NCBI GenBank assembly: GCA_903945435.1
Contig: CAJAVM010000003.1
Coordinates: 1,352-65,351 of the forward strand
DNA length: 64,000 nucleotides
DNA from: an uncultured bacterium
GTDB lineage: Bacteria; Patescibacteriota; Patescibacteriia; Patescibacteriales; UBA12465
Direction of reading: 5' to 3'
The notes beneath the pieces are model-generated. The model made no database searches, was not told where the DNA came from, and saw only the letters and a list, made by a program, of their open reading frames with translations. The stretch's first letter is position 1. The number at the start of each line of letters is the position of its first letter. This document shows positions 1 through 64,000 of the stretch, piece by piece. The position numbers and the translations under genes were made by a program.

Positions 1-279
1 CCAGAAATTATGCCCGATGAAGCTATTGCCGCCGGGGCATACATTATTTCTACTGGTCGCAGTGATTTTCCTAATCAAGTAAATAATGTGTTAGCATTTC
101 CTGGTATTTTTCGCGGCGCTCTTGATAATAAAGTGAAACAAATTACTGATGAAATGTTAGTTAGAGCGGCTGAAAATTTAGCTGGCTTGGTTGAAGTTCC
201 AAATGTTAATTTAATACTTCCAGATCCTTTTGATAAAAGAGTTTCCGAAACTGTCGCCAAGGCGATTTGTGTGTTATAA
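1..279 (+). CDS. NAD(P)-dependent malic enzyme, C-terminal fragment (5' end lies outside the window)
   Basis: The frame is open from base 1. The translation ...STGRSDFPNQVNNVLAFPGIFRGALD... matches the conserved C-terminal NAD-binding region of malic enzymes. Confidence 0.6.
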   Translation, partial: PEIMPDEAIAAGAYIISTGRSDFPNQVNNVLAFPGIFRGALDNKVKQITDEMLVRAAENLAGLVEVPNVNLILPDPFDKRVSETVAKAICVL

Positions 280-310
280 TATATAAATAATTTACTAAAT
301 AATAAAAATT

Positions 311-1180
311 ATGAAAAAAACTATTATTTGGTCTTTGGTAATTATGATGGGAGTATCTTTAACTTTTTCAGGTCCTATTTTTGCTCAAGACGATACAACT
401 ATTGGAACTAGTTCTGATGAACTAAAACCAGTAACAACTTTATATACATCTGATGATGGTTTAAGACCGGAACCAAGATTAATCAGTGAACAGAAGTCAA
501 ATATGGGTGGTTTAGAAAAAATTCTTACCCCTGATCAAATAAAATATTTTGAAAAAATAATAAAGCAAGGGAATGCTTTGTATGGAGTAAAAAAAGGAAC
601 TTCTACTGATAATAAAGGGACTACCACTGTAAGAAATGAAATTAATAAGCTGGAAAAAATTTCTACTCCTCAATTAATTAATTTTTACGAACAAATTAGA
701 AAGATTGGAAATTCGCTTTGGGGAATTAAAAAAGAAGAGCCTAAAAAACCAGAGATGAAAAATGATGACCGTAAATCAACTTCTACTCCGGCTACCTTTG
801 TTAAGCCAGAGCAAGCAGCTTGTGTAATTGCTGCGATTGAAATTAAAGACAGTACTTTACAAGAAAGTAATACATACCAAGCAACTAAAATTAATGAAGC
901 AATTACTACTCGTAGTAATTGTCAAAAGGCTGCTCTTAATTTAAATACTTCCGCAACCGCCTCAACAACTGTAAATGTTGCTGATCAGCAAAGAGAAGCT
1001 CTTAAGGCTTGTGTAAAAACATTCGAAAATACAGTAAAAGTAGTAAGGGAGGCTGCTAAAAAAAGCCATGATACAATTTGGGAAACCTATAAGACTGGCT
1101 TAAAAGCTTGTCATCCATTAACCTCATCCGTTCAACCAATTATGATTGAAGATGGTGGTGGAAGTTTGTTAGCTCAATAA
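311..1180 (+). CDS. secreted hypothetical protein with two internal about 60 aa repeats
   Basis: N-terminal signal peptide (MKKTIIWSLVIMMGVSLTFSGPIFA). The motif LEKI(L/S)TP(D/Q)...(K/R)(Q/I)GN(A/S)L(Y/W)G(V/I)KK is duplicated. No recognisable family. Confidence 0.5.
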   Translation: MKKTIIWSLVIMMGVSLTFSGPIFAQDDTTIGTSSDELKPVTTLYTSDDGLRPEPRLISEQKSNMGGLEKILTPDQIKYFEKIIKQGNALYGVKKGTSTDNKGTTTVRNEINKLEKISTPQLINFYEQIRKIGNSLWGIKKEEPKKPEMKNDDRKSTSTPATFVKPEQAACVIAAIEIKDSTLQESNTYQATKINEAITTRSNCQKAALNLNTSATASTTVNVADQQREALKACVKTFENTVKVVREAAKKSHDTIWETYKTGLKACHPLTSSVQPIMIEDGGGSLLAQ

Positions 1181-1196
1181 ATTTAACATCACAAAA

Positions 1197-1236
1197 TAAA
1201 AACAGGCCTTTAATTTAGGGGCCTGTTTTGTTTTTG
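1197..1236 (+). terminator. rho-independent terminator for the 311..1180 gene
   Basis: Hairpin aacaggcc(1201-1208)/ggcctgtt(1220-1227) followed by ttgtttttg. Confidence 0.5.
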
Positions 1237-1237
1237 T

Positions 1238-1270
1238 AAAAAAATACCTCAACTTTTTTAGGGCTGAGGC
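1238..1270 (-). terminator. rho-independent terminator for the minus-strand gene 1312..2412
   Basis: On the minus strand cctcagc/gttgagg gives a 7 bp stem (one G-U pair) followed by a U-run (complement of aaaaaaata at 1238-1246). Confidence 0.4.
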
Positions 1271-1311
1271 ATTCGTGTTTAAGAGAGAAAGGATTTGTTC
1301 CTTTTAGTAGT

Positions 1312-2412
1312 TTAATTTGTTTTTTTTGGTTTTGGTTTATAGCCGCAAAACCTTCGGCCATTTTTGCTGTAGGCGCAAGCGCGACAGCGTTTCTTGTTTT
1401 GTGTACAGCGTGCGGGACGCTTGAAAGAATTTTCCGAAATAATGATAAGCATTATTGGTAATTCTTTTTCAGCTTCAGCTTTAGTTGGGGATTCTTCTTC
1501 GTGAATGTCAGTTTTTGCATTGGTCGTTGGAATTACTTCTTCAGGGACAACGATGTTTTGATTGGGAACAAATTCCCAGCCCTTTGGAAGTTTAAACTCA
1601 TCCAATATCATACCGTTAGTGCAAGCACTGCGGCAATATTTGAAAGATTTTACTCCAAAGAAGTTTTGGACTTGAATCTTACAAACTGATTCACCTGGAC
1701 GAATCCAGACATTGCGATCTTTACCATCACCAAACTTCATCAGTACATTGATTTTATCTGGTCCGCTAGAACGCCACATTGTTCCTCTTTGGATAGCGAG
1801 AACCTTTGCTCCAGGTTCTGCAAACACATTCTGAATATCAGAAATAATTTCTGATTCTTCAAGATTGTTGAGATTTCTTCCTACCGGCGGGTAAGAATCC
1901 GGGTTATGCTTTTTTGTCCACCATTTACGTCCGCCAACTGTTAGAGGAATCATTGGTAGGATAGCGAGCCACCACAAGTTTTTAGATTGTGATTTTTCGT
2001 TCGAAGAATCAGGAAGTAGATTCAGAGCTGGTTCCTCTTTGGAGGCGTTTTCTTGCTGGCTAACTGGTCTGTGGTAAACAAAATATTCTTCATCTCCGTA
2101 AACTTCACGGTGAACCATTCTCCAAATGCAGTCATGCTTTCCGTTCGCATCAACTCCGCCTACTTCGCGCAGCTCGGTATCATTTTCATCCCAATAGGAT
2201 GGGAAGAGAATAATGTCGCCAACTTGAACTTTGTCTAAATCAGCGAATCTCCCTTCGTTCATCTCCATCACCCTTTTATAGGTGGCGGTGAATTCCTGGT
2301 CGAGATTTTCATAATAATTCCGCTTAGCTTGCCCATCTATAGCGAGGGCTAGAATAAAGAAACATGTCGCTACCATAGCGACAGAAAACCAGAAAAATTT
2401 TTGATTTTTCAT
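1312..2412 (-). CDS. hypothetical membrane-anchored protein with Cys-rich basic C-terminal tail
   Basis: 366 aa ORF with an N-terminal TM helix. The C-terminal tail CTQNKKRCRACAYSKNGRRFCGYKPKPKK is encoded by a locally GC-rich stretch. No family recognised. Confidence 0.45.
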   Translation of the reverse strand: MKNQKFFWFSVAMVATCFFILALAIDGQAKRNYYENLDQEFTATYKRVMEMNEGRFADLDKVQVGDIILFPSYWDENDTELREVGGVDANGKHDCIWRMVHREVYGDEEYFVYHRPVSQQENASKEEPALNLLPDSSNEKSQSKNLWWLAILPMIPLTVGGRKWWTKKHNPDSYPPVGRNLNNLEESEIISDIQNVFAEPGAKVLAIQRGTMWRSSGPDKINVLMKFGDGKDRNVWIRPGESVCKIQVQNFFGVKSFKYCRSACTNGMILDEFKLPKGWEFVPNQNIVVPEEVIPTTNAKTDIHEEESPTKAEAEKELPIMLIIISENSFKRPARCTQNKKRCRACAYSKNGRRFCGYKPKPKKTN

Positions 2413-2657
2413 TGCGATTAATTTTTGTTAAAGTGCTTTGTTTTTTTTGATACGACCCCCGTACCTTAGGATAGAAGCGTGATTTTGATTTCTCATTTTC
2501 TATGCCATTATTATAACATATTTATGATAAAATGTCAATAAAGAAGGGAAAAGAGACAGTAAAACGGGATATTTTGCAAAGTAAAAAGGCTTTCTGGAAA
2601 GAAAGCCTTTATATCTAAGTGGGTAGCGTGATGTTAGCTAATAAATCTCTAATAATA

Positions 2658-2671
2658 GTCAAAATTTTGAC
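2658..2671. promoter_or_regulatory. perfect 14 bp palindrome GTCAAAATTTTGAC (candidate operator) in the 560 bp divergent intergenic region
   Basis: Read directly from the sequence. A half-site-like CAAAATTTG follows at 2672-2680. Confidence 0.3.
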
Positions 2672-2972
2672 CAAAATTTGAGTAGCTAAATCCGCTAATT
2701 CGGGAGGGAGAAGCCATTTTAACACAACTATTGTGAGCAGAAGAGCAAAAAAGCTGTTAAATAATCTAAACATATGTTTAGGTATTAGGGGCAAAGATTT
2801 AGTATCTTATTTACCCCCAGCAAAATTGAGCTGCTGCTGTGGCTATCCTCTTATATATAGAATTGGAATGAACTACTTAAACAATAACATATATTAAATA
2901 TTTAGTCAATGGGCTTGGGATTTATGTTAAATCTGTTATAATTATGTTAGCATTTTTTAAGTTTATTAAAGC

Positions 2973-5237
2973 TTGCCGCTTATAAAATCTAAATTTTATA
3001 TTATGTCGTCAAAAACTTATTTACGTATTCTTCAAGGGGGATTAATTTTTTCTTTGTTTTTTGTACTCTTTGTTTTTACTGATTTGCTTTTTCCTTACAT
3101 CAGTTCTAAACAACTTTCCTTTAATATTTTAATGGAATTGTTGCTAGCTATTTGGCTAGTCTTTATCTGGCGCTATCCTAGTTATAGGCCTAAATTAAAT
3201 TTGATGATAGCTGGCCTAGTTGCTTATTTTGCTGTTATTTTAGTTTCTTGTTTTACTGGTGTTGATTTTAATTTAAGTTTTTGGGGAGACGTCGAAAGAA
3301 TGCTAGGTTTTTTTCACATTTTTCATTTCCTTATTTTCTTCTTTATTCTAATAACTGTTTTTAGAATGTGGACGGAATGGATGATGTTGTTTATTGCTTC
3401 CATTACTGCTGCGGTTGTAGTTAGTTTAATTGGTTTATTTGGTGCAAATGGATATAGTACTATTGGAAATACGGCATATGTGAGCGGCTATTTAATCTTT
3501 AACATTTTCTTCGCGGCAATTCTATTCTTTCGTGCTCGTTCAAGCTGGCGCTATCTTTATGTTATTCCAACCTTAATAATGCTTTTTCAGTTTAAGGGCA
3601 TGCATACTTCGGGTGCAATTATTGGATTGGGGGCGAGTATATTTTTAGCTATTTTGTTAATTGGTATTCTTCATAGTAATAAAAAAATAAAATACAGCTT
3701 ATTATCTGTTTCAGCTTTAATGATTATTACGGTAGCCGTTATTTTTTCTCAACAACAATCAGCTTGGTTTCAAAATAGTTTTCTTAAAAATTTAACTTCA
3801 CAAAAAGTTACTTTTCAGACTAGATTATTATCTTGGCAGGGGGCAGCTCTTGATTTCAAATACCATCCTTGGCTAGGAACGGGTTTTGGTAATTATGCCA
3901 TTATTTTTGATCGTCAGTTTAATCCTATCTTCTTTAACTATGATAAAGTAGAAACTTATTTTGATAGAGCTCACAATAACTTAATTGATATCGTATCAAC
4001 TACTGGAGTTATTGGACTTATGGCTTATTTAAGTATCTTTATTTTTGTTTTGTATTATCTGTGGCTTGAACTAAAAAAGAATGGTTATAAGATTAACGGA
4101 GAACAAAATGGTTGCCGAAATTTGGAGATAGTTTTAGTTATCGCTTTAATGGCCGCTTATTTTATTCAAAATCTGGCCGTCTTTGACTCCTTTGTTACTT
4201 ATATTGGATTAATGATGATGCTCGGGTTTATCTACTGGTTGCCGAAAGAAGATGCTTTCAAGAGTGAAGAGGAGACTATTAATACTGCCTGGCTTAAAGA
4301 TAGTGAAAGAGAATGGTTTGCGCTTATTATTATTTTCCTGATCGCTTTATTTATAGTATCTAAATATAACATGAAGCCATACCGGATGCTTCAGGGGGTT
4401 ATTAAGGGTTATTCTAGTATTATGGTCGGAAGGTCGGAGGAAGGTTTCAATATTTTTAGAACGAGTTTAACCGATACTCCTTTAGATAGAGACGGTCGTG
4501 GAACATTAATAAATTTAGTTGCCAGTAATCCAGAGGCCTTAACTTCCTTGTCTGTTGAAAGTATGAAGCTAGATTATGAATATCTCGTTTCTTTAGTTGT
4601 TAAGAATCTTCAGTATAATGAACAGGATAGTTTATTTCAATTACAAGCGGCTCAAATTTATGACTTAGGTGCACGTATCTTTTTTAAAGATGACGCCCAA
4701 AGAACTTATTACTCGGAATTATCTTTAGCGGCCGCCGAGAAAGCAATTGCCGCTAGTCCTGGAAGAATACCTGGCTATTTTGTTAAGGCTCAATCATATT
4801 TAATGCAAAATAAAGTTCAAGAAGCAATTGAAACTTTAAAATACGCAGCTAGTCTTAATCCTGATTACCCACAATCATATTGTCGCTTAGCGCAAGTATA
4901 TATGTTATCTGAAGCTGTTGATGAGGTTAAAGAATCTCTGGAGAAATGTGTAGACGGAGGGGCTGTTAGTCAGCTTGGCTCTGCTAATTCATTAATCATG
5001 GCGGCAACTTACTTGGCGGAAACAGAGGATTATCCAAGAGCAATTATTGTAGTTGAACAATTAACTGAGGTTTATGGTGATAAGGCGGAGGTGTGGCTTA
5101 ATTTAGCCAAACTTTATGTTGTAGTTGGTGATGCTGATAAGGCTAAGGTAGCTGCAGATAAGGCAGTCGAACTCGACTCAACTTTGAAAGGCCAGGCGGA
5201 TGCGATTTTAGAGCAATTAACCATTGACAATAAGTAA
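2973..5237 (+). CDS. O-antigen ligase (Wzy_C)-like polytopic membrane protein with C-terminal TPR repeats
   Basis: About 12 TM helices in the first 450 aa, including a Wzy-like WLGTGFGNY loop. The C-terminal 250 aa has TPR-like A/L/Y-rich repeats. The true start may be the ATG at 3003 (MSSKTYL...). Confidence 0.55.
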   Translation: MPLIKSKFYIMSSKTYLRILQGGLIFSLFFVLFVFTDLLFPYISSKQLSFNILMELLLAIWLVFIWRYPSYRPKLNLMIAGLVAYFAVILVSCFTGVDFNLSFWGDVERMLGFFHIFHFLIFFFILITVFRMWTEWMMLFIASITAAVVVSLIGLFGANGYSTIGNTAYVSGYLIFNIFFAAILFFRARSSWRYLYVIPTLIMLFQFKGMHTSGAIIGLGASIFLAILLIGILHSNKKIKYSLLSVSALMIITVAVIFSQQQSAWFQNSFLKNLTSQKVTFQTRLLSWQGAALDFKYHPWLGTGFGNYAIIFDRQFNPIFFNYDKVETYFDRAHNNLIDIVSTTGVIGLMAYLSIFIFVLYYLWLELKKNGYKINGEQNGCRNLEIVLVIALMAAYFIQNLAVFDSFVTYIGLMMMLGFIYWLPKEDAFKSEEETINTAWLKDSEREWFALIIIFLIALFIVSKYNMKPYRMLQGVIKGYSSIMVGRSEEGFNIFRTSLTDTPLDRDGRGTLINLVASNPEALTSLSVESMKLDYEYLVSLVVKNLQYNEQDSLFQLQAAQIYDLGARIFFKDDAQRTYYSELSLAAAEKAIAASPGRIPGYFVKAQSYLMQNKVQEAIETLKYAASLNPDYPQSYCRLAQVYMLSEAVDEVKESLEKCVDGGAVSQLGSANSLIMAATYLAETEDYPRAIIVVEQLTEVYGDKAEVWLNLAKLYVVVGDADKAKVAADKAVELDSTLKGQADAILEQLTIDNK

Positions 5238-5284
5238 AAATTTTGATAGACTATCTGCATTGTTCATTCTAAAAAATGTAGGAA

Positions 5285-5644
5285 ATGTTTAAAAAAAAGG
5301 TTTTTACACAAGACATTGAGGAGCGCAAAAAGTTGCTCACAGGAAGATTAGGTTTTATTACCGAAGAGTTAAAGAGTAATGAAAAAAGTCGTTATTTTAG
5401 GTGCCGCGGTTATCTGCGAGAAATTAGCTTACAATATGATATAAAGCAGTTTCTTTTCAAGCCCGACGAATTCATTATTGATAAACATGGTATTTTATCA
5501 ATATGTATTGGAGTCGCTAAAGCGCCAACTACCTTTGACGGTAATGTACTATGGATCTTTTCTGAGGGTGATTCTGAAATTTCTTTCATTTCGGAATATG
5601 TTCCCGAATTGATACAAAAAAATTATGAGGCTTTAGCTTCGTAA
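5285..5644 (+). CDS. hypothetical protein
   Basis: 119 aa ORF, no recognisable motifs. A terminator follows. Confidence 0.35.
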   Translation: MFKKKVFTQDIEERKKLLTGRLGFITEELKSNEKSRYFRCRGYLREISLQYDIKQFLFKPDEFIIDKHGILSICIGVAKAPTTFDGNVLWIFSEGDSEISFISEYVPELIQKNYEALAS

Positions 5645-5675
5645 ATTACTCCAAACAATGCAAATTGTAAAAAAA

Positions 5676-5711
5676 GGGTTTATCTTCACAGATGGACCCT
5701 TTTTTATTTTT
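5676..5711 (+). terminator. rho-independent terminator
   Basis: 9 bp stem GGGUUUAUC/GAUGGACCC (two G-U pairs), loop UUCACA, then UUUUUUAUUUUU. Confidence 0.5.
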
Positions 5712-5802
5712 CTTAATAAAAACTTTAAGTTTCTATCAGGTAGTTTTTGTTATAGTCGTTAGACCGATATAGGTCGGTTTTATAAACTAATTTATAACGA
5801 TT

Positions 5803-6699
5803 ATGATTAAAATCATGCTGGTAGTAAAAAAAATATTTTCTACTTTTAAACGTAAGGCTCGTCGTTTAATTACTAGATTATTAAGATTCAGACATTTATC
5901 AAGGAAGTACAAAATTTTGCTATTTTTATCTTTAGTATTTATTTTATTGATTCTTTATTTATCCTCTGAGATGTTATTGCTTAGTTCTGCGCGTTTAAAT
6001 TTAGCTAAATTAAAAAGAGCTATTTCTTCGCCTGGGCCATGTCATGAGGATTGTTTGCAGGCTCGCGAATTAGCTGAATTAAAAATTTCTCTTTCATTGA
6101 AAGAAGATAATGGACTAAAAAATGATATTAAAAAATATTTATTAGATAAGGATTTAAATAATACTTCTTTCGCATTTCAACAAGAACTTCTTAAAATAAT
6201 TAAGATGGCATATGGGGTTAATAATCCTCCCGATTTTTTATTTGATTATTTAACAGATAGTACTGGTAATCCGCAAATAAAAGCGGAAATTGTTCGTTTA
6301 TTTCTATCGGAAATATCAGAACCCTCATTAGTCGAATATTATTTTGCTATTTTAAATAGCGAAGAAGACCAAATTGTAAAAGAAGAAGTAATTAGAGCTT
6401 TGAGCTCTGTGCAAAATAAGGCTGATGTTTTTAAGATAGCAGAAATTAGAATATTGAAGGAGTTAATTTTATCAGATAATAATTCTCTGGATTTAAAATC
6501 TGGTGCGTTGTTTTTGTTGAGTGATTATTTTTTGATATTTTCCGAAGATACTAGAATAGCATTAATAGAAATTTATGAATCTTCACCAGAGCTTATGCTT
6601 AAGGCAATTACGGCCGATATATTAAACAATTTTGGTTATAGCGAATTTGTTATACCAGAAATTTCTGATGTGCAGTGGTCTAAATATTTAAATAACTAA
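5803..6699 (+). CDS. hypothetical membrane-anchored protein
   Basis: 298 aa. Basic N-terminus, then a TM helix (ILLFLSLVFILLILYL). The rest is alpha-helical and leucine-rich. Confidence 0.4.
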   Translation: MIKIMLVVKKIFSTFKRKARRLITRLLRFRHLSRKYKILLFLSLVFILLILYLSSEMLLLSSARLNLAKLKRAISSPGPCHEDCLQARELAELKISLSLKEDNGLKNDIKKYLLDKDLNNTSFAFQQELLKIIKMAYGVNNPPDFLFDYLTDSTGNPQIKAEIVRLFLSEISEPSLVEYYFAILNSEEDQIVKEEVIRALSSVQNKADVFKIAEIRILKELILSDNNSLDLKSGALFLLSDYFLIFSEDTRIALIEIYESSPELMLKAITADILNNFGYSEFVIPEISDVQWSKYLNN

Positions 6700-6712
6700 T
6701 TGATAAATCTAT

Positions 6713-9700
6713 ATGGTAATAAAAAAATATTTTTTAATTCCTATTATATTATGGCTCGTAGTATGTTTTTTCCCACAAAATGCCTTAGCTCTTACTCCGG
6801 GAGCATTGGTGTATAGAACATCTAGTGAGGGAAGGATGTACGGTTATAGTGGCGATAATTTATTAGAAATTGATAATAAGGGAATTTTGAAACACATTTA
6901 TCCCGGACATGTTGGTATTTATATTGGTCAAGAAAATGGTGAGGATTATATTGTCGAAGCATTAGCTGGTGGAATAGTAAAAACCCCAGCAAAATATTTT
7001 GTAAATGAAGCTTTGGGAGAAAAATTATTAGGTGCAAAGTTGCCTAAGAATGCTAATAATATAGAAATAGCTAAAGCAATTAAAATTGCTAAGAGCTTAG
7101 TTGGTACAAAGCTAGGTTATGATTTTGATTTTAAAAAACAAAAAGGTCCAGATGACGGTGACTGGACTTGCGTTGGTCTTACTGAAAAAATATATGAGAG
7201 TGCTGGTATTTCTAATCCTAATAATTTAGGTGCTTTAGAATATAATTCAGATTACTACGCTGTTGATATTACCCCTGACGGGTTTGATAATACAAGTTTG
7301 GCAAATAGCGACGGTGATTGTTTTTCCAAAACTCTTGAATTTTCTAAAATAGAGCGTCGAACTGATTTACAATTACCGCTCCCAGAAATAGTCGGTTTTA
7401 ATGCTGGGGTTGAATATCAAGGAGATAGATATATTTTTTTACCTTATACTCAGTTCCTCCAATCAACTTTAAAAAGTGAAAAAACTGATATTGTTTTGGG
7501 GTCTAATTTTAATGATAAAGATGTTAGAGGTAAGACTCCCGTTGCTAGTTTGATATTGCGCTGGAGTCTGATTAATAATCCTATTTCTTCTCTTAAGACT
7601 ATTGCCCAAGCAACAATTGCACCACTGATTAGCCTTAAGGATAAAATATTTGGTATAAAAAAGGGAACTGAAGTTGTTTTAGAAAATAATATTATTAAAG
7701 ATGAATCTCAATTCATAGAATCTGAAAAAGATATTGCAGTAGACCAGCCGCGTTTACCAAAAATTGAAATTAATCAAACGGATATTACCACTCAGGACGA
7801 TCCCGCAATAAAAGCTTTAGCGGCTGTAGCTGAAGAGGATGTGAAAGATGAGGAAAGGGGAGTTACAATGGACTCTGAATCGGCCGTAATAATAGCTTCT
7901 GCTTCAACTGTAAAATCCTCAGTTATGCCCTCACTAGTCAATAATAAAAATAATACTCCTACAAAAACAGCTATAGCGATAAATAATAATGTAAATAATA
8001 CTAATACTAATCAAACTAGCTCTGCCGTAAAAGCGTCTGTATCAAAATTAGTTTCTTCTGTTAGTTCTCCAGCGGTCGCTAATTTAACTAAATCAGTTCC
8101 ACAATTAATAGCTGCTACTTCTAAAATTAGTGCTGGAGTAAAGCCTGCCGGGAATCAAAGTGTCGCAACCACTACAAGTCAGTCAGCAAATAGTTCTTCT
8201 TTTAATACTCCACTTGCAGTTATTAATAAAATTTATAGTACGGAAAACAATGATTTTATTGAATTATATAATCCAACTAATTATGACTTTGATTTAGCGG
8301 AAGCAGGCTTTCGTTTGGAAAAAGCTAAAACTGCTGTTGACCCTAGTTTAGTAATGAGAATTGGTAATGTAAGCGATGGCATATATCCTGGAGGGACCAT
8401 TATTAAAGCTAGGGGCTATTATCTAATCGTAAGGGATGATGCTAATAGTTATTATAAAAATAAAGCCGACGCAATTGCAATTCGGAATGATTTTAGCTGG
8501 ACTGATTCTGGTTATATAATTTATTTAGGTAAGGGAGCTCTTAGCTCTAGCTCTGATGAAGATATTATAGATGCTGTTGGGTTTGGCGAATCAACTTATT
8601 TCCAAGGAGCGGGGTCAGCGCCGAAAATAGAAGATAATTATATTTTAGATAGAATAAAATCATCTGGAAATAATTCTACCGATTTTAATTTAATTGTTTC
8701 TGATGATCCAGGAATAGTTTGGGATGAAAGTGTTACGAATGAAAATAATACAAACACAAATTCAAATGGCAATACAAATAATAATACTCAAGCGAATGAT
8801 AATGAGGCGGATAGTCAGTCAGCTAATCCCGACTTATTTGTTGCACCTACTCCAATAAATTCATCAGGAATATCTGATTTATGGCATTTTGATGAGTGTT
8901 ATGGGGTATATAATTATGCTGTTGGCCGTTTTGGCTGTTCGATTGATGTTGGTTATATTAATCCTAATTTTAGTAAACAACTTAGTTCAAATATAGATTT
9001 AAATAAATTTTCCGTTAGTTTTTATTATCGTAGCCCAAAATTAAATTATGCTTTGTCTAGATTAACTTTGAAATTAAGAAATGATAGCGGACAAGAATTA
9101 AAAATTATGTTAGATGAGGCCATGCTAGAGGTTGAGGGGCTACCTAATTCTGTTTCTCGTTATTACGATGCCAATATATATCCTGATAATTTATGGCATC
9201 AATTTACACTTGTAATTGATCAGGGTGCTGGTTATTGGGCTATATATTTTGATGGTCAGGAAAAATATAAAAATAATTTTATTCAAACATTGGCTAATAA
9301 TTTTTCTAGTTTAGAGATTAGTGGCGATGTTGGCCCAGCCTCATTAGATGAACTAGTGTTTTGGAATCGGTCACTCTCAAAATCAGAAATTATAACTAAT
9401 TTTCAATCACTGGCTCCTTTTGCACCGGTCTTTGCAAGGGAATCTCAAAAAATAGCTGAGTTAAAATATTTTTGGAATTTTAATGAAGGGCACGAATTAG
9501 TTAATGAAGGCGGCGGATTAAAAGCAGTTGATAAATTACAAGGAGTAAATTTAATTCTTCCAGAAAATTCTTGGGTTTGGCGTGGCTTAGCTAATACTGC
9601 TATTTCAAATAGGTGGGATAATAAAATAGGCGTTGATTTACCAACACCTTTAGATTCTAAGGATTTATCTTTATCTTTTTGGTGGCGTAGTAAATTGCCG

Positions 9701-10084
9701 CCACTTGAAGGCCGTTCTGCTATTTCCTTGAAGTATAATGATGGCTTAAAAATGAATTTAGCTCCTGACTTTTATCGTCGTAATTATTATTTTCAAGGAT
9801 ATAATAGTTTTGGTGAGGGAAATAATATTGACTTGCCTTATGATGATAAATGGCATCACCTAGCTTTAACTTATGATTCATATCGTTATATCTTAAAATT
9901 TTATGTTGATGGTCAGGAAAAACAGTCAGCACGATATTTCTGGATAAAAGATGGCGAAGAACCAAATCGTCTTGAAATCAAGAATGAATTAAATGGCATT
10001 GAACTTGATGATTTAGGCCTTTGGGAGGGAACATTAACAGCCACAGAGATTAAAAAAATATATGAAGATAGCCTGATTAAGTAA
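6713..10084 (+). CDS. large secreted surface protein: N-terminal permuted NlpC/P60-like region, lamin-tail domain (LTD), two C-terminal LamG/concanavalin-like domains
   Basis: Signal peptide present. The His...Cys order in PGHVGIYIG...DWTCVGLTEKIY suggests a permuted papain-like fold (inference). FIELYNPT is the LTD signature. Two jelly-roll-like segments carry WHF/WHH motifs (LWHQFTLVID; DKWHHLALTYD). Two N/T/S-rich low-complexity linkers. Confidence 0.55.
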   Translation: MVIKKYFLIPIILWLVVCFFPQNALALTPGALVYRTSSEGRMYGYSGDNLLEIDNKGILKHIYPGHVGIYIGQENGEDYIVEALAGGIVKTPAKYFVNEALGEKLLGAKLPKNANNIEIAKAIKIAKSLVGTKLGYDFDFKKQKGPDDGDWTCVGLTEKIYESAGISNPNNLGALEYNSDYYAVDITPDGFDNTSLANSDGDCFSKTLEFSKIERRTDLQLPLPEIVGFNAGVEYQGDRYIFLPYTQFLQSTLKSEKTDIVLGSNFNDKDVRGKTPVASLILRWSLINNPISSLKTIAQATIAPLISLKDKIFGIKKGTEVVLENNIIKDESQFIESEKDIAVDQPRLPKIEINQTDITTQDDPAIKALAAVAEEDVKDEERGVTMDSESAVIIASASTVKSSVMPSLVNNKNNTPTKTAIAINNNVNNTNTNQTSSAVKASVSKLVSSVSSPAVANLTKSVPQLIAATSKISAGVKPAGNQSVATTTSQSANSSSFNTPLAVINKIYSTENNDFIELYNPTNYDFDLAEAGFRLEKAKTAVDPSLVMRIGNVSDGIYPGGTIIKARGYYLIVRDDANSYYKNKADAIAIRNDFSWTDSGYIIYLGKGALSSSSDEDIIDAVGFGESTYFQGAGSAPKIEDNYILDRIKSSGNNSTDFNLIVSDDPGIVWDESVTNENNTNTNSNGNTNNNTQANDNEADSQSANPDLFVAPTPINSSGISDLWHFDECYGVYNYAVGRFGCSIDVGYINPNFSKQLSSNIDLNKFSVSFYYRSPKLNYALSRLTLKLRNDSGQELKIMLDEAMLEVEGLPNSVSRYYDANIYPDNLWHQFTLVIDQGAGYWAIYFDGQEKYKNNFIQTLANNFSSLEISGDVGPASLDELVFWNRSLSKSEIITNFQSLAPFAPVFARESQKIAELKYFWNFNEGHELVNEGGGLKAVDKLQGVNLILPENSWVWRGLANTAISNRWDNKIGVDLPTPLDSKDLSLSFWWRSKLPPLEGRSAISLKYNDGLKMNLAPDFYRRNYYFQGYNSFGEGNNIDLPYDDKWHHLALTYDSYRYILKFYVDGQEKQSARYFWIKDGEEPNRLEIKNELNGIELDDLGLWEGTLTATEIKKIYEDSLIK

Positions 10085-10130
10085 ATTTAGCTAAGACTTG
10101 CCTTTTTTAGGCTTTTATTGTACGATTTAA

Positions 10131-10527
10131 GGGTTATCAGGGTGAGCGGGCAATTACTCTTTCTAAGTTTAGGCTTAAAAGGGGAGGAAAGTCCGGACTT
10201 CACTAAAAATGGTAGTGGGTAACGCCCACCGGGCCGTTTCGGTTAAAGTCGTGCGGTCAAGGGACAGTGCCACAGAGACAATACTAATCCTGGATTTTAT
10301 AACAGGAAAAAAGGTGAAAAGAAGCTGGGTGTTTCGCAAGGAGCTACCGGTTTCGCTCCTCAGCAATGAGGATAGCGTGGTAAACCCTACCAGAAGCAAG
10401 AGCAAACTTTCTTTTAACTCTCGGGTTATGAGAAATGACAAGTGGCTCGCATGAGCTTATTAGTAATAATAAGCCTAGATAAATGATTGCCTAGAACAGA
10501 ATCCGGCTTATAGCTGCTCTGATAACA
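10131..10527 (+). ncRNA. rnpB: RNase P RNA (bacterial type A)
   Basis: P4 core GGAGGAAAGTCCGGACT is conserved, as are GGGTAACGCCCACC, CAAGGGACAGTGCCACAGAGACAA and the 3' ACAGAATCCGGCTTATAG. The P1 stem ggttatcag(10132-10140) pairs with ctgataac(10519-10526). Confidence 0.8.
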
Positions 10528-10549
10528 AACGTTTACAATAAATTTATAT

Positions 10550-11965
10550 ATGAAAAAAACTGAATTATTTTTTTCGACACTGTTTATTCCAGTTGATTTT
10601 GCGATGATAATTGCCGCCGGCATTTCGGCTTATTATCTTCGTTTTTCTGATTGGAGTGTTAGCATCAGGCCGGTTATTTTTAATTTGCCTTTTGCCGGTT
10701 ATATAAGGTCCTTGCTTTTGATTGCTGTCCTATGGATGATTATTTTTGCTTTATCTGGACTTTATCAGATTAAAAGTGCCCGGAAACTTGCTCAAGAATT
10801 AAGAAGAGTTTTTTTAGCTTGTTCAACTGGTTTAGCAGTTGTTGCAATTTTAATATTTTTTCAAAGAGATTTATTTGATTCTCGTTTTATCGTTCTAGTA
10901 GGTTTTGTTTTTACTATTATCTATGTAAGTTTCGCTCATCTTTTTATTCGTTGGTTACAAAGAAGACTATTTTTCTATGGTATCGGCGTTCACAAAGTGA
11001 TTTTAGTTGGAAATTCTAAAACAACAGATAATTTAATTGCTGAATTTTCTAGTAATAAAGCGGCTGGTTATGAGGTAGCTAAAAGAGTGAGAGATTTTTC
11101 TCTAGAAACTGCTCAAGAGGTTTTAGAATTTATTAAAGATAGGGAAGTTGATGAAATAATTCAAAGTGACCCGAATATGAGTAAGGCAGAGAATTTAAGA
11201 CTTTATGATTTTGCTAATGATAATCATATAACTTATAGATATGTTGCCGATTTACTTGAAGTGAAAGTTTTGCGTACTGAAGTTGCGGAAATTATTGGCA
11301 TTCCGATTGTTGAAGTAAAAAGAACAACTCTCGACGGCTGGGGTAAGATTTTTAAAAGATTTTTTGATATTGTTGTTTCTGGATTGTTAATTATTATTCT
11401 TTCTCCGATTATTGGATTGGCCGCTTTAATTATTAAAATTGATTCTCGTGGTCCGATTTTCTTTTCTCGTCGTGATGATGGTTCATATTTATATCGTGTT
11501 GGTCAGGGTGGAAAACCATTTAAATATTTTAAATTTCGTTCCATGATTCCGAACTCTGATAGTATGCGCTATAAAGAGTTGGCTGATCGCAATGTTAGAG
11601 CTGATGGACCAATGGTAAAAATTAAAGATGACCCTCGAGTTACTAGAATTGGAAAATTTATCAGACGCTATTCTATTGATGAGTTGCCGGAATTATTTTT
11701 GGTTTTTATTGGTCGCATGAGCCTAGTTGGTCCTCGTCCACACTTACCGGAAGAAGTAGCGAAATATGAAAATTATCATCGTAAGACTTTAACTATTAAA
11801 CCTGGTATTACGGGTTTAGCCCAAGTTTCTGGTCGTAGTGATTTATTGTTTGAAGAAGAGGCAAAACTTGATATTTATTATATTGAAAATTGGTCTCTAT
11901 TGTTAGATCTTTCTATTTTGTTTAAGACGCCACTAGCCGTCTTTCAGCATAGAGAAACTGAATAA
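10550..11965 (+). CDS. polyprenyl-phosphate sugar phosphotransferase (initiating 'bacterial sugar transferase', WbaP/CpsE-like)
   Basis: N-terminal TM helices. The C-terminal Bac_transf signature DELPELFLVFIGRMSLVGPRPHLPEE is present. Confidence 0.8.
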   Translation: MKKTELFFSTLFIPVDFAMIIAAGISAYYLRFSDWSVSIRPVIFNLPFAGYIRSLLLIAVLWMIIFALSGLYQIKSARKLAQELRRVFLACSTGLAVVAILIFFQRDLFDSRFIVLVGFVFTIIYVSFAHLFIRWLQRRLFFYGIGVHKVILVGNSKTTDNLIAEFSSNKAAGYEVAKRVRDFSLETAQEVLEFIKDREVDEIIQSDPNMSKAENLRLYDFANDNHITYRYVADLLEVKVLRTEVAEIIGIPIVEVKRTTLDGWGKIFKRFFDIVVSGLLIIILSPIIGLAALIIKIDSRGPIFFSRRDDGSYLYRVGQGGKPFKYFKFRSMIPNSDSMRYKELADRNVRADGPMVKIKDDPRVTRIGKFIRRYSIDELPELFLVFIGRMSLVGPRPHLPEEVAKYENYHRKTLTIKPGITGLAQVSGRSDLLFEEEAKLDIYYIENWSLLLDLSILFKTPLAVFQHRETE

Positions 11966-11968
11966 CTT

Positions 11969-13084
11969 ATGAAAGTAGCTTTAATACACGACCATCTTGC
12001 TCAAGATGGTGGAGCAGAAAAAGTTTTGAAGGTTTTAGCTGATATGTTTCCGGAGGCTCCTATTTATACTTTGCTGTATGAAAAAAAACAGGTTGATAAA
12101 TATTTTAAGAATAGACGAATCGAAACTTCAATTATTCAAAAGCTCCCTTGGGGTGTTAAACATTATCAATGGTATTTATTTTTTATGCCGATTGCGGTTG
12201 AGTTTTTTGATTTAAGCGGCTACGACCTCGTTATTTCCGATACAAGCTCTTTTGCTAAGGGTGTAATTACTTCGACTAATACTTTACATATTTGTTATTG
12301 TCATACTCCAACCAGATATCTTTGGAGTGATACTCATCAATATATAAATGAACTCAAGTATAATAAATGGCTAAAGAAAATAATTTCACTTGTTTTAAAT
12401 CGTATTAGAATGTGGGATAGAATGGCGGCTGATAGAGTTGATGTATTTATTGCTAATTCTAAAACTGTTCAAAAAAGGATTACTAAATATTATCGTCGCG
12501 ATTCCGAACTTATTTATCCTCCTGTAGAAACAGAAAAATTTAGTCTTGTTGATTTAAGCACTCAAAAGCCAGAAGATAAATATTTTTTAATTGGCTGTCG
12601 TTTAGCTCCATATAAAAGAGTTGATATTGTAATCGAGGCTTTCAAGAAATTAGGAACAGACTATAAATTAAAAATTTTTGGAGATGGAGTTGATTTGGAA
12701 AGATTAAAAAAGATTGTTGGCGATTCTACTAATATCGAATTTTTAGGAAGAGTAAGTGAGGCTGAAAAACCTGGTCTTTTTGCTAATGCTCAAGCCTTCA
12801 TTAATCCTCAAGAAGAAGATTTTGGTATTACTGTCGTTGAATCTATGGCCGCTGGTCGGCCTGTAATTGCCTACCAGAGAGGCGGTGCGACCGAAACGGT
12901 AGTAGAGGGGAAGACTGGCTTATTTTTCAAGGAACAGACGGCAGGAGCTTTAATGGAAGTAATCAAGAATTTTAAATCTAGTGATTTTAATTCACAAGAA
13001 ATAAGAGCTTGGGCAGAAAAATTTTCGGTAGCTAATTTCCAAAAACAAATTAGAGATTTTATTTCAACACATAAAAAAGTTTAA
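11969..13084 (+). CDS. glycosyltransferase family 4 (GT-B)
   Basis: E-x7-E-like C-terminal region (ITVVESMAAGRPVIA) and a 4 bp gap to the upstream gene. Confidence 0.7.
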   Translation: MKVALIHDHLAQDGGAEKVLKVLADMFPEAPIYTLLYEKKQVDKYFKNRRIETSIIQKLPWGVKHYQWYLFFMPIAVEFFDLSGYDLVISDTSSFAKGVITSTNTLHICYCHTPTRYLWSDTHQYINELKYNKWLKKIISLVLNRIRMWDRMAADRVDVFIANSKTVQKRITKYYRRDSELIYPPVETEKFSLVDLSTQKPEDKYFLIGCRLAPYKRVDIVIEAFKKLGTDYKLKIFGDGVDLERLKKIVGDSTNIEFLGRVSEAEKPGLFANAQAFINPQEEDFGITVVESMAAGRPVIAYQRGGATETVVEGKTGLFFKEQTAGALMEVIKNFKSSDFNSQEIRAWAEKFSVANFQKQIRDFISTHKKV

Positions 13085-13102
13085 GTGTGGTAGATATAAA
13101 AT

Positions 13103-14257
13103 ATGAAAATAGGAGTTGATATCAGAGTTTTAATGGATAAGAATTATAGCGGCATATCAGAATATACCGCTAATTTATTATCTGAAATTTTAAAACAAGA
13201 TCAGGCTAATGAGTATAAGCTTTTTTATAATTCTTCTAAGGGTCATGAGGCCCGTTTAGATTATTGGGCAAAAAATAATAGTAAATTATTTGCAACTAAA
13301 TATCCTAATAAGATTTTTAACTATTTTTTGCAAAGAGTTTGTACGCGTCCCCGACTTGATAATATTGTCGGCGGAACAGATGTATTTTTTGCACCTCATT
13401 TTAATTTTCTTAATGTTACTAAAAACACTAAATTAGTAGTTACAGTTCATGATTTATCATTTTTACGTTATCCGGAATTTTTTAGTAAACGTAAAAATTT
13501 TTGGCATAAAGCCTTAGGAATCAAAAAACTTTTAAACCGCGCAGATTTTATAGTTGCTGTATCGGAAAATACAAAGCATGATTTAATGGAACTTTTAAAT
13601 ATTCCAAAAGAAAAAATTAGAGTTATCTATTCTGGAAATAATTGTCATGCCTCGGTAATCACTCAAGAAACAATTACCGCTTTCTTAAATAAACAAAATT
13701 TAAAAAATGGCTTTATCTTATCCGTTGGTAATATTGAGCCCCGAAAAAATATTAGTGGTTTAATAATAGCCTATAATCAGTTAAGGGATAAGAGCCCTGA
13801 AATTAAGCATCAGCTTGTTTTGGCGGGAGCAAAGGGCTGGAAACATAAAAAAATATTTGCTGATTGGAATAAATCTCCTTATAAAGAAGATATTAAATTT
13901 TTAGGTTATATTGATAATCAGCAAAAAGAAATGTTATATTCAAGCGCCTCGGTTTTTGTTTATCCTTCTTTCTACGAAGGTTTTGGTTTTCCACCACTTG
14001 AGGCGATGGAATTCGGACTACCAGTTGTTTCTTCTAATGTTTCTAGTTTGCCGGAGGTTTTAGGCGGCGCAGCCTTATTAATTAATCCATTTAAATCAGC
14101 AGAAATTGCTGAGGCGATAGAAATAGTTATTACACAGCCTAATGTGCGTAATGAATTAATAGAAAAAGGAAAACAAAGGGCTGAGCTATTTACTTGGGAA
14201 AAGGCTAGCCAGGAATATTTAAAATTATTTAGTGAATTAAATGAAAAAAATAATTAA
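13103..14257 (+). CDS. glycosyltransferase family 4 (GT-B)
   Basis: EGFGFPPLEAMEFGLPVVSS motif typical of GT1/GT4 retaining glycosyltransferases. Confidence 0.7.
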   Translation: MKIGVDIRVLMDKNYSGISEYTANLLSEILKQDQANEYKLFYNSSKGHEARLDYWAKNNSKLFATKYPNKIFNYFLQRVCTRPRLDNIVGGTDVFFAPHFNFLNVTKNTKLVVTVHDLSFLRYPEFFSKRKNFWHKALGIKKLLNRADFIVAVSENTKHDLMELLNIPKEKIRVIYSGNNCHASVITQETITAFLNKQNLKNGFILSVGNIEPRKNISGLIIAYNQLRDKSPEIKHQLVLAGAKGWKHKKIFADWNKSPYKEDIKFLGYIDNQQKEMLYSSASVFVYPSFYEGFGFPPLEAMEFGLPVVSSNVSSLPEVLGGAALLINPFKSAEIAEAIEIVITQPNVRNELIEKGKQRAELFTWEKASQEYLKLFSELNEKNN

Positions 14258-15359
14258 ACCTCAAAATATAAAATCTAAAGTATTAAAAAAGCGACCTAAA
14301 GTTTTAGTGGCTATGTCTGGTGGAGTCGATTCTTCAGTTGCTGCCCAGCTTTTAAAAAATCAGGGCTATGAAGTTGCTGGAATCTTTTTACATTTTTGGA
14401 AAGATGAATCTGTTGGCGAAAAAGCAGAAAATCGTTGTTGTTCTCTAGAGTCAATGATGGATGCAAAAAAAGTAGCCGCTAAAGTTGGAATTCCGCTTTA
14501 CACTTTTGATTTCTCCGCTCCTTTTAAAAAGGCAGTTGTAGATAATTTTTTAAGTGAATATGCAGCCGGAAGAACACCTAATCCTTGTGTAGTTTGCAAT
14601 AAGCAAATTAAAATTGGACGTTTAATTAAATATGCTTTGCGTCTCGGTTATGATTATGTTGCGACCGGTCATTATTTAAAAATTCAAAAAGTTGGTCGTA
14701 GTTATCAGCTCGCCAAAGCAAAAGATAAATTAAAAGATCAATCATATTTTCTCTATACCTTTTCTCAGGAAGAATTATCTCATTTATTATTTCCCCTTGG
14801 TGGATACGTAAAGCCACAAGTAAGAAAACTAGCGGCTAAATATAACTTACAGGTTGAGTCCAAGGCAGAAAGCCAAGATATTTGTTTTTTAAACGGACCA
14901 CATAATAATTTCTTAAAAAAATATTTAACGCTTACTCCTGGACCGATTAAATTATTGGAAACAAAAGAAGAAATTGGTACTCATCAGGGGCTACCGCTTT
15001 ATACTATTGGCCAAAGAAGAGGAATAGAAATTGGTGGAACTGGACCGTATTATGCGGCGCGCTTAGATTATAAAAATAATATTTTATATGTTGTTAAGGA
15101 ATGGAATGGCGAGGTTTTATATAAAGATAATTTAATTGCTAAAAAAGTTAATTGGTTAAGTGGTAGCAATCCTAAAAAACCTTTTAAATGTGAAGCGGTA
15201 ATTCGTTACGGGCATAAAGCAGTTAAATGTTTAGTTTCTATTAAGAATGAACGCGAATATTTTGTTGAATTTAATAAACCCCAAAGAGCTATCACATCCG
15301 GTCAAAGCGTTGTTTTCTATGATAAAGAAAGGGTGCTGGGCGGCGGGATAATAAAGTGA
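14241..15359 (+). CDS. mnmA: tRNA-specific 2-thiouridylase
   Basis: PP-loop VLVAMSGGVDSSVAA. Catalytic cysteines in the CVVCNKQIKIG context. Length is about 370 aa. Confidence 0.85.
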   Translation: MKKIIKPQNIKSKVLKKRPKVLVAMSGGVDSSVAAQLLKNQGYEVAGIFLHFWKDESVGEKAENRCCSLESMMDAKKVAAKVGIPLYTFDFSAPFKKAVVDNFLSEYAAGRTPNPCVVCNKQIKIGRLIKYALRLGYDYVATGHYLKIQKVGRSYQLAKAKDKLKDQSYFLYTFSQEELSHLLFPLGGYVKPQVRKLAAKYNLQVESKAESQDICFLNGPHNNFLKKYLTLTPGPIKLLETKEEIGTHQGLPLYTIGQRRGIEIGGTGPYYAARLDYKNNILYVVKEWNGEVLYKDNLIAKKVNWLSGSNPKKPFKCEAVIRYGHKAVKCLVSIKNEREYFVEFNKPQRAITSGQSVVFYDKERVLGGGIIK

Positions 15360-15398
15360 TATAATTCTTTTCATAATTAAAATTAACTCTCAATAATT

Positions 15399-15752
15399 AT
15401 GGCTCAAGAATTACCCGCAGTTTTTAAACGTATCCAAGATAAGAAAAAGGAACAACGCGAACTAAAATCTATGTTCCGTGATGCCCTTACTAATAATGGT
15501 GAATATCAAAAGGTAGTTCAAGAGCTTGATGACTTAAAAATTAAAAAGAAACAAATTGAGTCTTCAGTTAAATCTGATTTTAAGGCAGAATTTGATAAAC
15601 TAGAAGGCATTAAATTGAATATTGCTGGCGATAATCAACTTTTAAGTGATTTAGCTTTAACTCAATTTGTAAGCGGTGAGCTAGTTAGATTAGTTGATGA
15701 AAATAAAGTTGAATACGAGCCAGTCTTTACAGTTAAGTTTAAAAAGGCTTAA
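15399..15752 (+). CDS. hypothetical coiled-coil protein
   Basis: 117 aa, K/E-rich with heptad-like pattern. No family recognised. Confidence 0.35.
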   Translation: MAQELPAVFKRIQDKKKEQRELKSMFRDALTNNGEYQKVVQELDDLKIKKKQIESSVKSDFKAEFDKLEGIKLNIAGDNQLLSDLALTQFVSGELVRLVDENKVEYEPVFTVKFKKA

Positions 15753-15774
15753 TAATAACAATGTGAATTTGAAA

Positions 15775-15806
15775 TAAAAAAAAGACCCAAATTGGGTCTT
15801 TTTTGT
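15775..15806. terminator. bidirectional rho-independent terminator
   Basis: aaaaaaag-ACCCA-aat-TGGGT-cttttttg. An A-run precedes the hairpin and a T-run follows it. Confidence 0.5.
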
Positions 15807-15889
15807 GCCGCGAGAGGGAATCGAACCCTCATGAAGTCGCCCCCACACGAGTTTGAGTCGTGCGCGTCTACCAATTCCGCCACCGCGGC
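15807..15889 (-). tRNA. tRNA-Leu(CAA)
   Basis: The reverse complement reads GCCGCGGTGGCGGAATTGGTAGACGCGCACGACTCAAACTCGTGTGGGGGCGACTTCATGAGGGTTCGATTCCCTCTCGCGGCA. It has a 7 bp acceptor stem, the anticodon loop CUCAAAC (anticodon CAA), a long variable arm and a GGTTCGATTCC T-loop. Confidence 0.8.
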
Positions 15890-15955
15890 CTATGCATTAA
15901 ATTTACTTGCGACTCTTATATATTACGAATTTTAGTATAATAAATATCCTTTTAA

Positions 15956-15984
15956 TTGTCAAAAGGAAAGCTTTAATATATAAT
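15956..15984 (+). promoter_or_regulatory. sigma-70-like promoter upstream of parA
   Basis: -35 TTGTCA (15956-15961), a 17 bp spacer, -10 TATAAT (15979-15984). It sits about 25 bp upstream of the parA ATG. Confidence 0.4.
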
Positions 15985-16009
15985 TGTCGTATATAAATTC
16001 ATTTAACTT

Positions 16010-16774
16010 ATGGGTAAAGTAATTGCGGTCGTAAATCAGAAAGGTGGAGTTGGTAAAACAACAACCGCCGTTAATTTAAGCGCTTATTTAGCCCATTTGG
16101 GCAAACAAGTGCTTCTTGTTGATGTTGACCCTCAAGCAAATGCTACTTCAGGTTTAGGAATAGACCATCGTAATTTAGAATTTGGAATTTATGAAGCTTT
16201 AGTGGGCGATAAACCCTTTCATCAGATTATTAAACGAACTATGCAGTCTGGTTTTAAAATTGCTCCTGCAACCTTGGCTTTAGCTGGCGCGGGAATCGAT
16301 TTGGTTAGTATGGAAAATCGCGAGTTTCGTTTAGCTCATATTTTAGAAGAAGCTAAAAAAGAATATGACTTTATTATAATTGATGGGCCACCTTCTTTAG
16401 GACTTTTAACTGTTAATAGTTTAGTTGCCGCTGATGAAGTTTTAATACCAATTCAGAGCGAATATTTTGCTCTTGAGGGGTTAAGTCAGCTATTAGAAAC
16501 AATTAGTTTAGTTCAGAATAATTTAAAGCCAGAATTAGGAATCATGGGCGCGGTAATTACCATGTTTGATAGGCGTAATAAATTATCAGAGTCTGTGATG
16601 GAAGAATTATATAAGTATTTTCCTAATCGTATTTTTCGTTCAGTTATTCCACGTAGTGTGCGTTTAGCGGAGGCACCAAGCTACGGCCGTACTATTTTAC
16701 AATACGATCCAAAATCAAAAGGCGGTAAAGCTTATGAAGGGTTAGCAAGAGAAATTTTAAGTTTTGAAAAATAA
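16010..16774 (+). CDS. parA: chromosome partitioning ATPase ParA/Soj
   Basis: Deviant Walker A KGGVGKTT. 254 aa. Sits next to parB. Confidence 0.85.
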   Translation: MGKVIAVVNQKGGVGKTTTAVNLSAYLAHLGKQVLLVDVDPQANATSGLGIDHRNLEFGIYEALVGDKPFHQIIKRTMQSGFKIAPATLALAGAGIDLVSMENREFRLAHILEEAKKEYDFIIIDGPPSLGLLTVNSLVAADEVLIPIQSEYFALEGLSQLLETISLVQNNLKPELGIMGAVITMFDRRNKLSESVMEELYKYFPNRIFRSVIPRSVRLAEAPSYGRTILQYDPKSKGGKAYEGLAREILSFEK

Positions 16775-16799
16775 TAATCATTAGTTTAACTTTTACTAT

Positions 16800-17693
16800 A
16801 TGGCACAAGGACTAGGCCGAGGACTCGGCTCTCTTATTCCTAAAAAAACCATGACTTATGGTCAGAACCCTTTTCAGCAAGATAACGGAATCAATGGAAT
16901 TAATGAAGAGGCTATTGTTTTACATGATAATGAGAGAATATTGAAAGTAAGCCCCGAAAAAATAGATTTTAATCCACTTCAACCAAGAACATTTTTTGCA
17001 GATGGAGCTTTAAATGATTTAGCGGAGTCTATTAAAGAACACGGAATCATTTCTCCATTAATTGCTACACGAAAAGGTGAGCGATTCGAACTTATTGCCG
17101 GCGAAAGAAGACTTAGAAGTGCAAAATTATTAGGGCTTAAGGAGGTTCCAGTAATTATTCGTGAAGAAAATGAACAAAAAAAACTAGAAGTTGCTTTAAT
17201 TGAAAATTTACAACGTGAAGATTTAAATTCTATTGAAACAGCCCGTGCTTATAAAAGATTAATCGATGAGTTCAATATTACCCAAGAAGAAGCGGCTAAA
17301 AGAGTTGGGAAGGCTCGTTCTAGCATTGCTAATGCCTTACGTCTACTATCACTTCCTCAAGAGGCTCAAAATGCTTTAGCTTCCGGAAAAATAACTGAGG
17401 CGCATGCAAAATATATTTTGGGTTTAGAAGGCGAAGAAAAACAGCTCAACATGTTAAAGAAAATATTGCGTCATGATTTAACGGTTGCGGAAACTGATAA
17501 GGAAATCAAGCGTTTAGGCGGAACTAAATCTGCTAAACAAAAAGATTATTTTGATAGAGCGAAAGAGGATGAACTAAGTGAAATATTAAGTACTAAAGTT
17601 GAAATAAAAAGACAAGGAAAGGGCGGTAAAATTATGGTTGATTTTTATAGTGAAGAAGAGTTAAATGAAATATTAACAAAAATTAAAAAATAA
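16800..17693 (+). CDS. parB: chromosome partitioning protein ParB/Spo0J
   Basis: ParB N-terminal motif GERRLRSAKLLG plus an HTH region. Sits next to parA. Confidence 0.85.
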   Translation: MAQGLGRGLGSLIPKKTMTYGQNPFQQDNGINGINEEAIVLHDNERILKVSPEKIDFNPLQPRTFFADGALNDLAESIKEHGIISPLIATRKGERFELIAGERRLRSAKLLGLKEVPVIIREENEQKKLEVALIENLQREDLNSIETARAYKRLIDEFNITQEEAAKRVGKARSSIANALRLLSLPQEAQNALASGKITEAHAKYILGLEGEEKQLNMLKKILRHDLTVAETDKEIKRLGGTKSAKQKDYFDRAKEDELSEILSTKVEIKRQGKGGKIMVDFYSEEELNEILTKIKK

Positions 17694-17787
17694 CGATTTT
17701 TTATAGTATAATATTTAATTAAAAGGGGGCTTTTTTTAGGCTTCTTTTTAATTTGCTATTCTTAAAATCGTATATTAAAATAGAGCT

Positions 17788-20700
17788 ATGTCTTTTGTTC
17801 ACCTGCACAATCATACTCACTATTCTTTACTTGACGGCTTAACTAAGCTGGACGAGATGGTTAACTATGCCAAAGAACAAGGTTCGCCAGCGGTAGCAAT
17901 TACTGATCATGGCTCTATGTATGGTGTTATAGAGTTCTATCAGAAGGCTAAAAAGGCCGGTATTAAGCCGATTGTTGGTGTAGAGGCATATTTAGCACCT
18001 GGTTCACGTTTTGATAAGAATACTAGAGAAGATGGGCGTAGTAACCATCTTCTTTTACTAGCAAAAAACAATGTAGGATATAAAAATTTAATAAAATTAG
18101 TCTCTAAGGCCTATATTGAAGGTTTTTATTATAAACCAAGAATTGATTGGGATTTATTAGTAGAATTCCATGAAGGAATTATTGCTTCAACGGCTTGTTT
18201 AGCTGGTGAAATTCCACGCTTAATAATGTCTGATAAATTAGCTGAAGCCGAGAAGCGAATCCTTGAGTACAACACTCTATTTGGCCAGGATAATTTTTAT
18301 CTAGAGTTAATGGATCATCCAGAGATTCCAGAATTAGAAAAAGTTAATGCTGAATTAATTAAATTTTCTAAAAAATTAAAAATTCCGGTTATTGCTACCA
18401 ATGATGTTCATTATTTCAAAAAAGAAGATGCTGAAGCGCAAGATATTTTATTGTGTCTGCAGAATAAAAAGAAAATCACTGATACCGATAGAATGAAGAT
18501 GTTGGGACATGGTGATTATTCAATGCGTTCTAACGCGGAGATGATCGAAGCTTTTAAACATATTCCTGAAGCTATTGAAAATACTTTAAAAATCGCAGAA
18601 ATGTGTAATGTGGAAATTGCGCTTGGTGAAATTCAACTGCCGCATTTTGAAGTTCCTGATGGTTACGACGGAAACTCTTATTTAAAAGAATGGTGTGAAA
18701 AGGGAATTTTGAAAAGATATCCGGGTAAGCCTGACTCTGAATTAAAAGAAGTCTACGAGCGTCTTGAATATGAATTATCGGTTATTACAAAAATGGGCTG
18801 GCCTTCTTACTTTTTAATTGTCGCCGATTTTATCAATTGGGCCAAGGATAATAAAATTGTCGTTGGGCCAGGAAGAGGTAGCGCAGCCGGTTCTCTGGTA
18901 TGTTATTTGACCGGGATTACTAATCTTGACCCTTTAGAATATAATTTGCTGTTTGAACGATTTTTAAACCCGGAAAGAATATCAATGCCCGATATTGATA
19001 TGGATTTTGCTGATATTAGACGTGGCGAAGTTCTAAATTATGTTGGTGAAAAATATGGCCAGGACCATGTTGCTCAGATTATAACGTTCGGAACTATGGC
19101 GGCTAGAGCGGCGGTCCGTGATGTCGGTCGCGTTCTTGATGAGCCTTATGATTATTGCGATAAAATTTCTAAGAGTATTCCGATGTTTACTAAACTCGAA
19201 GAAGCTATTAGAACTGTTCCGGAACTTAAGGAAATGTATAATAACGAGGCGGCTGCTAAAAGAATTTTAGATTATGCTAAAAGATTAGAAGGTGTTGCTC
19301 GCCATGCCTCAACTCATGCTTGCGGAGTTTTGATTACCGACCAACCGTTGACCGAATATGTTCCTATCCAGCACGCTTCTTCGGCTGATGAAAGTGTTAT
19401 TTCTCAATATTCACTTCACCCCATTGAAGATTTAGGACTTTTGAAGATGGACTTCTTGGGTCTTAAAAATTTAACGATTATTGAATCGGCCTTGAAGATT
19501 ATTAAAAATACTAGAGGTCTTGATATTGATATTGATAAAATTCCTCTCAACGATGAAAATACTTATAAATTATTTCAAGCTGGCGAAACAACTGGCGTAT
19601 TTCAATTTGAATCATCAGGGATGAAACGTTATCTTCGTGATTTAAAACCAACTATTTTTGAAGATATTATTGCCATGGTTGCTTTATATCGCCCTGGTCC
19701 CATGGAATGGATTCCTGATTATATTGCCGGAAAACATAAAATAAAAAAAGTTGCCTATTTACACCCGAAATTAGAAAGTATTTTAGAAAATACTTATGGG
19801 GTAGCTATTTATCAGGAGCAGGTTATGCAAATTGCTCGCGATTTAGCAGGTTTTACTATGGGCCAAGCGGATGTTTTAAGAAAAGCCATGGGTAAAAAAA
19901 TAGTTTCTCTACTAGCTGAACAAAAAGAAAAGTTTGTAGAGGGTTGCGTTAAAAATGGTGTTTATAAAGAATTAGCTGAAAAAGTTTTTTCATTTATAGA
20001 ACCTTTTGCTGGTTATGGTTTTAATCGTAGCCATGCCGCTTGTTATGCGATGATTGGTTATCAAACCGCTTATTTAAAGGCTCATTGGCCAGTAGAGTTT
20101 ATGGCCGCGTTACTCACTTCTGATCAGGGGGATACCGATAGAATTGCAATTGAAATTGAAGAATGTCGTAATATGGGCATAAAAATCATGGCGCCGGATG
20201 TTAATGAATCATTTGGAACTTTTACAGTTGTAACCGCTGGAACTAAAGAAAATAAAATTGTTGCCCCTGATGAAAAAGTAGATACAATTCGTTTTGGGCT
20301 TAAGGCTATTAAAAATGTAGGCGAACATATAGTTGATGCCTTAATTAAGGAGCGTAAAGAAAACGGAATTTATCTAGATATCTTTAATTTATTAGAAAGA
20401 GTAACTGATAGAGATTTAAATAAAAAATCTTTAGAAAGTTTAGTTAAGAGTGGCGCTATGGATGGTTTTGGAACTCGCGGTTCGCTTTTAGCTAATATGG
20501 AAAAATTTTTAAATTTCAATAAAGAAGAAGCAAAAAATAAGGATAGTTTGCAAGCCAGCTTGTTCGGAGAACTAAAAACTGAAGATAAAAGTCGTCCAAT
20601 TTTAAAAGATGCGGCTGATGCGGAACAAAACGAAAAATTAACCTGGGAAAAAGAGTTGCTAGGATTATATGTTAGCGAACATCCATTTAATTATTTTAAA

Positions 20701-21396
20701 CCGTTTGTTGCTGGCTACGCTATCCCGATTATTAGTCTAGCTGGTCATAAAGGTGATGATAGAATTATTATGGCCGGGGTAATCGCTACTATTAAAAAAA
20801 TCATTACTCGAAAAGGGGAATCGATGATTTTTGTAAAAATTGAAGATGCGGTTGCTTCAACAGAAATTTTAGTTTTTCCTAGACTCTATAAAGAAACCAT
20901 GGAACTCTGGCAGGAGGGAAGAACGGTTATAATTGAAGGAAAGGCTTCCGAAAAGGATAGTGATTTAAAAATTTTAGCTAATCGCGCCATTATCTTAGAT
21001 TTTAATAATCCCCAAAAATCTGTTGATGATTTTAAAAGATTAATGTTAGAGTCGCCAACTCCAATTCGTCGTACATTTGGAAATGGTAGTTATCCATCAT
21101 CAGCAAAAAAGACAACTACATCTGCGGCCCCCTTAAAAATAAGTCCAACCCCTGCTCCAGTGATGCCATCCATCAACCCTTTGTTATTAGTTTTTTTGAA
21201 AGACTTAACAGCTAATGATTTAAATGAAATGCGTCAGTTGTTTTCTTCTTTTCCGGGAGAACAAGAAGTTTATTTTAGAATTATAGAAGCGGGAAAATAT
21301 AAAATTATTAAAACTGCATTTAGAGTTTTAAATGATGAGCTATTAAAAACAGAAATTAAAGAAAAATTTTCTTCTACAATCAAGATTGCCGGCTAA
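17788..21396 (+). CDS. dnaE: DNA polymerase III alpha subunit
   Basis: N-terminal PHP domain (FVHLHNHTHYSLLDG). 1202 aa. Conserved PolIIIa core and C-terminal OB region. Confidence 0.9.
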   Translation: MSFVHLHNHTHYSLLDGLTKLDEMVNYAKEQGSPAVAITDHGSMYGVIEFYQKAKKAGIKPIVGVEAYLAPGSRFDKNTREDGRSNHLLLLAKNNVGYKNLIKLVSKAYIEGFYYKPRIDWDLLVEFHEGIIASTACLAGEIPRLIMSDKLAEAEKRILEYNTLFGQDNFYLELMDHPEIPELEKVNAELIKFSKKLKIPVIATNDVHYFKKEDAEAQDILLCLQNKKKITDTDRMKMLGHGDYSMRSNAEMIEAFKHIPEAIENTLKIAEMCNVEIALGEIQLPHFEVPDGYDGNSYLKEWCEKGILKRYPGKPDSELKEVYERLEYELSVITKMGWPSYFLIVADFINWAKDNKIVVGPGRGSAAGSLVCYLTGITNLDPLEYNLLFERFLNPERISMPDIDMDFADIRRGEVLNYVGEKYGQDHVAQIITFGTMAARAAVRDVGRVLDEPYDYCDKISKSIPMFTKLEEAIRTVPELKEMYNNEAAAKRILDYAKRLEGVARHASTHACGVLITDQPLTEYVPIQHASSADESVISQYSLHPIEDLGLLKMDFLGLKNLTIIESALKIIKNTRGLDIDIDKIPLNDENTYKLFQAGETTGVFQFESSGMKRYLRDLKPTIFEDIIAMVALYRPGPMEWIPDYIAGKHKIKKVAYLHPKLESILENTYGVAIYQEQVMQIARDLAGFTMGQADVLRKAMGKKIVSLLAEQKEKFVEGCVKNGVYKELAEKVFSFIEPFAGYGFNRSHAACYAMIGYQTAYLKAHWPVEFMAALLTSDQGDTDRIAIEIEECRNMGIKIMAPDVNESFGTFTVVTAGTKENKIVAPDEKVDTIRFGLKAIKNVGEHIVDALIKERKENGIYLDIFNLLERVTDRDLNKKSLESLVKSGAMDGFGTRGSLLANMEKFLNFNKEEAKNKDSLQASLFGELKTEDKSRPILKDAADAEQNEKLTWEKELLGLYVSEHPFNYFKPFVAGYAIPIISLAGHKGDDRIIMAGVIATIKKIITRKGESMIFVKIEDAVASTEILVFPRLYKETMELWQEGRTVIIEGKASEKDSDLKILANRAIILDFNNPQKSVDDFKRLMLESPTPIRRTFGNGSYPSSAKKTTTSAAPLKISPTPAPVMPSINPLLLVFLKDLTANDLNEMRQLFSSFPGEQEVYFRIIEAGKYKIIKTAFRVLNDELLKTEIKEKFSSTIKIAG

Positions 21397-21491
21397 AGTA
21401 ATTGTTTTGATTTTAATTTTTTGCTATAATGAAGTAGACTATAAAAAGTTAACTTCATTTTTGTTATAAATTTTAAATTCTCTTTTATCTT

Positions 21492-23078
21492 ATGCCAAGA
21501 CCAAGAAAAACCGAGCTCGTTTCGGCTTCGTCTCCCGTGATTAAGGCTAAAAAAATTATTAAAAAGCCAATTAAAAAAGCTGCGCCTATTAAAAAAGCGA
21601 AGCCTGTTATTATTGATGTAATTGAAGATGATGACGATGATATTATAAATAGTAGTAACTTTTTTTCTGATGAGTCTCTTGCTAAAAGTAAGTTTGCAAC
21701 TACAGTCGAGTCGCATCAGGCTCAAAATAAAGTAGAAATAAACAATGAAGATATTGAGAGTTTAGAAAAATGGGAAACTCCAGAACAAAATAAACTTGAT
21801 GATACTATGAGTTTAGAAGAAGATAATCATGATATTCAAAAAAAGTTTTTTTCTGATTTAGCCTCTGAGATGAAAAATAAAAATACAGAAAATAGTTTTC
21901 CTGTAAAAAATGATACCCCGTTCACAGATAGGGTTAATAATATGCCTCCTCGAAAAAGCGTGGGGCTTTATCGTCGTTTAGCTTGGAAATTTTTAATGAT
22001 GGTTGGGTTATTGGCATTATTAGTTCTATATTTTTCTTTTTCTAAATTAACCGTTTTAATTACGCCTGAAGTTGAAGCAATGAGTGATACTTTATTTATG
22101 CGAGTTGGTAATGAAACCGCTACTTCTAGTACGGAGGTAAGTGATCCTAGAGAAAAAGTGAGTGGTTCCGTTAATGAATTTGAGGTAGAGGTCGAAAAAA
22201 CTTACGATGCTCAGGGTAGTGAAACTTTAGGTGAAGACTTAAGCGGTAAGGTAACAATTATTAATAATTATATTAAATCACAGCAGTTAATTGCTACTAC
22301 AAGACTATTATCAAGCGATAATAAATTATTTCGACTGAAAGAAGCGGTTAATATTCCAGCTGGTGGTAAGGTAGAGGTCGAAGTATATGCTGATAAAGTT
22401 TCTGCTGATATGGCTATTGAGCCTACTCATTTTACTATTCCAGGACTTTGGGTTGGTCTTCAAGATAAAATCTATGCTGAAAGCGAAGAGGCCTTTGTTT
22501 ATGGTGAAAAACAACGGCAATATGTTAGAGTTGTAGATATCCAAGCGGCAACTGATGATATTCAAGAATTACTTTTAAAGAAAGCGGAAGAAAATAAAAC
22601 ATTACGAAGTCAAGATGAGGTTTTATATCAAGTATTAGAACCAGGAACTACCACTGTTAGCGCTAAAGCGGGTGATAAAGTTAGTAAATTTATAGTCAAA
22701 GCTAAAGCGAAAGTAGTAGCAGTGGCTTTCTCTAGAGAGGAATCTGCTAAATTAGCTTCAGCTAAACTTAATATATTGGTTCCTGATGATAAAGAATTAG
22801 CTGAGTTTAAAACCGAAAGTTTATCATATTCTTTAGAAAACTATGATGAAAAAAATAAAGTAGCAACCGTTAAAGCTTCTTTTTCGGGTTTAATGTTGCT
22901 CAAGAGTGATGCTAATATTATCGACAGAACTCGTTTGGTTAATTTAAATGCTGAGCAAATTTCTGCTTATTTAAGTGATTATCCCGAAATAGGGAATTAT
23001 GAACTTAAGTTTTATCCATCTTTTGTAAAAAGGGCTCCGAATTTAGTAGATAGAATAGAAGTTAAAATTAAGAATTAA
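21492..23078 (+). CDS. hypothetical membrane-anchored protein with lysine-rich N-terminus
   Basis: 528 aa. The N-terminus is basic and K-rich, with an acidic DDDDD run. One TM helix (FLMMVGLLALLVLYFSF), then a large beta-rich domain. Confidence 0.4.
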   Translation: MPRPRKTELVSASSPVIKAKKIIKKPIKKAAPIKKAKPVIIDVIEDDDDDIINSSNFFSDESLAKSKFATTVESHQAQNKVEINNEDIESLEKWETPEQNKLDDTMSLEEDNHDIQKKFFSDLASEMKNKNTENSFPVKNDTPFTDRVNNMPPRKSVGLYRRLAWKFLMMVGLLALLVLYFSFSKLTVLITPEVEAMSDTLFMRVGNETATSSTEVSDPREKVSGSVNEFEVEVEKTYDAQGSETLGEDLSGKVTIINNYIKSQQLIATTRLLSSDNKLFRLKEAVNIPAGGKVEVEVYADKVSADMAIEPTHFTIPGLWVGLQDKIYAESEEAFVYGEKQRQYVRVVDIQAATDDIQELLLKKAEENKTLRSQDEVLYQVLEPGTTTVSAKAGDKVSKFIVKAKAKVVAVAFSREESAKLASAKLNILVPDDKELAEFKTESLSYSLENYDEKNKVATVKASFSGLMLLKSDANIIDRTRLVNLNAEQISAYLSDYPEIGNYELKFYPSFVKRAPNLVDRIEVKIKN

Positions 23079-23104
23079 GTTACAAGTATTAAGTCTAGTT
23101 TTTC

Positions 23105-23138
23105 AAAAACGCTTCCAACCGGAAGCGTTTTTATTTTT
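23105..23138. terminator. bidirectional terminator between convergent genes
   Basis: aaacgcttcc-aacc-ggaagcgttt, flanked by an A-run and a T-run. Confidence 0.45.
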
Positions 23139-23172
23139 ATATTTAAATTATTTAAAATGCTTTAAAGTTTAA

Positions 23173-24126
23173 TTAAAATAAACCAAGAAATTTTCCGTTT
23201 GTTTTTTGTTTGGTGATATGCTTATTTAAAAATATTTTTTCAGCTTCTGCTAGGGTTACATTCTTGATGATTAACGCGCTGATGGCACGAGCTAATCTTA
23301 CGGCTTCTTCTAGTGGGCGTTGATGTAGATTTCTACCGATTGCTAGTCCTGAGCTTTTACTGATTTCTAATTGTAGATTTAAAAAAGCAAGTAATTCTTT
23401 GGCTGGCTGTTTGCTTCCGCCAACACAAATAATTTTTGCACGTCCCGCCGCCTCAGTTACTTCCTTAAATTTCTTAGCGGCTAGCTTTTTATCTTTAAGC
23501 CCGTAAGGATATTTTACTTTAATAAAATCAGCGTCTAAACAGGCAGCAACTCCAGCGGCGCCAGCAATAGTATGAACATCTTCTTCTTTAATATCTTTTC
23601 CACGTGGATAAATCCAAATAATAGCCGCTAAACCAGCTTGATGAGCTTGAAAAATAGATTTGGCGGCCTGAGCAAGCATTTTTGCTTCATATTTACCGCC
23701 TAAATAAACCGTATAACCAATTCCGACAATCTTAAGGCCACTTTGTTTTTTAAAATCAACAATATTTTCTACCTTCCAAAATGGTTTGCTGGAATCCTGC
23801 TCTTCTTTAGTATTTAAATTTGTTTTACCATTAATTTTAACTATGTAGGGAAGATTACGATAATTTTTTCCGTACTTAGATATTAAGCCCAGATGAGTTG
23901 CTAAAACTCCCCCTTCTGAAGCAGCTGCAATTTTAAATAGATGTTCAGGGTTATTATCTTCGAGTGATATTTTTGCTCCATAGAAATCATCATTAAGATG
24001 TTCTACCTTCTGATCACCAGCAATCAAAAATAAATTTCCAGAGCCACCGGTCATAAGAGATATATTTTTTAAATATTCAACCCTTTTTTCGGGTTTAACA
24101 CTAAAAGGAACTAAAAAATCTTTCAT
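23173..24126 (-). CDS. class I fructose-bisphosphate aldolase, DhnA/archaeal type (aldolase superfamily)
   Basis: 317 aa. The TIM-barrel-like pattern and the DADFIKVKYP motif (candidate Schiff-base lysine) match the DhnA/FbaB family. The call rests on motif recollection only. Confidence 0.45.
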   Translation of the reverse strand: MKDFLVPFSVKPEKRVEYLKNISLMTGGSGNLFLIAGDQKVEHLNDDFYGAKISLEDNNPEHLFKIAAASEGGVLATHLGLISKYGKNYRNLPYIVKINGKTNLNTKEEQDSSKPFWKVENIVDFKKQSGLKIVGIGYTVYLGGKYEAKMLAQAAKSIFQAHQAGLAAIIWIYPRGKDIKEEDVHTIAGAAGVAACLDADFIKVKYPYGLKDKKLAAKKFKEVTEAAGRAKIICVGGSKQPAKELLAFLNLQLEISKSSGLAIGRNLHQRPLEEAVRLARAISALIIKNVTLAEAEKIFLNKHITKQKTNGKFLGLF

Positions 24127-24219
24127 ATATATTTATAAATTATGGCTAATATGCTATTATTATATTAAGTATTATAATTTTTAGAGTTAACTTTGATATA
24201 AAATTATTATAACATATTT

Positions 24220-25110
24220 ATGATAAAAGATGAAAATAAAAAAGATTCAGATTTAAACTCCTATCGAGATTTAGATGGTCTAACTTTAAGAGAAATGAAT
24301 GCTGGTTTATGGTTGTCTGAACATCGTAAGCTAATAACTAAAGCAATCACAATTTTTCTGATTATTATTTCAGCATTTTTTTTCATATATTCTTCATACG
24401 GTTACATAATATATTTCATAAACGGAAAGATCGATAACCAGGAAGAGGTTCAGGTTTTATCACCTAGAAATGTAGTTGCCCCTATAGAAGTTGCGCCAAT
24501 AGAGGTTTTTAAAAGTGGTGAAAAATATGATTTAGCTGTTCGTGTGAAAAATCCAAACGATAATTTTTCAGCTGAATTTAGTTATTGTATAAATCAGGGT
24601 GATGCTGAAGTATATTGTGATGAGGGTTTTATGTTGCCTTTAGATAATAAATATCTTTTAGCTTTAGCAACTACTGTTAATCCCACAAACGCAAATCTTG
24701 TATTTACTATTAAAGATATATTTTGGGTTCGTACTAATCGTAAGGAAATTCCTGATTGGAACGCCTTTTTACTAGAGCGGGTTAATTTTGAAATTGCAGA
24801 AGTAAAATTCTTAAGCGCTTCAAAAAGTGGTTTATCTGAGAATCTAAGACTTAATAGTTTAGAATTTAATGCTCTCAACCTTACGCCATACTCATATTAT
24901 CAAGTACCGTTTAATATATTTTTTTATGCTGGATCTGAATTGGTCGGCGTAGAGCGTCACGTAGCAACCGATGTAATGGCGGGTGAAAATCGTCAGATAA
25001 AAATTAGTTGGTCTGGTGATCTGGGTAATGTTAGTCGGATTGAGATAATTCCACAGATTAACGTAAATGATAAAGACGTATATTCTAAATATCAGGGACT
25101 AGGTCAGTAG
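24220..25110 (+). CDS. hypothetical membrane-anchored protein (immediately upstream of FtsW/RodA)
   Basis: 296 aa with a single TM helix after a charged N-terminus. Its stop lies 1 bp before the FtsW/RodA start. Confidence 0.4.
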   Translation: MIKDENKKDSDLNSYRDLDGLTLREMNAGLWLSEHRKLITKAITIFLIIISAFFFIYSSYGYIIYFINGKIDNQEEVQVLSPRNVVAPIEVAPIEVFKSGEKYDLAVRVKNPNDNFSAEFSYCINQGDAEVYCDEGFMLPLDNKYLLALATTVNPTNANLVFTIKDIFWVRTNRKEIPDWNAFLLERVNFEIAEVKFLSASKSGLSENLRLNSLEFNALNLTPYSYYQVPFNIFFYAGSELVGVERHVATDVMAGENRQIKISWSGDLGNVSRIEIIPQINVNDKDVYSKYQGLGQ

Positions 25111-25111
25111 T

Positions 25112-26218
25112 ATGCTTAATCGTTTAAAGGCTCATCTATATAAGTTTGATTGGATAATTATGGCTGCAGTTTTGCTGTTGGTCACTTTTGGTTTAGTAGA
25201 AATATATAGCGTTGCTTTAGGGCGAGAAAGTCTAGATTTATTAAATTTTCGCAAACAAATATTTTTTGCTGTTTTAGGATTTGTTCTATTATTTACCTTT
25301 TCTTTTGTTGACTATTACTTTTTAAAAAGTGTAAGTCGCTATTTGTTTTTCTTTGGAATTTTTCTTTTAGTCTCAGTTTTAATTTTTGGTGATACTGTTC
25401 GTGGAACCAAAGGGTGGTTTAATTTTGCAGGATTTAGTCTTCAGCCAGTAGAATTTATTAAAATTATTCTAATTTTATTCTTAGCTAATTATTTCTCTGG
25501 CTTAGCAATTAAAGTGAAAACGGTAAAACATTTTTTTGCTTCAGTTGCTTATACATTAGTATTTGTAGGTTTGGTTTTATTGCAGCCAGACTTTGGTTCA
25601 GCACTTATGCTTAGCTCTATTTGGTTGGTATTAATTATGGCGGCTGATTTTAATTTAAAATATTTTTTAGCTATTGGGTTAGCGGGTATCATTATTTTTA
25701 CTTCAGCTTGGTTTTTCTTTTTTAAGGATTACCAAAAGGAGCGAATTATGACACTTATTTCTCCGACAGCTGATTCTTTAGAATCTGGTTACAATAGCTC
25801 ACAAGCCATTATAGCGATTGGGTCTGGCGGTTTAATGGGTAAGGGTGTAGGTTTTGGCTCTCAATCACAGTTAAAATTCTTACCTGAGGCCCAAAATGAC
25901 TTCATTTTTGCTGTTATTGCCGAGGAGTTAGGCTTTTTAGGGGTTTTCTTGGTATTGGGGTTTTATTTTATTCTTTTCTTTCGTTGTTTTAACGTTTTAA
26001 AGAAAATTAACAATGATTTCGGAATTTATTGCCTAATTGGAGCTAGCGGCTTGATTTTTATTCAAATGTTTATTAATATTGGTATGAACTTAGGCATCAT
26101 GCCAGTTGTTGGTTTGCCACTACCTTTTATCAGCTATGGCGGGAGCTCGCTCCTATCCCTGATGATACTTGTTGGTATAATGCAAAATATTATTATTAAA
26201 TCAAAAACTAGATACTAA
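25112..26218 (+). CDS. SEDS-family peptidoglycan glycosyltransferase FtsW/RodA
   Basis: Polytopic protein. Conserved FLPEAQNDFIFAVIAEELGFLGV and PLPFISYGGSS motifs. Confidence 0.8.
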   Translation: MLNRLKAHLYKFDWIIMAAVLLLVTFGLVEIYSVALGRESLDLLNFRKQIFFAVLGFVLLFTFSFVDYYFLKSVSRYLFFFGIFLLVSVLIFGDTVRGTKGWFNFAGFSLQPVEFIKIILILFLANYFSGLAIKVKTVKHFFASVAYTLVFVGLVLLQPDFGSALMLSSIWLVLIMAADFNLKYFLAIGLAGIIIFTSAWFFFFKDYQKERIMTLISPTADSLESGYNSSQAIIAIGSGGLMGKGVGFGSQSQLKFLPEAQNDFIFAVIAEELGFLGVFLVLGFYFILFFRCFNVLKKINNDFGIYCLIGASGLIFIQMFINIGMNLGIMPVVGLPLPFISYGGSSLLSLMILVGIMQNIIIKSKTRY

Positions 26219-26222
26219 AATT

Positions 26223-26846
26223 ATGGAATTAACATTATTAGCACAAAAGCGCGAAAAGAATGAAAAATTGGATAAAGATTCGTTAGCTGCGGTTGTATAT
26301 GGAAAAGGAATTGAAGCTCAAAGTTTAAAATTAAAAAAAGCTGATTTTGAAAAAGTATTTGCCGCTGCTGGCGAATCAAATTTAATTAAGCTTGATCTAG
26401 GAACTAGCTCCGTTAATGTTGTTGTTAAAGATTTACAAAAAGATGCTATAAAAAATTTCTTTACCCATGTTGATTTTTATCAAGTAAACATGAAGGAAAA
26501 AATTACTGCAGAAATTCCTTTGCACTTTATTGGCGAATCTAAGGCTGTTAAAGAATTGGGCGGAATGTTAAATAAAGAAATGCATGAAGTTGAAGTAGAA
26601 TGTTTACCTGGAGATTTAGTTGATCATATTGAAATTGATATTTCTGTTTTAAATACTTTTGATGACGAAATTAGAATGAAAGACCTAAAACTTCCTAAGG
26701 GTGTAGAGCTTGTTTCAGAAACAGACGATATTATCGCTATGATTATGAGGCCAAAACTTGAAGAAGAAGAACCAGCTGTCTCTGCTTCAGTCACGGCCGC
26801 TACTCCTGCTGCTGCAACTCCAGCCACTCCAGCACCTAAGAAATAA
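26223..26846 (+). CDS. rplY: 50S ribosomal protein L25 / general stress protein Ctc
   Basis: N-terminal L25 fold sequence (LLAQKREKNEKLDKDSLAAVVYGKG). C-terminal A/P/T-rich tail. Confidence 0.75.
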   Translation: MELTLLAQKREKNEKLDKDSLAAVVYGKGIEAQSLKLKKADFEKVFAAAGESNLIKLDLGTSSVNVVVKDLQKDAIKNFFTHVDFYQVNMKEKITAEIPLHFIGESKAVKELGGMLNKEMHEVEVECLPGDLVDHIEIDISVLNTFDDEIRMKDLKLPKGVELVSETDDIIAMIMRPKLEEEEPAVSASVTAATPAAATPATPAPKK

Positions 26847-26865
26847 TTTCTTTCTCAATCTATAT

Positions 26866-26899
26866 AAAAAAGAGCTTTCTTGCGAAGGCTCTTTTTTTG
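26866..26899. terminator. bidirectional terminator between rplY and prmC
   Basis: aaaaagagc...gctcttttttt hairpin. Confidence 0.4.
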
Positions 26900-26909
26900 G
26901 TTTTTATTT

Positions 26910-27767
26910 TTATTGGTTAATTTCTACTATAGCGAAGCGATTATTTTTTCTTAAATCTTTTATTATCTTAAGTCGACTCTTTAACAATTGTTTCTTAATT
27001 ATTTCTTTTATTTCTTTAGTTTGCTCTGGGTCAATTTCTAGAATTAAGAATAGGGAAGTAAATTTTATTTTTTTTAAATCTTTCAATAATTGTCTATAAT
27101 ATTTTAGACCATCTTTTCCAGCTTCAAGAGCTAATTTAGGCTCGCAACTAATACTTGGTTCTGCTTTTACCTGAGCAGGAGTTAAATATGGTAAATTAGC
27201 CGCTATTACTAAATTTTGTCCGATTAAGTTTTCCGACTTTAGGGAATTTAATAAATCGCTTTTAATGAAGCTAATTTTCTTATCTAATTTTTGTTGTTGA
27301 GCATTTTGCCTTGCTACTTTTAAGGCCGCCCTAGAAATATCTAAAGCAGTAAAAGAATGTTGTTCATATTTCACTGGGTATTTTAGTAAACAATTTTTTG
27401 CTAAAGAAACTATAATAGCGCCAGAGCCAGTCCCGATATCTATAAAAGATAGTTTTTCAGTTTGAACCTTAATTTGTTCTAATAAAATATCAACTATCAT
27501 TTCCGTTTCTGGGCGGGGAACTAGAACGTTTTTATTGACTTGAAAGTCTAAGCCATAAAACTCTTTACTCCCGGTTATATAAGAAATCGGCCAATTAGCT
27601 AGTCTTTTTTTCTCAGCCAACGTAAAAGCACGAGTTTGAGTTGTTGTAACTTTATATTCCGGATGGATAATAATAAATTCTCGTTCTTTTTTTAATATAA
27701 AAGCGATAAGTATTTCGGCTTCTAAATGAGAAAGGGATGATTGTTGAATTATTTGTTTTAAATTCAT
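26910..27767 (-). CDS. prmC: release factor glutamine N5-methyltransferase PrmC/HemK
   Basis: SAM motif DIGTGSGAI. NPPY-type motif variant ANLPY. It overlaps the prfA stop by 4 bp, a common prfA-prmC arrangement. Confidence 0.75.
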   Translation of the reverse strand: MNLKQIIQQSSLSHLEAEILIAFILKKEREFIIIHPEYKVTTTQTRAFTLAEKKRLANWPISYITGSKEFYGLDFQVNKNVLVPRPETEMIVDILLEQIKVQTEKLSFIDIGTGSGAIIVSLAKNCLLKYPVKYEQHSFTALDISRAALKVARQNAQQQKLDKKISFIKSDLLNSLKSENLIGQNLVIAANLPYLTPAQVKAEPSISCEPKLALEAGKDGLKYYRQLLKDLKKIKFTSLFLILEIDPEQTKEIKEIIKKQLLKSRLKIIKDLRKNNRFAIVEINQ

Positions 27768-28816
27768 TGTTTTTTTGATTCTTCTTTAGCGGCTTTTTTA
27801 AGAGAAGTTACTATTTCATCAATTTCTCCGTCCATTAAACGAGTAATGCTATGCCAAGAAGTATTAATTCTATGGTCAGTAACTCTATCTTGAGGAAAAT
27901 TATAGGTTCTTATTTTATCAGACCTATCACCGCCGCCAACTTGGATTTTGCGAGCACTAGACTCTGATTGCATTCTTTCTTCTTCTTGCTTTGCTAGTAA
28001 ACGAGAACGAAGAACTTGAAAGGCCTTTTCTTTATTTTGATGCTGAGATTTTTGGTCCTGACAACTTACTGTAGTTCCGGTTGGGATGTGAAAGAGTCTA
28101 ATAGCAGAATAGGTTGTATTTACACTTTGTCCACCCGGCCCACTCGAGCAAAAGGTATCAATACGAACATCGCTTAACTTAATTTCAACATCAACTTCTT
28201 CGGCTTCCGGTAGAACAACTACAGTTGACGTTGAAGTGTGCACACGGCCTTGTTTTTCTGTTTCTGGAACACGCTGTACACGATGAGTTCCTGCTTCAAA
28301 CTTTAACAGGCCATAAGCCCCTTCGCCCTTTGCAGTAAAAATAATTTCCTTATAACCACCAATTCCCAAAGTGCTTGAATCAATAAGTTCCATCTTCCAA
28401 CCCTTTCTTTCACAAAATCGAGCATACATTCTAAATAAATCTCCAGCAAATAAAGCTGCTTCATCTCCTCCGGCCCCAGCTCTAATTTCAATAATTGCGT
28501 GTTTTTTATCATTCGGACTTGAGGGATTAACCTCTTCTTCAATATCATCCTGTAGTTTAATGGCCTTTTCTTCTAAATTAACTAATTCTTCTTCAGCCAT
28601 GGCTTGTAATTCGGAGTCCTTTTCGTTATTCATTATTTCCTTATTTTCTTGAATACTTTGATTTGTTTTTTCTAAATCCAAAATCATTGAAACTGCTCTA
28701 CGCAATCCGGCGTGTTCTTGAGAAATTTTTATCATTGCCGCCTGGTCCTTCATTAAGTCGGGATTTGATAATTTTTGTTCAATTTCAGCAAATTGTTGTT
28801 TAATATTTTCGTACAT
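27764..28816 (-). CDS. prfA: peptide chain release factor 1
   Basis: GGQ motif (SGPGGQSVNTT) and a P-x-T tripeptide (PET) characteristic of RF1. Confidence 0.85.
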   Translation of the reverse strand: MYENIKQQFAEIEQKLSNPDLMKDQAAMIKISQEHAGLRRAVSMILDLEKTNQSIQENKEIMNNEKDSELQAMAEEELVNLEEKAIKLQDDIEEEVNPSSPNDKKHAIIEIRAGAGGDEAALFAGDLFRMYARFCERKGWKMELIDSSTLGIGGYKEIIFTAKGEGAYGLLKFEAGTHRVQRVPETEKQGRVHTSTSTVVVLPEAEEVDVEIKLSDVRIDTFCSSGPGGQSVNTTYSAIRLFHIPTGTTVSCQDQKSQHQNKEKAFQVLRSRLLAKQEEERMQSESSARKIQVGGGDRSDKIRTYNFPQDRVTDHRINTSWHSITRLMDGEIDEIVTSLKKAAKEESKKQ

Positions 28817-28931
28817 ATTTTTCGGGATTCATTTTACTAATGCTAAATTCTTCTATCAAAAAAGCAATCAGTTATAATTATTTTAGCATAAATACGTCAA
28901 ATAATTAAAGATGATTGCTTTTTTGGTCTAG

Positions 28932-29264
28932 CTATTTTTTGTTTAGTTGTACTTGAGCGATTTTTTTTATATCTTTTGTTTTAACAACTACTTCCTTTTT
29001 AGCCTTTTCTTCAGCTCTCTTGGCACGCTTTACTTTCTTGCCTTTTTTATCAGCAGAACCAGTTTTAGCTTGAATTTTAGCTTCAAATTTTTCAACACGG
29101 CGAGCAGTATCAACTAGCTTCTGTTTACCAGTGTAAAAAGGATGACAAGCTGAACAAAGTTCAACTTTAATTTCCGGTTCAGTAGAACCGGTTGTAAAAG
29201 TATTACCACAAACACAAGAAACCTTGCAGTCTGCATAATATTTTGGATGGATATTATTTTTCAT
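28932..29264 (-). CDS. rpmE: 50S ribosomal protein L31 with lysine-rich C-terminal extension
   Basis: Begins [10 protein letters not shown] and carries CxxC...CxxC zinc-ribbon cysteines (CVCGNTF...[10 protein letters not shown]). Confidence 0.8.
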
Positions 29265-29411
29265 AGTAAATAAAAAAAATTTTATTGATATTTAATAAAA
29301 TTTCAACTATTAGTTATTTTTCTTTTATGGTATTATTATGCTATCATAACTTTTAAATTTAATCAATAGTCTGATATAATAAGGTTGACCAGGAGCTAGA
29401 ACTTCGGAATT

Positions 29412-30845
29412 ATGACAAAAATACATAATATTGCTAAAAATACTTCATATTTAACAGTGGCCTTAATTTTACAAAAGGTCATTTCTTTTGCTTATTTTAC
29501 GATGTTAGCACGATATTTAGGGCCAGCTGACCTCGGAAAATACTATTTTGCCATCTCTTTTACGACCATTTTTGCTATTTTGATTGATTTAGGCTTTGCT
29601 AATGTATTAACTAGGGAAGTAGCTAAGGACCAAACTAGAGCCGAACGTCTTTTGGGTAATATTTTAGGACTAAAAATACCATTAGCTATTTTTGCTATTT
29701 TTGCTGTTTTTATTTCAATAAATAGTTTCCACTATGATCCGCTAGTTAAAATATTAGTGTATATTTCGTGTATTTCAATGGTATTGGATTCTTTTACTTT
29801 TACTTTCTTTTCTGTAGCTAGAGGGAAGCATAATCTTAAATATGAAAGTATTTCCTCAATTGTTTTTCAGCTTATAGTTTTAGTTGTCGGTTATAGTGCT
29901 TTATTGCTTAATGGCGGATTAATTCCAGCTATGGCGGCTCTAGCCTTAGCAAGTCTATATAATTTTATTTATTCTTGGTTGATTGTTGCTGGAAAACTTA
30001 AAGTTATTATTAAGATATTCTATGATAAGCCAGTTATTAGAGATATAATAAAAATAAGCTGGCCCTTCGCCGTATATGCTATTTTTCAGAGGTTATATAT
30101 GTACCTCGACTCAGTGCTATTAGCTTTTTTTGCCGGAAATGAACAAGTTGGACTTTATCAGGTTGCTTTTAAAATAATTTTTGCTTTACAGTTCTTGCCA
30201 ATGGCCTTTACCGCCTCACTGTATCCAGCTATGAGTGCTTATTGGAAAGACAATAGAGAGCAACTCGTTATCTCGTTTGAAAGAGCGATTAATTATTTAA
30301 TTATTATTTCCTGGCCAATAATTATCGGAATAGTATTATTAGCCGATAAAATAGTTTTATTGTTTAAGGTTGGGTATAATGGTGCAATCTTGCCATTGCA
30401 AATATCAATTATTTCCTTATTCTTTATTTTTATTAATTTTCCAATTGGATCTCTGCTTAATGCTTGTGATAGACAGAGAAGAAATACTTTCAATATGGGA
30501 ATAGCAACTATTGTGAGTGTTATCCTGAATCTTATTTTAATTCCTCGTTTTCAGGCTGTCGGTGCTAGTGTTACTGTTTTGATAACTAACCTGGTAATGT
30601 TTTTATTAGGAATTTTCTTGGTAAGAAAAATTATAAGTTATAGACCAGCTAAGAATCTAATCGTTTTTTTTAAGTCTTTAGCCGCCGCAATTTTAATGGG
30701 GACGACCATCCTATTTGGAAAAGTTTATTTAAACATTTTCATTCTGATTCCAATTGGCGGAATTTTATATTTTTATTTCTTGTATTTATTTGGCGGATTT
30801 AAAAAAAATGATATTTCTAGCGTATTTAAATCTCTCAAACTATGA
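29412..30845 (+). CDS. MOP/Wzx-family polysaccharide flippase
   Basis: 477 aa with about 12 TM helices, typical of oligosaccharide flippases. First gene of a glycosyltransferase cluster. Confidence 0.65.
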   Translation: MTKIHNIAKNTSYLTVALILQKVISFAYFTMLARYLGPADLGKYYFAISFTTIFAILIDLGFANVLTREVAKDQTRAERLLGNILGLKIPLAIFAIFAVFISINSFHYDPLVKILVYISCISMVLDSFTFTFFSVARGKHNLKYESISSIVFQLIVLVVGYSALLLNGGLIPAMAALALASLYNFIYSWLIVAGKLKVIIKIFYDKPVIRDIIKISWPFAVYAIFQRLYMYLDSVLLAFFAGNEQVGLYQVAFKIIFALQFLPMAFTASLYPAMSAYWKDNREQLVISFERAINYLIIISWPIIIGIVLLADKIVLLFKVGYNGAILPLQISIISLFFIFINFPIGSLLNACDRQRRNTFNMGIATIVSVILNLILIPRFQAVGASVTVLITNLVMFLLGIFLVRKIISYRPAKNLIVFFKSLAAAILMGTTILFGKVYLNIFILIPIGGILYFYFLYLFGGFKKNDISSVFKSLKL

Positions 30846-31927
30846 AGACTTTACTTATTACTTTAGAATTTCCGCCGTTTAAGGGTGGTGTAGCTAGTTA
30901 TTATTCCAATCTGGTAAAATATTGGCCTTTAGGGGAGAAAATTGATGTAATGGATAACAACCATCAAGAACTAATGTCTGAATGTGGTAAATTTTCCTGG
31001 TTAAAATCGGTTAGTATTTTGTTAAAGGCTTTAAAAAGGCCGGGATTTGATTATCTTCTAGTTGGTCAGATATTACCCTTAGGAACTGTTGCTTACTTAG
31101 CTACTTTAATTAAGCCATTTACGTATGGAGTTGTACTTCATGGTCTTGATTTTACTTCGGCTATTAAGTCTAGTCGTAAAAGATTTTTAACTAAATTAAT
31201 TTTAAAAAAGGCTAATAAGATTATTTGTGCTAATTCTAGAGTTGCACAAATGGTAAGAGTCTTTGATTCTGGTTTATCAGAAAAAACAGAGATCGTTAAT
31301 CCTGGTATTGAACCGATTATTGCTCAGCCAAGTTCTGAAAGTATTACAAATTTACAAGCTACTTATAAATTACATGATCATTTTATTTTATTTACTTTAG
31401 GGCGGCTTACTTTAAGAAAAGGAGTGGATTCAGTAATTAAGGCTTTGAGTGAGTGGGGGCCAGAAGATTTAAAAATTAAATATTTTATTGCTGGATCTGG
31501 TAGCGAAGAAAAATACCTACGTTCACTAGCAGCCGTTTCACCTTTAAGTGAATCGATAGTTTTCTTAGGTGAAATTAACGAAGACGAAAAATGGCTATGG
31601 CTTCATGCTTGCGATTTATTTATTATGCCAGCTAGAGAAATCGGTAATGATTTTGAAGGTTTTGGTATCGTATATCTAGAAGCGAACCTGGCCGGAAAGA
31701 TGGTTGTCGCTGGAAATTCCGGTGGCGTTAAGGATGCTGTTGAGGAGGGTGTAAGTGGATTCCTGGTAGACCCAGAAAATATTTCTGAAATTAAAAATTT
31801 AATTATAAAATTAAAGAATAATAAAGACCTGCTATTTAATATGGGTAAACGAGGAAGAGAAAGAGCTATTACTAATTTTAATTGGGAAAAACAGTCAGAG
31901 CGTTTATGCCATATAATTAAAAAATAA
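30842..31927 (+). CDS. glycosyltransferase family 4
   Basis: GT-B C-terminal motif EGFGIVYLEANLAGKMVVAGNSGG. Confidence 0.7.
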   Translation: MKTLLITLEFPPFKGGVASYYSNLVKYWPLGEKIDVMDNNHQELMSECGKFSWLKSVSILLKALKRPGFDYLLVGQILPLGTVAYLATLIKPFTYGVVLHGLDFTSAIKSSRKRFLTKLILKKANKIICANSRVAQMVRVFDSGLSEKTEIVNPGIEPIIAQPSSESITNLQATYKLHDHFILFTLGRLTLRKGVDSVIKALSEWGPEDLKIKYFIAGSGSEEKYLRSLAAVSPLSESIVFLGEINEDEKWLWLHACDLFIMPAREIGNDFEGFGIVYLEANLAGKMVVAGNSGGVKDAVEEGVSGFLVDPENISEIKNLIIKLKNNKDLLFNMGKRGRERAITNFNWEKQSERLCHIIKK

Positions 31928-31929
31928 AT

Positions 31930-32628
31930 ATGATTTCAATTATTATTCCACTTTATAATGCCGAGAAAACAATATCTAAAACTTTAGCAAGTTTAGAAAA
32001 GCAAACTTATCAAGATTTTGAAGTTATTATTGTAAATGATGGCTCCCTTGATAACTCTGAGCAAATAGTTGCTAATTATCTACAAAAAACTGATAACAAT
32101 CATTCATATTTTTTCTTAAATCAAAAAAACCAAGGAGCACCAGCCGCTCGTAATCGTGGATTTAAGGAGGCTAAAGGAGATTTTTTATTGTTCTGTGATT
32201 CTGATGCAATTCTTGCAAATCAAGCACTAGAAATTATGCTAGAGAATATTAATCAGAATCCTGAGGCTAGTTATGTTTATTCTTCTTTTAATTGGGGTAA
32301 AAAATTATTTCGTTTAGAAGATTTTAACCCTGATAAATTAAGAAAGGTTCCATATATCCATACTATGTCGCTAATTAGGCGCTCAGCTTTCCCGACTGTA
32401 GGCTGGGATATTAAAATTAAAAAATTTCAAGATTGGGATTTATGGTTAACGATGTTAGAGGAGGGGAAAATAGGGTTTTGGATTCCTCAGGTTCTCTTTA
32501 AAATTATTCCTGGGGGGACAATAAGCTCCTGGCTTCCTTCATTTGCTTATAAATTATTTCCATTTTTGCCAGCAGTAAAAAAATATAAACAAGCAATGGA
32601 GATTATTAAACAAAAACATGGCTTATAA
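31930..32628 (+). CDS. glycosyltransferase family 2
   Basis: N-terminal GT-A motif ISIIIPLYNAEKTI...VIIVNDGS and a DxD-like CDSD. Confidence 0.7.
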   Translation: MISIIIPLYNAEKTISKTLASLEKQTYQDFEVIIVNDGSLDNSEQIVANYLQKTDNNHSYFFLNQKNQGAPAARNRGFKEAKGDFLLFCDSDAILANQALEIMLENINQNPEASYVYSSFNWGKKLFRLEDFNPDKLRKVPYIHTMSLIRRSAFPTVGWDIKIKKFQDWDLWLTMLEEGKIGFWIPQVLFKIIPGGTISSWLPSFAYKLFPFLPAVKKYKQAMEIIKQKHGL

Positions 32629-33100
32629 AAAACGTTGGCCACTAGCAATTATTAGCTCAATTTTTTTGATATTTTTAATATCAATTCTTGTTGCTAACAA
32701 TCAAAATACTATAAACGAAATAGAAAAATCTATAGACAGTAAAGAAATTGTTAGTATAAATGGGGAAGTTATAGAATTAGAGGTAGTAACTTCAGCGGAT
32801 AAAATGTATCAGGGTTTGAGTGGTCGAAAATCGTTATGTGTTGATTGTGGAATGTTATTTAAATTTTCTGATTCCGCTCCGCGTAGTTTTGTTATGAGGA
32901 ATATGCTTATCCCGCTAGATATAGTCTTTATTAATGAGGGCAGGATTGTAAAAATATATAAAAATTTAAATCCAGAGGGCTCTAATCCAACTACGCTTTA
33001 TGAGAGCGTTTTTCCGGCTCGGTATGTTTTAGAGTTGAATGCTAATAAGACCGACTCCCTGGGTTTAAATATTGGTGATGCATTAAATATAAATGACTAA
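32618..33100 (+). CDS. DUF192/COG1430 family protein, membrane-anchored
   Basis: N-terminal TM helix. C-terminal DUF192-like segment (PLDIVFINEGRIVKIY). Confidence 0.5.
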   Translation: MAYKKRWPLAIISSIFLIFLISILVANNQNTINEIEKSIDSKEIVSINGEVIELEVVTSADKMYQGLSGRKSLCVDCGMLFKFSDSAPRSFVMRNMLIPLDIVFINEGRIVKIYKNLNPEGSNPTTLYESVFPARYVLELNANKTDSLGLNIGDALNIND

Positions 33101-34559
33101 AATTAATTTTAAAAACATTTCAATAATTTTAGGTATATTTCTGATTTTAGAAATATTATCAGCCTTTAGTTTCGCATACTCCATAGCTAATCCAATTATC
33201 TTTTTAAGCTTATCCTTGTTAGTACTCGTTCTTTCTATTTATAAATTAGAATATGGCCTACTGATAGTATTAACAGAATTGGTGATTGGCTCTAAAGGTT
33301 ATTTGATTTATTTATCTTTAGGAGGGGGTAAACTACTAGCTTTACGTTTAGTGATTTGGTCAATTTTGATTTTAGTTTTTTGTATAAAATTTATTATACA
33401 ACTTAGAACGGATGGCAAAAAATCAGAGTATTTACAAAAAATTAAAAACTTTATTTTCTTAAAATATTATTTAATTCTAGCTGGCTTAATTATTATCGGC
33501 TTAGTCTCGGCCTTTATCTATAAAAATAATATTACTAATATTTTTCTTGATTTTAATGCTTGGATTTATTTTTTAATTTTATTTCCAGTAATCGCAATTA
33601 ATTTAAAGAGGGAACAATTAATTAATATTTTTCTCGCTGGCTCTATTTGGATAAGTTTAAAAACTCTTATTCTGCTAGCAGTTTTCTCTAATGATTTCAT
33701 TTTTGCTCATCAAGTATATTCTTGGCTTAGAAAAACCTTGGTAGGCGAAATGACAACCGCTAATGGTTGGAATCGCGTGTTTATTCAATCTCAAATATTT
33801 CCTATTATTGCCTATTTTTTTCTATTATTTAGATTAACCTATATTGATAGGTTTAAAAATCTATTTAATAAGGAAAATATTAGTTATTTTATTTTAATAG
33901 CTTTATTTTTAAGCACATTACTAATTAGTCTTTCTCGTAGCTTTTGGGTTGGCTTTGCAGTTACTACGTGTTTCAGTATAGTCTATATTTGTCACTTATA
34001 TTCCTTAAAAAGAGCCGCCTTAATGATTCTGTGGTCATTTATAGGCTCAATTTTGGCTATAGTTATGATATTAATTGCTACACCACGTTTAGTTAATAAT
34101 TTAGATAATCAGCTTATCAGCCGCGTTGGAAACAAGAAAGAGGCTGCTTTAGTTTCTCGCTGGATGCTTTTACCCAAACTAATGGATGAAATAAAAGTTA
34201 ATCCCATTTCTGGACAAGGATTTGGAAAAACAGTAACCTATACTTCTAGCGACCCACGTGTTTTAGCTAGTAATTCTGGTGGTCGGTATACAACTTATGC
34301 TTTTGAATGGGGTTATCTTGATATTTGGTTAAAAATTGGCTTATTAGGCCTAGTCGCTTATTTGCTACTCATTTATAAGATTATTTATGTCGGGGTAATT
34401 AAGGGTATTAAATCTGGAAATTCTATCTATATCGGAATTGCGGCGGGATGTTTTTTTCTGGTAATTGTAAATATTTTTACCCCATATCTGAATCATCCGC
34501 TGGGCATTGGTTTTATTGTGCTTAGCTCTTGTTTAATTCTAAAAGATAGAGTATATTAA
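33093..34559 (+). CDS. O-antigen ligase/polymerase (Wzy)-like polytopic membrane protein
   Basis: 488 aa, more than 10 TM helices. Wzy_C-like loop (LISLSRSFWVGFAVT). Confidence 0.6.
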   Translation: MTKINFKNISIILGIFLILEILSAFSFAYSIANPIIFLSLSLLVLVLSIYKLEYGLLIVLTELVIGSKGYLIYLSLGGGKLLALRLVIWSILILVFCIKFIIQLRTDGKKSEYLQKIKNFIFLKYYLILAGLIIIGLVSAFIYKNNITNIFLDFNAWIYFLILFPVIAINLKREQLINIFLAGSIWISLKTLILLAVFSNDFIFAHQVYSWLRKTLVGEMTTANGWNRVFIQSQIFPIIAYFFLLFRLTYIDRFKNLFNKENISYFILIALFLSTLLISLSRSFWVGFAVTTCFSIVYICHLYSLKRAALMILWSFIGSILAIVMILIATPRLVNNLDNQLISRVGNKKEAALVSRWMLLPKLMDEIKVNPISGQGFGKTVTYTSSDPRVLASNSGGRYTTYAFEWGYLDIWLKIGLLGLVAYLLLIYKIIYVGVIKGIKSGNSIYIGIAAGCFFLVIVNIFTPYLNHPLGIGFIVLSSCLILKDRVY

Positions 34560-34587
34560 ACATAATTAATTTTAATAATTAAATATT

Positions 34588-35046
34588 ATGAATGAGCAGA
34601 TAATCTCTCAAGAAGGATACGATAAAATAAGCGAAGAACTTAATTATTTAACTACCGTTAAGCGAAAAGAAATCGCAGAAAGAATAGAAAGAGCGAAAGA
34701 CCTTGGTGACTTGAGCGAAAATGCTGAATATAGTGAAGCTAAAGATGCTCAGGCTTTAAATGAAGGACGCGTCTTAGAATTAGCTGGGATTCTTAAAAAT
34801 GTAACCGTTGTTGCTAGCGGCGGCGCTAAAGATGAGGTTGTTATGGGTTCAAAAGTTACCGCTTCAAGTAATGGAAATGAAAGACAGTATACTATCGTGA
34901 GCTTTAATGAAGCTGACCCTGTTAACGGTAAAATTTCAAATGAATCTCCATTAGGAGTTGCTTTTTTGCATCGTAAAAAGGGTGAACAAGTTGATGTAGA
35001 AACTCCACGTGGTTTAGTAAAATACAAAATTATTAAAATAGACTAA
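34588..35046 (+). CDS. greA: transcription elongation factor GreA
   Basis: N-terminal coiled-coil (ITQEGYDKISEELNYL...) and a C-terminal FKBP-like domain. 152 aa. Confidence 0.85.
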   Translation: MNEQIISQEGYDKISEELNYLTTVKRKEIAERIERAKDLGDLSENAEYSEAKDAQALNEGRVLELAGILKNVTVVASGGAKDEVVMGSKVTASSNGNERQYTIVSFNEADPVNGKISNESPLGVAFLHRKKGEQVDVETPRGLVKYKIIKID

Positions 35047-35058
35047 CTCTAAAAAAGT

Positions 35059-36573
35059 ATGTCAGTCGCTAATAATATTAAGGCAACCGAAGTTAATACA
35101 AAATTAAGTGAACGAGATGAGCGCTTAAAAAAGTTAACTGAGTTAAAAGAAAAAAAATACGTCGCTTATCCTGCTAAAACAAAACGAGATTTTGAAATAA
35201 TTTCAATTCTTAATGATTTTGTAAAATTTGAAGAGTCGGCTAAAGAGTTTAATATTGTTGGTCGTTTACGAAGTGTTAGAAGTCATGGTAATTTAACCTT
35301 TGTTAATTTAGAAGATGCGAGTGGTAATATTCAGATTGCTCTCTCAAAAAAAGAATTGGGTGATGTAAAATATAAAGATTTTGTGAAATTGATTGATAAT
35401 GGAGATTTTATTCAGATTAATGGCTCTTGTTTTACTACTCACAAAGGAGAAAAGAGTGTAATGGCTAAAGATTGGATATTACTAACAAAGGCTTTACGTC
35501 CGATTCCTGATGCTTGGTATGGATTAAAAGATGATGAAGATAGATATCGTAAACGTTATCTAGATTTATTACTTAATCCAGAAATGAGAGACACTTTCTA
35601 TAAACGGGCTAAATTTTGGGAAGTTGCTCGTGATTTTATGAAGCAACGCGGTTTCTTTGAAGTTGAAACCCCAACTCTTGAAACTACAACTGGCGGAGCA
35701 GAAGCAAATCCTTTTAAAACTCATCACGAAGATTATGACTTAGATGTTTATTTAAGAATATCTGTTGGCGAATTATGGCAGAAACGGTTGATGGCTGCGG
35801 GCTATGAAAAGGTTTTTGAAGTTGGACGCGTATATCGTAATGAAGGGTCTAGTCCTGATCATCTTCAAGAATTTACCAATTTAGAGTTCTATATGGCTTA
35901 CGCTGATTATGAAATAGGTATGAAAATTGCTCAAGAATTATATCAAGAAATTGCGACTAAAGTTTTTGGTAAAACTAAATTTATTACTAAGGGGTTTGAA
36001 TATGATTTAGCTGGAGAATGGCCAAAAATTGATTATCAAGCAGAAGTTTTGAAGCAAACTGGAATTGATGTGTTAAAAGCTAGCGAAGAAGAGATGAAAA
36101 ATAAGTTGTCTGAGTTACAAGTAAAATATGAGGGTGATAATCGTGAGCGTTTAATGGATACTCTTTGGAAATATTGTCGCAAAAATATCGCTGGTCCAGT
36201 ATTTTTAATTAATCATCCCAAATTAGTTTCCCCCCTTGCTAAGGCAAAAATAGATAATCCGGAATTAACTGAACGTTTCCAAATTATTATTGCTGGAAGT
36301 GAAATAGGGAACGGCTTTTCAGAGTTAAATGACCCAGTTGACCAATACAATCGATTTTCTTTGCAACAAACATTGTTAGATAAGGGCGATAAGGAAGCAA
36401 TGATGCCTGATTGGGAATTTGTAGAAATGCTTGAATACGGGATGCCACCTACTTGTGGGTTTGGCTTTGGTGAAAGATTATTTGCTTTTATGATGGATAA
36501 GCCAATTAGAGAAACGACTTTATTCCCACTCATGAAACCAAAATTAGAAATTGAAATTGAAGACGAAAAGTAG
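35059..36573 (+). CDS. lysS: lysine--tRNA ligase, class II
   Basis: An OB anticodon-binding N-domain. Class II motifs FFEVETP and the GxGxGxxR-like GFGFGERL near the C-terminus. Confidence 0.9.
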   Translation: MSVANNIKATEVNTKLSERDERLKKLTELKEKKYVAYPAKTKRDFEIISILNDFVKFEESAKEFNIVGRLRSVRSHGNLTFVNLEDASGNIQIALSKKELGDVKYKDFVKLIDNGDFIQINGSCFTTHKGEKSVMAKDWILLTKALRPIPDAWYGLKDDEDRYRKRYLDLLLNPEMRDTFYKRAKFWEVARDFMKQRGFFEVETPTLETTTGGAEANPFKTHHEDYDLDVYLRISVGELWQKRLMAAGYEKVFEVGRVYRNEGSSPDHLQEFTNLEFYMAYADYEIGMKIAQELYQEIATKVFGKTKFITKGFEYDLAGEWPKIDYQAEVLKQTGIDVLKASEEEMKNKLSELQVKYEGDNRERLMDTLWKYCRKNIAGPVFLINHPKLVSPLAKAKIDNPELTERFQIIIAGSEIGNGFSELNDPVDQYNRFSLQQTLLDKGDKEAMMPDWEFVEMLEYGMPPTCGFGFGERLFAFMMDKPIRETTLFPLMKPKLEIEIEDEK

Positions 36574-36587
36574 CTTTCGTCTTATAT

Positions 36588-36661
36588 TCGGGGATCGTCT
36601 AACGGTAGGACAACAGGTTCTGGTCCTGTTTATTGGGGTTCGAATCCCTATCCCCGAGCCA
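36588..36661 (+). tRNA. tRNA-Gln(CUG), CCA encoded
   Basis: TCGGGGATCGTCTAACGGTAGGACAACAGGTTCTGGTCCTGTTTATTGGGGTTCGAATCCCTATCCCCGAGCCA. 7 bp acceptor stem, anticodon loop UUCUGGU (anticodon CUG), T-loop GGTTCGAATCC. Confidence 0.8.
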
Positions 36662-36725
36662 ATACGATTTTGGTGTTTAAGACCGACACAAGGCATTAAA
36701 CGTTAGCCAAAATACAAAGAAGTTC

Positions 36726-36746
36726 AGCTTATACTGAGCTTTTTTG
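36726..36746 (+). terminator. rho-independent terminator downstream of lysS/tRNA-Gln
   Basis: agcuua-uac-ugagcu followed by UUUUUU. Confidence 0.4.
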
Positions 36747-36892
36747 TTGGAGTCAAGTGAGTGTAAACTGGTGTAAATAATGAAAAATATTGGTTCGAAT
36801 ACGAGTTCTGTCAAAATATATTTTATAAAAATGTTTCCGAAAAGTTATTGCTATATTTCAGCCATTTTTAGTATGGGCTGGCTAAGTAAAAC

Positions 36893-37699
36893 ATGCTATT
36901 ATGTCAGTGTAATAATATGCCTAATTTTAATAACTTAGATTTAAAAAATTGGAAAGATTCAGAGATTTGGACTGATAGTCTTTGGATTATTAAAGAACGT
37001 GATAAGTCGGGGAAACACGACGGTTTTTATCATGGCAATTTTGTTCCGCAAATACCTCATCAATTAATTTTAAGATATAGTAAAGAGAATGATGTAGTCT
37101 TTGATCCATTTTTAGGTAGCGGCACAACGGCATATGAATGTGAAACTTTAAAGAGACATTTTGTTGGTATAGAAATTCAACCAACATTAGTTAAACATGT
37201 GCAATCAAAACTCGATAGTAAAAAGAATTTCTTTGAGATTTTAGCGGCTGATAGCACTGAAGAAAAGACTTTTAATAAAATAGAAGAAGCTTTAAAGAAA
37301 CATAAGAGAATAAAAGTTCAATTGGCTATTTTACATCCACCATATGCTAATATTGTTAAGTTCAGTGATAATAAAAACGACTTATCTAACGCTAAAGATT
37401 TAAGACAATTTTTGAATCAATTTTCTAGTGTTGTTAAAAATACTTTGACTATTTTAGAAAAAGGGCGGTATATTGCTATAGTTATGGGCGATAAGTATGA
37501 AAAAGGCCAATGGATACCGTTGGGTTTTTATTGTATGAATGAGGCTTATAAGTTGGGTTTAACGCTAAAAAGCGTTATAATAAAGAATATGGAGGGAAAT
37601 AGGGCTAAGCAAAATAAGGAAGGAATCTGGCGTTACCGAGCTCTAACTAGCGATTATTATATTTTTAAACACGAATATATATTAATTTTCAAATATTAG
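36893..37699 (+). CDS. site-specific DNA methyltransferase (amino-methyltransferase, N6A or N4C)
   Basis: Motif I DPFLGSGTTAYEC...FVGIEI and motif IV ILHPPY. The true start is likely M9 (MPNFNN...). Confidence 0.65.
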   Translation: MLLCQCNNMPNFNNLDLKNWKDSEIWTDSLWIIKERDKSGKHDGFYHGNFVPQIPHQLILRYSKENDVVFDPFLGSGTTAYECETLKRHFVGIEIQPTLVKHVQSKLDSKKNFFEILAADSTEEKTFNKIEEALKKHKRIKVQLAILHPPYANIVKFSDNKNDLSNAKDLRQFLNQFSSVVKNTLTILEKGRYIAIVMGDKYEKGQWIPLGFYCMNEAYKLGLTLKSVIIKNMEGNRAKQNKEGIWRYRALTSDYYIFKHEYILIFKY

Positions 37700-37700
37700 T

Positions 37701-38381
37701 ATGACAAATAATGAATTATTTTTAGAACTTGCGAAGCCAAATAAAGATGGTGTGAGTCGCTGGGTTCCAGTTTCAGAATTTATTGGTAAATATAAAAAAC
37801 TTCAACTTGGAAATGGTGGAAGTTGGTGCCGAGCTAGTTCAAGCTTGGCAAAGAAATACATTGTCGAGTTTGATAAAAATAAAACAGCCGGTAATTCTAT
37901 TGACGGAGTTCGCTTGGCTGGTTTTAATAATAAAAAAATATTAAACCAAAATATTAGAAAAGATATAAAAGATTTTTATAAAGTACAAAACTGTGTGATG
38001 CTTGGGGTTAATGGTAAATCTGAAAATACAAAGATAGAAATAGATCACAAAGATGGTAGAAAAGAGGATCACAGACTTTCAAATTTAAAAGAACAACAAA
38101 TAACTGATTTTCAACCACTTTCAAAAGCGGCAAATGATATTAAAAGGCAAATTTGCAAAAGATGTAAGGAAACTAATAAACGTTGGAATGCAAAAAATAT
38201 TAAGGGTAATCCATTTGATTTTTATGCAGGAAATGAAAATTATTCTGAAGAATTGGGATGTAAAGGATGTTACCAATATGATCCTGTAGAATACAGGAAA
38301 GTTGTTGTTAGAAAAGTTGGTGAATTATCAGCAAAGGAAGCGGTAGATAAGGTTTTTAAAAAATTATACCCAGAAGAATAA
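37701..38381 (+). CDS. putative restriction endonuclease (HNH-like), sandwiched between two methyltransferases
   Basis: The EIDHKDGRKEDHRLSNL segment plus CKRC and CKGC cysteine pairs resemble an HNH/His-Me finger nuclease core. Its position, 1 bp after the MTase stop and 10 bp before the next MTase, supports an R-M role (inference). Confidence 0.35.
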   Translation: MTNNELFLELAKPNKDGVSRWVPVSEFIGKYKKLQLGNGGSWCRASSSLAKKYIVEFDKNKTAGNSIDGVRLAGFNNKKILNQNIRKDIKDFYKVQNCVMLGVNGKSENTKIEIDHKDGRKEDHRLSNLKEQQITDFQPLSKAANDIKRQICKRCKETNKRWNAKNIKGNPFDFYAGNENYSEELGCKGCYQYDPVEYRKVVVRKVGELSAKEAVDKVFKKLYPEE

Positions 38382-38390
38382 CAATAAAAT

Positions 38391-39455
38391 ATGAATTACA
38401 TAGGCAGTAAATTATCGTTGTTAGAGTTTTTAGAAAATTCTATAAAAAAAGTAGCTAAAAAAGACTGCAATGTTTTTTGTGACTTATTTGCTGGCACAGG
38501 TATCGTCGGATCATATTTTAAAAAGAAAGGTTTTAAAATTATAGCTAACGATATCCAGTATTACAGCTACGTTTTGAATAGACATTATATTAAAAATCAT
38601 AAACCACTTGAATTTAAAGGTTTGTTTGAATTGATTGCCACTTTGAAAAGTGAGGACATTAAAAATAGGGGAGCTATTGTTTTAGATTATTTGAATAATT
38701 TAAAAGGCAAAAAGGGATTTATTTACAATAATTATTGTTTGGGTGGGACAAAAAACAAGACTGAGCAAAGACTTTATTTTTCGGATGAAAACGGTTTACG
38801 ATGTGATGCTATAAGACAAAAAATAGAAGAATGGAATAACGGCAAAAAAATTAATGAGAATGAATATTATTTTTTATTAGCCAGCTTAGTTGAATCCATT
38901 GATAAATATGCTAACACAGCTTCTGTCTATGGAGCCTTTTTAAAGAGTCTAAAAAAATCTGCTTTAAGGCCTTTAGTTATGAGCCCTGCCGAATTAATAA
39001 TTAATGACCAAGAGCATGAAGTTTACAACGAAGATATTAATTCGGTTGTTAAAAAAATAAAGGGGGATATTTTATATCTTGATCCGCCATATAACCAAAG
39101 GCAATACGCCACGAATTATCATATATTGGAAACAATCGCTAAATATGATAGCCCTGATATTCATGGTAAAACTGGTTTAAGAGAGTATCAAAAACAGAAA
39201 TCTTCCTATTGTTCAACAAATCAGGTTAAAAAATCTTTTAAAGATTTAATCACTAATGCTGACGTTAAATATATATTTTTAAGTTACAATAATGAAGGAT
39301 TAATGAGTGCAGAAGATATAAAAGAAATAATGAGCACTAGGGGTAAATATGGATTTTTTACTCAGGAATATTCTAGATTTAAAGCAGATAAAAATAGGGA
39401 ATATAAAGCTGAAAAAACAGTAGAATATTTACATTATGTTGTCTGCAATAACTAA
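38391..39455 (+). CDS. Dam-family (D12 class) N6-adenine DNA methyltransferase
   Basis: MNYIGSKLSLL start. Motif I DLFAGTGIVGSYF. Motif IV LDPPYNQ. Confidence 0.8.
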   Translation: MNYIGSKLSLLEFLENSIKKVAKKDCNVFCDLFAGTGIVGSYFKKKGFKIIANDIQYYSYVLNRHYIKNHKPLEFKGLFELIATLKSEDIKNRGAIVLDYLNNLKGKKGFIYNNYCLGGTKNKTEQRLYFSDENGLRCDAIRQKIEEWNNGKKINENEYYFLLASLVESIDKYANTASVYGAFLKSLKKSALRPLVMSPAELIINDQEHEVYNEDINSVVKKIKGDILYLDPPYNQRQYATNYHILETIAKYDSPDIHGKTGLREYQKQKSSYCSTNQVKKSFKDLITNADVKYIFLSYNNEGLMSAEDIKEIMSTRGKYGFFTQEYSRFKADKNREYKAEKTVEYLHYVVCNN

Positions 39456-40074
39456 CCATATCGATTCGATAGCGACTTCAGCCGTGACAGCTGTATTAGT
39501 CTTTTTTATCACTAGTCGTATAGATAATAAGTTAAGAGAAAAAAATAATAAACATGAGTTTATAAGAAATCGTGAGTATGATACCCATGAAAATGTTTAT
39601 GAAGAAATTCAAAAGCTAAAAAATGACCCAGAAACAGGCTGGGCTTTTCGTTCTAGTAAAAAAGAAAAATTAGAAGAGCAAAATAATTTAAGTTTTTCTG
39701 AGTTCTGTAATGTCACCAAGAAAATTGAATTTCATAATTTAAATATTGATGGAGCTGAATCTTATATTTTAGACATTATAAAAGATAAAATTATATCTGA
39801 TATAAAAAAGTTATCTCGTCGTAGTAAAAATAAAATTCAGCAAATTTCTAAGGAAATAATTATTAAATATGAAAATGATTTTGAAGTAATTAATTCCGAG
39901 GTAGATGATTTAGTGGAGGGCTTTGGTTATTATGAAGGTAAAAAATTGTCTTTTGATGAGAGTAATTATGTTAGTTATTGTAAGACGCAAAGAGAAATAG
40001 TTCTATTAAATTATTTAGCTCCATTATTAAATAAACTTGAAATTGAACTTTCTGATTATATTAATTTAAAGTAA
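39436..40074 (+). CDS. hypothetical protein (N-terminal TM helix)
   Basis: 212 aa ORF overlapping the upstream MTase by 20 bp. No motifs recognised. Confidence 0.3.
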   Translation: MLSAITNHIDSIATSAVTAVLVFFITSRIDNKLREKNNKHEFIRNREYDTHENVYEEIQKLKNDPETGWAFRSSKKEKLEEQNNLSFSEFCNVTKKIEFHNLNIDGAESYILDIIKDKIISDIKKLSRRSKNKIQQISKEIIIKYENDFEVINSEVDDLVEGFGYYEGKKLSFDESNYVSYCKTQREIVLLNYLAPLLNKLEIELSDYINLK

Positions 40075-41413
40075 TCTTTTTTTCTCTCATAACCAGTTTA
40101 CTCTCTAAACAGCTTAATACTTCTCGCTTCTCAATAATCGACCCCTCTCTAAGCACGTATTTAGCGTAGTTTCTCATATCAACATCTTTCTGCTTATTAA
40201 AGTCTATTTCAGCTGTTCCGAGCAAGCCTTTACTGAATTTGTAGTATCTTTCAATTTCTTCATTGAATTGGTTTTTTAAGCCGATGTCATTTATATCTAG
40301 CTTATCAATTACTTGAGTTAATTGTTCAATTAATTCTTCTTCTCGAAGATAACCGCCTTTGCAGTTTATATTTTTAGCTCTAGAACATCCGTAATATACA
40401 TATCTTCTAACTGACCCATCGGCCAGTTTTTTAAATTTTTCTTCAGCCGAAATGCCTGATCCGCAATGTCCGCATTTGATAAGCTTGGTAAAGGCAAATT
40501 CCTTACAGTCTTGTCTAGAAATATTACCTCGGCTTAATTGCTCATTCGCTTTCGTATATAACTCTTTTGATATAATCGGATCGTATCCGCCTTTATACCA
40601 TTTATCGCTTCCAACTGGATATTCAAATTCGCCATAGTAGAATGGTTCTTTTATCATCCGCTGAACCATACTGATTGTCATGAACTTATTATTTTTTGTC
40701 CGCAAATCAGTTTCATCTTTTAGCCATCTATATATGCGCCGACAGCTATATTGCTCATTGGCTACTTTTTCAAATAATTGTTTTATTATTGGAGCTCTTT
40801 TAGGATCTATAAATACTTTTTTAGCGCCTTTGTCCGCATATTTATCATGTATGTATCCAATCGGCGCTCGCCCAGGACGCCAACCTTGTTCGCACTTAGC
40901 CCTTAATCCTCGTTTAACATTTTCGCCCTTATGGTCATTTTCTAATTTAGCTTGAGAACCTAGAATCATTAATAAAAATTTTTCATTAGGGCTGTTAGTA
41001 AATCTTTGGCCATGAGTTCTAATTTCTTTAATTAACCCCTGATCCATTAAATCAACCATCGCCCCTAAGTCGCCAGCATTACGGCTTAACCGATCAGGCG
41101 CCCAGCAGAGGATTCCATTAAAGATACCTCTTTTGATATCTGTAATTAATTTATTAAAAACTGGCCTCTGTCCAGAATCTTTAGCGGAATGACTTTCCTT
41201 TCTTACCTCAGTTATTTGAATATTATCCCTTATGGCCATTTCCAGCATTTCCTTTATTTGCGAGTCTATTGAAAGAGCCTGCCTTTCATCTTCTTCGGTT
41301 GATTTTCTGGCGTATAAACAGTATTTCATCTCTGTTTCTAATGCCTCTAAATTAGCCCTATTTTGGCCTCCTAGGGCTGTTTTATGCTCTAGTACCGTAG
41401 TTGCTTGGTTCAT
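40061..41413 (-). CDS. large serine recombinase (resolvase/invertase catalytic domain + recombinase domain + zinc ribbon)
   Basis: N-terminal YARKSTEEDERQALSIDSQ (the catalytic Ser context of the resolvase family). Zinc-ribbon cysteines CGHCGSG...YVYYGC. 450 aa. Confidence 0.85.
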   Translation of the reverse strand: MNQATTVLEHKTALGGQNRANLEALETEMKYCLYARKSTEEDERQALSIDSQIKEMLEMAIRDNIQITEVRKESHSAKDSGQRPVFNKLITDIKRGIFNGILCWAPDRLSRNAGDLGAMVDLMDQGLIKEIRTHGQRFTNSPNEKFLLMILGSQAKLENDHKGENVKRGLRAKCEQGWRPGRAPIGYIHDKYADKGAKKVFIDPKRAPIIKQLFEKVANEQYSCRRIYRWLKDETDLRTKNNKFMTISMVQRMIKEPFYYGEFEYPVGSDKWYKGGYDPIISKELYTKANEQLSRGNISRQDCKEFAFTKLIKCGHCGSGISAEEKFKKLADGSVRRYVYYGCSRAKNINCKGGYLREEELIEQLTQVIDKLDINDIGLKNQFNEEIERYYKFSKGLLGTAEIDFNKQKDVDMRNYAKYVLREGSIIEKREVLSCLESKLVMREKKITLN

Positions 41414-41520
41414 ATGGTTATAGTTGTTATAACCAATTAATGACGCTATTAAACAGGGAAGTCTAGGCCTAGCTGTTGGTAACTTAACTTTACTTTTTGG
41501 CTATTTCAAGTTATATTTTA

Positions 41521-41684
41521 AGTGCAAAACCACAAGTTAATATCGTGAAGCACGCGCCAATTTTTTTGGTAGCCTTGGCTTATTCGTATACAGGAACGGG
41601 CATTCCGACCTAATACGAGTAAGCGTCTTCACGGACACTTCTTGTGGTTTTGCAACCAAGGTCGGGTGTCCGTTTTTGTTTTTA
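41521..41684 (+). other. large imperfect inverted-repeat / candidate structured RNA with alternative terminator hairpin
   Basis: Stem A is gcaaaaccacaag(41523-35)/cttgtggttttgc(41640-52). Stem B is cgtgaag(41543-49)/cttcacg(41626-32). Stem C is gcttattcgta(41577-87)/tacgagtaagc(41613-23) with a U-G pair. The tip hairpin is ggaa-cgggca-ttcc. A competing hairpin cggacac(41631-37)/gtgtccg(41665-71) is followed by tttttgttttt. Confidence 0.3.
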
Positions 41685-41724
41685 TAAAGCGGACATTAGA
41701 TATTTATAAATTAATTATAAATTT

Positions 41725-42030
41725 ATGAAAAAATGTCCGTTTTGCGCCGAAGAAATACAAGACGATGCTAAAAAATGCCGTCATTGCGGAGAATATCTTG
41801 ATAAAGATAATAAAATTAAGGTAAGTAAGCATTCTGATTATGCTACGGTCACAATTATTTCCGCCATATTGCCCGTTATAGGCATTATTTTAGGAATTGT
41901 TTATCTCACTAAAAATAGCAAGGCAGATAAAAAATTAGGCGAACACGCAATTGTTGGCAGTATTTTATTTAGTATATTGTGGTTTCTAATTTTGTTAGTA
42001 TTAGGAATCCCTAATTTTATAGTTATTTAA
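41725..42030 (+). CDS. zinc-ribbon domain membrane protein
   Basis: N-terminal CPFC...CRHC zinc ribbon followed by two TM helices. 101 aa. Confidence 0.55.
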   Translation: MKKCPFCAEEIQDDAKKCRHCGEYLDKDNKIKVSKHSDYATVTIISAILPVIGIILGIVYLTKNSKADKKLGEHAIVGSILFSILWFLILLVLGIPNFIVI

Positions 42031-42066
42031 TATTAGTTTTATTAGCAGTCAGCTAATTATAAATTT

Positions 42067-42477
42067 ATGAAAAAATGTCCATTTTGTGCAGAAGAAATTC
42101 AAGATGACGCAAAAAAATGCCGTCATTGCGGGGAGTATCTTGATAAGGGTAATGTTTCTAATAAAATCAACAAAGACGGTAGATTTGATGGATTCATTGA
42201 TTTCTTAAAACGAAAATATCCCGCTTATTCCGTCGTGTCTGAAAATTATGAAAAAAATTATATAGTGCTTAACAAACAGTTAAGCGGTTTAAATCCTTTG
42301 CTGTTTATTATATTACTTCTTCTTTGGATTCTGCCAGGCGTTATATATCTTATCGTGTCTTTAAGTAGTAAAAAAATATTATCATTGACCATACAATTTA
42401 ATGAAAACAATGAGCCAGTTTCTGTTAGCGACGCGAATTTCAATTTTTTAATTGTTAAATATAAAGAGAATAATTAA
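42067..42477 (+). CDS. zinc-ribbon domain membrane protein (tandem paralog of 41725..42030)
   Basis: The first 27 aa (MKKCPFCAEEIQDDAKKCRHCGEYLDK) are identical to the upstream gene, as are 15 nt of 5' leader. A TM helix follows. Confidence 0.55.
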   Translation: MKKCPFCAEEIQDDAKKCRHCGEYLDKGNVSNKINKDGRFDGFIDFLKRKYPAYSVVSENYEKNYIVLNKQLSGLNPLLFIILLLLWILPGVIYLIVSLSSKKILSLTIQFNENNEPVSVSDANFNFLIVKYKENN

Positions 42478-42488
42478 TAGTGAGTAAT

Positions 42489-43949
42489 TTATCTCATCCC
42501 GTAGTACTCTTTATTGTGTTCCCAAATTCCAAAAGATGCAGGCCTTCTTTTATCTAAAATAATTTCATTTATCAGTAGGGTAAAAGCATCGACGAGATCA
42601 TCGTGTTTTTCTATGCCGAAGCCGACCATTTGACTTATTAATTCTTCAGCGCCATTTTTAGGAAATAGTATTCTTCCTGATTTTATTAAATATGTTGTCA
42701 TACTTAGCCTAGACAATTTATCATATCCGCCAATTTTAACGCCTTTGCTCGGGTACCCATCGCTTTTTAATTGCTGGGTGAAGGCACTTTGATAAGCCAC
42801 TTCTTCAACTAATATTTCTATTGGCTTGCCTCCTCCTATAACACTTGATGATAGTTTAATGTTCTCTATTGCTTCGGGAAATTCCATCCTTTTATTTATT
42901 AAATTGGGCAAAATATAAATTTTCATATCTTTGTCATATCCATACACCCTTGCACTTACCGCCGCCGTATAATCTGCGGTGGTTTTTGTTGATATAGCTA
43001 AATCAACGCCCATTTTTTCATAGCGATAATTATCTGGCGGAAGGGAATCATAGTACTGTAGCCATTCTTCACGGACAACTTGATCTTCGGCTGGTAATAT
43101 CTTCAGCATGAATTCTCGGTTGAAAGTGACCGCATCATAAGTATTTTTTAAATCTTCAATACTCTCATAAGTCGGGTATCTGCTAGGCCAGAGAACAACC
43201 CCATCTTCATTTATAAGCGGGTATGCTTTATAAACACCACCTCTGATTTTATTATCATTTATTTTTGCTTCCAGTCTTTTAATAACTGAGTCTTGGTGTA
43301 AGAGATTTCCAATTACAACAACAACTGTGTTCATATCTCCAGCTGGCAAAACTTCGCCCATTAGCCAATTAAATGATTTATCCCGCCCCTCCTTAGTTTT
43401 AACTGATTGAAGGTCTTCAATATCGTCGACAACAATTAAGTCTGGGCGGTATTGATTGTGTCTGGTTCCTCTAACGCTCTGTTCGACTGAAGCAGTTGCT
43501 ATTCTGGCATTGAATTTTGTCAGCACTAAAGTTTGTGAACCCCATTGATTAGGTTCTTCTTTGAATGGTCCCAGATCGCCTTTAAGTAATTGATTCTTTT
43601 CTAATTCACTCTTTATGCTTTGGAGCATGGTTTGTGCCTTTGCTTGGGTCTGGCTGATAAGAAGAACGTATTTCTTTTCAAGCTTACCCATAATCGCCCA
43701 GAGAGGATAAGAAAGACCCATGATAGTTGATTTGGCTGATCCTCTAAAAGCAACCACAACCATCATCTTATTTTTTGTGTCTTCAGTCAGACTAAACATT
43801 TCTCTTTGAAACATTGCTGTTTCCACTGTCACATAATGATTCATGTAAAGATAGAAAAACCAGTAATGACTTTCCTTAACAGTGGCCAAGCGAACCAGCC
43901 TATCGGTTAACAATTTATTAATTATTTTTTCAGTCGTTAGCTTTTTCAT
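42489..43949 (-). CDS. phage terminase large subunit
   Basis: Walker A-like VAFRGSAKST. Walker B LIVVDDIED. C-terminal RNase-H-like nuclease motifs (EKMGVDLAISTK ... GIEKHDDLVDAF). Confidence 0.7.
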   Translation of the reverse strand: MKKLTTEKIINKLLTDRLVRLATVKESHYWFFYLYMNHYVTVETAMFQREMFSLTEDTKNKMMVVVAFRGSAKSTIMGLSYPLWAIMGKLEKKYVLLISQTQAKAQTMLQSIKSELEKNQLLKGDLGPFKEEPNQWGSQTLVLTKFNARIATASVEQSVRGTRHNQYRPDLIVVDDIEDLQSVKTKEGRDKSFNWLMGEVLPAGDMNTVVVVIGNLLHQDSVIKRLEAKINDNKIRGGVYKAYPLINEDGVVLWPSRYPTYESIEDLKNTYDAVTFNREFMLKILPAEDQVVREEWLQYYDSLPPDNYRYEKMGVDLAISTKTTADYTAAVSARVYGYDKDMKIYILPNLINKRMEFPEAIENIKLSSSVIGGGKPIEILVEEVAYQSAFTQQLKSDGYPSKGVKIGGYDKLSRLSMTTYLIKSGRILFPKNGAEELISQMVGFGIEKHDDLVDAFTLLINEIILDKRRPASFGIWEHNKEYYGMR

Positions 43950-44344
43950 ATATTTTTATCAAGAGCTGCTAGTTTGAGTGCTTGCTTTACGGCTTGTTTC
44001 TGCTCTTTAGTTAATTCAAGAGTATGTTCAATTTTTCCTTTTAACTCCAGTTTGTCAGCATAAACAGGGTGATTATTTCTTAACCAAAAAAAGATAGCTT
44101 GCATGCTTTTATCCTTGATGCCTGATATCAGCTGTGATTCGGCGATGTCATTTATAAATAAGCGCCCCTCAAGGAAAGCTTTATCAACTTGCTCGGAAAA
44201 CTTTTTATCTTCCTTTTTCCAGCGATAGAAGGTTGTTCTGCCAATGCCGTTTTTTTCACAAACCAGCTGGATAATAGGAGTTTTTCTCAAGCCCTCAATT
44301 ATCAGTGCCTTGCCACTATTTTTTGCTTTTGTTTCTTTGTCCAT
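43946..44344 (-). CDS. putative phage terminase small subunit (HTH)
   Basis: 132 aa. HTH segment GIGRTTFYRWKK. It overlaps the terL start by 4 bp. The call rests on position and domain inference. Confidence 0.45.
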   Translation of the reverse strand: MDKETKAKNSGKALIIEGLRKTPIIQLVCEKNGIGRTTFYRWKKEDKKFSEQVDKAFLEGRLFINDIAESQLISGIKDKSMQAIFFWLRNNHPVYADKLELKGKIEHTLELTKEQKQAVKQALKLAALDKNI

Positions 44345-44349
44345 ATTAT

Positions 44350-45201
44350 TTAATTTAATTTTTTAGCTTTTAATCCAGTTAACTTTTCAAATCTTTCTAT
44401 AATTGTCTGGCAATATTCTGGATCTAGTTCTATCATTAAGCATTTTCTTTTTGTTTGTTCGCAACTGAGTAAAGTCGTTCCCGATCCCCCAAAGGGATCA
44501 TATACATAATCACCTATCTTAGAACTGTTTAATATCAGTTGACGCATTAATGATAAAGGTTTTTGCGTAGGATGACTTTTGCTACTACTCGGTTTAGGAC
44601 AGAAGATTACACTCTTGTCTTTTGACTTAGTAAATAGATGTGTGCCGAACCATGAAAAAATTATGAGCTCGTGCTGAGGCAGATAATCTTTGCGCCCAAC
44701 TACGGCCTGATTTTTTACCCAAATTAGAAGTTGTGAAAAATGGATACCTATTTCATCCATTGCTTGTTTTAAAGCAAATAGCATGATGTCGCTATTAAAA
44801 ATGTAGATGGAATTTTTCTTATCCAGAAAGGGAAGTGCTAATGAAAGCCAACTTTTGGTAAATGTTTTATATTCATCATTGCTTTGAATCTGGTCATTAG
44901 CAATTTCTTTTGGCTTACTTAATTTTTGGGCAAATCCCGCTTTTGATTGGCAATACGCGCAACCATATGGTGGGTCGCAAGCAATTAGCCTGATTATGTC
45001 TTGGCCGATAAGTTTTGTAACGCTTTCTTGATCGCAGGCGTCTGAGCACATCAGCCTATGATTTCCCAGCTGATAAATTTCACCTGTCTTAATTAAGTTT
45101 TTTAGCTTTTGTGTTTGCATATTTTTCATAGCGATTAATAATAAGTTGGCAGAAAATTGGATTGATTTCCGCCGTGTAACATATTCTGTTAAGCTGTTCA
45201 C
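44350..45201 (-). CDS. phage-type DNA methyltransferase (beta-class N6A/N4C; DPPY then DPFGGSGTT)
   Basis: Motif IV CDPPYG precedes motif I DPFGGSGTT. The called start is a GTG at 45201 that overlaps the upstream gene by 113 bp. The ATG at 45129 or 45120 is more likely the true start. Confidence 0.7.
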   Translation of the reverse strand: MNSLTEYVTRRKSIQFSANLLLIAMKNMQTQKLKNLIKTGEIYQLGNHRLMCSDACDQESVTKLIGQDIIRLIACDPPYGCAYCQSKAGFAQKLSKPKEIANDQIQSNDEYKTFTKSWLSLALPFLDKKNSIYIFNSDIMLFALKQAMDEIGIHFSQLLIWVKNQAVVGRKDYLPQHELIIFSWFGTHLFTKSKDKSVIFCPKPSSSKSHPTQKPLSLMRQLILNSSKIGDYVYDPFGGSGTTLLSCEQTKRKCLMIELDPEYCQTIIERFEKLTGLKAKKLN

Positions 45202-46363
45202 ACGCTAGAAGAGTCGACCCCGATCCAGCGTAGATGTCTAATATAATATCGCCAGGCTTAGAACAGCGTTTTAAAGGCTTCTCGTGGAGATTTAAAGGTT
45301 TTTGTGCCGAGTGTTCGTAGTTTGATCCAATATCTCTTTTAGCTAGCCAGATATCTAAAATATCAATTATATTATCTATTGCCCTATTGCCTGATTCTAT
45401 TTCTTTGTTTAAAGCTTCACAGGCTTTAGTTGATAGTTTGGATAGGAACGGCTTGCCAGTTTTTCCGTATATACAAAATTCGGTCGCCTTATTAAATGCG
45501 ACATTAGGCGTAGGATTGAACGCACCCTTGAACCAGAAGCAGGCTCTTTCGTTCTTTATGCTTAGTTCTCGGTATAGAGTTTGGATTAACCAGATATTTG
45601 ATTGATCGCACCAAGTGAAGTAATGGCAATTTTCCTTTGCGTGTTTTAAAGAATTTTTTAGTCCAGCTAATAGAAATTTTTTATATTCATCATCGGTTTT
45701 ATTATCTTTAATATCTCCGCCGTAATTTGAACGATTACCGACCCCTTTATCATAATTTAGCCCAATATTAAAAATTGGATCATTATAGATTAGGTCGGCT
45801 TTGTTTTCTCCAAGTAATTTGTCCAGTGTTTCTGTTTTGTGGCTATCTCCACAAATCAAAAAGTGCTTGCCTAGCTGGAAGATGTCACCTAACTTTATGT
45901 CAGTCTTATTTATTTTCTGCAATTCCTTTTCTTCATTAAAATTATCATTCTCAATTTCAATGTCATTATCAAAAACCTGAAGTAAATCATCTTCATTTAA
46001 TCCAGATTCAAGTAAGATATCTAAATCTATTTCCTTGAGAAGCGAATAATTCCATGATCCATGATTAGAGTTGCTTCGAAGTAAATATTCCTTGAATTCT
46101 TTTTCATCTAGCTGACGGTTAGGAACTCTAACGTCTATTTCTTCTTCGCCTCTGTCCAGTAATTGCAAAACACGGATTCTTTGATGGCCAGCTAGAATCT
46201 GACCGCTTATTGTTATGGCAGGTATCTCGGCGAGATTGAATTTTTTAATACTGGCTTTAAGATCACTTAATTGTTTATCCGACATGATGCGCGGATTTTT
46301 TTCGTAGGGAAGCAGGTCGTTGACTTTCCGCTTCTCTGTGTGCCAAATGATTTGTTTGGTCAT
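45089..46363 (-). CDS. ParB-like nuclease domain fused to DNA methyltransferase
   Basis: N-terminal ParB-N motif (ILAGHQRIRVL). C-terminal MTase motifs NDPIF and DIYAGSGSTLLACEQ. The C-terminus is paralogous to the downstream MTase (...NRYEKYANTKAKKLN versus ...ERFEKLTGLKAKKLN). Confidence 0.7.
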   Translation of the reverse strand: MTKQIIWHTEKRKVNDLLPYEKNPRIMSDKQLSDLKASIKKFNLAEIPAITISGQILAGHQRIRVLQLLDRGEEEIDVRVPNRQLDEKEFKEYLLRSNSNHGSWNYSLLKEIDLDILLESGLNEDDLLQVFDNDIEIENDNFNEEKELQKINKTDIKLGDIFQLGKHFLICGDSHKTETLDKLLGENKADLIYNDPIFNIGLNYDKGVGNRSNYGGDIKDNKTDDEYKKFLLAGLKNSLKHAKENCHYFTWCDQSNIWLIQTLYRELSIKNERACFWFKGAFNPTPNVAFNKATEFCIYGKTGKPFLSKLSTKACEALNKEIESGNRAIDNIIDILDIWLAKRDIGSNYEHSAQKPLNLHEKPLKRCSKPGDIILDIYAGSGSTLLACEQLNRICYTAEINPIFCQLIINRYEKYANTKAKKLN

Positions 46364-46487
46364 AATTTTTTTGTTAATAAATTATGTCTTAATTGTATGA
46401 GTTATCTGAGGGGCAGGACATTACACTTTGTGTAAACAAAAAAAATCGCTATTTTTTAGCGATTTTTAGGAACTATTTTGTATTAAA

Positions 46488-47243
46488 TTATAATTTTTTT
46501 AGATTATTTAGAGCATCTTTATACCTTTTTCTATAAATTGCTACCTCACTGTATCCCAAGGCAACTCGGTTTTTACCGTATTTATCGTTTAATTCTTTGG
46601 AAATTTTTTTATCCCCCTTTTTTATTTTAGTTAAATCCCAGGTATCTTTGGCTACGGTTTGAGGCTTCTTAACTTTGTTATTTTTTCCATCTTTTATTAT
46701 CTCGGTTATTTTTTTACATGCCATAGCTATATCTCGGCTGGTTGTGTGAGGAAAAATTTCTAGATATATTTTTCCCGGGGTAAAAGTGTACTTATTTATT
46801 TCTGGGTTTTCGTTAGCAATAATAATTCGTGTTCCAGGAATCTTCTTTCTGGTAAGCCCAGATTTTAGTTTTATTCCTTCTTTTGAAAATTCAGGCAATA
46901 AGTAAGTAATTAGATTTTTATTTATTATATAATCAGCTGTAAAAAATACACAGTTAGAAATTAGATTATTCGGTATTTTAAATTTACTTATTAGTTTTTT
47001 TGAATTCAAAAATAAGATTCTGTGATTCTTGCTATTTGCATGTTCCCAATCAAAAGACAGTTGGTTATTATTAAAGCCTTCTTTTGGAATATTAAGATTG
47101 GTTCTTATCCTCCCAACTTCTTTAATAAAGAAAGGATGGTCTAATAACAAGGAATAAAGCCATGACTCATCTCTAGATAAATCATCTCCGTTTGGAAAAG
47201 TGTATATATTGCTATTTTCTATTTTTTGGTTATTTATACTCAT
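46488..47243 (-). CDS. hypothetical protein (first gene of the leftward MTase/terminase operon)
   Basis: 251 aa ORF with no recognised motifs. Basic C-terminal region. Confidence 0.3.
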   Translation of the reverse strand: MSINNQKIENSNIYTFPNGDDLSRDESWLYSLLLDHPFFIKEVGRIRTNLNIPKEGFNNNQLSFDWEHANSKNHRILFLNSKKLISKFKIPNNLISNCVFFTADYIINKNLITYLLPEFSKEGIKLKSGLTRKKIPGTRIIIANENPEINKYTFTPGKIYLEIFPHTTSRDIAMACKKITEIIKDGKNNKVKKPQTVAKDTWDLTKIKKGDKKISKELNDKYGKNRVALGYSEVAIYRKRYKDALNNLKKL

Positions 47244-47280
47244 ATATTGTTATTTTATCATTATTAGCCATTTTTAGGTA

Positions 47281-47315
47281 GTTTACTATGATTTATTAAT
47301 ATAATATTAGTAAAC
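47281..47315. promoter_or_regulatory. inverted repeat gtttacta-N19-tagtaaac in divergent promoter region (candidate operator)
   Basis: Perfect 8 bp arms at 47281-47288 and 47308-47315. They lie between the divergent 46488..47243 (-) and 47355..50231 (+) genes. A candidate -10 TATAAT lies at 47379-47384. Confidence 0.3.
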
Positions 47316-47354
47316 GAGATAGCTTAACCTTAGCAAAAAATACCTTGATTTTGC

Positions 47355-50231
47355 TTGTTTTTAGGAGTAAAGTCTAAATATAATTATAAAAGAAGCAAAA
47401 ATATGATTCAACAAAAATTTCCAAGAGGCTCGGAGTGGAGAAAATGGGATTTGCACGTGCATACTCCAGCTTCATTTTTTTGGGTAGGAGGCAAAAAATT
47501 AAAGGATTTATCTGATGAAATTAAGGAAGGCCATGTTGAATCAGAAAAAGATGAAGAAATAAAAAAATTCATAAAAGCCGTTAATGAATCGGACGTAGCA
47601 GTTTTTTGTATAATGGATTATTGGACGTTTGATTGGTATATAGAGCTAAAAAAATATTTACTAAGGCACCCAGGAGAATTGAACAAAACCATTTTTCCTG
47701 GTATGGAGTTGCGTGTTGAATGCCCAGTTGACTATAGACTCAATATTCATTTTATTTTGTCAGATAAATTAACTGAACAGAATTTAAATGATTTTAAGTC
47801 AGAATTAATGATAAGATCAGTTAACAGAAAATTGTCGGAGGAGGCCTTAATTGCTTCTGCAAAAATGCTAGACGCCAGTAAGGCTGCGGTGCATGGATAT
47901 GGAGACCCGTCTGTTTTGTCCGATGAAAAGTTATTAGAATTAGGTTCTAAAACGGTAGAAATAACAAAAGATTCTTTAAATACAGCATTAAAAAATATTC
48001 CGCCAGAGTCAGGCTATATTATTTTACCATATGATACCTCCGATGGACTTATTGATTTGGATTGGAAAACTCATCCACACGATGATAATTATTTCATGCA
48101 AACGGCTAGTATTATTGAAACTAGAAAAGCGGATAATGTAGATTTGTTCAATTGTTTGAAAACTGAAGCAAATAAAGATTTTTTTATTAATTTTAGTAAG
48201 ACTATTAAAAATACACCAAAACCATGTGTTTCTGGAAGTGATGCCCATGAGTATAAAAATTATGGAAAATATCCATCTGATAAAATTACATGGGTTAAGG
48301 CTGACCCAACATTTGAAGGTTTAAAACAAATAATATATGAGCCAGTAGATAGGGTTAAAATTCAAGAGTCTAGACCGGAAGAAAAAGATGATTACCAAGT
48401 TATAGATAAAATAAATTTTATAGACAATAAGTTTTTGCCAGACGATATATTAATAAATGAAAACTTAACAACGATTATCGGAGGTAAGTCTACTGGAAAG
48501 TCAGTTTTATTAAGAAATATAGCTAAAACTATTGACCCCGAAGAAGTTAAAACAAGACTTGGAGAGGTTGGCTTATCTGAATACGAAAAAGATGTAGAAG
48601 GATTCAAGGTTATTTGGAAAGATGGGCAGGAAAATGTTAAAAATGAAGATAAAGGAGTTAGAAAAAAAATTATTTATATACCGCAATCATATCTCAACAG
48701 ACTGGTAGATAAAAAAGAAGATAAAACATCTATAGACGAAATAATCAGAAATGTTCTACAACAGGATGATGAGGTAAGCAAAGCATTTGAGGAATTGAAA
48801 GAGTTTGAAAGAAATAATGAAAAAGAAATTTCTAAAAATGTGGATGATCTTTTTTACTCCAAAAAAGATTTTGCTGAACAATCTGAACTTATCAAAAATA
48901 TTGGCGACAAAAGGGGTATTTCTGAACAAATAAAAAGATTAGAGGTAGAAATTAAGGATTTGAAGGAAAAGGCTGGCATGACCCCCGATCAGATTTCTAA
49001 TTATAATTTATTAACGGAGAAAATAGGCAAAATAAAAAAGGAGAAGGAAGTAATTAACAACGATTTAATTTATTTAGATGCATTATCAAAAACAGATCCA
49101 TTCTTATTTATAGACTTTGAAGGGATTTCGTTGGAAATTAAAAATGGAATTTCCACTGATTTTGATAAATTAAAAATGGAATTTATTATTTCATGGCAGG
49201 CTCGTATTAGTGTAAGTGTAGGCAAACTTAACGAGGATTTAATCACAAAGGAATTAGAATTAATATCGGCTACAGATGAGTTAAATCCGTTATTAGAAAA
49301 AGCTAGAGAGAGTCGTGCATTAAATGAAAAAATTTCTAGATTAGATGGCGAAAAAAGTAAACTTAACACAATAGAAAAAGAAGAGTTGAAGCTAGAAAAA
49401 ATTAGACAAAATTATTTTAAATCGTTGTCTAATATGTCCGAATTGCACTTGGAATTTTATAATAAATATTTTGACAGTAGGGCTAAAATATTGAAACAGA
49501 CTATCATAGATGGAGAGATAACTTTTGATTTAAACGTTTCTTTCAGAAGTTTGTATTTTCAGAAAAATATTAATGAAATATTTGACCAAAGAAAATTGTC
49601 TAAATTTACCGATGTTAATATATTAGATTATTCATATTCTGATAATATTAATTTAAAACAGGACATAAGCAAAGTTATTTCTGGAATTTTATCTGAAAAG
49701 TTAGTCTTGAAAAGTGGCTATTCAAAAAAGGATGCAATAAATAAGATGTTACAGAATTGGTTTTCTTTAGATTATGCTATTAAGCAGAATGATGACGATA
49801 TTTCACAGATGTCTCCAGGAAAGAAGTCATTTGTTTTATTGAAATTATTAATAGAGCTTGATAAAAGCAAGTGCCCTATATTGTTAGACCAGCCAGAAGA
49901 CGATTTGGATAACAGATCTATATATAATGATTTAGTTAGGTTTATAAAAGATAAGAAGAAAGGAAGGCAAATTATTATAGCAACGCATAATCCGAATTTG
50001 GTTATTGGTGCGGATGCTGAAAATATTATTGTTGCCAACCAAAGTGGTGAAAAGACCCCAAACAAAACTTTTCAATTTGAGTATGTCACAGGCTCTATTG
50101 AGGATTCTTTTGAAAATAGTGGAGAAACAGCAATTTTATATCAGAAAGGTATTCAAGAACACGCCTGTGATATATTAGAAGGCGGTGAAGATGCCTTTAA
50201 GAAGCGAAAGCGACAATATAGTTTTAATTAA
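47355..50231 (+). CDS. PHP-domain phosphoesterase fused to ABC/Rad50-like (AAA_15/AAA_21-type) coiled-coil ATPase; Ppl-like
   Basis: PHP motifs WDLHVHTP, GMELRV and SGSDAHEY. Walker A IIGGKSTGKS. A coiled-coil of about 250 aa. A signature-like MSPGKKS, Walker B ILLDQPEDD and the H-loop IIATHNP. The called start is TTG at 47355. The ATG at 47403 (MIQQKFPRGSEWRKWDLHVHTP) is more likely the true start. Confidence 0.7.
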   Translation: MFLGVKSKYNYKRSKNMIQQKFPRGSEWRKWDLHVHTPASFFWVGGKKLKDLSDEIKEGHVESEKDEEIKKFIKAVNESDVAVFCIMDYWTFDWYIELKKYLLRHPGELNKTIFPGMELRVECPVDYRLNIHFILSDKLTEQNLNDFKSELMIRSVNRKLSEEALIASAKMLDASKAAVHGYGDPSVLSDEKLLELGSKTVEITKDSLNTALKNIPPESGYIILPYDTSDGLIDLDWKTHPHDDNYFMQTASIIETRKADNVDLFNCLKTEANKDFFINFSKTIKNTPKPCVSGSDAHEYKNYGKYPSDKITWVKADPTFEGLKQIIYEPVDRVKIQESRPEEKDDYQVIDKINFIDNKFLPDDILINENLTTIIGGKSTGKSVLLRNIAKTIDPEEVKTRLGEVGLSEYEKDVEGFKVIWKDGQENVKNEDKGVRKKIIYIPQSYLNRLVDKKEDKTSIDEIIRNVLQQDDEVSKAFEELKEFERNNEKEISKNVDDLFYSKKDFAEQSELIKNIGDKRGISEQIKRLEVEIKDLKEKAGMTPDQISNYNLLTEKIGKIKKEKEVINNDLIYLDALSKTDPFLFIDFEGISLEIKNGISTDFDKLKMEFIISWQARISVSVGKLNEDLITKELELISATDELNPLLEKARESRALNEKISRLDGEKSKLNTIEKEELKLEKIRQNYFKSLSNMSELHLEFYNKYFDSRAKILKQTIIDGEITFDLNVSFRSLYFQKNINEIFDQRKLSKFTDVNILDYSYSDNINLKQDISKVISGILSEKLVLKSGYSKKDAINKMLQNWFSLDYAIKQNDDDISQMSPGKKSFVLLKLLIELDKSKCPILLDQPEDDLDNRSIYNDLVRFIKDKKKGRQIIIATHNPNLVIGADAENIIVANQSGEKTPNKTFQFEYVTGSIEDSFENSGETAILYQKGIQEHACDILEGGEDAFKKRKRQYSFN

Positions 50232-50256
50232 TTTATAAATTGGCAAAATTAATAGT

Positions 50257-51012
50257 ATGTTTAATATTCAAAATATTATAAATTTTATACCAATTGCTGT
50301 AATTATTTCAGCTATTGTTTTTTTAGTAAAATTCTTTGGAAAAGCGAGCACCGATCAGGTTCCGTTTGCTGATAATAGATCTTGGCATGAAGAATTATTT
50401 GGAATTGAATTTTTTGCCACCAGACTTGCATCTCCTTTAATATTCATATTTATTTTATATTCACGTCACTGGAATCCGCTGAAATTTACATCGGATGATT
50501 TATGGCTTTTTATTTTTGGAATTATTTCGGTAGTCATGCTTAACTTAGCTTCAAAAAATGCATTTAAATTTTTTAAAGATGATAACTTTGACGACGGGAA
50601 TCTTTTATCACTTTTAAAAAAGTTATATAAAAATAAAAATGATGAAAAGTTTGAACAAGGAGAAAATTTGTTAATTCTAAAACACCTTGTTTTCCCAGTA
50701 GTCGCTTATTTTATGATGGTGATGCTCATTCTTTTTTATGAATGGGGATCTTATTACCATTTATTAATTGCAATAATTTATTTCTTATTTTTTCTCTTAT
50801 CGTTTGCCCTTTTATTATCATTAAAAAAACGGAATATATTAAAGGCTAATATAAAATTTATCAACAATGAGGAAGAAGAAATAAAAGATTGCAGGGTCTT
50901 AAGGATAAATGAAGATAATATCAAAGTTAAAATTACAAATAATAAAGTTATAATTTTAAATAAGTCCACTGTTTCGAGGATAGAATTTGTTAATAATAAT
51001 TTGGAAAACTAA
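50257..51012 (+). CDS. polytopic membrane protein (4-5 TM) with C-terminal soluble domain
   Basis: Hydrophobic helices (IPIAVIISAIVFLV; LIFIFILY; LWLFIFGIISVVML; VFPVVAYFMMVMLILF; LLIAIIYFLFFLLSFALLL). It starts 25 bp after the PHP-ATPase stop. Confidence 0.45.
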   Translation: MFNIQNIINFIPIAVIISAIVFLVKFFGKASTDQVPFADNRSWHEELFGIEFFATRLASPLIFIFILYSRHWNPLKFTSDDLWLFIFGIISVVMLNLASKNAFKFFKDDNFDDGNLLSLLKKLYKNKNDEKFEQGENLLILKHLVFPVVAYFMMVMLILFYEWGSYYHLLIAIIYFLFFLLSFALLLSLKKRNILKANIKFINNEEEEIKDCRVLRINEDNIKVKITNNKVIILNKSTVSRIEFVNNNLEN

Positions 51013-51571
51013 ATTTATGGGCATAGCTTATAAAAATTTTTGGAGTTTAAATACCGACGAAGCCGTTGTGGCTGGTATTTTAAGAAATGCCACCAGCAAA
51101 GATGTGGAAGTGTTAATGCCGTTAAATGCCCAAATGAAAGGAGTCGATCTTTACCTGTTAAATATTAAGACTAAAAATATTATAACTATTCAAGTAAAGG
51201 GAAGCAGGGCGTATGAACCACAGAAGGCTGAAGTCAAAAAATATGGTGACGGTTCAGGCGGTTGGTTTTTCTTTCCAAAAGAAGTAGTAACTAATGCGAC
51301 AGCAGATTTTTTCTGTTTTTTGATTTACATACTTGAAGAAAACGGAAAAACAGGAAGAAGAATTATTACGCCACATACATTAATGATCCCGACGCAAGTT
51401 TTAAAAGAAAAAAGTTTAAAATATAAAAAAACCCATGGGGATGGCCGCTTTAGTTATAAGATTTGGGTTAACCCATCAGACAAAAAGGCTTTTGATTTTA
51501 GAGATGAAAAAATTGATTTCGATGATTTTTTGGATAAAAAAGGTTTTGCTGTGATTAATAAAGAATTATAA
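50987..51571 (+). CDS. hypothetical protein, possible PD-(D/E)xK (restriction-endonuclease-like) fold
   Basis: E...D...QVK pattern (DVEV ... GVDLYLLN ... IQVKG). The true start is probably the ATG at 51017 (MGIAYKN). Inference only. Confidence 0.3.
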   Translation: MLIIIWKTKFMGIAYKNFWSLNTDEAVVAGILRNATSKDVEVLMPLNAQMKGVDLYLLNIKTKNIITIQVKGSRAYEPQKAEVKKYGDGSGGWFFFPKEVVTNATADFFCFLIYILEENGKTGRRIITPHTLMIPTQVLKEKSLKYKKTHGDGRFSYKIWVNPSDKKAFDFRDEKIDFDDFLDKKGFAVINKEL

Positions 51572-51585
51572 ATATTTTTCTTGGT

Positions 51586-52719
51586 ATGATTGAAGAATTT
51601 TTTAAAAAAGATCCAATTGAAAAAGTTGAAAGAGAACTGAGATTTTTGGTGTGGGATATCCTTTCTCAGAAATACGGTGAAGGCTGGATTTATAATGAGG
51701 AAATTATTTGCAAACAAAAATGGGCAGATGAATTAAAAAAAGTTTTTGAAAAAGATAAAAAAATACAACATAACGATAATATTCGTGAATTGTTGATTTC
51801 ATATGCCGATTTTTTTGACATAAAAAAGCTTATAAAGAAAAATCGATCATTATTTGAATCTGTTTTTTCTAATTTTGAAGTTATTGTCGGCTATATTGAA
51901 ACTATTATTGGTCTTCGTAATGCAATTAAACATCATCGCGATATCTCATTAAATCAGCAACATCTTTTAATAGGAATATGCGGAGAAATAATTGATGCAA
52001 TTAACCTCTGGAGAATAGGATCAAAAATAGAATTAGATCGAATCGTTTTGTCTTTTAATGATTATATTGCGACTGAGGGGAAAAGTGAAACGCAAATTTT
52101 GTCGGAGGCAATTGAAAAAATAAATGAAATTCAAAATATTTTTTTGCATTCTTTAAAAAGTAATAGTATTGAGATTTTTAATACGAATAATAGTAGTGAT
52201 TTTGAAACCGTAATTAATACTCAGTATATTAAAATTGAGATAAGAACAAATAATAAAATCACTCCTGACAGTAAAATAGACAATATAGAATATAAGACTA
52301 TTCATAGTCGCTTGAGCTACAAAGCTGAATGCCCAGTGTCCCTAGACTTGATAATGGCAAATACAAATAAAACCTATCGGGTTATAGAGTATCTATTAAA
52401 AGGATTTATAGATATTAATCGTTTGAAAGAATGGTCTGAAAGACAGGCGGGGCTAACTCCTGGATCAAGCGTTGCCACGAACGGATCTTTTGATAGTATT
52501 GATTATGGTTTTTTGGGTGGAAAAATTAGAGTTCAGGCGGGGAAGCATGTGAATGAATTAAATGAAATTTGCGGAAAATTATCTTTATTGAATAATATTA
52601 ATGCTGAAAAATGGAATCCGCATTCAAATATAACGCCTAATGATTTAATAGGATTTATGCTTGGTAATATTTCTTCAAGAACTATCATGAATCTTTACAG
52701 AGAATCATTAGGTAAATAA
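51586..52719 (+). CDS. HEPN-domain protein (Rx4H motif), Abi/Swt1-like
   Basis: LRNAIKHH at aa 110-117 (nt 51913-51936) gives the HEPN Rx4-6H signature in a helical context. 377 aa. Confidence 0.4.
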   Translation: MIEEFFKKDPIEKVERELRFLVWDILSQKYGEGWIYNEEIICKQKWADELKKVFEKDKKIQHNDNIRELLISYADFFDIKKLIKKNRSLFESVFSNFEVIVGYIETIIGLRNAIKHHRDISLNQQHLLIGICGEIIDAINLWRIGSKIELDRIVLSFNDYIATEGKSETQILSEAIEKINEIQNIFLHSLKSNSIEIFNTNNSSDFETVINTQYIKIEIRTNNKITPDSKIDNIEYKTIHSRLSYKAECPVSLDLIMANTNKTYRVIEYLLKGFIDINRLKEWSERQAGLTPGSSVATNGSFDSIDYGFLGGKIRVQAGKHVNELNEICGKLSLLNNINAEKWNPHSNITPNDLIGFMLGNISSRTIMNLYRESLGK

Positions 52720-52723
52720 AAAA

Positions 52724-53716
52724 ATGTCTGGATACGATCAAACAATAAAAATAAAAGTAAAATTTCAAGAAGACACTAAAAAGTTTTTAAAATTTTTAAA
52801 TTCTGTTGGCAAAAAGTACAAACGACCAACAATAATAAATTATAGATATCTTGGAAGGGGCAGATTCAATCTTATAGTTGATGGTGGCCCTGGTGGAATA
52901 GATGCTTTATTTCAAGAATTAGTGCTTAACAAGGGGTTGTATTATTACGGTTGCACTTTAAATAATAAAAAAGATATTATTTCCAATGTCATCCTTCCCG
53001 TATTTAGGCAGTTAATAGATAGGAGATTCGAAAATTCTCAGTCAAGATTTTTAAGAAAACATATACTAGGAAAATCTGCTCAGACAGAATTTGTCCCTTC
53101 TAATGCCACTGGTCGATTTAGTTATTTAATGGAAATCATATATAGAAAATGGGATATCGGAATTATAACAAATAAAGATTATATAATAGAAATTGATGGG
53201 GTTTTAAATAGTTTTTTAATGAATAAACTCGGATATAAAGAGGGCGATAGGAGTCCGAAATTCGATAGACTATTATCTAGTTTTAAAAAATCATTTTTAA
53301 TAAATGATATGCAGGGAGTCTTTCATGATGTTCATAAAATGAAAACGGAAGTATATCATAGACTTAGTGATATTAAAACAAAGGACAAATTGGAATTTAT
53401 ATCTAATAACTTGTTAAGCTATTTTAATTATTTTGATGAATTTGAGGCATCACAAAAAATAAAAACGATTAAGATTAGAGGAAAGAGGTATAGGAGAATA
53501 AAATATGGTTATGAAAAATGTGTGGATAGTAACGGACTTCCTTATCTGAATGACGATGGGACTCCAATTGACTGGGTAAAAATATCAAGCGAAAAAGATT
53601 GTCATGATTGCGGGGTGAAAAGAGGCCAGTATCACGTTGAGGGTTGTGATGCTGAGGTTTGTCCGAAGTGCGGAGGGCAATATATTAGTTTTGATTGCGG
53701 ATTGCCAACTTATTAA
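52724..53716 (+). CDS. hypothetical protein with C-terminal zinc-finger/zinc-ribbon
   Basis: C-terminal CHDCG...H...C...CPKCGGQY...C. It starts 4 bp after the HEPN gene stop. Confidence 0.35.
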   Translation: MSGYDQTIKIKVKFQEDTKKFLKFLNSVGKKYKRPTIINYRYLGRGRFNLIVDGGPGGIDALFQELVLNKGLYYYGCTLNNKKDIISNVILPVFRQLIDRRFENSQSRFLRKHILGKSAQTEFVPSNATGRFSYLMEIIYRKWDIGIITNKDYIIEIDGVLNSFLMNKLGYKEGDRSPKFDRLLSSFKKSFLINDMQGVFHDVHKMKTEVYHRLSDIKTKDKLEFISNNLLSYFNYFDEFEASQKIKTIKIRGKRYRRIKYGYEKCVDSNGLPYLNDDGTPIDWVKISSEKDCHDCGVKRGQYHVEGCDAEVCPKCGGQYISFDCGLPTY

Positions 53717-53750
53717 AAATACCGCCTTCGACCTAGGCGGTATTTTGTAT
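53716..53750. terminator. strong bidirectional rho-independent terminator
   Basis: Perfect 11 bp stem aaaataccgcc/ggcggtatttt with loop ttcgaccta. Confidence 0.55.
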
Positions 53751-53824
53751 AAAAAATCCTAAATTATTTTGCCCCGTATCGCTTGCATTTTTACATTTTG
53801 ACAAACAAAATAAAATAGAATTAT

Positions 53825-54034
53825 TTATCTTCGATGTTGTATCTGATCAACTCTATTTTCCTTTAGATAATTAATAATATCTTCTTCGGAAAAACGGAGA
53901 ACACCATTTATCTTGTAGAAGGGAATTTTTCTTCCTTCGACAATGCGATAGGCGGTAGTCTGGGATATGTTAAATATTTGACCAAGATCTTTAATTGATA
54001 GGAGTTTTAAATTTTTTAGAGACATGTCATTCAT
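53825..54034 (-). CDS. excisionase/AlpA-family HTH DNA-binding protein
   Basis: 69 aa. LSIKDLGQIFNISQTTAYRIVEGRKIPFYKINGVLRFSEEDIINYLKE matches the HTH_17/excisionase-family domain pattern. Confidence 0.6.
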   Translation of the reverse strand: MNDMSLKNLKLLSIKDLGQIFNISQTTAYRIVEGRKIPFYKINGVLRFSEEDIINYLKENRVDQIQHRR

Positions 54035-54105
54035 ATCCTCTATTTTACTATAAAATTAAATAATTTAGAATATTGTTCCTTGTGCTATTATTTGTTGGTT
54101 TAGTC

Positions 54106-54154
54106 AAATGGAACACGGGAAAATGCCCCTTGTGGTGTGCCATTTGTTCCATTT
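54106..54154. promoter_or_regulatory. 10 bp perfect inverted repeat aaatggaaca/tgttccattt upstream of the Xis-like gene
   Basis: Arms at 54106-54115 and 54145-54154. Direct repeats of ttgttcc and ccttgtg also occur in 54072-54133. Confidence 0.3.
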
Positions 54155-54337
54155 ACCCACTAAATACCCGACCGACTGCCGTTATTTCGCCCCAATATAT
54201 ATCTTCAAAAAACCTTTGAAAATTGCTATATCCTTGGTTCTAGACAGACACGGGGAGCTAAATAAAAAACTGCGTACTATAATGGTATGCAGTTTTTTAT
54301 TTGATCAAATAATTTTAAGGTTTATTGTAATTTACTA

Positions 54338-55216
54338 CTAAAATGAATCTGCAAGTTTCTTAATAAGATTAGTATTATTTACTGGCCTTAATCTAGCAAG
54401 AAAAAACCTATTAATCTCAGATTGCTGTTCGCCAGCAATTACAGAAACAGCCGCTTGATATCCAGCTTTCTCGACGTACTCAGCGATAGCTTTATTAAAC
54501 GAACCGTAAGGATAAGCAATTGTCGCAACTGGGGCTTTAAATCGTTTTTCAAGCAATGTTTTACTTAAAGTTACCTGACGTTTAGCCTCATTTTTATTTA
54601 GAGAGGTAAGCATTTTGTGATCCAGAGCATGGGAACCAATTTCCACTAAGCCGCTATTCATCATCTCTTTAATCATATCTTCCGTTAAATAATCAGGGGC
54701 ATTAATAGCATTATATATTACATAAACAGTTGCCTTAATTTGATATTTTTTGAGAAGAGGAAATACGTATTCATAAAAATCACGGTAACCATCATCAAAA
54801 GTTAGGGCAATATTTTTCTCTTTAGTAAAATCACCGTTAACTCTTGAAGCGACTTGGCTCATGGTTATTGTTTGAAATTTTGATTTATTAATTAACTCTA
54901 ATTGTTGTTCAAAAATTTCAGGAGAAATTGTTAGACTAGCTCTTAAAGCATCATCCTTTTTTAAAGGTTCAACGTAATGATATAGAAGAATTGGTAGATA
55001 CACAGAGTTAGTGCGAGCCTCTACTTCAGGCGATGTTTTATTTTCAGAAGTGGCAGTAGGGGGGTTTTCTTCTGTTGAGCTTGCATTAAGAGGTTCATTA
55101 TAAATATCTAGCATTGCCGATATTTGTTGATTAAACATTAAACTTTCCGCTTCTTTATTTTTAGTTTTTTCAAATTTGATTTTTATGTATATACCTAAAA
55201 TTAAAAAAACAATCAC
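54338..55216 (-). CDS. polysaccharide deacetylase (NodB homology domain), membrane-anchored
   Basis: IALTFDDGYRDFYEYVFPLLKKYQIKATVYVI (NodB motifs TFDDG and H-x-x-H context). N-terminal TM helix. Confidence 0.7.
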   Translation of the reverse strand: MIVFLILGIYIKIKFEKTKNKEAESLMFNQQISAMLDIYNEPLNASSTEENPPTATSENKTSPEVEARTNSVYLPILLYHYVEPLKKDDALRASLTISPEIFEQQLELINKSKFQTITMSQVASRVNGDFTKEKNIALTFDDGYRDFYEYVFPLLKKYQIKATVYVIYNAINAPDYLTEDMIKEMMNSGLVEIGSHALDHKMLTSLNKNEAKRQVTLSKTLLEKRFKAPVATIAYPYGSFNKAIAEYVEKAGYQAAVSVIAGEQQSEINRFFLARLRPVNNTNLIKKLADSF

Positions 55217-55391
55217 TATGAAAGATAGGACTATAAAAAGTGGCTTATTTACCTTAGATTGTTTTAATGAGAAGAATTTAATAACAATATAACTGTTAAT
55301 GATTAAAGCTGTGCAGGTTTATTCTAAAAGTCTAATTTAGTATATACAATTTATCAAATAAATCAATAACTGACAAAAAATAATTAATCTG

Positions 55392-55400
55392 TGATATAAT
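55392..55400 (+). promoter_or_regulatory. extended -10 promoter element TGATATAAT
   Basis: TGnTATAAT lies 45 bp upstream of the 55445 start codon. Confidence 0.3.
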
Positions 55401-55444
55401 ATAATTAAGCTTATTAGCTCTTTTGCTGGAATATTATTTAGGTT

Positions 55445-56194
55445 ATGCTTAAAAAAATTACACAGATTGGTTTAGCGGTCTTTTTTGTAGTTATTATATA
55501 CCTATTAGCAGCCAATTGGTTTACTTATTATAGTTTTGGAGCATTTGTTCTCCCAGCAAGCGATACTGAATATCGTCATGTTTTTAATTATCAAGCAGCT
55601 ACTTCCTCAACGCTAATTTATGTTTCCCTTGGCGATAGCTTAACGGCTGGCGTTGGTACAACAGATTATTCTCAGACCTACCCCTATCTTATAGCTGAAA
55701 AAATGGCTGGAACTTCAACTAAAGTGATTCATTACAACGCCTCTTATCCTGGCGCTAGAACTCACGATATTCTTGATCATCTATTAGTAAATGCTATTAG
55801 CCAAAAACCAGATGTCGTTACACTTTTAATTGGGACAAACGATATTCACGGACATGTAAGTAAAAAGGTTTTTCGTGAAACTTATGAGGCTATTATTTCA
55901 GAATTAATAAACAAAACTGAAGCTAAAATAAATGTAATCAGCATCCCATTTATTGGAACCGACTCCATATTCTTACCCCCCTATAATTATTACTATCATT
56001 ATAGGATTCTGAGTTTTAATAAAATAATCAAAGAAATAACTATTAAAAATAAAGTAAATTATATTGATTTAACAACACCAACTGCGGCCTATGCTACAAA
56101 AAATAGTAGCTATTATGCAATCGATAAGTTTCATCCATCGGAACTAGGTTATCAGTATTGGTTTCAAATTATTTATGACAATCTCAATTATTAA
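55445..56194 (+). CDS. SGNH/GDSL-family hydrolase (membrane-anchored)
   Basis: GDSL block YVSLGDSLTAGVG. GTND block LLIGTNDIHG. DxxH near the C-terminus (DKFHPS). Confidence 0.7.
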   Translation: MLKKITQIGLAVFFVVIIYLLAANWFTYYSFGAFVLPASDTEYRHVFNYQAATSSTLIYVSLGDSLTAGVGTTDYSQTYPYLIAEKMAGTSTKVIHYNASYPGARTHDILDHLLVNAISQKPDVVTLLIGTNDIHGHVSKKVFRETYEAIISELINKTEAKINVISIPFIGTDSIFLPPYNYYYHYRILSFNKIIKEITIKNKVNYIDLTTPTAAYATKNSSYYAIDKFHPSELGYQYWFQIIYDNLNY

Positions 56195-57278
56195 CGCTGT
56201 TCAATCAACACAAATTTTTTTAGGGTTATTTATTCTAGTTTTACTAATAACACTTCGGAAAAAACCAATTTTTGATGGACTATCTATTAATACTACTCAA
56301 GAGCTAAAGGGATTTGCAATTTTAGCCATTTTTTTTGCACATATCGGCTATTTTTTAGTAAGTGATACCCGTTTTTTATTTCCTCTTTCAATTGCTGCTG
56401 GGGTAGGGGTTAATTTATTTTTAATGTTGTCTGGTTATGGTTTGGTAATTAGCTCATTATCAAAACCCTTATCAATTATTCAATTTTATAAACGTCGTTT
56501 ATTAAAAATATATTCACCTTTTTGGTTGGCCTTTTTAATATTTTTAGGTCTAGATTTCTTTATACTTGGTAAAGCATATAGCTTTACCTATATCTGGCAG
56601 TCATTGATAGGTTTTTTCCCAAGTGCTAATTCTTCTGACATAAACTCACCATTTTGGTATTTTACTCTCATCGTTGCTTATTATCTTGTATTTCCTTTGG
56701 TATTTTGGCGTAAGCAACCATGGGTCTCGGCTATAATTTTATATTTAGCGGGTTATTTTTTCTTACGTTGGGAACCTACTGAAATGCACAAAGTTATTTG
56801 GCTCTATGAAGTACATATCCTTGCCTTTCCATTAGGAGTTCTGCTTGGGAGTTTGGTTACTAAATACAAAGGGAGTTTATTTCAGGCTAAAGTAAATACA
56901 ATTTGGGGAAAAATCACTAGACGTAATTGGTTAAATATAATAGGGTATTGCATTTTTGTGCTTTTCCTGTCAGGATTAGTCGTCTATACCGCTTATTATT
57001 CAAATATTGAAGGAACTCGTTGGCAAGAAGAATATACGAGTATAATAACCTGTTTAGCATTAATAATTTTATTCTCAATTAAAAAGATAGAAAGTCGGTT
57101 ATTTTACTGGTTTGGATTTTTTTCTTATGAAGTTTATCTATTACATTGGCCAATTTTATCTCGTTTTGATATTTTTTATTCTTGGGCGCCAGCTTGGCTA
57201 GCGACAGTATTATATCTATTATTTTTCTTAGGGGTTAGTTGGTTAGTAAAAAAAATAATTAATAAAATCAACCCATAA
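56175..57278 (+). CDS. acyltransferase family 3 (OafA/OatA-like) membrane protein
   Basis: Ten TM helices. FAILAIFFAHIGYF region typical of acyltransferase_3. Confidence 0.6.
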   Translation: MTISIINAVQSTQIFLGLFILVLLITLRKKPIFDGLSINTTQELKGFAILAIFFAHIGYFLVSDTRFLFPLSIAAGVGVNLFLMLSGYGLVISSLSKPLSIIQFYKRRLLKIYSPFWLAFLIFLGLDFFILGKAYSFTYIWQSLIGFFPSANSSDINSPFWYFTLIVAYYLVFPLVFWRKQPWVSAIILYLAGYFFLRWEPTEMHKVIWLYEVHILAFPLGVLLGSLVTKYKGSLFQAKVNTIWGKITRRNWLNIIGYCIFVLFLSGLVVYTAYYSNIEGTRWQEEYTSIITCLALIILFSIKKIESRLFYWFGFFSYEVYLLHWPILSRFDIFYSWAPAWLATVLYLLFFLGVSWLVKKIINKINP

Positions 57279-57308
57279 AGAATTCGGCTTACTCAATAAA
57301 CGTATTTT

Positions 57309-58928
57309 ATGAAAACATTTCAAGAACTGGGCTTAAATGCCCATATTCAAAAAAGTCTTAAGGAACTTGGCTATATTGAAGCTACTCCGATTCAAGAAGA
57401 AGCAATCCCATTCGTTCTTGAAAATGATCAAGATTTAATTGGACTAGCTCAAACTGGAACTGGTAAAACGGCCGCTTTTGGTCTACCTATTCTCAACAAG
57501 TTAAAGAAAAATAAAGACGTCCAAGCTATTATTTTATGTCCAACTAGAGAATTGTGCTTGCAAATTAGCAGGGAAATGACTAATTTTTCTAAATACTCGC
57601 AAGGAGTAACGATTGCTACTGTTTATGGTGGAGCGAGCGCTGAAATCCAAATTAGAGATATTCGGGCTGGCGCCAATATTGTTGTTGGTACTCCTGGCCG
57701 TGTTTATGATTTAATTAGAAAACGAGTTCTAAAAATGCATACGATTAGATTTGTTGTTCTTGACGAGGCTGATGAAATGTTAGACCTCGGCTTTAAAGAT
57801 GATTTAGATGCTATTTTAGAAGATACTCCAGAGACTAAACAAACAATGCTTTTTTCTGCAACTATGTCAGCTAGTATTTATAATATTGCAAAAAAGTTCA
57901 TGCGCGAGCCAAAAGAAATTAGTGTTGGTAAAAAAAATATTGGTGCTGATAAAGTAAGCCATCAATATTATTTTACTAGACCAGGCTATAAGTATGAAGT
58001 TCTAAGAAGAATTGTTGACTCTGAACCTGATATTTATGGAATTTTGTTCTGTCGTACTAAACATGAAACTCAAGAGATTGCTGATAAATTAAAGGAAGAT
58101 CGTTATTCAACTGAAACTTTACATGGAGATATCCCACAGCATACTCGCACTTTAATTATGGAACGCTTTCGTCAACGTAAAATTCAATTATTAGTGGCAA
58201 CTGATGTAGCGGCACGCGGAATTGATGTTAATGATTTAACTCATGTTATTAATTATAATCTACCAGAAGCTAATGAAATATACGTTCATCGTAGCGGTCG
58301 TACTGGACGAGCACAAAAAAGCGGAACCTCAATTTCTTTATTAACTACCCGTGAAGCTTATAAAATTCGCGAACTTGAACAAAAAACTGGAAAAACTTTT
58401 GAACTTAAGCAGGTTCCAACTGGTAAAGAAATTTGCGAGAGACAATTAATTAGTCTGGTTGATAAGATGAAAAATATTAAAGTTGATGAAAAAGAAATTG
58501 CTTCTTTTCTTCCTGCGATTGAAGAAAGCTTAAAAGGGTTATCGCGCCAACAACTTCTTACGCGCTTTGTTTCTGCTGAGTTTAATCATTTTATAGAATT
58601 ATATAAAGATGCTAAAGACCTGCAAATATTATCGCCTAATGATAAATTCGGCGGAGATAGGGGTGGACGCGAACGTCGCGAACGTCAACCTGATGAAAAT
58701 TTCATTAATGTAATGATAAATGTTGGTCGTGATGATAGATTTGAAATTAAAGACTTATTCAGCATGGTTAATAGCCAACGAGAACTAAAAGGGGCCGATA
58801 TTGGAAAAGTAAAAATGTCCGGAACTTTTACGACTTTTGGTATTGATAAAACTAAAGAAAAAGTTGTTGTCCGTTGCCTAAAAGGACTTCGTTTTAGAGG
58901 ACAAGTAATCGACGCTAAGCTAGCTTAA
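57309..58928 (+). CDS. DEAD-box ATP-dependent RNA helicase (DeaD/CsdA-like with C-terminal RNA-binding extension)
   Basis: Q motif, AQTGTGKT, DEAD (VVLDEADEM), SAT, HRSGRTGR. C-terminal DbpA-like domain. Confidence 0.85.
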   Translation: MKTFQELGLNAHIQKSLKELGYIEATPIQEEAIPFVLENDQDLIGLAQTGTGKTAAFGLPILNKLKKNKDVQAIILCPTRELCLQISREMTNFSKYSQGVTIATVYGGASAEIQIRDIRAGANIVVGTPGRVYDLIRKRVLKMHTIRFVVLDEADEMLDLGFKDDLDAILEDTPETKQTMLFSATMSASIYNIAKKFMREPKEISVGKKNIGADKVSHQYYFTRPGYKYEVLRRIVDSEPDIYGILFCRTKHETQEIADKLKEDRYSTETLHGDIPQHTRTLIMERFRQRKIQLLVATDVAARGIDVNDLTHVINYNLPEANEIYVHRSGRTGRAQKSGTSISLLTTREAYKIRELEQKTGKTFELKQVPTGKEICERQLISLVDKMKNIKVDEKEIASFLPAIEESLKGLSRQQLLTRFVSAEFNHFIELYKDAKDLQILSPNDKFGGDRGGRERRERQPDENFINVMINVGRDDRFEIKDLFSMVNSQRELKGADIGKVKMSGTFTTFGIDKTKEKVVVRCLKGLRFRGQVIDAKLA

Positions 58929-58940
58929 ATAAATAAATAA

Positions 58941-59717
58941 ATGACTATCGCTGATTACCAATTAATTACTAGTCTGCAAAATAATCAAATCAAGTTATTG
59001 GAAAAGTTAAATACTAAAAAATATCGCCAAGTAGAAAAAAAATTCTTGGTTGAAAATTTAGCAATTATTTTTGATGCCTTAAAAGATGGTTACGATTTTG
59101 AAGCCTTATTTATTACTGAAGCTTTTGCGAGTAAGCATCAAGCAGAGCTTGAATTTATACATACTAAAACTAAGAGCAAAAACTTTTATCTTATCAATGA
59201 AAAATTAAATAAGCATTATTCTAAATTAGATACTCCTTCAGGGATTACCGCTATTTATAATATTAAAACTAAATCGCCAGATAAAACATCAATTATCTAT
59301 TTAAATGGAGTAAGCGACCCTGGAAATTTAGGAACAATAATGCGTAGCGCCCTAGCTTTCAATTTTGTAAATTTAATTTTAGACAAACATTGTGTTGATA
59401 TCTATAATTATAAAGTTATTAATGCCGCGAAGGATGCTATCTTTAAATTAAATATTATTGAAGACAATGACGGTAAATGGCTCCAGGAGAACAAATTACC
59501 TCTTTATGCGGCCAGTGCGCACTCGGGTGTTGATTTAGCAAAATTTAAGCCCGCAAAGGCCTTCTGCTTAGTCTTAGGAAGCGAGAGTCATGGCATTAAT
59601 GAAGAAATCTCAAAACTAACGACTAAAAACATAAAAATAGAAATCTCAAAAAATATCGAGTCTTTAAATGTTGCCGTAGCGGCCGCTATTTTATTTTATG
59701 AACTCAGAAATAAATAA
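58941..59717 (+). CDS. SpoU/TrmH-family RNA 2'-O-methyltransferase
   Basis: SPOUT motifs (NLGTIMRSALAF; LVLGSESHGI; SLNVAVAAAILFYEL). Confidence 0.7.
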   Translation: MTIADYQLITSLQNNQIKLLEKLNTKKYRQVEKKFLVENLAIIFDALKDGYDFEALFITEAFASKHQAELEFIHTKTKSKNFYLINEKLNKHYSKLDTPSGITAIYNIKTKSPDKTSIIYLNGVSDPGNLGTIMRSALAFNFVNLILDKHCVDIYNYKVINAAKDAIFKLNIIEDNDGKWLQENKLPLYAASAHSGVDLAKFKPAKAFCLVLGSESHGINEEISKLTTKNIKIEISKNIESLNVAVAAAILFYELRNK

Positions 59718-61311
59718 GGTAATTAGAGTTGAAGAAGTTGCGCTCGGCCTAGATGAAGATGAGTCAATTCTTAAATCTAAAATTTCTAAAATTCTCAACT
59801 TACCCGAATCAGAAATACTCGAATATCAAATTGTTAAAAAAACTATTGATTCTCGTCAAAAGAATATTCTTTTTGTATATTCACTTGATATTAAAGTTAA
59901 AAATATCAAAATGATAAATACTTGGGATATTCGTCATCGGGCGAGAATCCACGAGCCTTTTATCTATCAAGAAAAAACCATCAATAAAAAAACTAACAAA
60001 AAAATCGTTATCGTTGGTAGTGGTCCTTGTGGTTTATTTTCCGCTTTATTATTATCTAAGGCTGGCTTAAAGCCATTATTAATAGAGCAGGGAAAAGACG
60101 TTGATGCTCGCGTAGAAGATGTAAATAATTTTTTTAAAGAACGAAAATTTAATTCAAAATCAAATATTCAATTTGGGGAAGGTGGGGCGGGGACTTTTTC
60201 TGATGGTAAATTATATACCCTAATCAACGACCCGCGTTCTAAATATATTTTTACAGAACTCATTAAAGCCGGTGCTCCGGAAGAAATTGCCGTCAGCGGG
60301 ACTCCTCACATTGGAACTGACAAGTTACGATTAGTGATTAAAAATATTCGAGCTAAGATTATTAAACTTGGGGGAGAAATCAGATTCGAAACCTGTTTAA
60401 CTGATTTAGAAATCAAAAATAAAAAAATAAAATCTATTACTATAAACAATACTGAAAAGCTTAAGGTTGACGAACTTATTTTAGCAACTGGGCATTCTGC
60501 TCGTGATACCTATCAATTACTTTATCAGCGCGGGCTCAGTATGAGTGCTAAAGCTTTTTCAATTGGTCTACGTATTGAACATGAAGCTAATACAATTAAT
60601 AAAGCCCAATATAAAGATGCTTATAATCACCCTAAATTAGGAGTAGCTAAATATAAGTTAGTTCAGCATTTATACAATAATCGACCAGTTTATAGTTTTT
60701 GTATGTGCCCGGGTGGTTATGTTATGGGTGCAGCCTCTGAAGAAGGGGGTGTAGTTACTAATGGAATGAGTGAATATTCTCAAAATGGAATAAATTCTAA
60801 TAGCGCTCTATTAGTCCCAGTTACACCAAGCGATTTTAATTCTGAGCATCCACTTGCCGGTATAGAATTTCAAAGAAAATTTGAACAAGCCGCTTATCTT
60901 GCGGGTGGTAGTGATTATTCAGCACCAGCCCAATTACTTGGAGATTTTTTAAACCAACAACCATCACTTACCTCTAAAAACATAAAACCAACTTATAGAC
61001 CAGGAATCAAGATGACCTCACTCAATTCTTGTTTACCGGATTATATATTGAGTAGCTTGAGGGAGGCAATCCCACTGTTTGAAAGAAAAATCAAGGGCTT
61101 TTCTAATCCTAATGCTATTTTAACCGGAGTTGAAACTAGGAGCTCTGCTCCAGTGCGATTAGAAAGAAATGAAAAGTATGAATCAAATATTACAGGAATC
61201 TATCCAGCCGGTGAAGGTGCTGGGCATGCCGGAGGGATAGTTTCTTCGGCAATTGACGGCTTAACGGTAGCTGAAGCGATAATTGATAAAATAAATGAAG
61301 AAAAAAAATAA
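59698..61311 (+). CDS. FAD-dependent dehydrogenase (COG2509-like, uncharacterized)
   Basis: Rossmann motif IVIVGSGPCGLFSALLL and a C-terminal GEGAGHAGGI motif. Confidence 0.55.
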   Translation: MNSEINKVIRVEEVALGLDEDESILKSKISKILNLPESEILEYQIVKKTIDSRQKNILFVYSLDIKVKNIKMINTWDIRHRARIHEPFIYQEKTINKKTNKKIVIVGSGPCGLFSALLLSKAGLKPLLIEQGKDVDARVEDVNNFFKERKFNSKSNIQFGEGGAGTFSDGKLYTLINDPRSKYIFTELIKAGAPEEIAVSGTPHIGTDKLRLVIKNIRAKIIKLGGEIRFETCLTDLEIKNKKIKSITINNTEKLKVDELILATGHSARDTYQLLYQRGLSMSAKAFSIGLRIEHEANTINKAQYKDAYNHPKLGVAKYKLVQHLYNNRPVYSFCMCPGGYVMGAASEEGGVVTNGMSEYSQNGINSNSALLVPVTPSDFNSEHPLAGIEFQRKFEQAAYLAGGSDYSAPAQLLGDFLNQQPSLTSKNIKPTYRPGIKMTSLNSCLPDYILSSLREAIPLFERKIKGFSNPNAILTGVETRSSAPVRLERNEKYESNITGIYPAGEGAGHAGGIVSSAIDGLTVAEAIIDKINEEKK

Positions 61312-61355
61312 ACTTACGTAATAGTAGGTATATTAATAAAATTATAAAAAAATTT

Positions 61356-61880
61356 ATGGAAGAGCTAAAAAATCAAGATAAAAAAGAAGGCCATCATCAT
61401 AGTCATCACAATAATAGTTTCCGTGATTGTATTAGTGGCCATTGTCATAATTGCAACATGGGGCATAAAGTTGGAAAAATTTTAATTGTTATCTTTATTG
61501 TTTGGGCCTTAATTTCTATTGGTGTTGCTATGGGCTCACAATTTAATCGTTTTGAAGGAAGAGGAGAGTTTGGCCAAAATAAATTTATGATGGAAAAGGG
61601 TGGTTGCGGTTTTAATAATTTTTCGGATGATTCTCGAGGTGGTAACCAACAATTTCAAAACCAACGCGGTGAAGGTCAAAATTTTAATGGTGGTTGTGGA
61701 CAGCAAGTTCAAACACCCCAATTTAATAACCAAGCTAACGTCGGTGGATGTGCTATGCAAGGCGGCGCACAAGGTGGAACACAATGTAATAATCCTAGTT
61801 GTCCACTTAATCAAGCTACTCCATCTCAATTTGTCCCTGTAAACCCTACGCCAGAAATACCAACAGTTATAACTCAGTAA
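61356..61880 (+). CDS. His/Cys-rich single-pass membrane protein with G/Q/N-rich extracytoplasmic tail
   Basis: HHHSHHNNSFRDCISGHCHNCNMGH, then a TM helix, then a G/Q/N-rich region with GGCG and CxxPSC motifs. Confidence 0.4.
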   Translation: MEELKNQDKKEGHHHSHHNNSFRDCISGHCHNCNMGHKVGKILIVIFIVWALISIGVAMGSQFNRFEGRGEFGQNKFMMEKGGCGFNNFSDDSRGGNQQFQNQRGEGQNFNGGCGQQVQTPQFNNQANVGGCAMQGGAQGGTQCNNPSCPLNQATPSQFVPVNPTPEIPTVITQ

Positions 61881-61982
61881 AATTTTAAAACTGCCTCATT
61901 AACGGGGCAGTTTTTGTAAGTATTTACCTAGTGTTTAATCAATGCTATAATCAGAAAACTAATATAATATAAATACAAAAAT

Positions 61983-62513
61983 ATGACAGAAAAAACCAAA
62001 GAAATTATTAATAACCAAATAAACGAAGAATTCTATTCTGCTTATCTTTATTTAGCTTTTTCCGCTAAATTAGAGAAATGGGGTTTTAAAGGCGCGGCCA
62101 ATTGGATGAAAATTCAAGCTCAAGAAGAAAATGACCACGCTTTAGGATTCTTTCGCTTTTTATTAGAAAGAGGCGAAGAGCCAGAACTCCGAGCAATAGC
62201 TAAACCAGAAGAGGCTAGTCTAAAAAATATGCTAGACATGTTCTCGGCTGGACTCGCCCACGAAAAGCATATTACCGCCTGCATAGGTAAAATTTATGAA
62301 TTAGCTCGAGAAGAGAAAGATTATGCCCTTGAATCATTTACAAAATGGTATATTGATGAACAGGTAGAAGAAGAAGCAAATGCTATAGAAATAATCGATA
62401 AACTTAAATTGATTGGTGATAATGGTTCCGCTGTTTATATGCTAGACCAAGAATTGAAAGCAAGAATGTATGTTCCCTCTGGTCCATACGCAACGGCTAA
62501 TACTGCCGCTTAA
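61983..62513 (+). CDS. ferritin (non-heme, Ftn-type)
   Basis: Ferroxidase-site residues in the EEFYSAYLYLAFSA...QEENDHAL context. 176 aa. Confidence 0.75.
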   Translation: MTEKTKEIINNQINEEFYSAYLYLAFSAKLEKWGFKGAANWMKIQAQEENDHALGFFRFLLERGEEPELRAIAKPEEASLKNMLDMFSAGLAHEKHITACIGKIYELAREEKDYALESFTKWYIDEQVEEEANAIEIIDKLKLIGDNGSAVYMLDQELKARMYVPSGPYATANTAA

Positions 62514-62588
62514 TAGAATTATATAATAAAAATAAGGCCCTTTGGGGGCCTTATTTTGTAAGATAGAAGAGGGTAATAACTAGATTCC

Positions 62589-63389
62589 TTAGTCATTATC
62601 TCTTTCATTTTTTTCTGCTTTACGAATTGCATTCTGAATATGGACATTAAGATTATTTCTATATTCTGCATGACGTTTATCTTTTTTATACTTTTTCTCT
62701 TTTTTTTCATGACGTTCATCTTTATCATCATCATGGCATTTCTTGATAGTTGGAGTAGTAGTTCCGGTACCCGGAGTACTTGTGCTGTTAGCTAAAGTAA
62801 CAACTGTAATGGTTGCTGTTTTAGCTGATATATTCCCCGCGACATCATAAGCGGCAATCGCAAACTGATAAGAAGTTGAGGCGGTTAAACCAGTACTATT
62901 AAACTGTAGACTGGAAGTATTACCTAGTAAAATACCATCCTTATATATTTTATAACCAACTACAGCAATATTATCAGCTGAAGCTGTCCAAGTTAGTTTT
63001 ACTAAATTTTTAGTTTTACTTGGAGAAACTAAATTAGTTGGAACAGTTGGGACAATAGTGTCAGCAACTACGACAATATCTCCTAGATATTTAGAAGTTA
63101 GCATTGAATTAGCTGAGATACTACTACCATGTTGTCCTCCAAAAATTGCAGTTGCGTTCGTACCGCAAAGAGCATTAATTGCCGCCGCGCCGCCTGGATG
63201 GAAAGGAGCGTAACTCGTTAGATTGTATACTTTACCATTTACTATTGACCAGCAATCAGATGCTGTATTATGCGTTTGAACTTGAGCGACTGTATAAGTA
63301 GTCGCCGCCTCTACATTTTTGGGAGTAGTAAGTAGTGCTGATGCTCCACCAAAGACTACCAACATTCCCATAATTAAGTATTTTTTCAT
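62589..63389 (-). CDS. secreted cytochrome b5-like heme-binding domain + fibronectin type III domain protein with charged K/E/D/H-rich C-terminal tail
   Basis: Signal peptide. Cyt-b5 motif NGKVYNLTSYAPFHPGG. FN3-like block (LTWTASADNIAVVGYKIYKDG...YQFAIAAYDVAGNIS). Confidence 0.5.
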   Translation of the reverse strand: MKKYLIMGMLVVFGGASALLTTPKNVEAATTYTVAQVQTHNTASDCWSIVNGKVYNLTSYAPFHPGGAAAINALCGTNATAIFGGQHGSSISANSMLTSKYLGDIVVVADTIVPTVPTNLVSPSKTKNLVKLTWTASADNIAVVGYKIYKDGILLGNTSSLQFNSTGLTASTSYQFAIAAYDVAGNISAKTATITVVTLANSTSTPGTGTTTPTIKKCHDDDKDERHEKKEKKYKKDKRHAEYRNNLNVHIQNAIRKAEKNERDND

Positions 63390-63563
63390 AAAGTTTGTAA
63401 GTGATAAAATAAATTTTTTATTTCATCCCTTCATTAAGAATTAATGTTTAACATAATATAGTACACACCGCGATTTGTTTTGTTACATTCAAATGGATAT
63501 AATGAACAAATATAATCGGATATGTAACAATTTCCTTATAAATTTGTATAGTATCATGTAAAT

Positions 63564-64000
63564 ATGCCAAAAAATTCCCAAAATTTTATTGGGCACTACA
63601 ATCAATTCAAAGATAAAATATATAATTATATTTTATACCGAACCGGCTTTGATAGAGACTTGGCGGAAGATTTGACATCCGAAGTTTTTATTAAAGCTTT
63701 TAAGAGCTTTGAAAGTTTTGACAAAGAATTAAATTTTCAAGCCTGGATATTTACTATTGCTCGCAATCATTTAATTAACCACTATAGAGCCAGTAAAAAA
63801 ACCGTACCCCTGGAAGACATGGAAAATGTTTTGCAAACTAAGTCTGATGAGCTTGGACAAAAGCTAGAAGTAGAAAGAATCTTAGATATTATAAACAGAA
63901 TGGACGATAGCGATAAAGACCCCCTACTGTTACGTTATTCTGACGGTTTATCAAATACGGAAATTGCAAGTGTGCTAGAAAAAGACGAGGGTGCAGTTAG
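63564..64000 (+). CDS. ECF-type RNA polymerase sigma factor (sigma-70 family), 3'-truncated by window end
   Basis: Region 2 (DLAEDLTSEVFIKAFKSFESF...WIFTIARNHLINHYR). Region 4 begins with LLLRYSDGLSNTEIASVLE. The ORF runs off the window and is absent from the supplied track. Confidence 0.65.
   Translation, partial: MPKNSQNFIGHYNQFKDKIYNYILYRTGFDRDLAEDLTSEVFIKAFKSFESFDKELNFQAWIFTIARNHLINHYRASKKTVPLEDMENVLQTKSDELGQKLEVERILDIINRMDDSDKDPLLLRYSDGLSNTEIASVLEKDEGAV

Follow-up and report, generated by a model that had tools for sequence, protein, structure and literature searches.

A mobile element of about 14.2 kb, bounded by homology with its relatives at about 40059-54260 of the window (the whole 64,000-nucleotide stretch of DNA that was analysed), encodes both subunits of a terminase and a serine recombinase and no portal, capsid or tail protein, and is probably a phage satellite. 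We hold with high confidence that this mobile element is conserved and functional rather than a remnant, and it is apparently of an undescribed type, since no published description of the cassette was found. The reading favoured here, to which we give a probability of about 0.5, is that the element derives from the packaging module of a phage, captured together with an integrase, and behaves as a helper-dependent satellite; the capsid-hijacking step taken by itself stands at even odds or slightly below. A satellite lifestyle had been proposed in the initial annotation, and it is the best available reading, though an inferred one: no excised form, helper phage or replication gene was found.

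Five minus-strand ORFs (called with a simple script, code 11) occupy positions 42489-47243, as had been annotated, and encode a 251-aa protein (up1), a ParB-MTase, a second methyltransferase (MTase), TerS and TerL. The 4-bp overlap claimed for TerS and TerL is borne out by the ORF coordinates (43946-43949), and the claimed absence of head and tail genes holds across the 64 kb, in which no ORF matched a portal, capsid or tail family in Pfam or PHROGs. The description of these genes as a leftward operon stands as regards gene set and strand, but a terminator-like hairpin at 46467-46441, which separates the ParB-MTase gene from that of the 251-aa protein, means that the operon may be two transcription units; nor is position 42489 the end of the unit, which includes the large serine recombinase (40061-41413). 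The ParB-MTase is a beta-class N6/N4 DNA methyltransferase joined to a ParB-like N-terminal domain, which PHROGs alone detects (phrog_620, E 3.8e-19), while the MTase is a second N6/N4 DNA methyltransferase which has no ParB domain and is found in about half of the cassette family. In public gene calls the MTase start is placed at about 45129, giving 259 aa. A sigma-70-like promoter match lies about 140 bp upstream of up1, at the edge of a backbone segment common to three relatives (L016, L176 and L178). The remainder of the window is chromosomal housekeeping sequence (ParAB, DnaE, MnmA, FtsW, L25, RF1, LysRS, GreA and RNase P RNA), and the presumed CPR host is supported by near-identical proteins named Candidatus Buchananbacteria.

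Features of the element, listed from its left (upstream) end in minus-strand order
Feature	Coordinates	Strand	Remarks
Left (upstream) end, motif GCTCCCCGTGTCTGTCTAGAACC	54236..54258	-	homology to relatives begins abruptly
HTH_17 gene (excisionase/AlpA-type helix-turn-helix), 69 aa	53825..54034	-	Pfam PF12728
Four cargo ORFs, 251, 194, 377 and 330 aa	50257..53716	+	strand opposite to cassette
Variable slot 1: 958-aa Ppl-like ABC/SMC-type ATPase	47355..50231	+	Pfam AAA_21/SMC_N; PADLOC Ppl E 1.4e-18
Sigma-70-like promoter match, TTGAAT-17-TATAAT	47383..47411	-	10/12, best match; consensus match only
up1, 251 aa	46488..47243	-	no Pfam, PHROG or PADLOC match
Terminator-like hairpin + T-run	46441..46467	-	between up1 and ParB-MTase; pattern match only
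ParB-MTase, 424 aa, core gene	45089..46363	-	N6_N4_Mtase E 5e-23
MTase, 283 aa from GTG start	44350..45201	-	N6_N4_Mtase E 5e-34
TerS, 132 aa, core gene	43946..44344	-	HTH then long helix
TerL, 486 aa, core gene	42489..43949	-	phrog_38 E 8.8e-75; Pfam Terminase_6C E 1.6e-6
Variable slot 2: two paralogous Zn-ribbon membrane proteins, 101 + 136 aa	41725..42477	+	between TerL and recombinase
Large serine recombinase, 450 aa, core gene	40061..41413	-	Resolvase, Recombinase, Zn_ribbon_recom domains

In different genomic contexts the element ends sharply. Its left end, mapped by blastn and by aligning the window with three relatives (L176, L177 and L178), is marked by a motif which occurs once in the window, directly after a host terminator-like hairpin, and which in the relatives is preceded by three different outer flanks. 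Homology with the relatives stops at the stop codon of the recombinase, so that the right-hand boundary falls at about 40028-40061. Unrelated outer flanks beyond sharp ends are seen when the window is compared with L176 and L178, and again between two further loci (L037 and L049). The sharp ends and a recombinase with all three of its domains together make up an integration/excision module. Between the ends the element runs, on the minus strand, from the left-end motif through HTH_17, a defence-gene slot, the variable up1, ParB-MTase, MTase, TerS, TerL and a small cargo slot to the large serine recombinase.

The HTH_17 gene, which has a mad1-like PADLOC match (E 1e-8), sits in the most conserved backbone segment (53712-54269, 94-95% nucleotide identity to relatives by blastn), and its product is a candidate regulator or directionality factor. 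Only the 251-aa member of the four cargo ORFs (50278-51005) is common to relatives, at 85% nucleotide identity; the 377-aa cargo protein is HEPN-like (PDC-M34B). Slot 1, which in the window holds the Ppl-like ATPase (whose PHP N-terminal domain is assumed and was found by no search), is occupied in relatives by an AAA_13 ATPase (L176) or by Hachiman HamA and HamB (L178), and slot 2 holds between none and seven genes across the family, often of restriction-modification, Sie-like or XRE type. The up1 protein has only nine homologues, evolves fast (dN/dS 0.23 and dN 0.35 against L016) and is exchanged between otherwise near-identical cassettes, as in the mosaic contig L007; other family members have unrelated genes at its position. 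It is homologous to protein cluster c48 (hhalign, 95% probability), and its AlphaFold model is unusable (pLDDT 59).

The cassette is widespread. At least 553 GTDB species genomes encode a TerL of this type, those with credible labels being Patescibacteria, and the TerS family comprises at least 881 clusters at 50% identity. Related loci were examined in 84 cases, from GTDB genomes and IMG/VR, over 10 kb on each side of TerL. Only four families recur in the 80 GTDB loci, namely the methyltransferase (74), TerS (78), TerL (78) and the serine recombinase (57), always in this order, and the next largest cluster is present in 22 of the 80. The recombinase gene lies downstream of TerL on the same strand in the 57 GTDB loci, following it by 15-120 bp in all but one of 28 loci and otherwise standing after one to seven cargo genes. 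The variable slots between the recurring genes contain defence genes, and cassettes are also found in multiple or tandem copies. A search of the related elements for structural modules returned none within 10 kb of TerL in the 84 loci: like a satellite, the element has no virion genes of its own, either in the window or among the 144 ORFs downstream of TerL, where no head or tail family was matched by at least three members and the matches were instead to restriction-modification, PglX, HKD+Snf2, Sie-like and XRE families.

The initial annotation had also raised the possibility that the TerL motifs are degenerate, in which case the gene would be a pseudogene. All of the ATPase and nuclease motifs were found to be intact in the window copy, including Walker A (FRGSAKST), Walker B (RPDLIVVDDIED) and the acidic residues of the RNase H-like nuclease (D316, E382, D451 and D454), and the patterns FRGS[AG]KST and RPDLIxxDDxED together with the four acidic residues are invariant in 24 of 24 TerL sequences. 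On its Walker A motif, its Walker B motif with catalytic Glu and its nuclease residues, TerL is predicted to be a functional enzyme. The identity of TerS is less evident from sequence comparison, which gives matches to five TerS PHROGs at E 3.5e-6 to 8e-4 and a Pfam HTH_Tnp_1_2 match below the cut-off, and is backed by position and by conservation in 78 of the 80 related GTDB loci; the AlphaFold model (pLDDT 84.9) has as its best fold matches the small terminases of the Sf6 gp1 and phBC6A51 type. Homology, motifs and modelled fold suggest that the element possesses, in an intact TerS and TerL, the means of packaging its own DNA; a pac site was not identified. Strong purifying selection acts on the genes of the cassette: dN/dS is 0.03 for TerL, 0.015 for TerS, 0.07 for MTase and 0.04 for ParB-MTase, and 0.01-0.14 for MTase, TerS, TerL and recombinase over eight close pairs. 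Distances between TerL sequences correlate with those between TerS sequences (rho 0.45) and between recombinases (rho 0.37).

The TerL phylogeny proposed in the initial annotation, run here against phage terminases, separates the cassette sequences from those of real phages: in a neighbour-joining tree, computed with no bootstrap, the cassette TerLs form one clade which is sister to a clade of phages bearing portal and capsid genes. IMG/VR matches with at least 45% identity (L096-L105 and L140), and one with 37% identity in its best segment (L130), carry the same cassette, while matches at 31-42% (tier B: L106-L129 and L141) are phages wherever their contigs reach past TerL, which is there followed by a portal gene (phrog_2662, E 3e-107) and then by protease and HK97-type capsid genes. 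A full-length ParB-MTase stands upstream of TerL in some of these phages. No phage with a cassette-clade TerL (at least 45% identity) was present among the best IMG/VR matches, and no relationship could be detected between the TerS of the cassette and the gene which occupies the TerS position in the sister phages.

As a satellite, the element would be excised by its recombinase on induction; TerS would then recognise the element's own DNA, and TerL would cut this DNA and pump it into procapsids of a co-infecting phage, for which it would need to dock on a foreign portal. The methylases would protect or mark the packaged DNA, the recombinase would integrate the element in the next cell, and the defence cargo would pay for its upkeep. 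The satellite reading does not account for multiplication after excision, because no primase, helicase or Rep family was detected in the core with Pfam or PHROGs; the element may rely on the replication of a helper or of the host. The integrated form is present at one site in all 13-15 contigs of the strain, and none of the contigs shows an excised circle or a terminal repeat; searches for circle junctions also found none, the JGI set being uninformative since the element itself is absent there. A monomer of 6-14 kb is far below a normal headful, which counts against the satellite reading. Should packaging begin on a template that is chromosomal or replicates poorly, the small CPR genomes might also undergo lateral transduction at high frequency. 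It is accordingly proposed, with less assurance than the satellite reading itself, that the cassette represents a new class of satellite, the first for CPR, which combines a terminase holoenzyme, methylases and a serine integrase, has no capsid, portal or replication genes, and preys on CPR phages across the phylum, possibly driving lateral transduction and the spread of defence genes.

Two other readings are both unlikely. The cassette could serve packaging in a prophage split over several loci, or in a system resembling a gene-transfer agent, with capsid, portal and tail genes elsewhere in the genome of about 1 Mb, and supply terminase for particles made by the cell. Gene-transfer agents that are already known, RcGTA for example, have their genes spread over several loci, and the strong purifying selection and phylum-wide conservation would fit a domesticated function; TerL identity is also higher within host lineages (0.60-0.64) than between them (0.51). 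On the other side, the tight linkage with a serine recombinase, sharp boundaries in unrelated contexts, slots for cargo and copies that are multiple or in tandem resemble a mobile element more than a fixed host locus, and no structural gene occurs in the 64 kb window or within 10 kb of TerL in the 84 loci. The second reading, equally unlikely, takes the terminase to have become a defence module on an island which a recombinase mobilises and which is not itself encapsidated; TerS and TerL would either spoil packaging by invading phages, whose DNA they would cut or mis-package, or act like an ATP-dependent restriction enzyme from which the linked methylases shield self DNA. A methylase is indeed linked to the nuclease-translocase in 74 of 80 loci, the element both carries defence genes and sits among them, and neither a replication gene nor a circular form was found. 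However, PADLOC matches only the cargo genes and none of TerL, TerS and the 251-aa protein, the adjacency of ParB-MTase and TerL is inherited from ordinary phages in which it serves packaging, and the cassette retains a dedicated TerS and every packaging ATPase motif, as a working motor needs.

Less likely again is that the element acts in situ as an engine of lateral transduction, with packaging starting at its own pac site in the chromosome and filling helper capsids with adjacent host DNA, so that it would mainly drive the transfer of chromosomal genes. This would agree with the lack of a replication module, with a size that is small relative to a headful, with the integrated state of all observed copies, and with the position of TerS, TerL, cargo and recombinase, all of which are downstream if packaging runs in the direction presumed; the argument is purely inferential, and element sequence upstream of pac would be left behind, which fits badly with the conserved sharp left end. 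The decaying remnant of an ordinary prophage that has lost its head and tail genes, which had been offered as the alternative to a satellite, is refuted, in spite of the phage-type genes that lack structural partners and a TerL clade sister to real phages, because the catalytic motifs do not vary, dN/dS values lie at 0.01-0.14, 84 loci spread over many CPR lineages share the truncated architecture, the window copy has no pseudogenes and none of the best IMG/VR matches is a phage whose TerL falls in the cassette clade.

Very few mobile elements or phages have been characterised in CPR/Patescibacteria, and it has been stated to be unknown whether nested parasitism of the satellite type reaches the viruses of CPR bacteria (10.1101/2025.02.15.638363). 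The cassette offers an easily recognised four-gene signature of ParB-MTase, TerS, TerL and serine recombinase. As a satellite it would be of an undescribed design, with its own TerL and neither portal nor capsid; it would provide a handle for finding CPR helper phages, and it would account for the movement of restriction-modification, Hachiman and Ppl-type genes between reduced genomes. A domesticated packaging or defence device would be equally new. Twelve of the 80 IMG/VR matches listed are cassettes, and since virus-detection pipelines file such loci as viral contigs, counts of CPR prophages may be inflated.

The known systems which the element most resembles are phage satellites. PICIs and SaPIs are likewise integrated, have no capsid or tail genes, redirect packaging with a small terminase of their own, and carry accessory or defence cargo within roughly 6-15 kb. 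Most PICIs have tyrosine integrases, and PICIs also encode a repressor/derepression module, an origin and the primase-replicase that goes with it, and borrow TerL from the helper, whereas the cassette has a serine recombinase, its own TerL, a ParB-MTase (74 of 80 loci) and no detectable replication gene. Identity with a PICI or SaPI, which would call for a tyrosine integrase, a divergent repressor pair, pri-rep with ori, and TerS in the absence of TerL, was considered and set aside on the serine recombinase, the lack of pri-rep and the presence of TerL. P4-like satellites and PICMIs are also small, integrated and helper-dependent; P4-like elements contain hotspots in which defence systems are carried, and PICMIs, elements of about 6 kb, can be packaged as multimers (cited in 10.1101/2025.02.15.638363). 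Both differ from the cassette in having tyrosine integrases, AlpA/Fis or primase modules, no known TerL and hosts among the Proteobacteria. We know of no described satellite that has its own TerL but no portal. The cf-PICIs are a satellite type with both TerS and TerL, and are reported to encode capsid, protease, portal and head-tail connectors as well and to steal only tails (bioRxiv 10.1101/2022.09.08.507074). Identity with a cf-PICI was rejected as well, the capsid, protease, portal and connector families all being undetected in the element.

The PLEs of Vibrio cholerae are reported to integrate and excise by a large serine recombinase, to have no structural genes and to act in phage defence (PMC6002521). 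The cassette shares with them the large serine recombinase and the missing structural genes, and has no sequence relation to them beyond the recombinase class. PLEs are not known to have terminase genes, use the packaging motor of ICP1, encode a replication initiator of their own and are known from a single species. The temperate phages TP901-1 and SPbeta have recombinases of the same class, which are the closest solved structures to that of the cassette, but they are complete phages with structural modules, and their integrase does not directly follow TerL. The tier B phages of IMG/VR differ from the cassette in the portal(+MuF), protease and HK97-type capsid genes that follow TerL, in having no serine recombinase beside it, and in the unrelated gene at the TerS position, but with TerLs 31-42% identical to that of the cassette, placed in its sister clade and in some cases directly preceded by a ParB-MTase, they are its closest relatives among real phages.

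The terminase operon of the window belongs to a conserved, selected and mobile unit of phage origin, which has no structural genes and carries defence cargo. The five minus-strand ORFs lie exactly where the initial annotation had placed them, the overlap of 4 bp that it described between the small (TerS) and large (TerL) terminase genes is present at 43946-43949, and both methyltransferases upstream of TerS are N6_N4 DNA methylases, the first with a ParB-like domain at its N-terminus (phrog_620, E 3.8e-19). The 251-aa ORF upstream of them, up1, has no family match. The sequence matches of the 132-aa TerS to small terminases are weak (best PHROG E 3.5e-6; Pfam HTH_Tnp_1_2 under the cut-off), and a PDB sequence search with its profile returned no match; the best PDB matches of its AlphaFold model (pLDDT 84.9, 60 homologues as input) are a phBC6A51 protein and the Sf6 gp1 small terminase, and in a viral structure library the model matches named small terminases and homeodomain proteins of the phBC6A51 type. 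The reported absence of head and tail genes also held, since Pfam and PHROG searches of essentially all ORFs of at least 90 aa in the window turned up neither portal nor capsid nor tail genes; housekeeping genes of the chromosome make up the left 36 kb and right 10 kb. The label Candidatus Buchananbacteria, borne by near-identical proteins and by a TerL locus of 99% identity, supports the assignment to a CPR host.

The location given for the operon was correct, but its extent was not: the large serine recombinase beyond TerL also belongs to the unit, which is larger than reported. A pair of paralogous ORFs for Zn-ribbon membrane proteins, on the opposite strand, lies between TerL and the recombinase. 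These two genes form a tandem duplication (41712-41811 and 42054-42153); the copies show 89% identity over their first 100 nt, which take in the ribosome-binding region, and diverge in their C-terminal parts.

Features of the element and its surroundings (window coordinates)
Feature	Position	Strand	Details
RNase P RNA, bacterial class A	10137-10526	+	Rfam RF00010, 205.8 bits; between two ORFs; ordinary host gene
tRNA-Gln	36588-36661		3.4 kb from element right end
IceA-type restriction-modification system	36893-39455	+	N6_N4 methyltransferase (268 aa), IceA-family endonuclease (PF05315, E 1.7e-119), D12 (Dam-like) methyltransferase
Large serine recombinase	40061-41413	-	Resolvase, Recombinase and Zn_ribbon_recom domains; just past TerL
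Backbone segment, serine recombinase	41789-40059		83-94% nucleotide identity
TerL	42489-43949	-	486 aa; phrog_38 E 8.8e-75, Pfam Terminase_6C
Backbone segment, up1 through TerL	47385-42519		83-84% nucleotide identity
Ppl-like ABC-type ATPase	47355-50231	+	958 aa; PADLOC Ppl matches C-terminal part only
Backbone segment, 251-aa cargo ORF	51005-50278		85% nucleotide identity; common to L176 and L177 only
HEPN protein	51586-52719	+	377 aa; PDC-M34B E 9e-11, weak HEPN_Swt1
Backbone segment, HTH_17 gene and element end	54269-53712		94-95% nucleotide identity

The limits of the unit emerge from comparison with three related contigs (L176, L177 and L178), which were obtained via homologues of the up1 protein and have four backbone segments in common with the window, separated by variable slots. 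The slot adjoining up1 holds the Ppl-like ATPase in the window (PADLOC E 1.4e-18), an AAA_13 ATPase in L176 and Hachiman HamA and HamB in L178; a PHP N-terminal domain, which had been assumed for the Ppl-like protein, was detected by none of the searches. Together with the HEPN protein and three ORFs without assigned function, this ATPase makes up a defence-type arm of the element. Beyond the outer segments the flanks of the window, L176 and L178 are unrelated: the window has a polysaccharide deacetylase on one side and the IceA-type system with tRNA-Gln on the other, L176 has a hemerythrin and an Eco57I-like methylase, and L178 has a third left flank and, on the right, a LexA-methylase fusion. 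This unusual fusion, a 475-aa protein encoded directly after the recombinase (L178 15192-16619, plus strand), combines LexA_DNA_bind, Peptidase_S24 and N6_N4/D12 methylase domains in precomputed Pfam annotation.

The left end is sharp, beginning at GCTCCCCGTGTCTGTCTAGAACC (54236-54258) with a motif that opens with GCTCCCCGTGTCTG…, immediately preceded in both the window and L176 by a host terminator-like hairpin; the L177 and L178 contigs begin 26 nt ahead of this motif. At the right end, homology with relatives ceases at the recombinase stop codon, where the 3' end reads …GATTACTTTAAATTAA. Independent metagenome assemblies break nearby, one at the equivalent of 40028, one at 53844 and two at 54073 and 54087, which fits, without proving, presence/absence or flank heterogeneity in populations. 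Because of the sharp left end, the stop in homology and the nearby assembly breaks, the element is placed at about 40059-54260, a predicted length of roughly 14.2 kb. The IceA-type system and the 212-aa ORF of no assigned function that follows its D12 methyltransferase (39436-40074) were considered as parts of the element and rejected, being common to no relative and lying beyond the point where homology ends; since no relative has the system, it is probably a separate islet between tRNA-Gln and the right end.

Searches for signs of excision were negative. Terminal direct repeats, which would mark circular contigs, were absent from all 175 loci; an excised-circle junction (recombinase 3' end, gap of 15-70 nt, left backbone) and the left-end motif itself each had 0 matches in IMG/VR, and the 0 junction matches in JGI metagenomes are uninformative because even the recombinase 3' end by itself has no match there. 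Comparison of the left with the right end for inverted or direct repeats, in the window element and in three relatives (L037, L049 and L018), gave only AT-rich matches at chance level, no tRNA-derived repeat occurs at the element ends despite the nearby tRNA-Gln, and no empty site was found, identical copies of the HTH_17, TerL and deacetylase proteins lying in the same integrated context on every contig. The highly conserved left-end segment gave only Rfam noise and a folding z of -0.48 in a search for structured RNA. By sequence comparison the left arm is specific to the window's subfamily, because phmmer found HTH_17 homologues in no other cassette locus.

The core of the element, a cassette of methyltransferase, TerS, TerL and recombinase, recurs in many CPR genomes, so that the search for related elements makes the window element a member of a phylum-wide family. 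A search with TerL at E <= 1e-10 gives more than 2855 homologues; identity is about 50-55% for the best of them, and the contigs of many, 0.1-1.2 Mb long, bear the names Patescibacteria, Kuenenbacteria or Berkelbacteria; TerS has 881 clusters at 50% identity and E <= 1e-10. A pattern and tblastn scan in which each GTDB species was represented by one genome confirmed at least 553 relatives, of which the best 80 were analyzed, with lineages including Buchanan-, Kuenen-, Dojka-, Berkel-, Woese-, Yanofsky-, Moran-, Colwell-, Falkow-, Magasanik-, Levy-, Peri-, Peregrini- and Gracilibacteria, Saccharimonadia and WWE3. Typical CPR cassettes also occur on fifteen contigs with non-CPR names (Gammaproteobacteria, Bdellovibrionales, Flavobacteriaceae, Methanoregula), some of them “TPA_asm” records and probably mislabelled or mis-binned MAGs; such labels are distrusted because, for example, L061 and L067 are syntenic and 90% identical yet carry the labels Saccharibacteria and Paceibacterota, respectively, which is a warning for taxonomic summaries of cassettes. 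IMG/VR files twelve cassettes as “viral” contigs.

ORFs within 10 kb each side of TerL were called with a simple script of our own (code 11; some CPR lineages use code 25) and clustered by blastp. Only four clusters are widespread in the 80 loci, namely methyltransferase (74), TerS (78), TerL (78) and serine recombinase (57), and the gene order is always methyltransferase, in some loci a second methyltransferase, TerS, TerL and then a same-strand recombinase, which directly adjoins TerL in 28 loci (at 15-120 bp in all but one) and otherwise follows 1-7 cargo genes. A set of 144 ORFs downstream of TerL includes XRE regulators, Sie-like exclusion proteins, SNF2 helicases, PglX, HKD+Snf2 and type I, II, IIG and III restriction-modification genes, and no head or tail family was matched by three or more of its members. 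The fifth-largest cluster is LexA (22/80); a LexA gene with S24 peptidase and DNA-binding domains lies no more than four genes upstream of the methyltransferase, mostly divergently, in 19 of 84 loci, which could mean that the element inserts there preferentially or that the cassette is under SOS control, and in 17 loci neither a Cheo-type box nor a recurrent palindrome common to the divergent lexA and the cassette was found. Directly after TerL, on the opposite strand, about ten loci have a 70-aa XRE-type HTH gene (PADLOC “control protein”; HTH_3 E 9e-16), a possible element repressor of which the window element has no copy. Four loci have tandem TerL paralogues that are 56-64% identical (L058 9902-13024, L072 8375-11413, L097 3035-6318, L140 3668-6812); Walker A is kept in both copies, and one L097 copy has no Walker B by the strict pattern.

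The up1 position is variable. It holds a same-strand gene in 57/84 loci, from many unrelated families, only one of which (c48; hhalign 95%) is homologous to the window up1, and up1 itself has only nine homologues and evolves fast (dN 0.35, dN/dS 0.23 against the related locus L016). It is also swapped between cassettes, as in contig L007, where a window-type core (98.5% identical) is joined to an L016-type up1 with a breakpoint near 46535 at the 3' end of up1 (L007 1-103; L016 7313-7441). A sigma-70-like promoter match (47411-47383) precedes up1 and a terminator-like hairpin (46467-46441) follows it. A structure model was set aside (pLDDT 59); our guess is that up1 is a variable regulator or sensor.

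The initial annotation allowed for degenerate TerL motifs, and these were not observed: across 24 diverse TerLs there is no change in Walker A (FRGS[AG]KST), in Walker B (RPDLIxxDDxED) or in the acidic residues of the nuclease. In eight closely related pairs, the methylases, TerS, TerL and the recombinase have dN/dS ratios of 0.01-0.14 (0.03 for TerL and 0.015 for TerS between the window and L016), and pairwise TerL distances are correlated with TerS distances (rho 0.45) and recombinase distances (rho 0.37), neither value being reached in any of 300 permutations. The invariant motifs, low dN/dS and correlated distances together lead to the rejection of the remnant prophage proposed as an alternative.

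The phage ancestry of the cassette is apparent in IMG/VR. TerL matches of at least 45% identity (L096-L105, L140), together with L130 at 37%, are the same cassette, whereas those of 31-42% (L106-L129, L141) are real phages where the contigs continue beyond TerL, with a portal that carries a fused MuF-like domain (phrog_2662, E 3e-107), then a protease and an HK97-type capsid protein. Several of these phages have a full-length ParB-methyltransferase upstream, up to 40% identical to that of the window; no relationship is detectable between cassette TerS and the gene at their TerS position. Matches of about 25-30% belong to other phages, in most of which TerL is followed by a large ORF; this group also takes in L133 (39%) and L147 (30%), which lie outside the numeric bands. 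In a neighbour-joining tree of 153 TerLs, the phylogeny called for in the initial annotation, all cassette TerLs except one long-branch sequence form one clade, whose sister position to the 31-42% phages is indicative, the tree having no bootstrap and very short internal branches. TerL identity is 0.60-0.64 within host lineages and 0.51 between them. The simplest reading of these sequences is that a phage ParB-methyltransferase and terminase module was captured once by or with a serine recombinase and then radiated within CPR.

We infer that the element spreads in a helper-dependent manner. The recombinase would excise and integrate it, with the HTH_17 or up1 protein as a candidate directionality factor or regulator; TerS and TerL would package its DNA into the procapsids of a co-infecting phage, for which the sister-clade phages are the obvious candidates; and the orphan methylases would shield the DNA once it reaches a new host or label the site of packaging, a use of methylation with a precedent in phage P1, whose pac cleavage is controlled by Dam methylation. 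Three rivals retain some weight because no replication gene was found in the element, its size is far below headful, we know of no satellite that has its own TerL and no portal, and the searches found evidence of neither a circle nor particles. The cassette could be a split prophage or gene-transfer-agent locus, which we consider improbable, or, just as doubtfully, a terminase-derived defence device, a reading against which it counts that the core proteins match no PADLOC defence model. An in-situ lateral-transduction engine is less probable than either.

The reach of the cassette across the whole superphylum and its unusual gene set make it of high interest. No description of it was found in the open-access literature, where absence is not proof, and satellites of CPR viruses have been stated to be unknown (10.1101/2025.02.15.638363). 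Among known systems, the element would work most like a satellite of the PICI or PLE type. It differs from PICIs in having TerL and in having neither a tyrosine integrase nor pri-rep, and from cf-PICIs in having no capsid or portal genes; it appears to be a phage-derived, integrative, satellite-like element with an unusual gene set.

Follow-up and report, generated by a model that had tools for sequence, protein, structure and literature searches.

Genes and features of the element

The window, i.e., the whole stretch of 64,000 nt of Patescibacteria DNA that was analysed, contains a mobile element of ~14 kb, which spans about 40 to 54.3 kb. A search for att-like direct repeats flanking this region gave nothing convincing; therefore, the element boundaries are approximate. 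Related loci that were compared with the window are labelled L001 to L019. The genes and features of the element considered here are:

40061–41413, minus strand: large serine recombinase, on the opposite side of the ~14-kb element from the HEPN gene (Pfam Resolvase, Recombinase and Zn_ribbon_recom)
47355–50231, plus strand: TrlF-family protein with PHP and ABC-type ATPase domains (Ppl-like), first gene of a co-directional string (NCBIfam NF045780, PADLOC Ppl)
50257–51012, plus strand: hydrophobic 251-aa protein of the same string, probably a membrane protein (from the translation; 92% identical in L010)
50987–51571, plus strand: upstream 194-aa protein (184 aa if started at the ATG at 51017), the 3′ end of whose gene travels with the HEPN cassette
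51353–52728, plus strand: ~1.4-kb cassette made up of the HEPN gene and the final ~70 codons of the gene before it (blastn breakpoints)
51586–52719, plus strand: gene of the 377-aa two-domain HEPN protein
52724–53716, plus strand: local neighbour encoding a 330-aa protein (Zn330) with a C-terminal Zn ribbon (weak Zn-ribbon Pfam matches)
53710–53752, plus strand: hairpin ACCGCCT-N7-AGGCGGT followed by TTTTGT, just after the Zn-ribbon gene (inverted repeat I22)
53825–54034, minus strand: excisionase-like HTH_17 gene of 69 aa close to the right element end (ORF; the equivalent in L013 is annotated PF12728 HTH_17)

The first product of the string matched NF045780 with an E value of 1.5e-165 (553 bits; cutoff 350) and the PADLOC Ppl model with 1.4e-18, and the 194-aa protein had no family match in Pfam, PADLOC or NCBIfam. 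The hairpin probably marks the end of the transcription unit. It was not picked up by our consensus scan for promoters and terminators, which told little because of the AT-richness of the DNA (50 promoter-like sites vs 44 expected).

The HEPN gene and its conserved motif

The following parts of the 377-aa protein are distinguished:

51586–52020, plus strand: N-terminal Swt1/Abi2-clade HEPN domain, aa 1–145 (Pfam, PADLOC, helix topology of the AF2 model)
51913–51936, plus strand: LRNAIKHH (aa 110–117) with the R-N-x3-H catalytic motif (R111, N112, H116), R118 just after
52021–52719, plus strand: C-terminal domain, aa 146–377, predicted as two tandem beta-alpha-beta4(-alpha) units (domain-only AF2 model)
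52021–52371, plus strand: hypervariable first beta-alpha-beta4 unit, aa 146–262 (lowest identity in every pairwise comparison)

The original prediction had named this ORF, an R-x4-H motif with R111 and H116 followed by a second histidine, and a spacing of 4 bp to a Zn-finger gene. The ORF list and the translation bear out all of these positions: the gene starts with ATG and encodes 377 aa, RNAIKH occupies aa 111–116 with H117 directly after, and the stop codon TAA (52717–52719) is followed by AAAA and the ATG of the Zn-ribbon ORF at 52724. Taken alone, an R-x4-H motif is weak evidence that does not exceed chance. Among 20,000 shuffles of the protein, R-x4-H occurred in 29%, R-x4-6-H in 64% and R[NDHQ]x3H in 6%, and the protein itself has a further motif of this kind, R-x5-H at aa 315, which is not conserved. 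The motif gains its significance from its conservation among homologues and from the profile matches described below. Full-length homologues, which form about 60 clusters, are 34–98% identical. R111 is present in all 144 aligned homologues and H116 in 143 of them, so the conservation on which the original prediction hinged was found; the catalytic arginine is followed at position 112 by N or D in 126/144, in keeping with the polar residue (N/D/H) usual at this place of the HEPN R-x4-6-H motif, R118 is kept in 128/144, and E15, R19, W34 and G130 are near-invariant, too. The second histidine, H117, is not conserved (S/G/R/H).

An N-terminal HEPN domain

In the definition of HEPN domains (PMC3710099), four helices form an up-down core, an insert separates helix 2 from helix 3, and the motif ends helix 3 or starts the loop to helix 4. 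In their secondary structure and topology, residues 1–145 of the AF2 model (whole protein: pLDDT 83.9, pTM 0.79) agree with this definition. The predicted helices are H1 (10–30), H2 (44–61), H3 (97–115) and H4 (122–143); the H2–H3 insert (aa 62–96) contains short helices at 70–90, and helix 3 ends in R-N-x3-H, its usual position in HEPN domains of the canonical type. The helix order of a HEPN bundle, the lack of which had been put forward as grounds for rejection, is thus predicted.

Pfam HEPN_Swt1 (PF18731) matched aa 42–125 with E 4.5e-4 and 20.9 bits, which does not reach its gathering threshold of 27.5 bits. The same model was matched by 16 of the 38 full-length relatives at E ≤ 0.01 (best E 7.3e-7); therefore, the homology of the 377-aa protein is supported transitively. 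PADLOC PDC-M34B (PDLC04592) matched aa 13–121 with E 8.9e-11, as well as 37 of the 38 relatives, and the family profile (A2) also retrieved a protein, P0156, with precomputed PF18731 and PF18725 annotations. No match at E ≤ 1 was obtained for Pfam Abi_2, HEPN_AbiV or the Pfam RnlA models, so that among the HEPN profiles originally proposed for comparison only the Swt1-like one responded, below its threshold. Among PDB sequences, neither the protein itself nor a full-length (A2) or an N-domain (A4) profile had a meaningful match (best E 0.31, to an unrelated protein). Whole-chain Foldseek against PDB and BFVD returned no match with E < 1e-3, and RnlA ranked 28th (E 0.12). The two profile matches, their recurrence among relatives and the near-invariant R and H support the assignment of residues 1–145 to a HEPN domain of the Swt1/Abi2 clade, whose catalytic motif is intact, in line with the original prediction.

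A C-terminal domain possibly resembling RnlA

No match to aa 146–377 was found in Pfam, NCBIfam or PDB sequence searches. The domain-only AF2 model (pLDDT 87.6, pTM 0.85) predicts two beta-alpha-beta4 units. Aligning the two halves with hhalign revealed no sequence-level internal repeat (prob 0.4%), and their tandem nature is therefore read from the predicted topology only. Conserved residues in this domain are Y264, D276, G289, H346 and G360. The top Foldseek match, and the only one in PDB with E < 1e-3, was RnlA (6y2p_A; E 4.5e-4, prob 0.87, 211 columns), although the superposition on this structure was poor (TM 0.21, rmsd 15 Å).

RnlA and LsoA of the E. coli systems RnlAB and LsoAB (PDB 6Y2P, 4I8O) combine a HEPN RNase domain with two TBP-like beta-alpha-beta4 domains, a set that the 377-aa protein may share according to its model; they have about its length (~360–380 aa) and a context of anti-phage functions or mobile elements. 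In RnlA the order is TBP1-TBP2-HEPN, and activity needs a canonical HEPN dimer (PMC8266594), whereas the 377-aa protein has the HEPN domain first. The latter thus seems to possess an RnlA-like set of domains in the opposite order. The HEPN domains belong to different clades, and a conserved adjacent antitoxin gene like rnlB or lsoB was not found beside the gene in the contexts compared. The early guess of an RnlA/LsoA-like protein is partly supported, through the C-terminal domain, for which RnlA is the best structural match, and not through the HEPN domain.

Rapid divergence of the HEPN gene

The HEPN gene diverges much faster than its neighbours, and most strongly in aa 146–262. Compared with L010, the protein is 64% identical, whereas the products of neighbouring genes are 92–97% identical. 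In islands at tRNA-Asn genes, the recombinases share 81–99% and the HEPN proteins only 56–91% identity. Within the protein, aa 146–262 are 45–50% identical to L010 vs 64–81% in the other segments, and about 20% vs 40–48% in distant pairs; the nucleotide identity with L010 falls to 0.60 at 52043–52292.

An autonomous cassette on mobile elements

A cassette of ~1.4 kb is common to three different contexts. Positions 1084–2459 of L002 correspond to 51353–52728 of the window in blastn, and upstream of this segment L002 has other genes, the exchange setting in midway through the 194-aa gene. On the other side, the colinearity with L010 stops exactly at the HEPN stop codon (blastn breakpoint 52728). 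The neighbours of the HEPN gene differ across L001 to L015: Zn330, an AbiV-type HEPN gene, a recombinase, a 127-aa ORF or no gene follows downstream, depending on the context, and one member of the family, P0061, is free-standing. The AbiV-type HEPN gene lies directly downstream in L001 and L002, and after an intervening recombinase gene in L010. Recombinase homologues (47–54% identical) are adjacent to the HEPN gene in L003, L004, L007, L008, L009 and L010. Altogether, the surroundings are of a defence or mobile type, including serine recombinase, DISARM-like, type I RM, SNF2/methylase and AbiV-type HEPN genes. Because of the breakpoints, the differing neighbours and the free-standing copy, we conclude that the HEPN gene behaves as an autonomous, self-contained cassette on integrating mobile elements.

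Variable proteins of 455, 471 and 522 aa encoded upstream in other loci showed no relationship to one another or to proteins of the window by phmmer and contained no Pfam domains, providing no hidden conserved partner. Across the contexts examined, no antitoxin or immunity partner of the HEPN protein was found. tblastn against phage genomes gave no match and a scan of viral contigs no relatives; among plasmids, tblastn found only three matches, all from Streptomyces, in the HEPN domain at 27% identity.

In L003, L008 and L009, a seemingly conserved ORF of 81–124 aa lies upstream. It was rejected as a gene, as it overlaps a tRNA-Asn gene and the conserved flank downstream of it.

Alternative explanations

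The HEPN gene had been placed in a candidate operon, translationally coupled to the Zn-finger gene. The close spacing and the place in the gene string are real locally, but a conserved arrangement or a functionally coupled pair is not supported. One could imagine the HEPN protein as a toxin and the coupled Zn-ribbon protein as its antitoxin in a module that stabilises the mobile element, which would fit the stop-to-start gap of 4 nt, the recurrence of the pair in L013 and the antitoxin encoded downstream of HEPN toxins of the RnlA type (PMC8266594). Beyond the window, however, L013 is the only place where the pair was seen, and as a 98%-identical copy it is no independent observation. Colinearity with L010 ends at the HEPN stop and another gene replaces Zn330 there, L001 and L002 lack it as well, and homologues of Zn330 are absent from all nine of the other HEPN loci (0/9). 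The Zn330 family is also far larger (at least 120 homologue clusters at 90% identity vs 7 for the HEPN protein in the same kind of search), its members in L016 to L019 are solo genes without a HEPN neighbour, and 330 aa is large for an antitoxin. We regard such a pairing as very unlikely. A broader version makes the HEPN protein the effector subunit of a multi-gene TrlF system, whose PHP-ABC ATPase would sense infection and activate the products of the four genes behind it (membrane, 194-aa, HEPN and Zn-ribbon proteins). Such a system would account for five co-directional genes, whose spacing ranges from −26 to +25 nt and of which only the last is followed by a terminator-like hairpin, for the same order of the TrlF, membrane, 194-aa and HEPN genes in L010, and it would resemble the common pairing of ABC ATPases with nuclease effectors in defence systems (bioRxiv 10.1101/2024.01.29.577857). 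Yet L010 is the same element (85% nucleotide identity) and thus no independent observation, the upstream genes are exchanged in L002, and the HEPN gene occurs without a TrlF homologue in at least seven other contexts (L003, L004, L005, L007, L008, L009 and L014). Moreover, Ppl acts as a single gene. The related Ppl models (NCBIfam NF042955 "anti-phage protein Ppl" and PADLOC Ppl) describe a protein of ~880–890 aa, and the partners described for TrlF, namely TrlG and TrlR, include no HEPN protein (bioRxiv 10.1101/2020.06.02.129163). We consider a TrlF system unlikely.

The frequent proximity of a large serine recombinase raises the question of whether the HEPN protein works with this enzyme in the control of integration, excision or maintenance, rather than in defence. 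The two genes adjoin in 6 of about 9 distinct loci; five of these six pairs are convergent, with 3′ ends overlapping by 51–111 nt in four of the five, and in the window, where they lie at opposite ends of the element, they would adjoin after circularisation. This adjacency may merely reflect a shared element backbone, and the contrast between well-conserved recombinases and divergent HEPN proteins in the tRNA-Asn islands is unlike that of co-evolving partners. L001/L002, L005 and L014 possess the HEPN gene without a recombinase, and an indel the size of a recombinase gene distinguishes L010 from L002 while leaving the HEPN gene unchanged. No recombination directionality factor is known to be a HEPN protein, and we consider a recombinase partnership highly unlikely. 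Finally, eukaryotic Swt1 and some nematode HEPN copies were inferred to be inactive binders (PMC3710099), so one might think of a protein that binds RNA or acts as a sensor without catalysis, or of a housekeeping RNA-processing enzyme, with no part in conflict. The essentially invariant catalytic R and H, the patchy and rare distribution, the location on mobile elements and the fast evolution argue against this explanation, the least probable of those considered.

Comparison with known systems

The Swt1-like HEPN family (PF18731; Abi2/Swt1 clade, Anantharaman et al. 2013) has the same helix order, with R-N-x3-H ending helix 3, and its profile matched the 377-aa protein (sub-threshold) and the 16 relatives directly. 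The bacterial architectures described for this clade are AAA+/DUF499, TM and giant helicase fusions (PMC3710099); they do not include the predicted C-terminal double beta-alpha-beta4 module. PDC systems, to which the matched profile of PDC-M34 component B belongs, are untested defence candidates embedded in BREX, DISARM and type I RM loci (bioRxiv 10.1101/2024.01.29.577857), an embedding that the neighbourhoods of L003, L004, L008 and L009 resemble. The PDC-M34B profile has 192 positions and its match is confined to aa 13–121, leaving the C-terminal domain uncovered, and PDC-M34A had no match at E ≤ 1 among the six proteins from 46488–53716. Literature searches on PDC-M34 and Swt1-like HEPN found nothing, and those on PDC-M only irrelevant chemistry papers.

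The single-protein HEPN system HEC-08 (Payne et al. preprint) is likewise one polypeptide with an N-terminal HEPN domain and a non-catalytic C-terminal region, and it lost its defence activity when the histidine of Rx4-6H was mutated (bioRxiv 10.1101/2024.01.29.577857). It differs by a DUF3644-type HEPN domain and Zn-finger-like C-terminal domains and has no sequence match to the 377-aa protein. The lactococcal Abi2/AbiD/AbiF and AbiV proteins are stand-alone HEPN proteins on mobile DNA, too, and proposed killers of infected cells, but their Pfam models did not match here.

Proposed function and implications

Together, these findings are best explained by an autonomous two-domain effector of the HEPN RNase type that would act in abortive infection or in conflict between elements and is carried as a rapidly diversifying cassette; we assign this reading a probability of roughly 60%. 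HEPN RNases are characterised by a metal-independent endoRNase activity at a composite site of a HEPN dimer. By analogy to RnlA and others of these enzymes, the protein would stay inactive until a pair of HEPN domains joins via the R-x4-H faces and so creates a composite cleft for RNA cleavage. The module at the C-terminus may bind RNA and/or keep the enzyme in a resting state, with the hypervariable first unit (aa 146–262) setting the specificity for a trigger or target. Activation would then lead to RNA cleavage and growth arrest. The cassette is carried, among other defence-type genes, by integrative elements using a large serine recombinase, and in the Patescibacteria element it has landed behind the TrlF gene string and ahead of an unrelated solo Zn-ribbon gene.

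A bolder and less likely version regards the protein as founding member of a "reversed RnlA" family of single-protein abortive-infection systems, in which the hypervariable first TBP-like unit would directly recognise a molecule of a phage or rival element and thereby release HEPN dimerisation, and which would be a signature cargo of a lineage of large-serine-recombinase islands. If so, these islands, some of them next to tRNA-Asn genes, would be exchanged between Patescibacteria, with their ultra-small cells, and bacteria of other groups.

Few effectors are as common in bacterial immunity and in toxin-antitoxin systems as HEPN RNases, and the mechanisms that switch them on are mostly obscure. 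The 377-aa family offers a compact single-gene case, in which a conserved catalytic domain is set against a hypervariable putative sensor unit. The earlier operon picture is corrected insofar as the HEPN gene is not a fixed partner of the Zn-ribbon gene; these two genes, and probably also that of TrlF, are separate modules that have been stacked and do not make up one system. For the Patescibacteria (CPR), whose phage defence is poorly known, our analysis adds defence-type cargo together with a mobile-element lineage. Furthermore, natural alleles form two series (64% vs >92% and 59% vs 98% identity) that could serve to map specificity.

The HEPN domain

The gene at 51586–52719 opens with an ATG on the plus strand and encodes 377 aa according to the ORF list and its translation, as the original prediction had it, and LRNAIKHH indeed lies at nt 51913–51936 (aa 110–117), giving R111-x4-H116. 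Taken alone, this motif is weak evidence for a HEPN domain, since R-x4-H arose in 29% and R-x4-6-H in 64% of 20,000 shuffles of the protein. An additional R-x5-H at aa 315 is not conserved, nor is H117, the second histidine of the original prediction, in the family alignment.

Direct profile evidence is modest: Pfam HEPN_Swt1 (PF18731) matched aa 42–125 (E 4.5e-4) with 20.9 bits, below its gathering score of 27.5 bits, PADLOC PDC-M34B (component B of the candidate defence system PDC-M34) matched aa 13–121 (E 8.9e-11), and searches of NCBIfam and of PDB sequences gave no match. The missing weight comes from family conservation and from the profile matches of relatives. Only seven full-length homologues (34–98% identity) came out of a word-indexed search across 5.8 billion proteins, and R111, H116, and R118 are invariant in them. 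An exhaustive family profile search returned 873 proteins at E ≤ 1e-3; among the matches listed, ~60 are full-length two-domain proteins and most others share only positions ~8–145. In the alignment built on the family HMM, R111 is conserved in 144 of 144 sequences, H116 in 143 of 144, and R118 in 128 of 144; position 112 is N or D in 126 of 144, and E15, R19, W34, and G130 are also near-invariant. HEPN_Swt1 was matched by 16 of 38 full-length relatives (best E 7.3e-7) and PDC-M34B by 37 of 38.

The AlphaFold2 model (pLDDT 83.9, pTM 0.79) places helices at 10–30, 44–61, and 97–115, short ones at 70–90, and a last one at 122–143, with the motif closing the 97–115 helix, an arrangement that agrees with the HEPN core described by Anantharaman et al. 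(PMC3710099). Thus, neither ground on which the original prediction might have failed, a missing helical bundle or variable R/H positions, speaks against a HEPN domain, as far as the model goes. A caveat is that whole-chain Foldseek searches of PDB and BFVD with this model gave no significant match.

The C-terminal domain: a possible resemblance to RnlA

Residues 146–377 had no match in Pfam, NCBIfam, PADLOC or PDB sequence searches; they are conserved among ~58 relatives, including Y264 (56/60), H346 (56/57), G360 (48/53), and D/N276 (59/62) in the family alignment. The domain-only model is confident (pLDDT 87.6, pTM 0.85) and contains two consecutive beta-alpha-beta4(-alpha) units, aa ~150–262 and ~263–377. 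When it was compared with the PDB by Foldseek, the single match below E 1e-3 was E. coli RnlA (6y2p_A; E 4.5e-4, prob 0.87, 211 columns), but superposition was poor (TM 0.21, rmsd 15 A); two further RnlA entries ranked 4 and 5.

RnlA is an anti-phage HEPN toxin of the architecture TBP1-TBP2-HEPN, whose activity requires the canonical HEPN dimer and whose TBP domains have roles in substrate binding and in the resting state (PMC8266594). Based on this architecture and the Foldseek match, the protein would possess an RnlA-like domain set in reversed order, with HEPN first, and its HEPN domain comes from a different clade. We regard this as resemblance and not as membership of the RnlA family, because the protein did not match the RnlA profile in Pfam, no conserved antitoxin gene was found beside its gene at the loci compared, and hhalign detected no sequence similarity between the two C-terminal halves (prob 0.4%).

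Gene neighbourhood

The region at ~40.06–54.3 kb (40061–54341) looks like an integrated element of ~14 kb in this Patescibacteria genome. It is either satellite-like or a cryptic remnant. Att repeats around it were not found, and its boundaries are approximate. GC content is elevated at 40–46 kb.

Gene order of the element, from left to right
40061–41413, minus strand: large serine recombinase, first gene of the element
next: two Zn-ribbon paralogues
next: terminase-like gene
next: small HTH gene
next: two N6/N4 DNA methylase genes
46488–47243, minus strand: 251-aa protein, no family match
47355–50231: TrlF-family PHP-ABC ATPase (NCBIfam NF045780, E 1.5e-165), heading a co-directional string
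next, same string: hydrophobic, probably membrane 251-aa protein
50987–51571, same string: 194-aa protein, no profile hit, between the membrane-type gene and the HEPN gene
51586–52719, plus strand, then 52724–53716: HEPN gene and Zn-ribbon gene, last two of the string
53710–53752: hairpin
next: HTH_17 excisionase-like gene

The HEPN gene had been placed in a candidate operon with the adjacent Zn-finger gene. The claimed 4-bp spacing is correct, as the stop codon TAA (52717–52719) is followed by AAAA and the ATG of the 330-aa ORF at 52724. The pairing itself recurs only in a 98%-identical copy (L013) and is absent from the sister element L010. The latter is colinear with 41543–52728 at 85% nucleotide identity up to nine bases past the HEPN stop codon; three genes, for a recombinase, an AbiV-type HEPN protein, and a 360-aa protein, then stand in place of the Zn-ribbon gene, and similarity returns at 54083. 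Two further loci (L001 and L002) have only 51353–52728 in common with the window, a stretch made up of the HEPN gene and the final ~70 codons of the 194-aa gene, with different genes upstream and an AbiV-HEPN gene downstream. The HEPN promoter may lie in the 194-aa gene, since these codons accompany the cassette. At L005 and L014 the HEPN gene occurs without recombinase and without TrlF, at L014 free-standing. The Zn-ribbon family, with at least 120 clusters, is much larger than the HEPN family, and at L016–L019 its gene stands solo, set off by intergenic spacers of its own and away from any HEPN gene. No partner gene of the HEPN gene was conserved among the loci compared; the gene is an autonomous cassette whose association with the TrlF and Zn-ribbon genes is a local one.

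At four loci (L003, L007, L008, and L009), the HEPN gene is flanked on one side by a tRNA-Asn(GTT) gene together with one or two unrelated genes that could not be annotated (products of 455, 471 or 190+522 aa). On its other side is a serine-recombinase gene that converges on it and overlaps it. Beyond this gene, L003, L008, and L009 carry DISARM-like or SNF2/methylase genes, the sequence of L007 ends within the recombinase gene, and at L004 type I RM genes lie beyond the recombinase.

tRNA-Asn(GTT) positions
L003: 107–181
L007: 565–639
L008: 7489–7563
L009: 1368–1442

Rapid divergence of the HEPN protein

Between the window and L010, neighbouring proteins are 92–97% identical, the HEPN protein only 64%. 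In the tRNA-Asn islands, recombinases share 81–99% and the adjoining HEPN proteins 56–91% identity (99% vs 59% for L003 and L009). Divergence falls mainly in aa 146–262, which form the first beta-alpha-beta4 unit, with better conservation in the catalytic domain and over the last ~55 residues. The pattern recurs in two unrelated element backbones and is what a gene would show if it faced diversifying pressure or often had its alleles replaced, as in a conflict gene whose variable unit would set specificity. The element's second hypervariable gene encodes the 251-aa protein at 46488–47243 (54% identical to the corresponding L010 protein), which may be another conflict gene.

Proposed function and alternatives

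By analogy with RnlA (PMC8266594), the general HEPN literature (PMC3710099), and HEC-08, a single-protein HEPN defence dependent on the motif histidine (bioRxiv 10.1101/2024.01.29.577857), the family most likely consists of trigger-activated HEPN RNases. Contacts between the C-terminal and HEPN domains would keep the protein as a resting monomer or non-canonical dimer until the variable unit recognises a trigger or the TBP-like pair binds an RNA substrate. Canonical dimerisation would then be permitted and bring two R111/H116 pairs together, and RNA cleavage could stop the infected cell from growing or kill it, or exclude a rival element.

That the protein serves a TrlF system as effector subunit is unlikely, as support for this comes from one element lineage only. 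Pairing of a HEPN toxin with the Zn-ribbon protein as antitoxin is quite improbable given that the pair is not conserved. Frequent adjacency to the serine recombinase would fit a functional partnership of the two, which their discordant evolutionary rates make slightly less probable again. Least probable, and very doubtful, is an inactive binder or a housekeeping enzyme, in view of the invariant catalytic residues and the mobile, patchy distribution.

A HEPN RNase domain on a mobile element amid defence genes is ordinary. Undescribed in the databases and literature searched are the combination of a Swt1-clade HEPN domain with an RnlA-like double beta-alpha-beta4 module at the C-terminus, the hypervariable-cassette behaviour of this combination in serine-recombinase islands, and the presence of such a protein in Patescibacteria. 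It is named 'hypothetical' in all sources, and no library model covers its C-terminal domain.

Further observations

The element carries a defence-type gene block and no capsid or tail genes. Its TrlF-family protein has a relative in Ppl, an anti-phage protein. The name TrlF comes from Photorhabdus, in which TrlG and TrlR are described as partners (bioRxiv 10.1101/2020.06.02.129163); neither of these two was evident among the flanking genes here. By eye, a D54...Q-V-K68 pattern in the 194-aa protein recalls PD-(D/E)xK nucleases, without a profile match. The tandem Zn-ribbon genes beside the recombinase encode small paralogous proteins, and a 100-nt direct repeat (41712–41811 and 42054–42153, 89% identity) covers both their starts. 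Members of the family of the downstream Zn-ribbon protein are ~330-aa 'hypothetical' proteins found as widely as in Omnitrophota, Bacteroidota, and an Asgard archaeon MAG; at L016 the gene lies within a defence island (methylase/helicase and GmrSD genes).

L010 and L002, otherwise ~90% identical, differ by a 1269-bp indel (L010 11161–12430, L002 2471–2477) that matches a serine-recombinase gene almost exactly and sits between the HEPN and AbiV-type HEPN genes, with a 6–7-bp junction overlap. In the islands, tRNA-Asn(GTT) and ~160 nt of conserved flank precede a slot with variable cargo, HEPN gene, and recombinase. This island type is assigned by binning to MAGs of two lineages, Gammaproteobacteria for L008 and Patescibacteria for L009, with 99%-identical recombinases, which indicates either recent transfer or binning error. 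Upstream of the HEPN gene, a 190–194-aa protein (L008 7817–8401, L007 904–1476) with no Pfam match has WRNVLAHR, a HEPN-like R-N-x3-H, so that two different HEPN-type genes are stacked in several loci.

Three RNA genes confirm a chromosomal bacterial context for the window.
10137–10526: bacterial class A RNase P RNA (205.8 bits)
15805–15889: tRNA-Leu(CAA)
36588–36661: tRNA-Gln(CTG)
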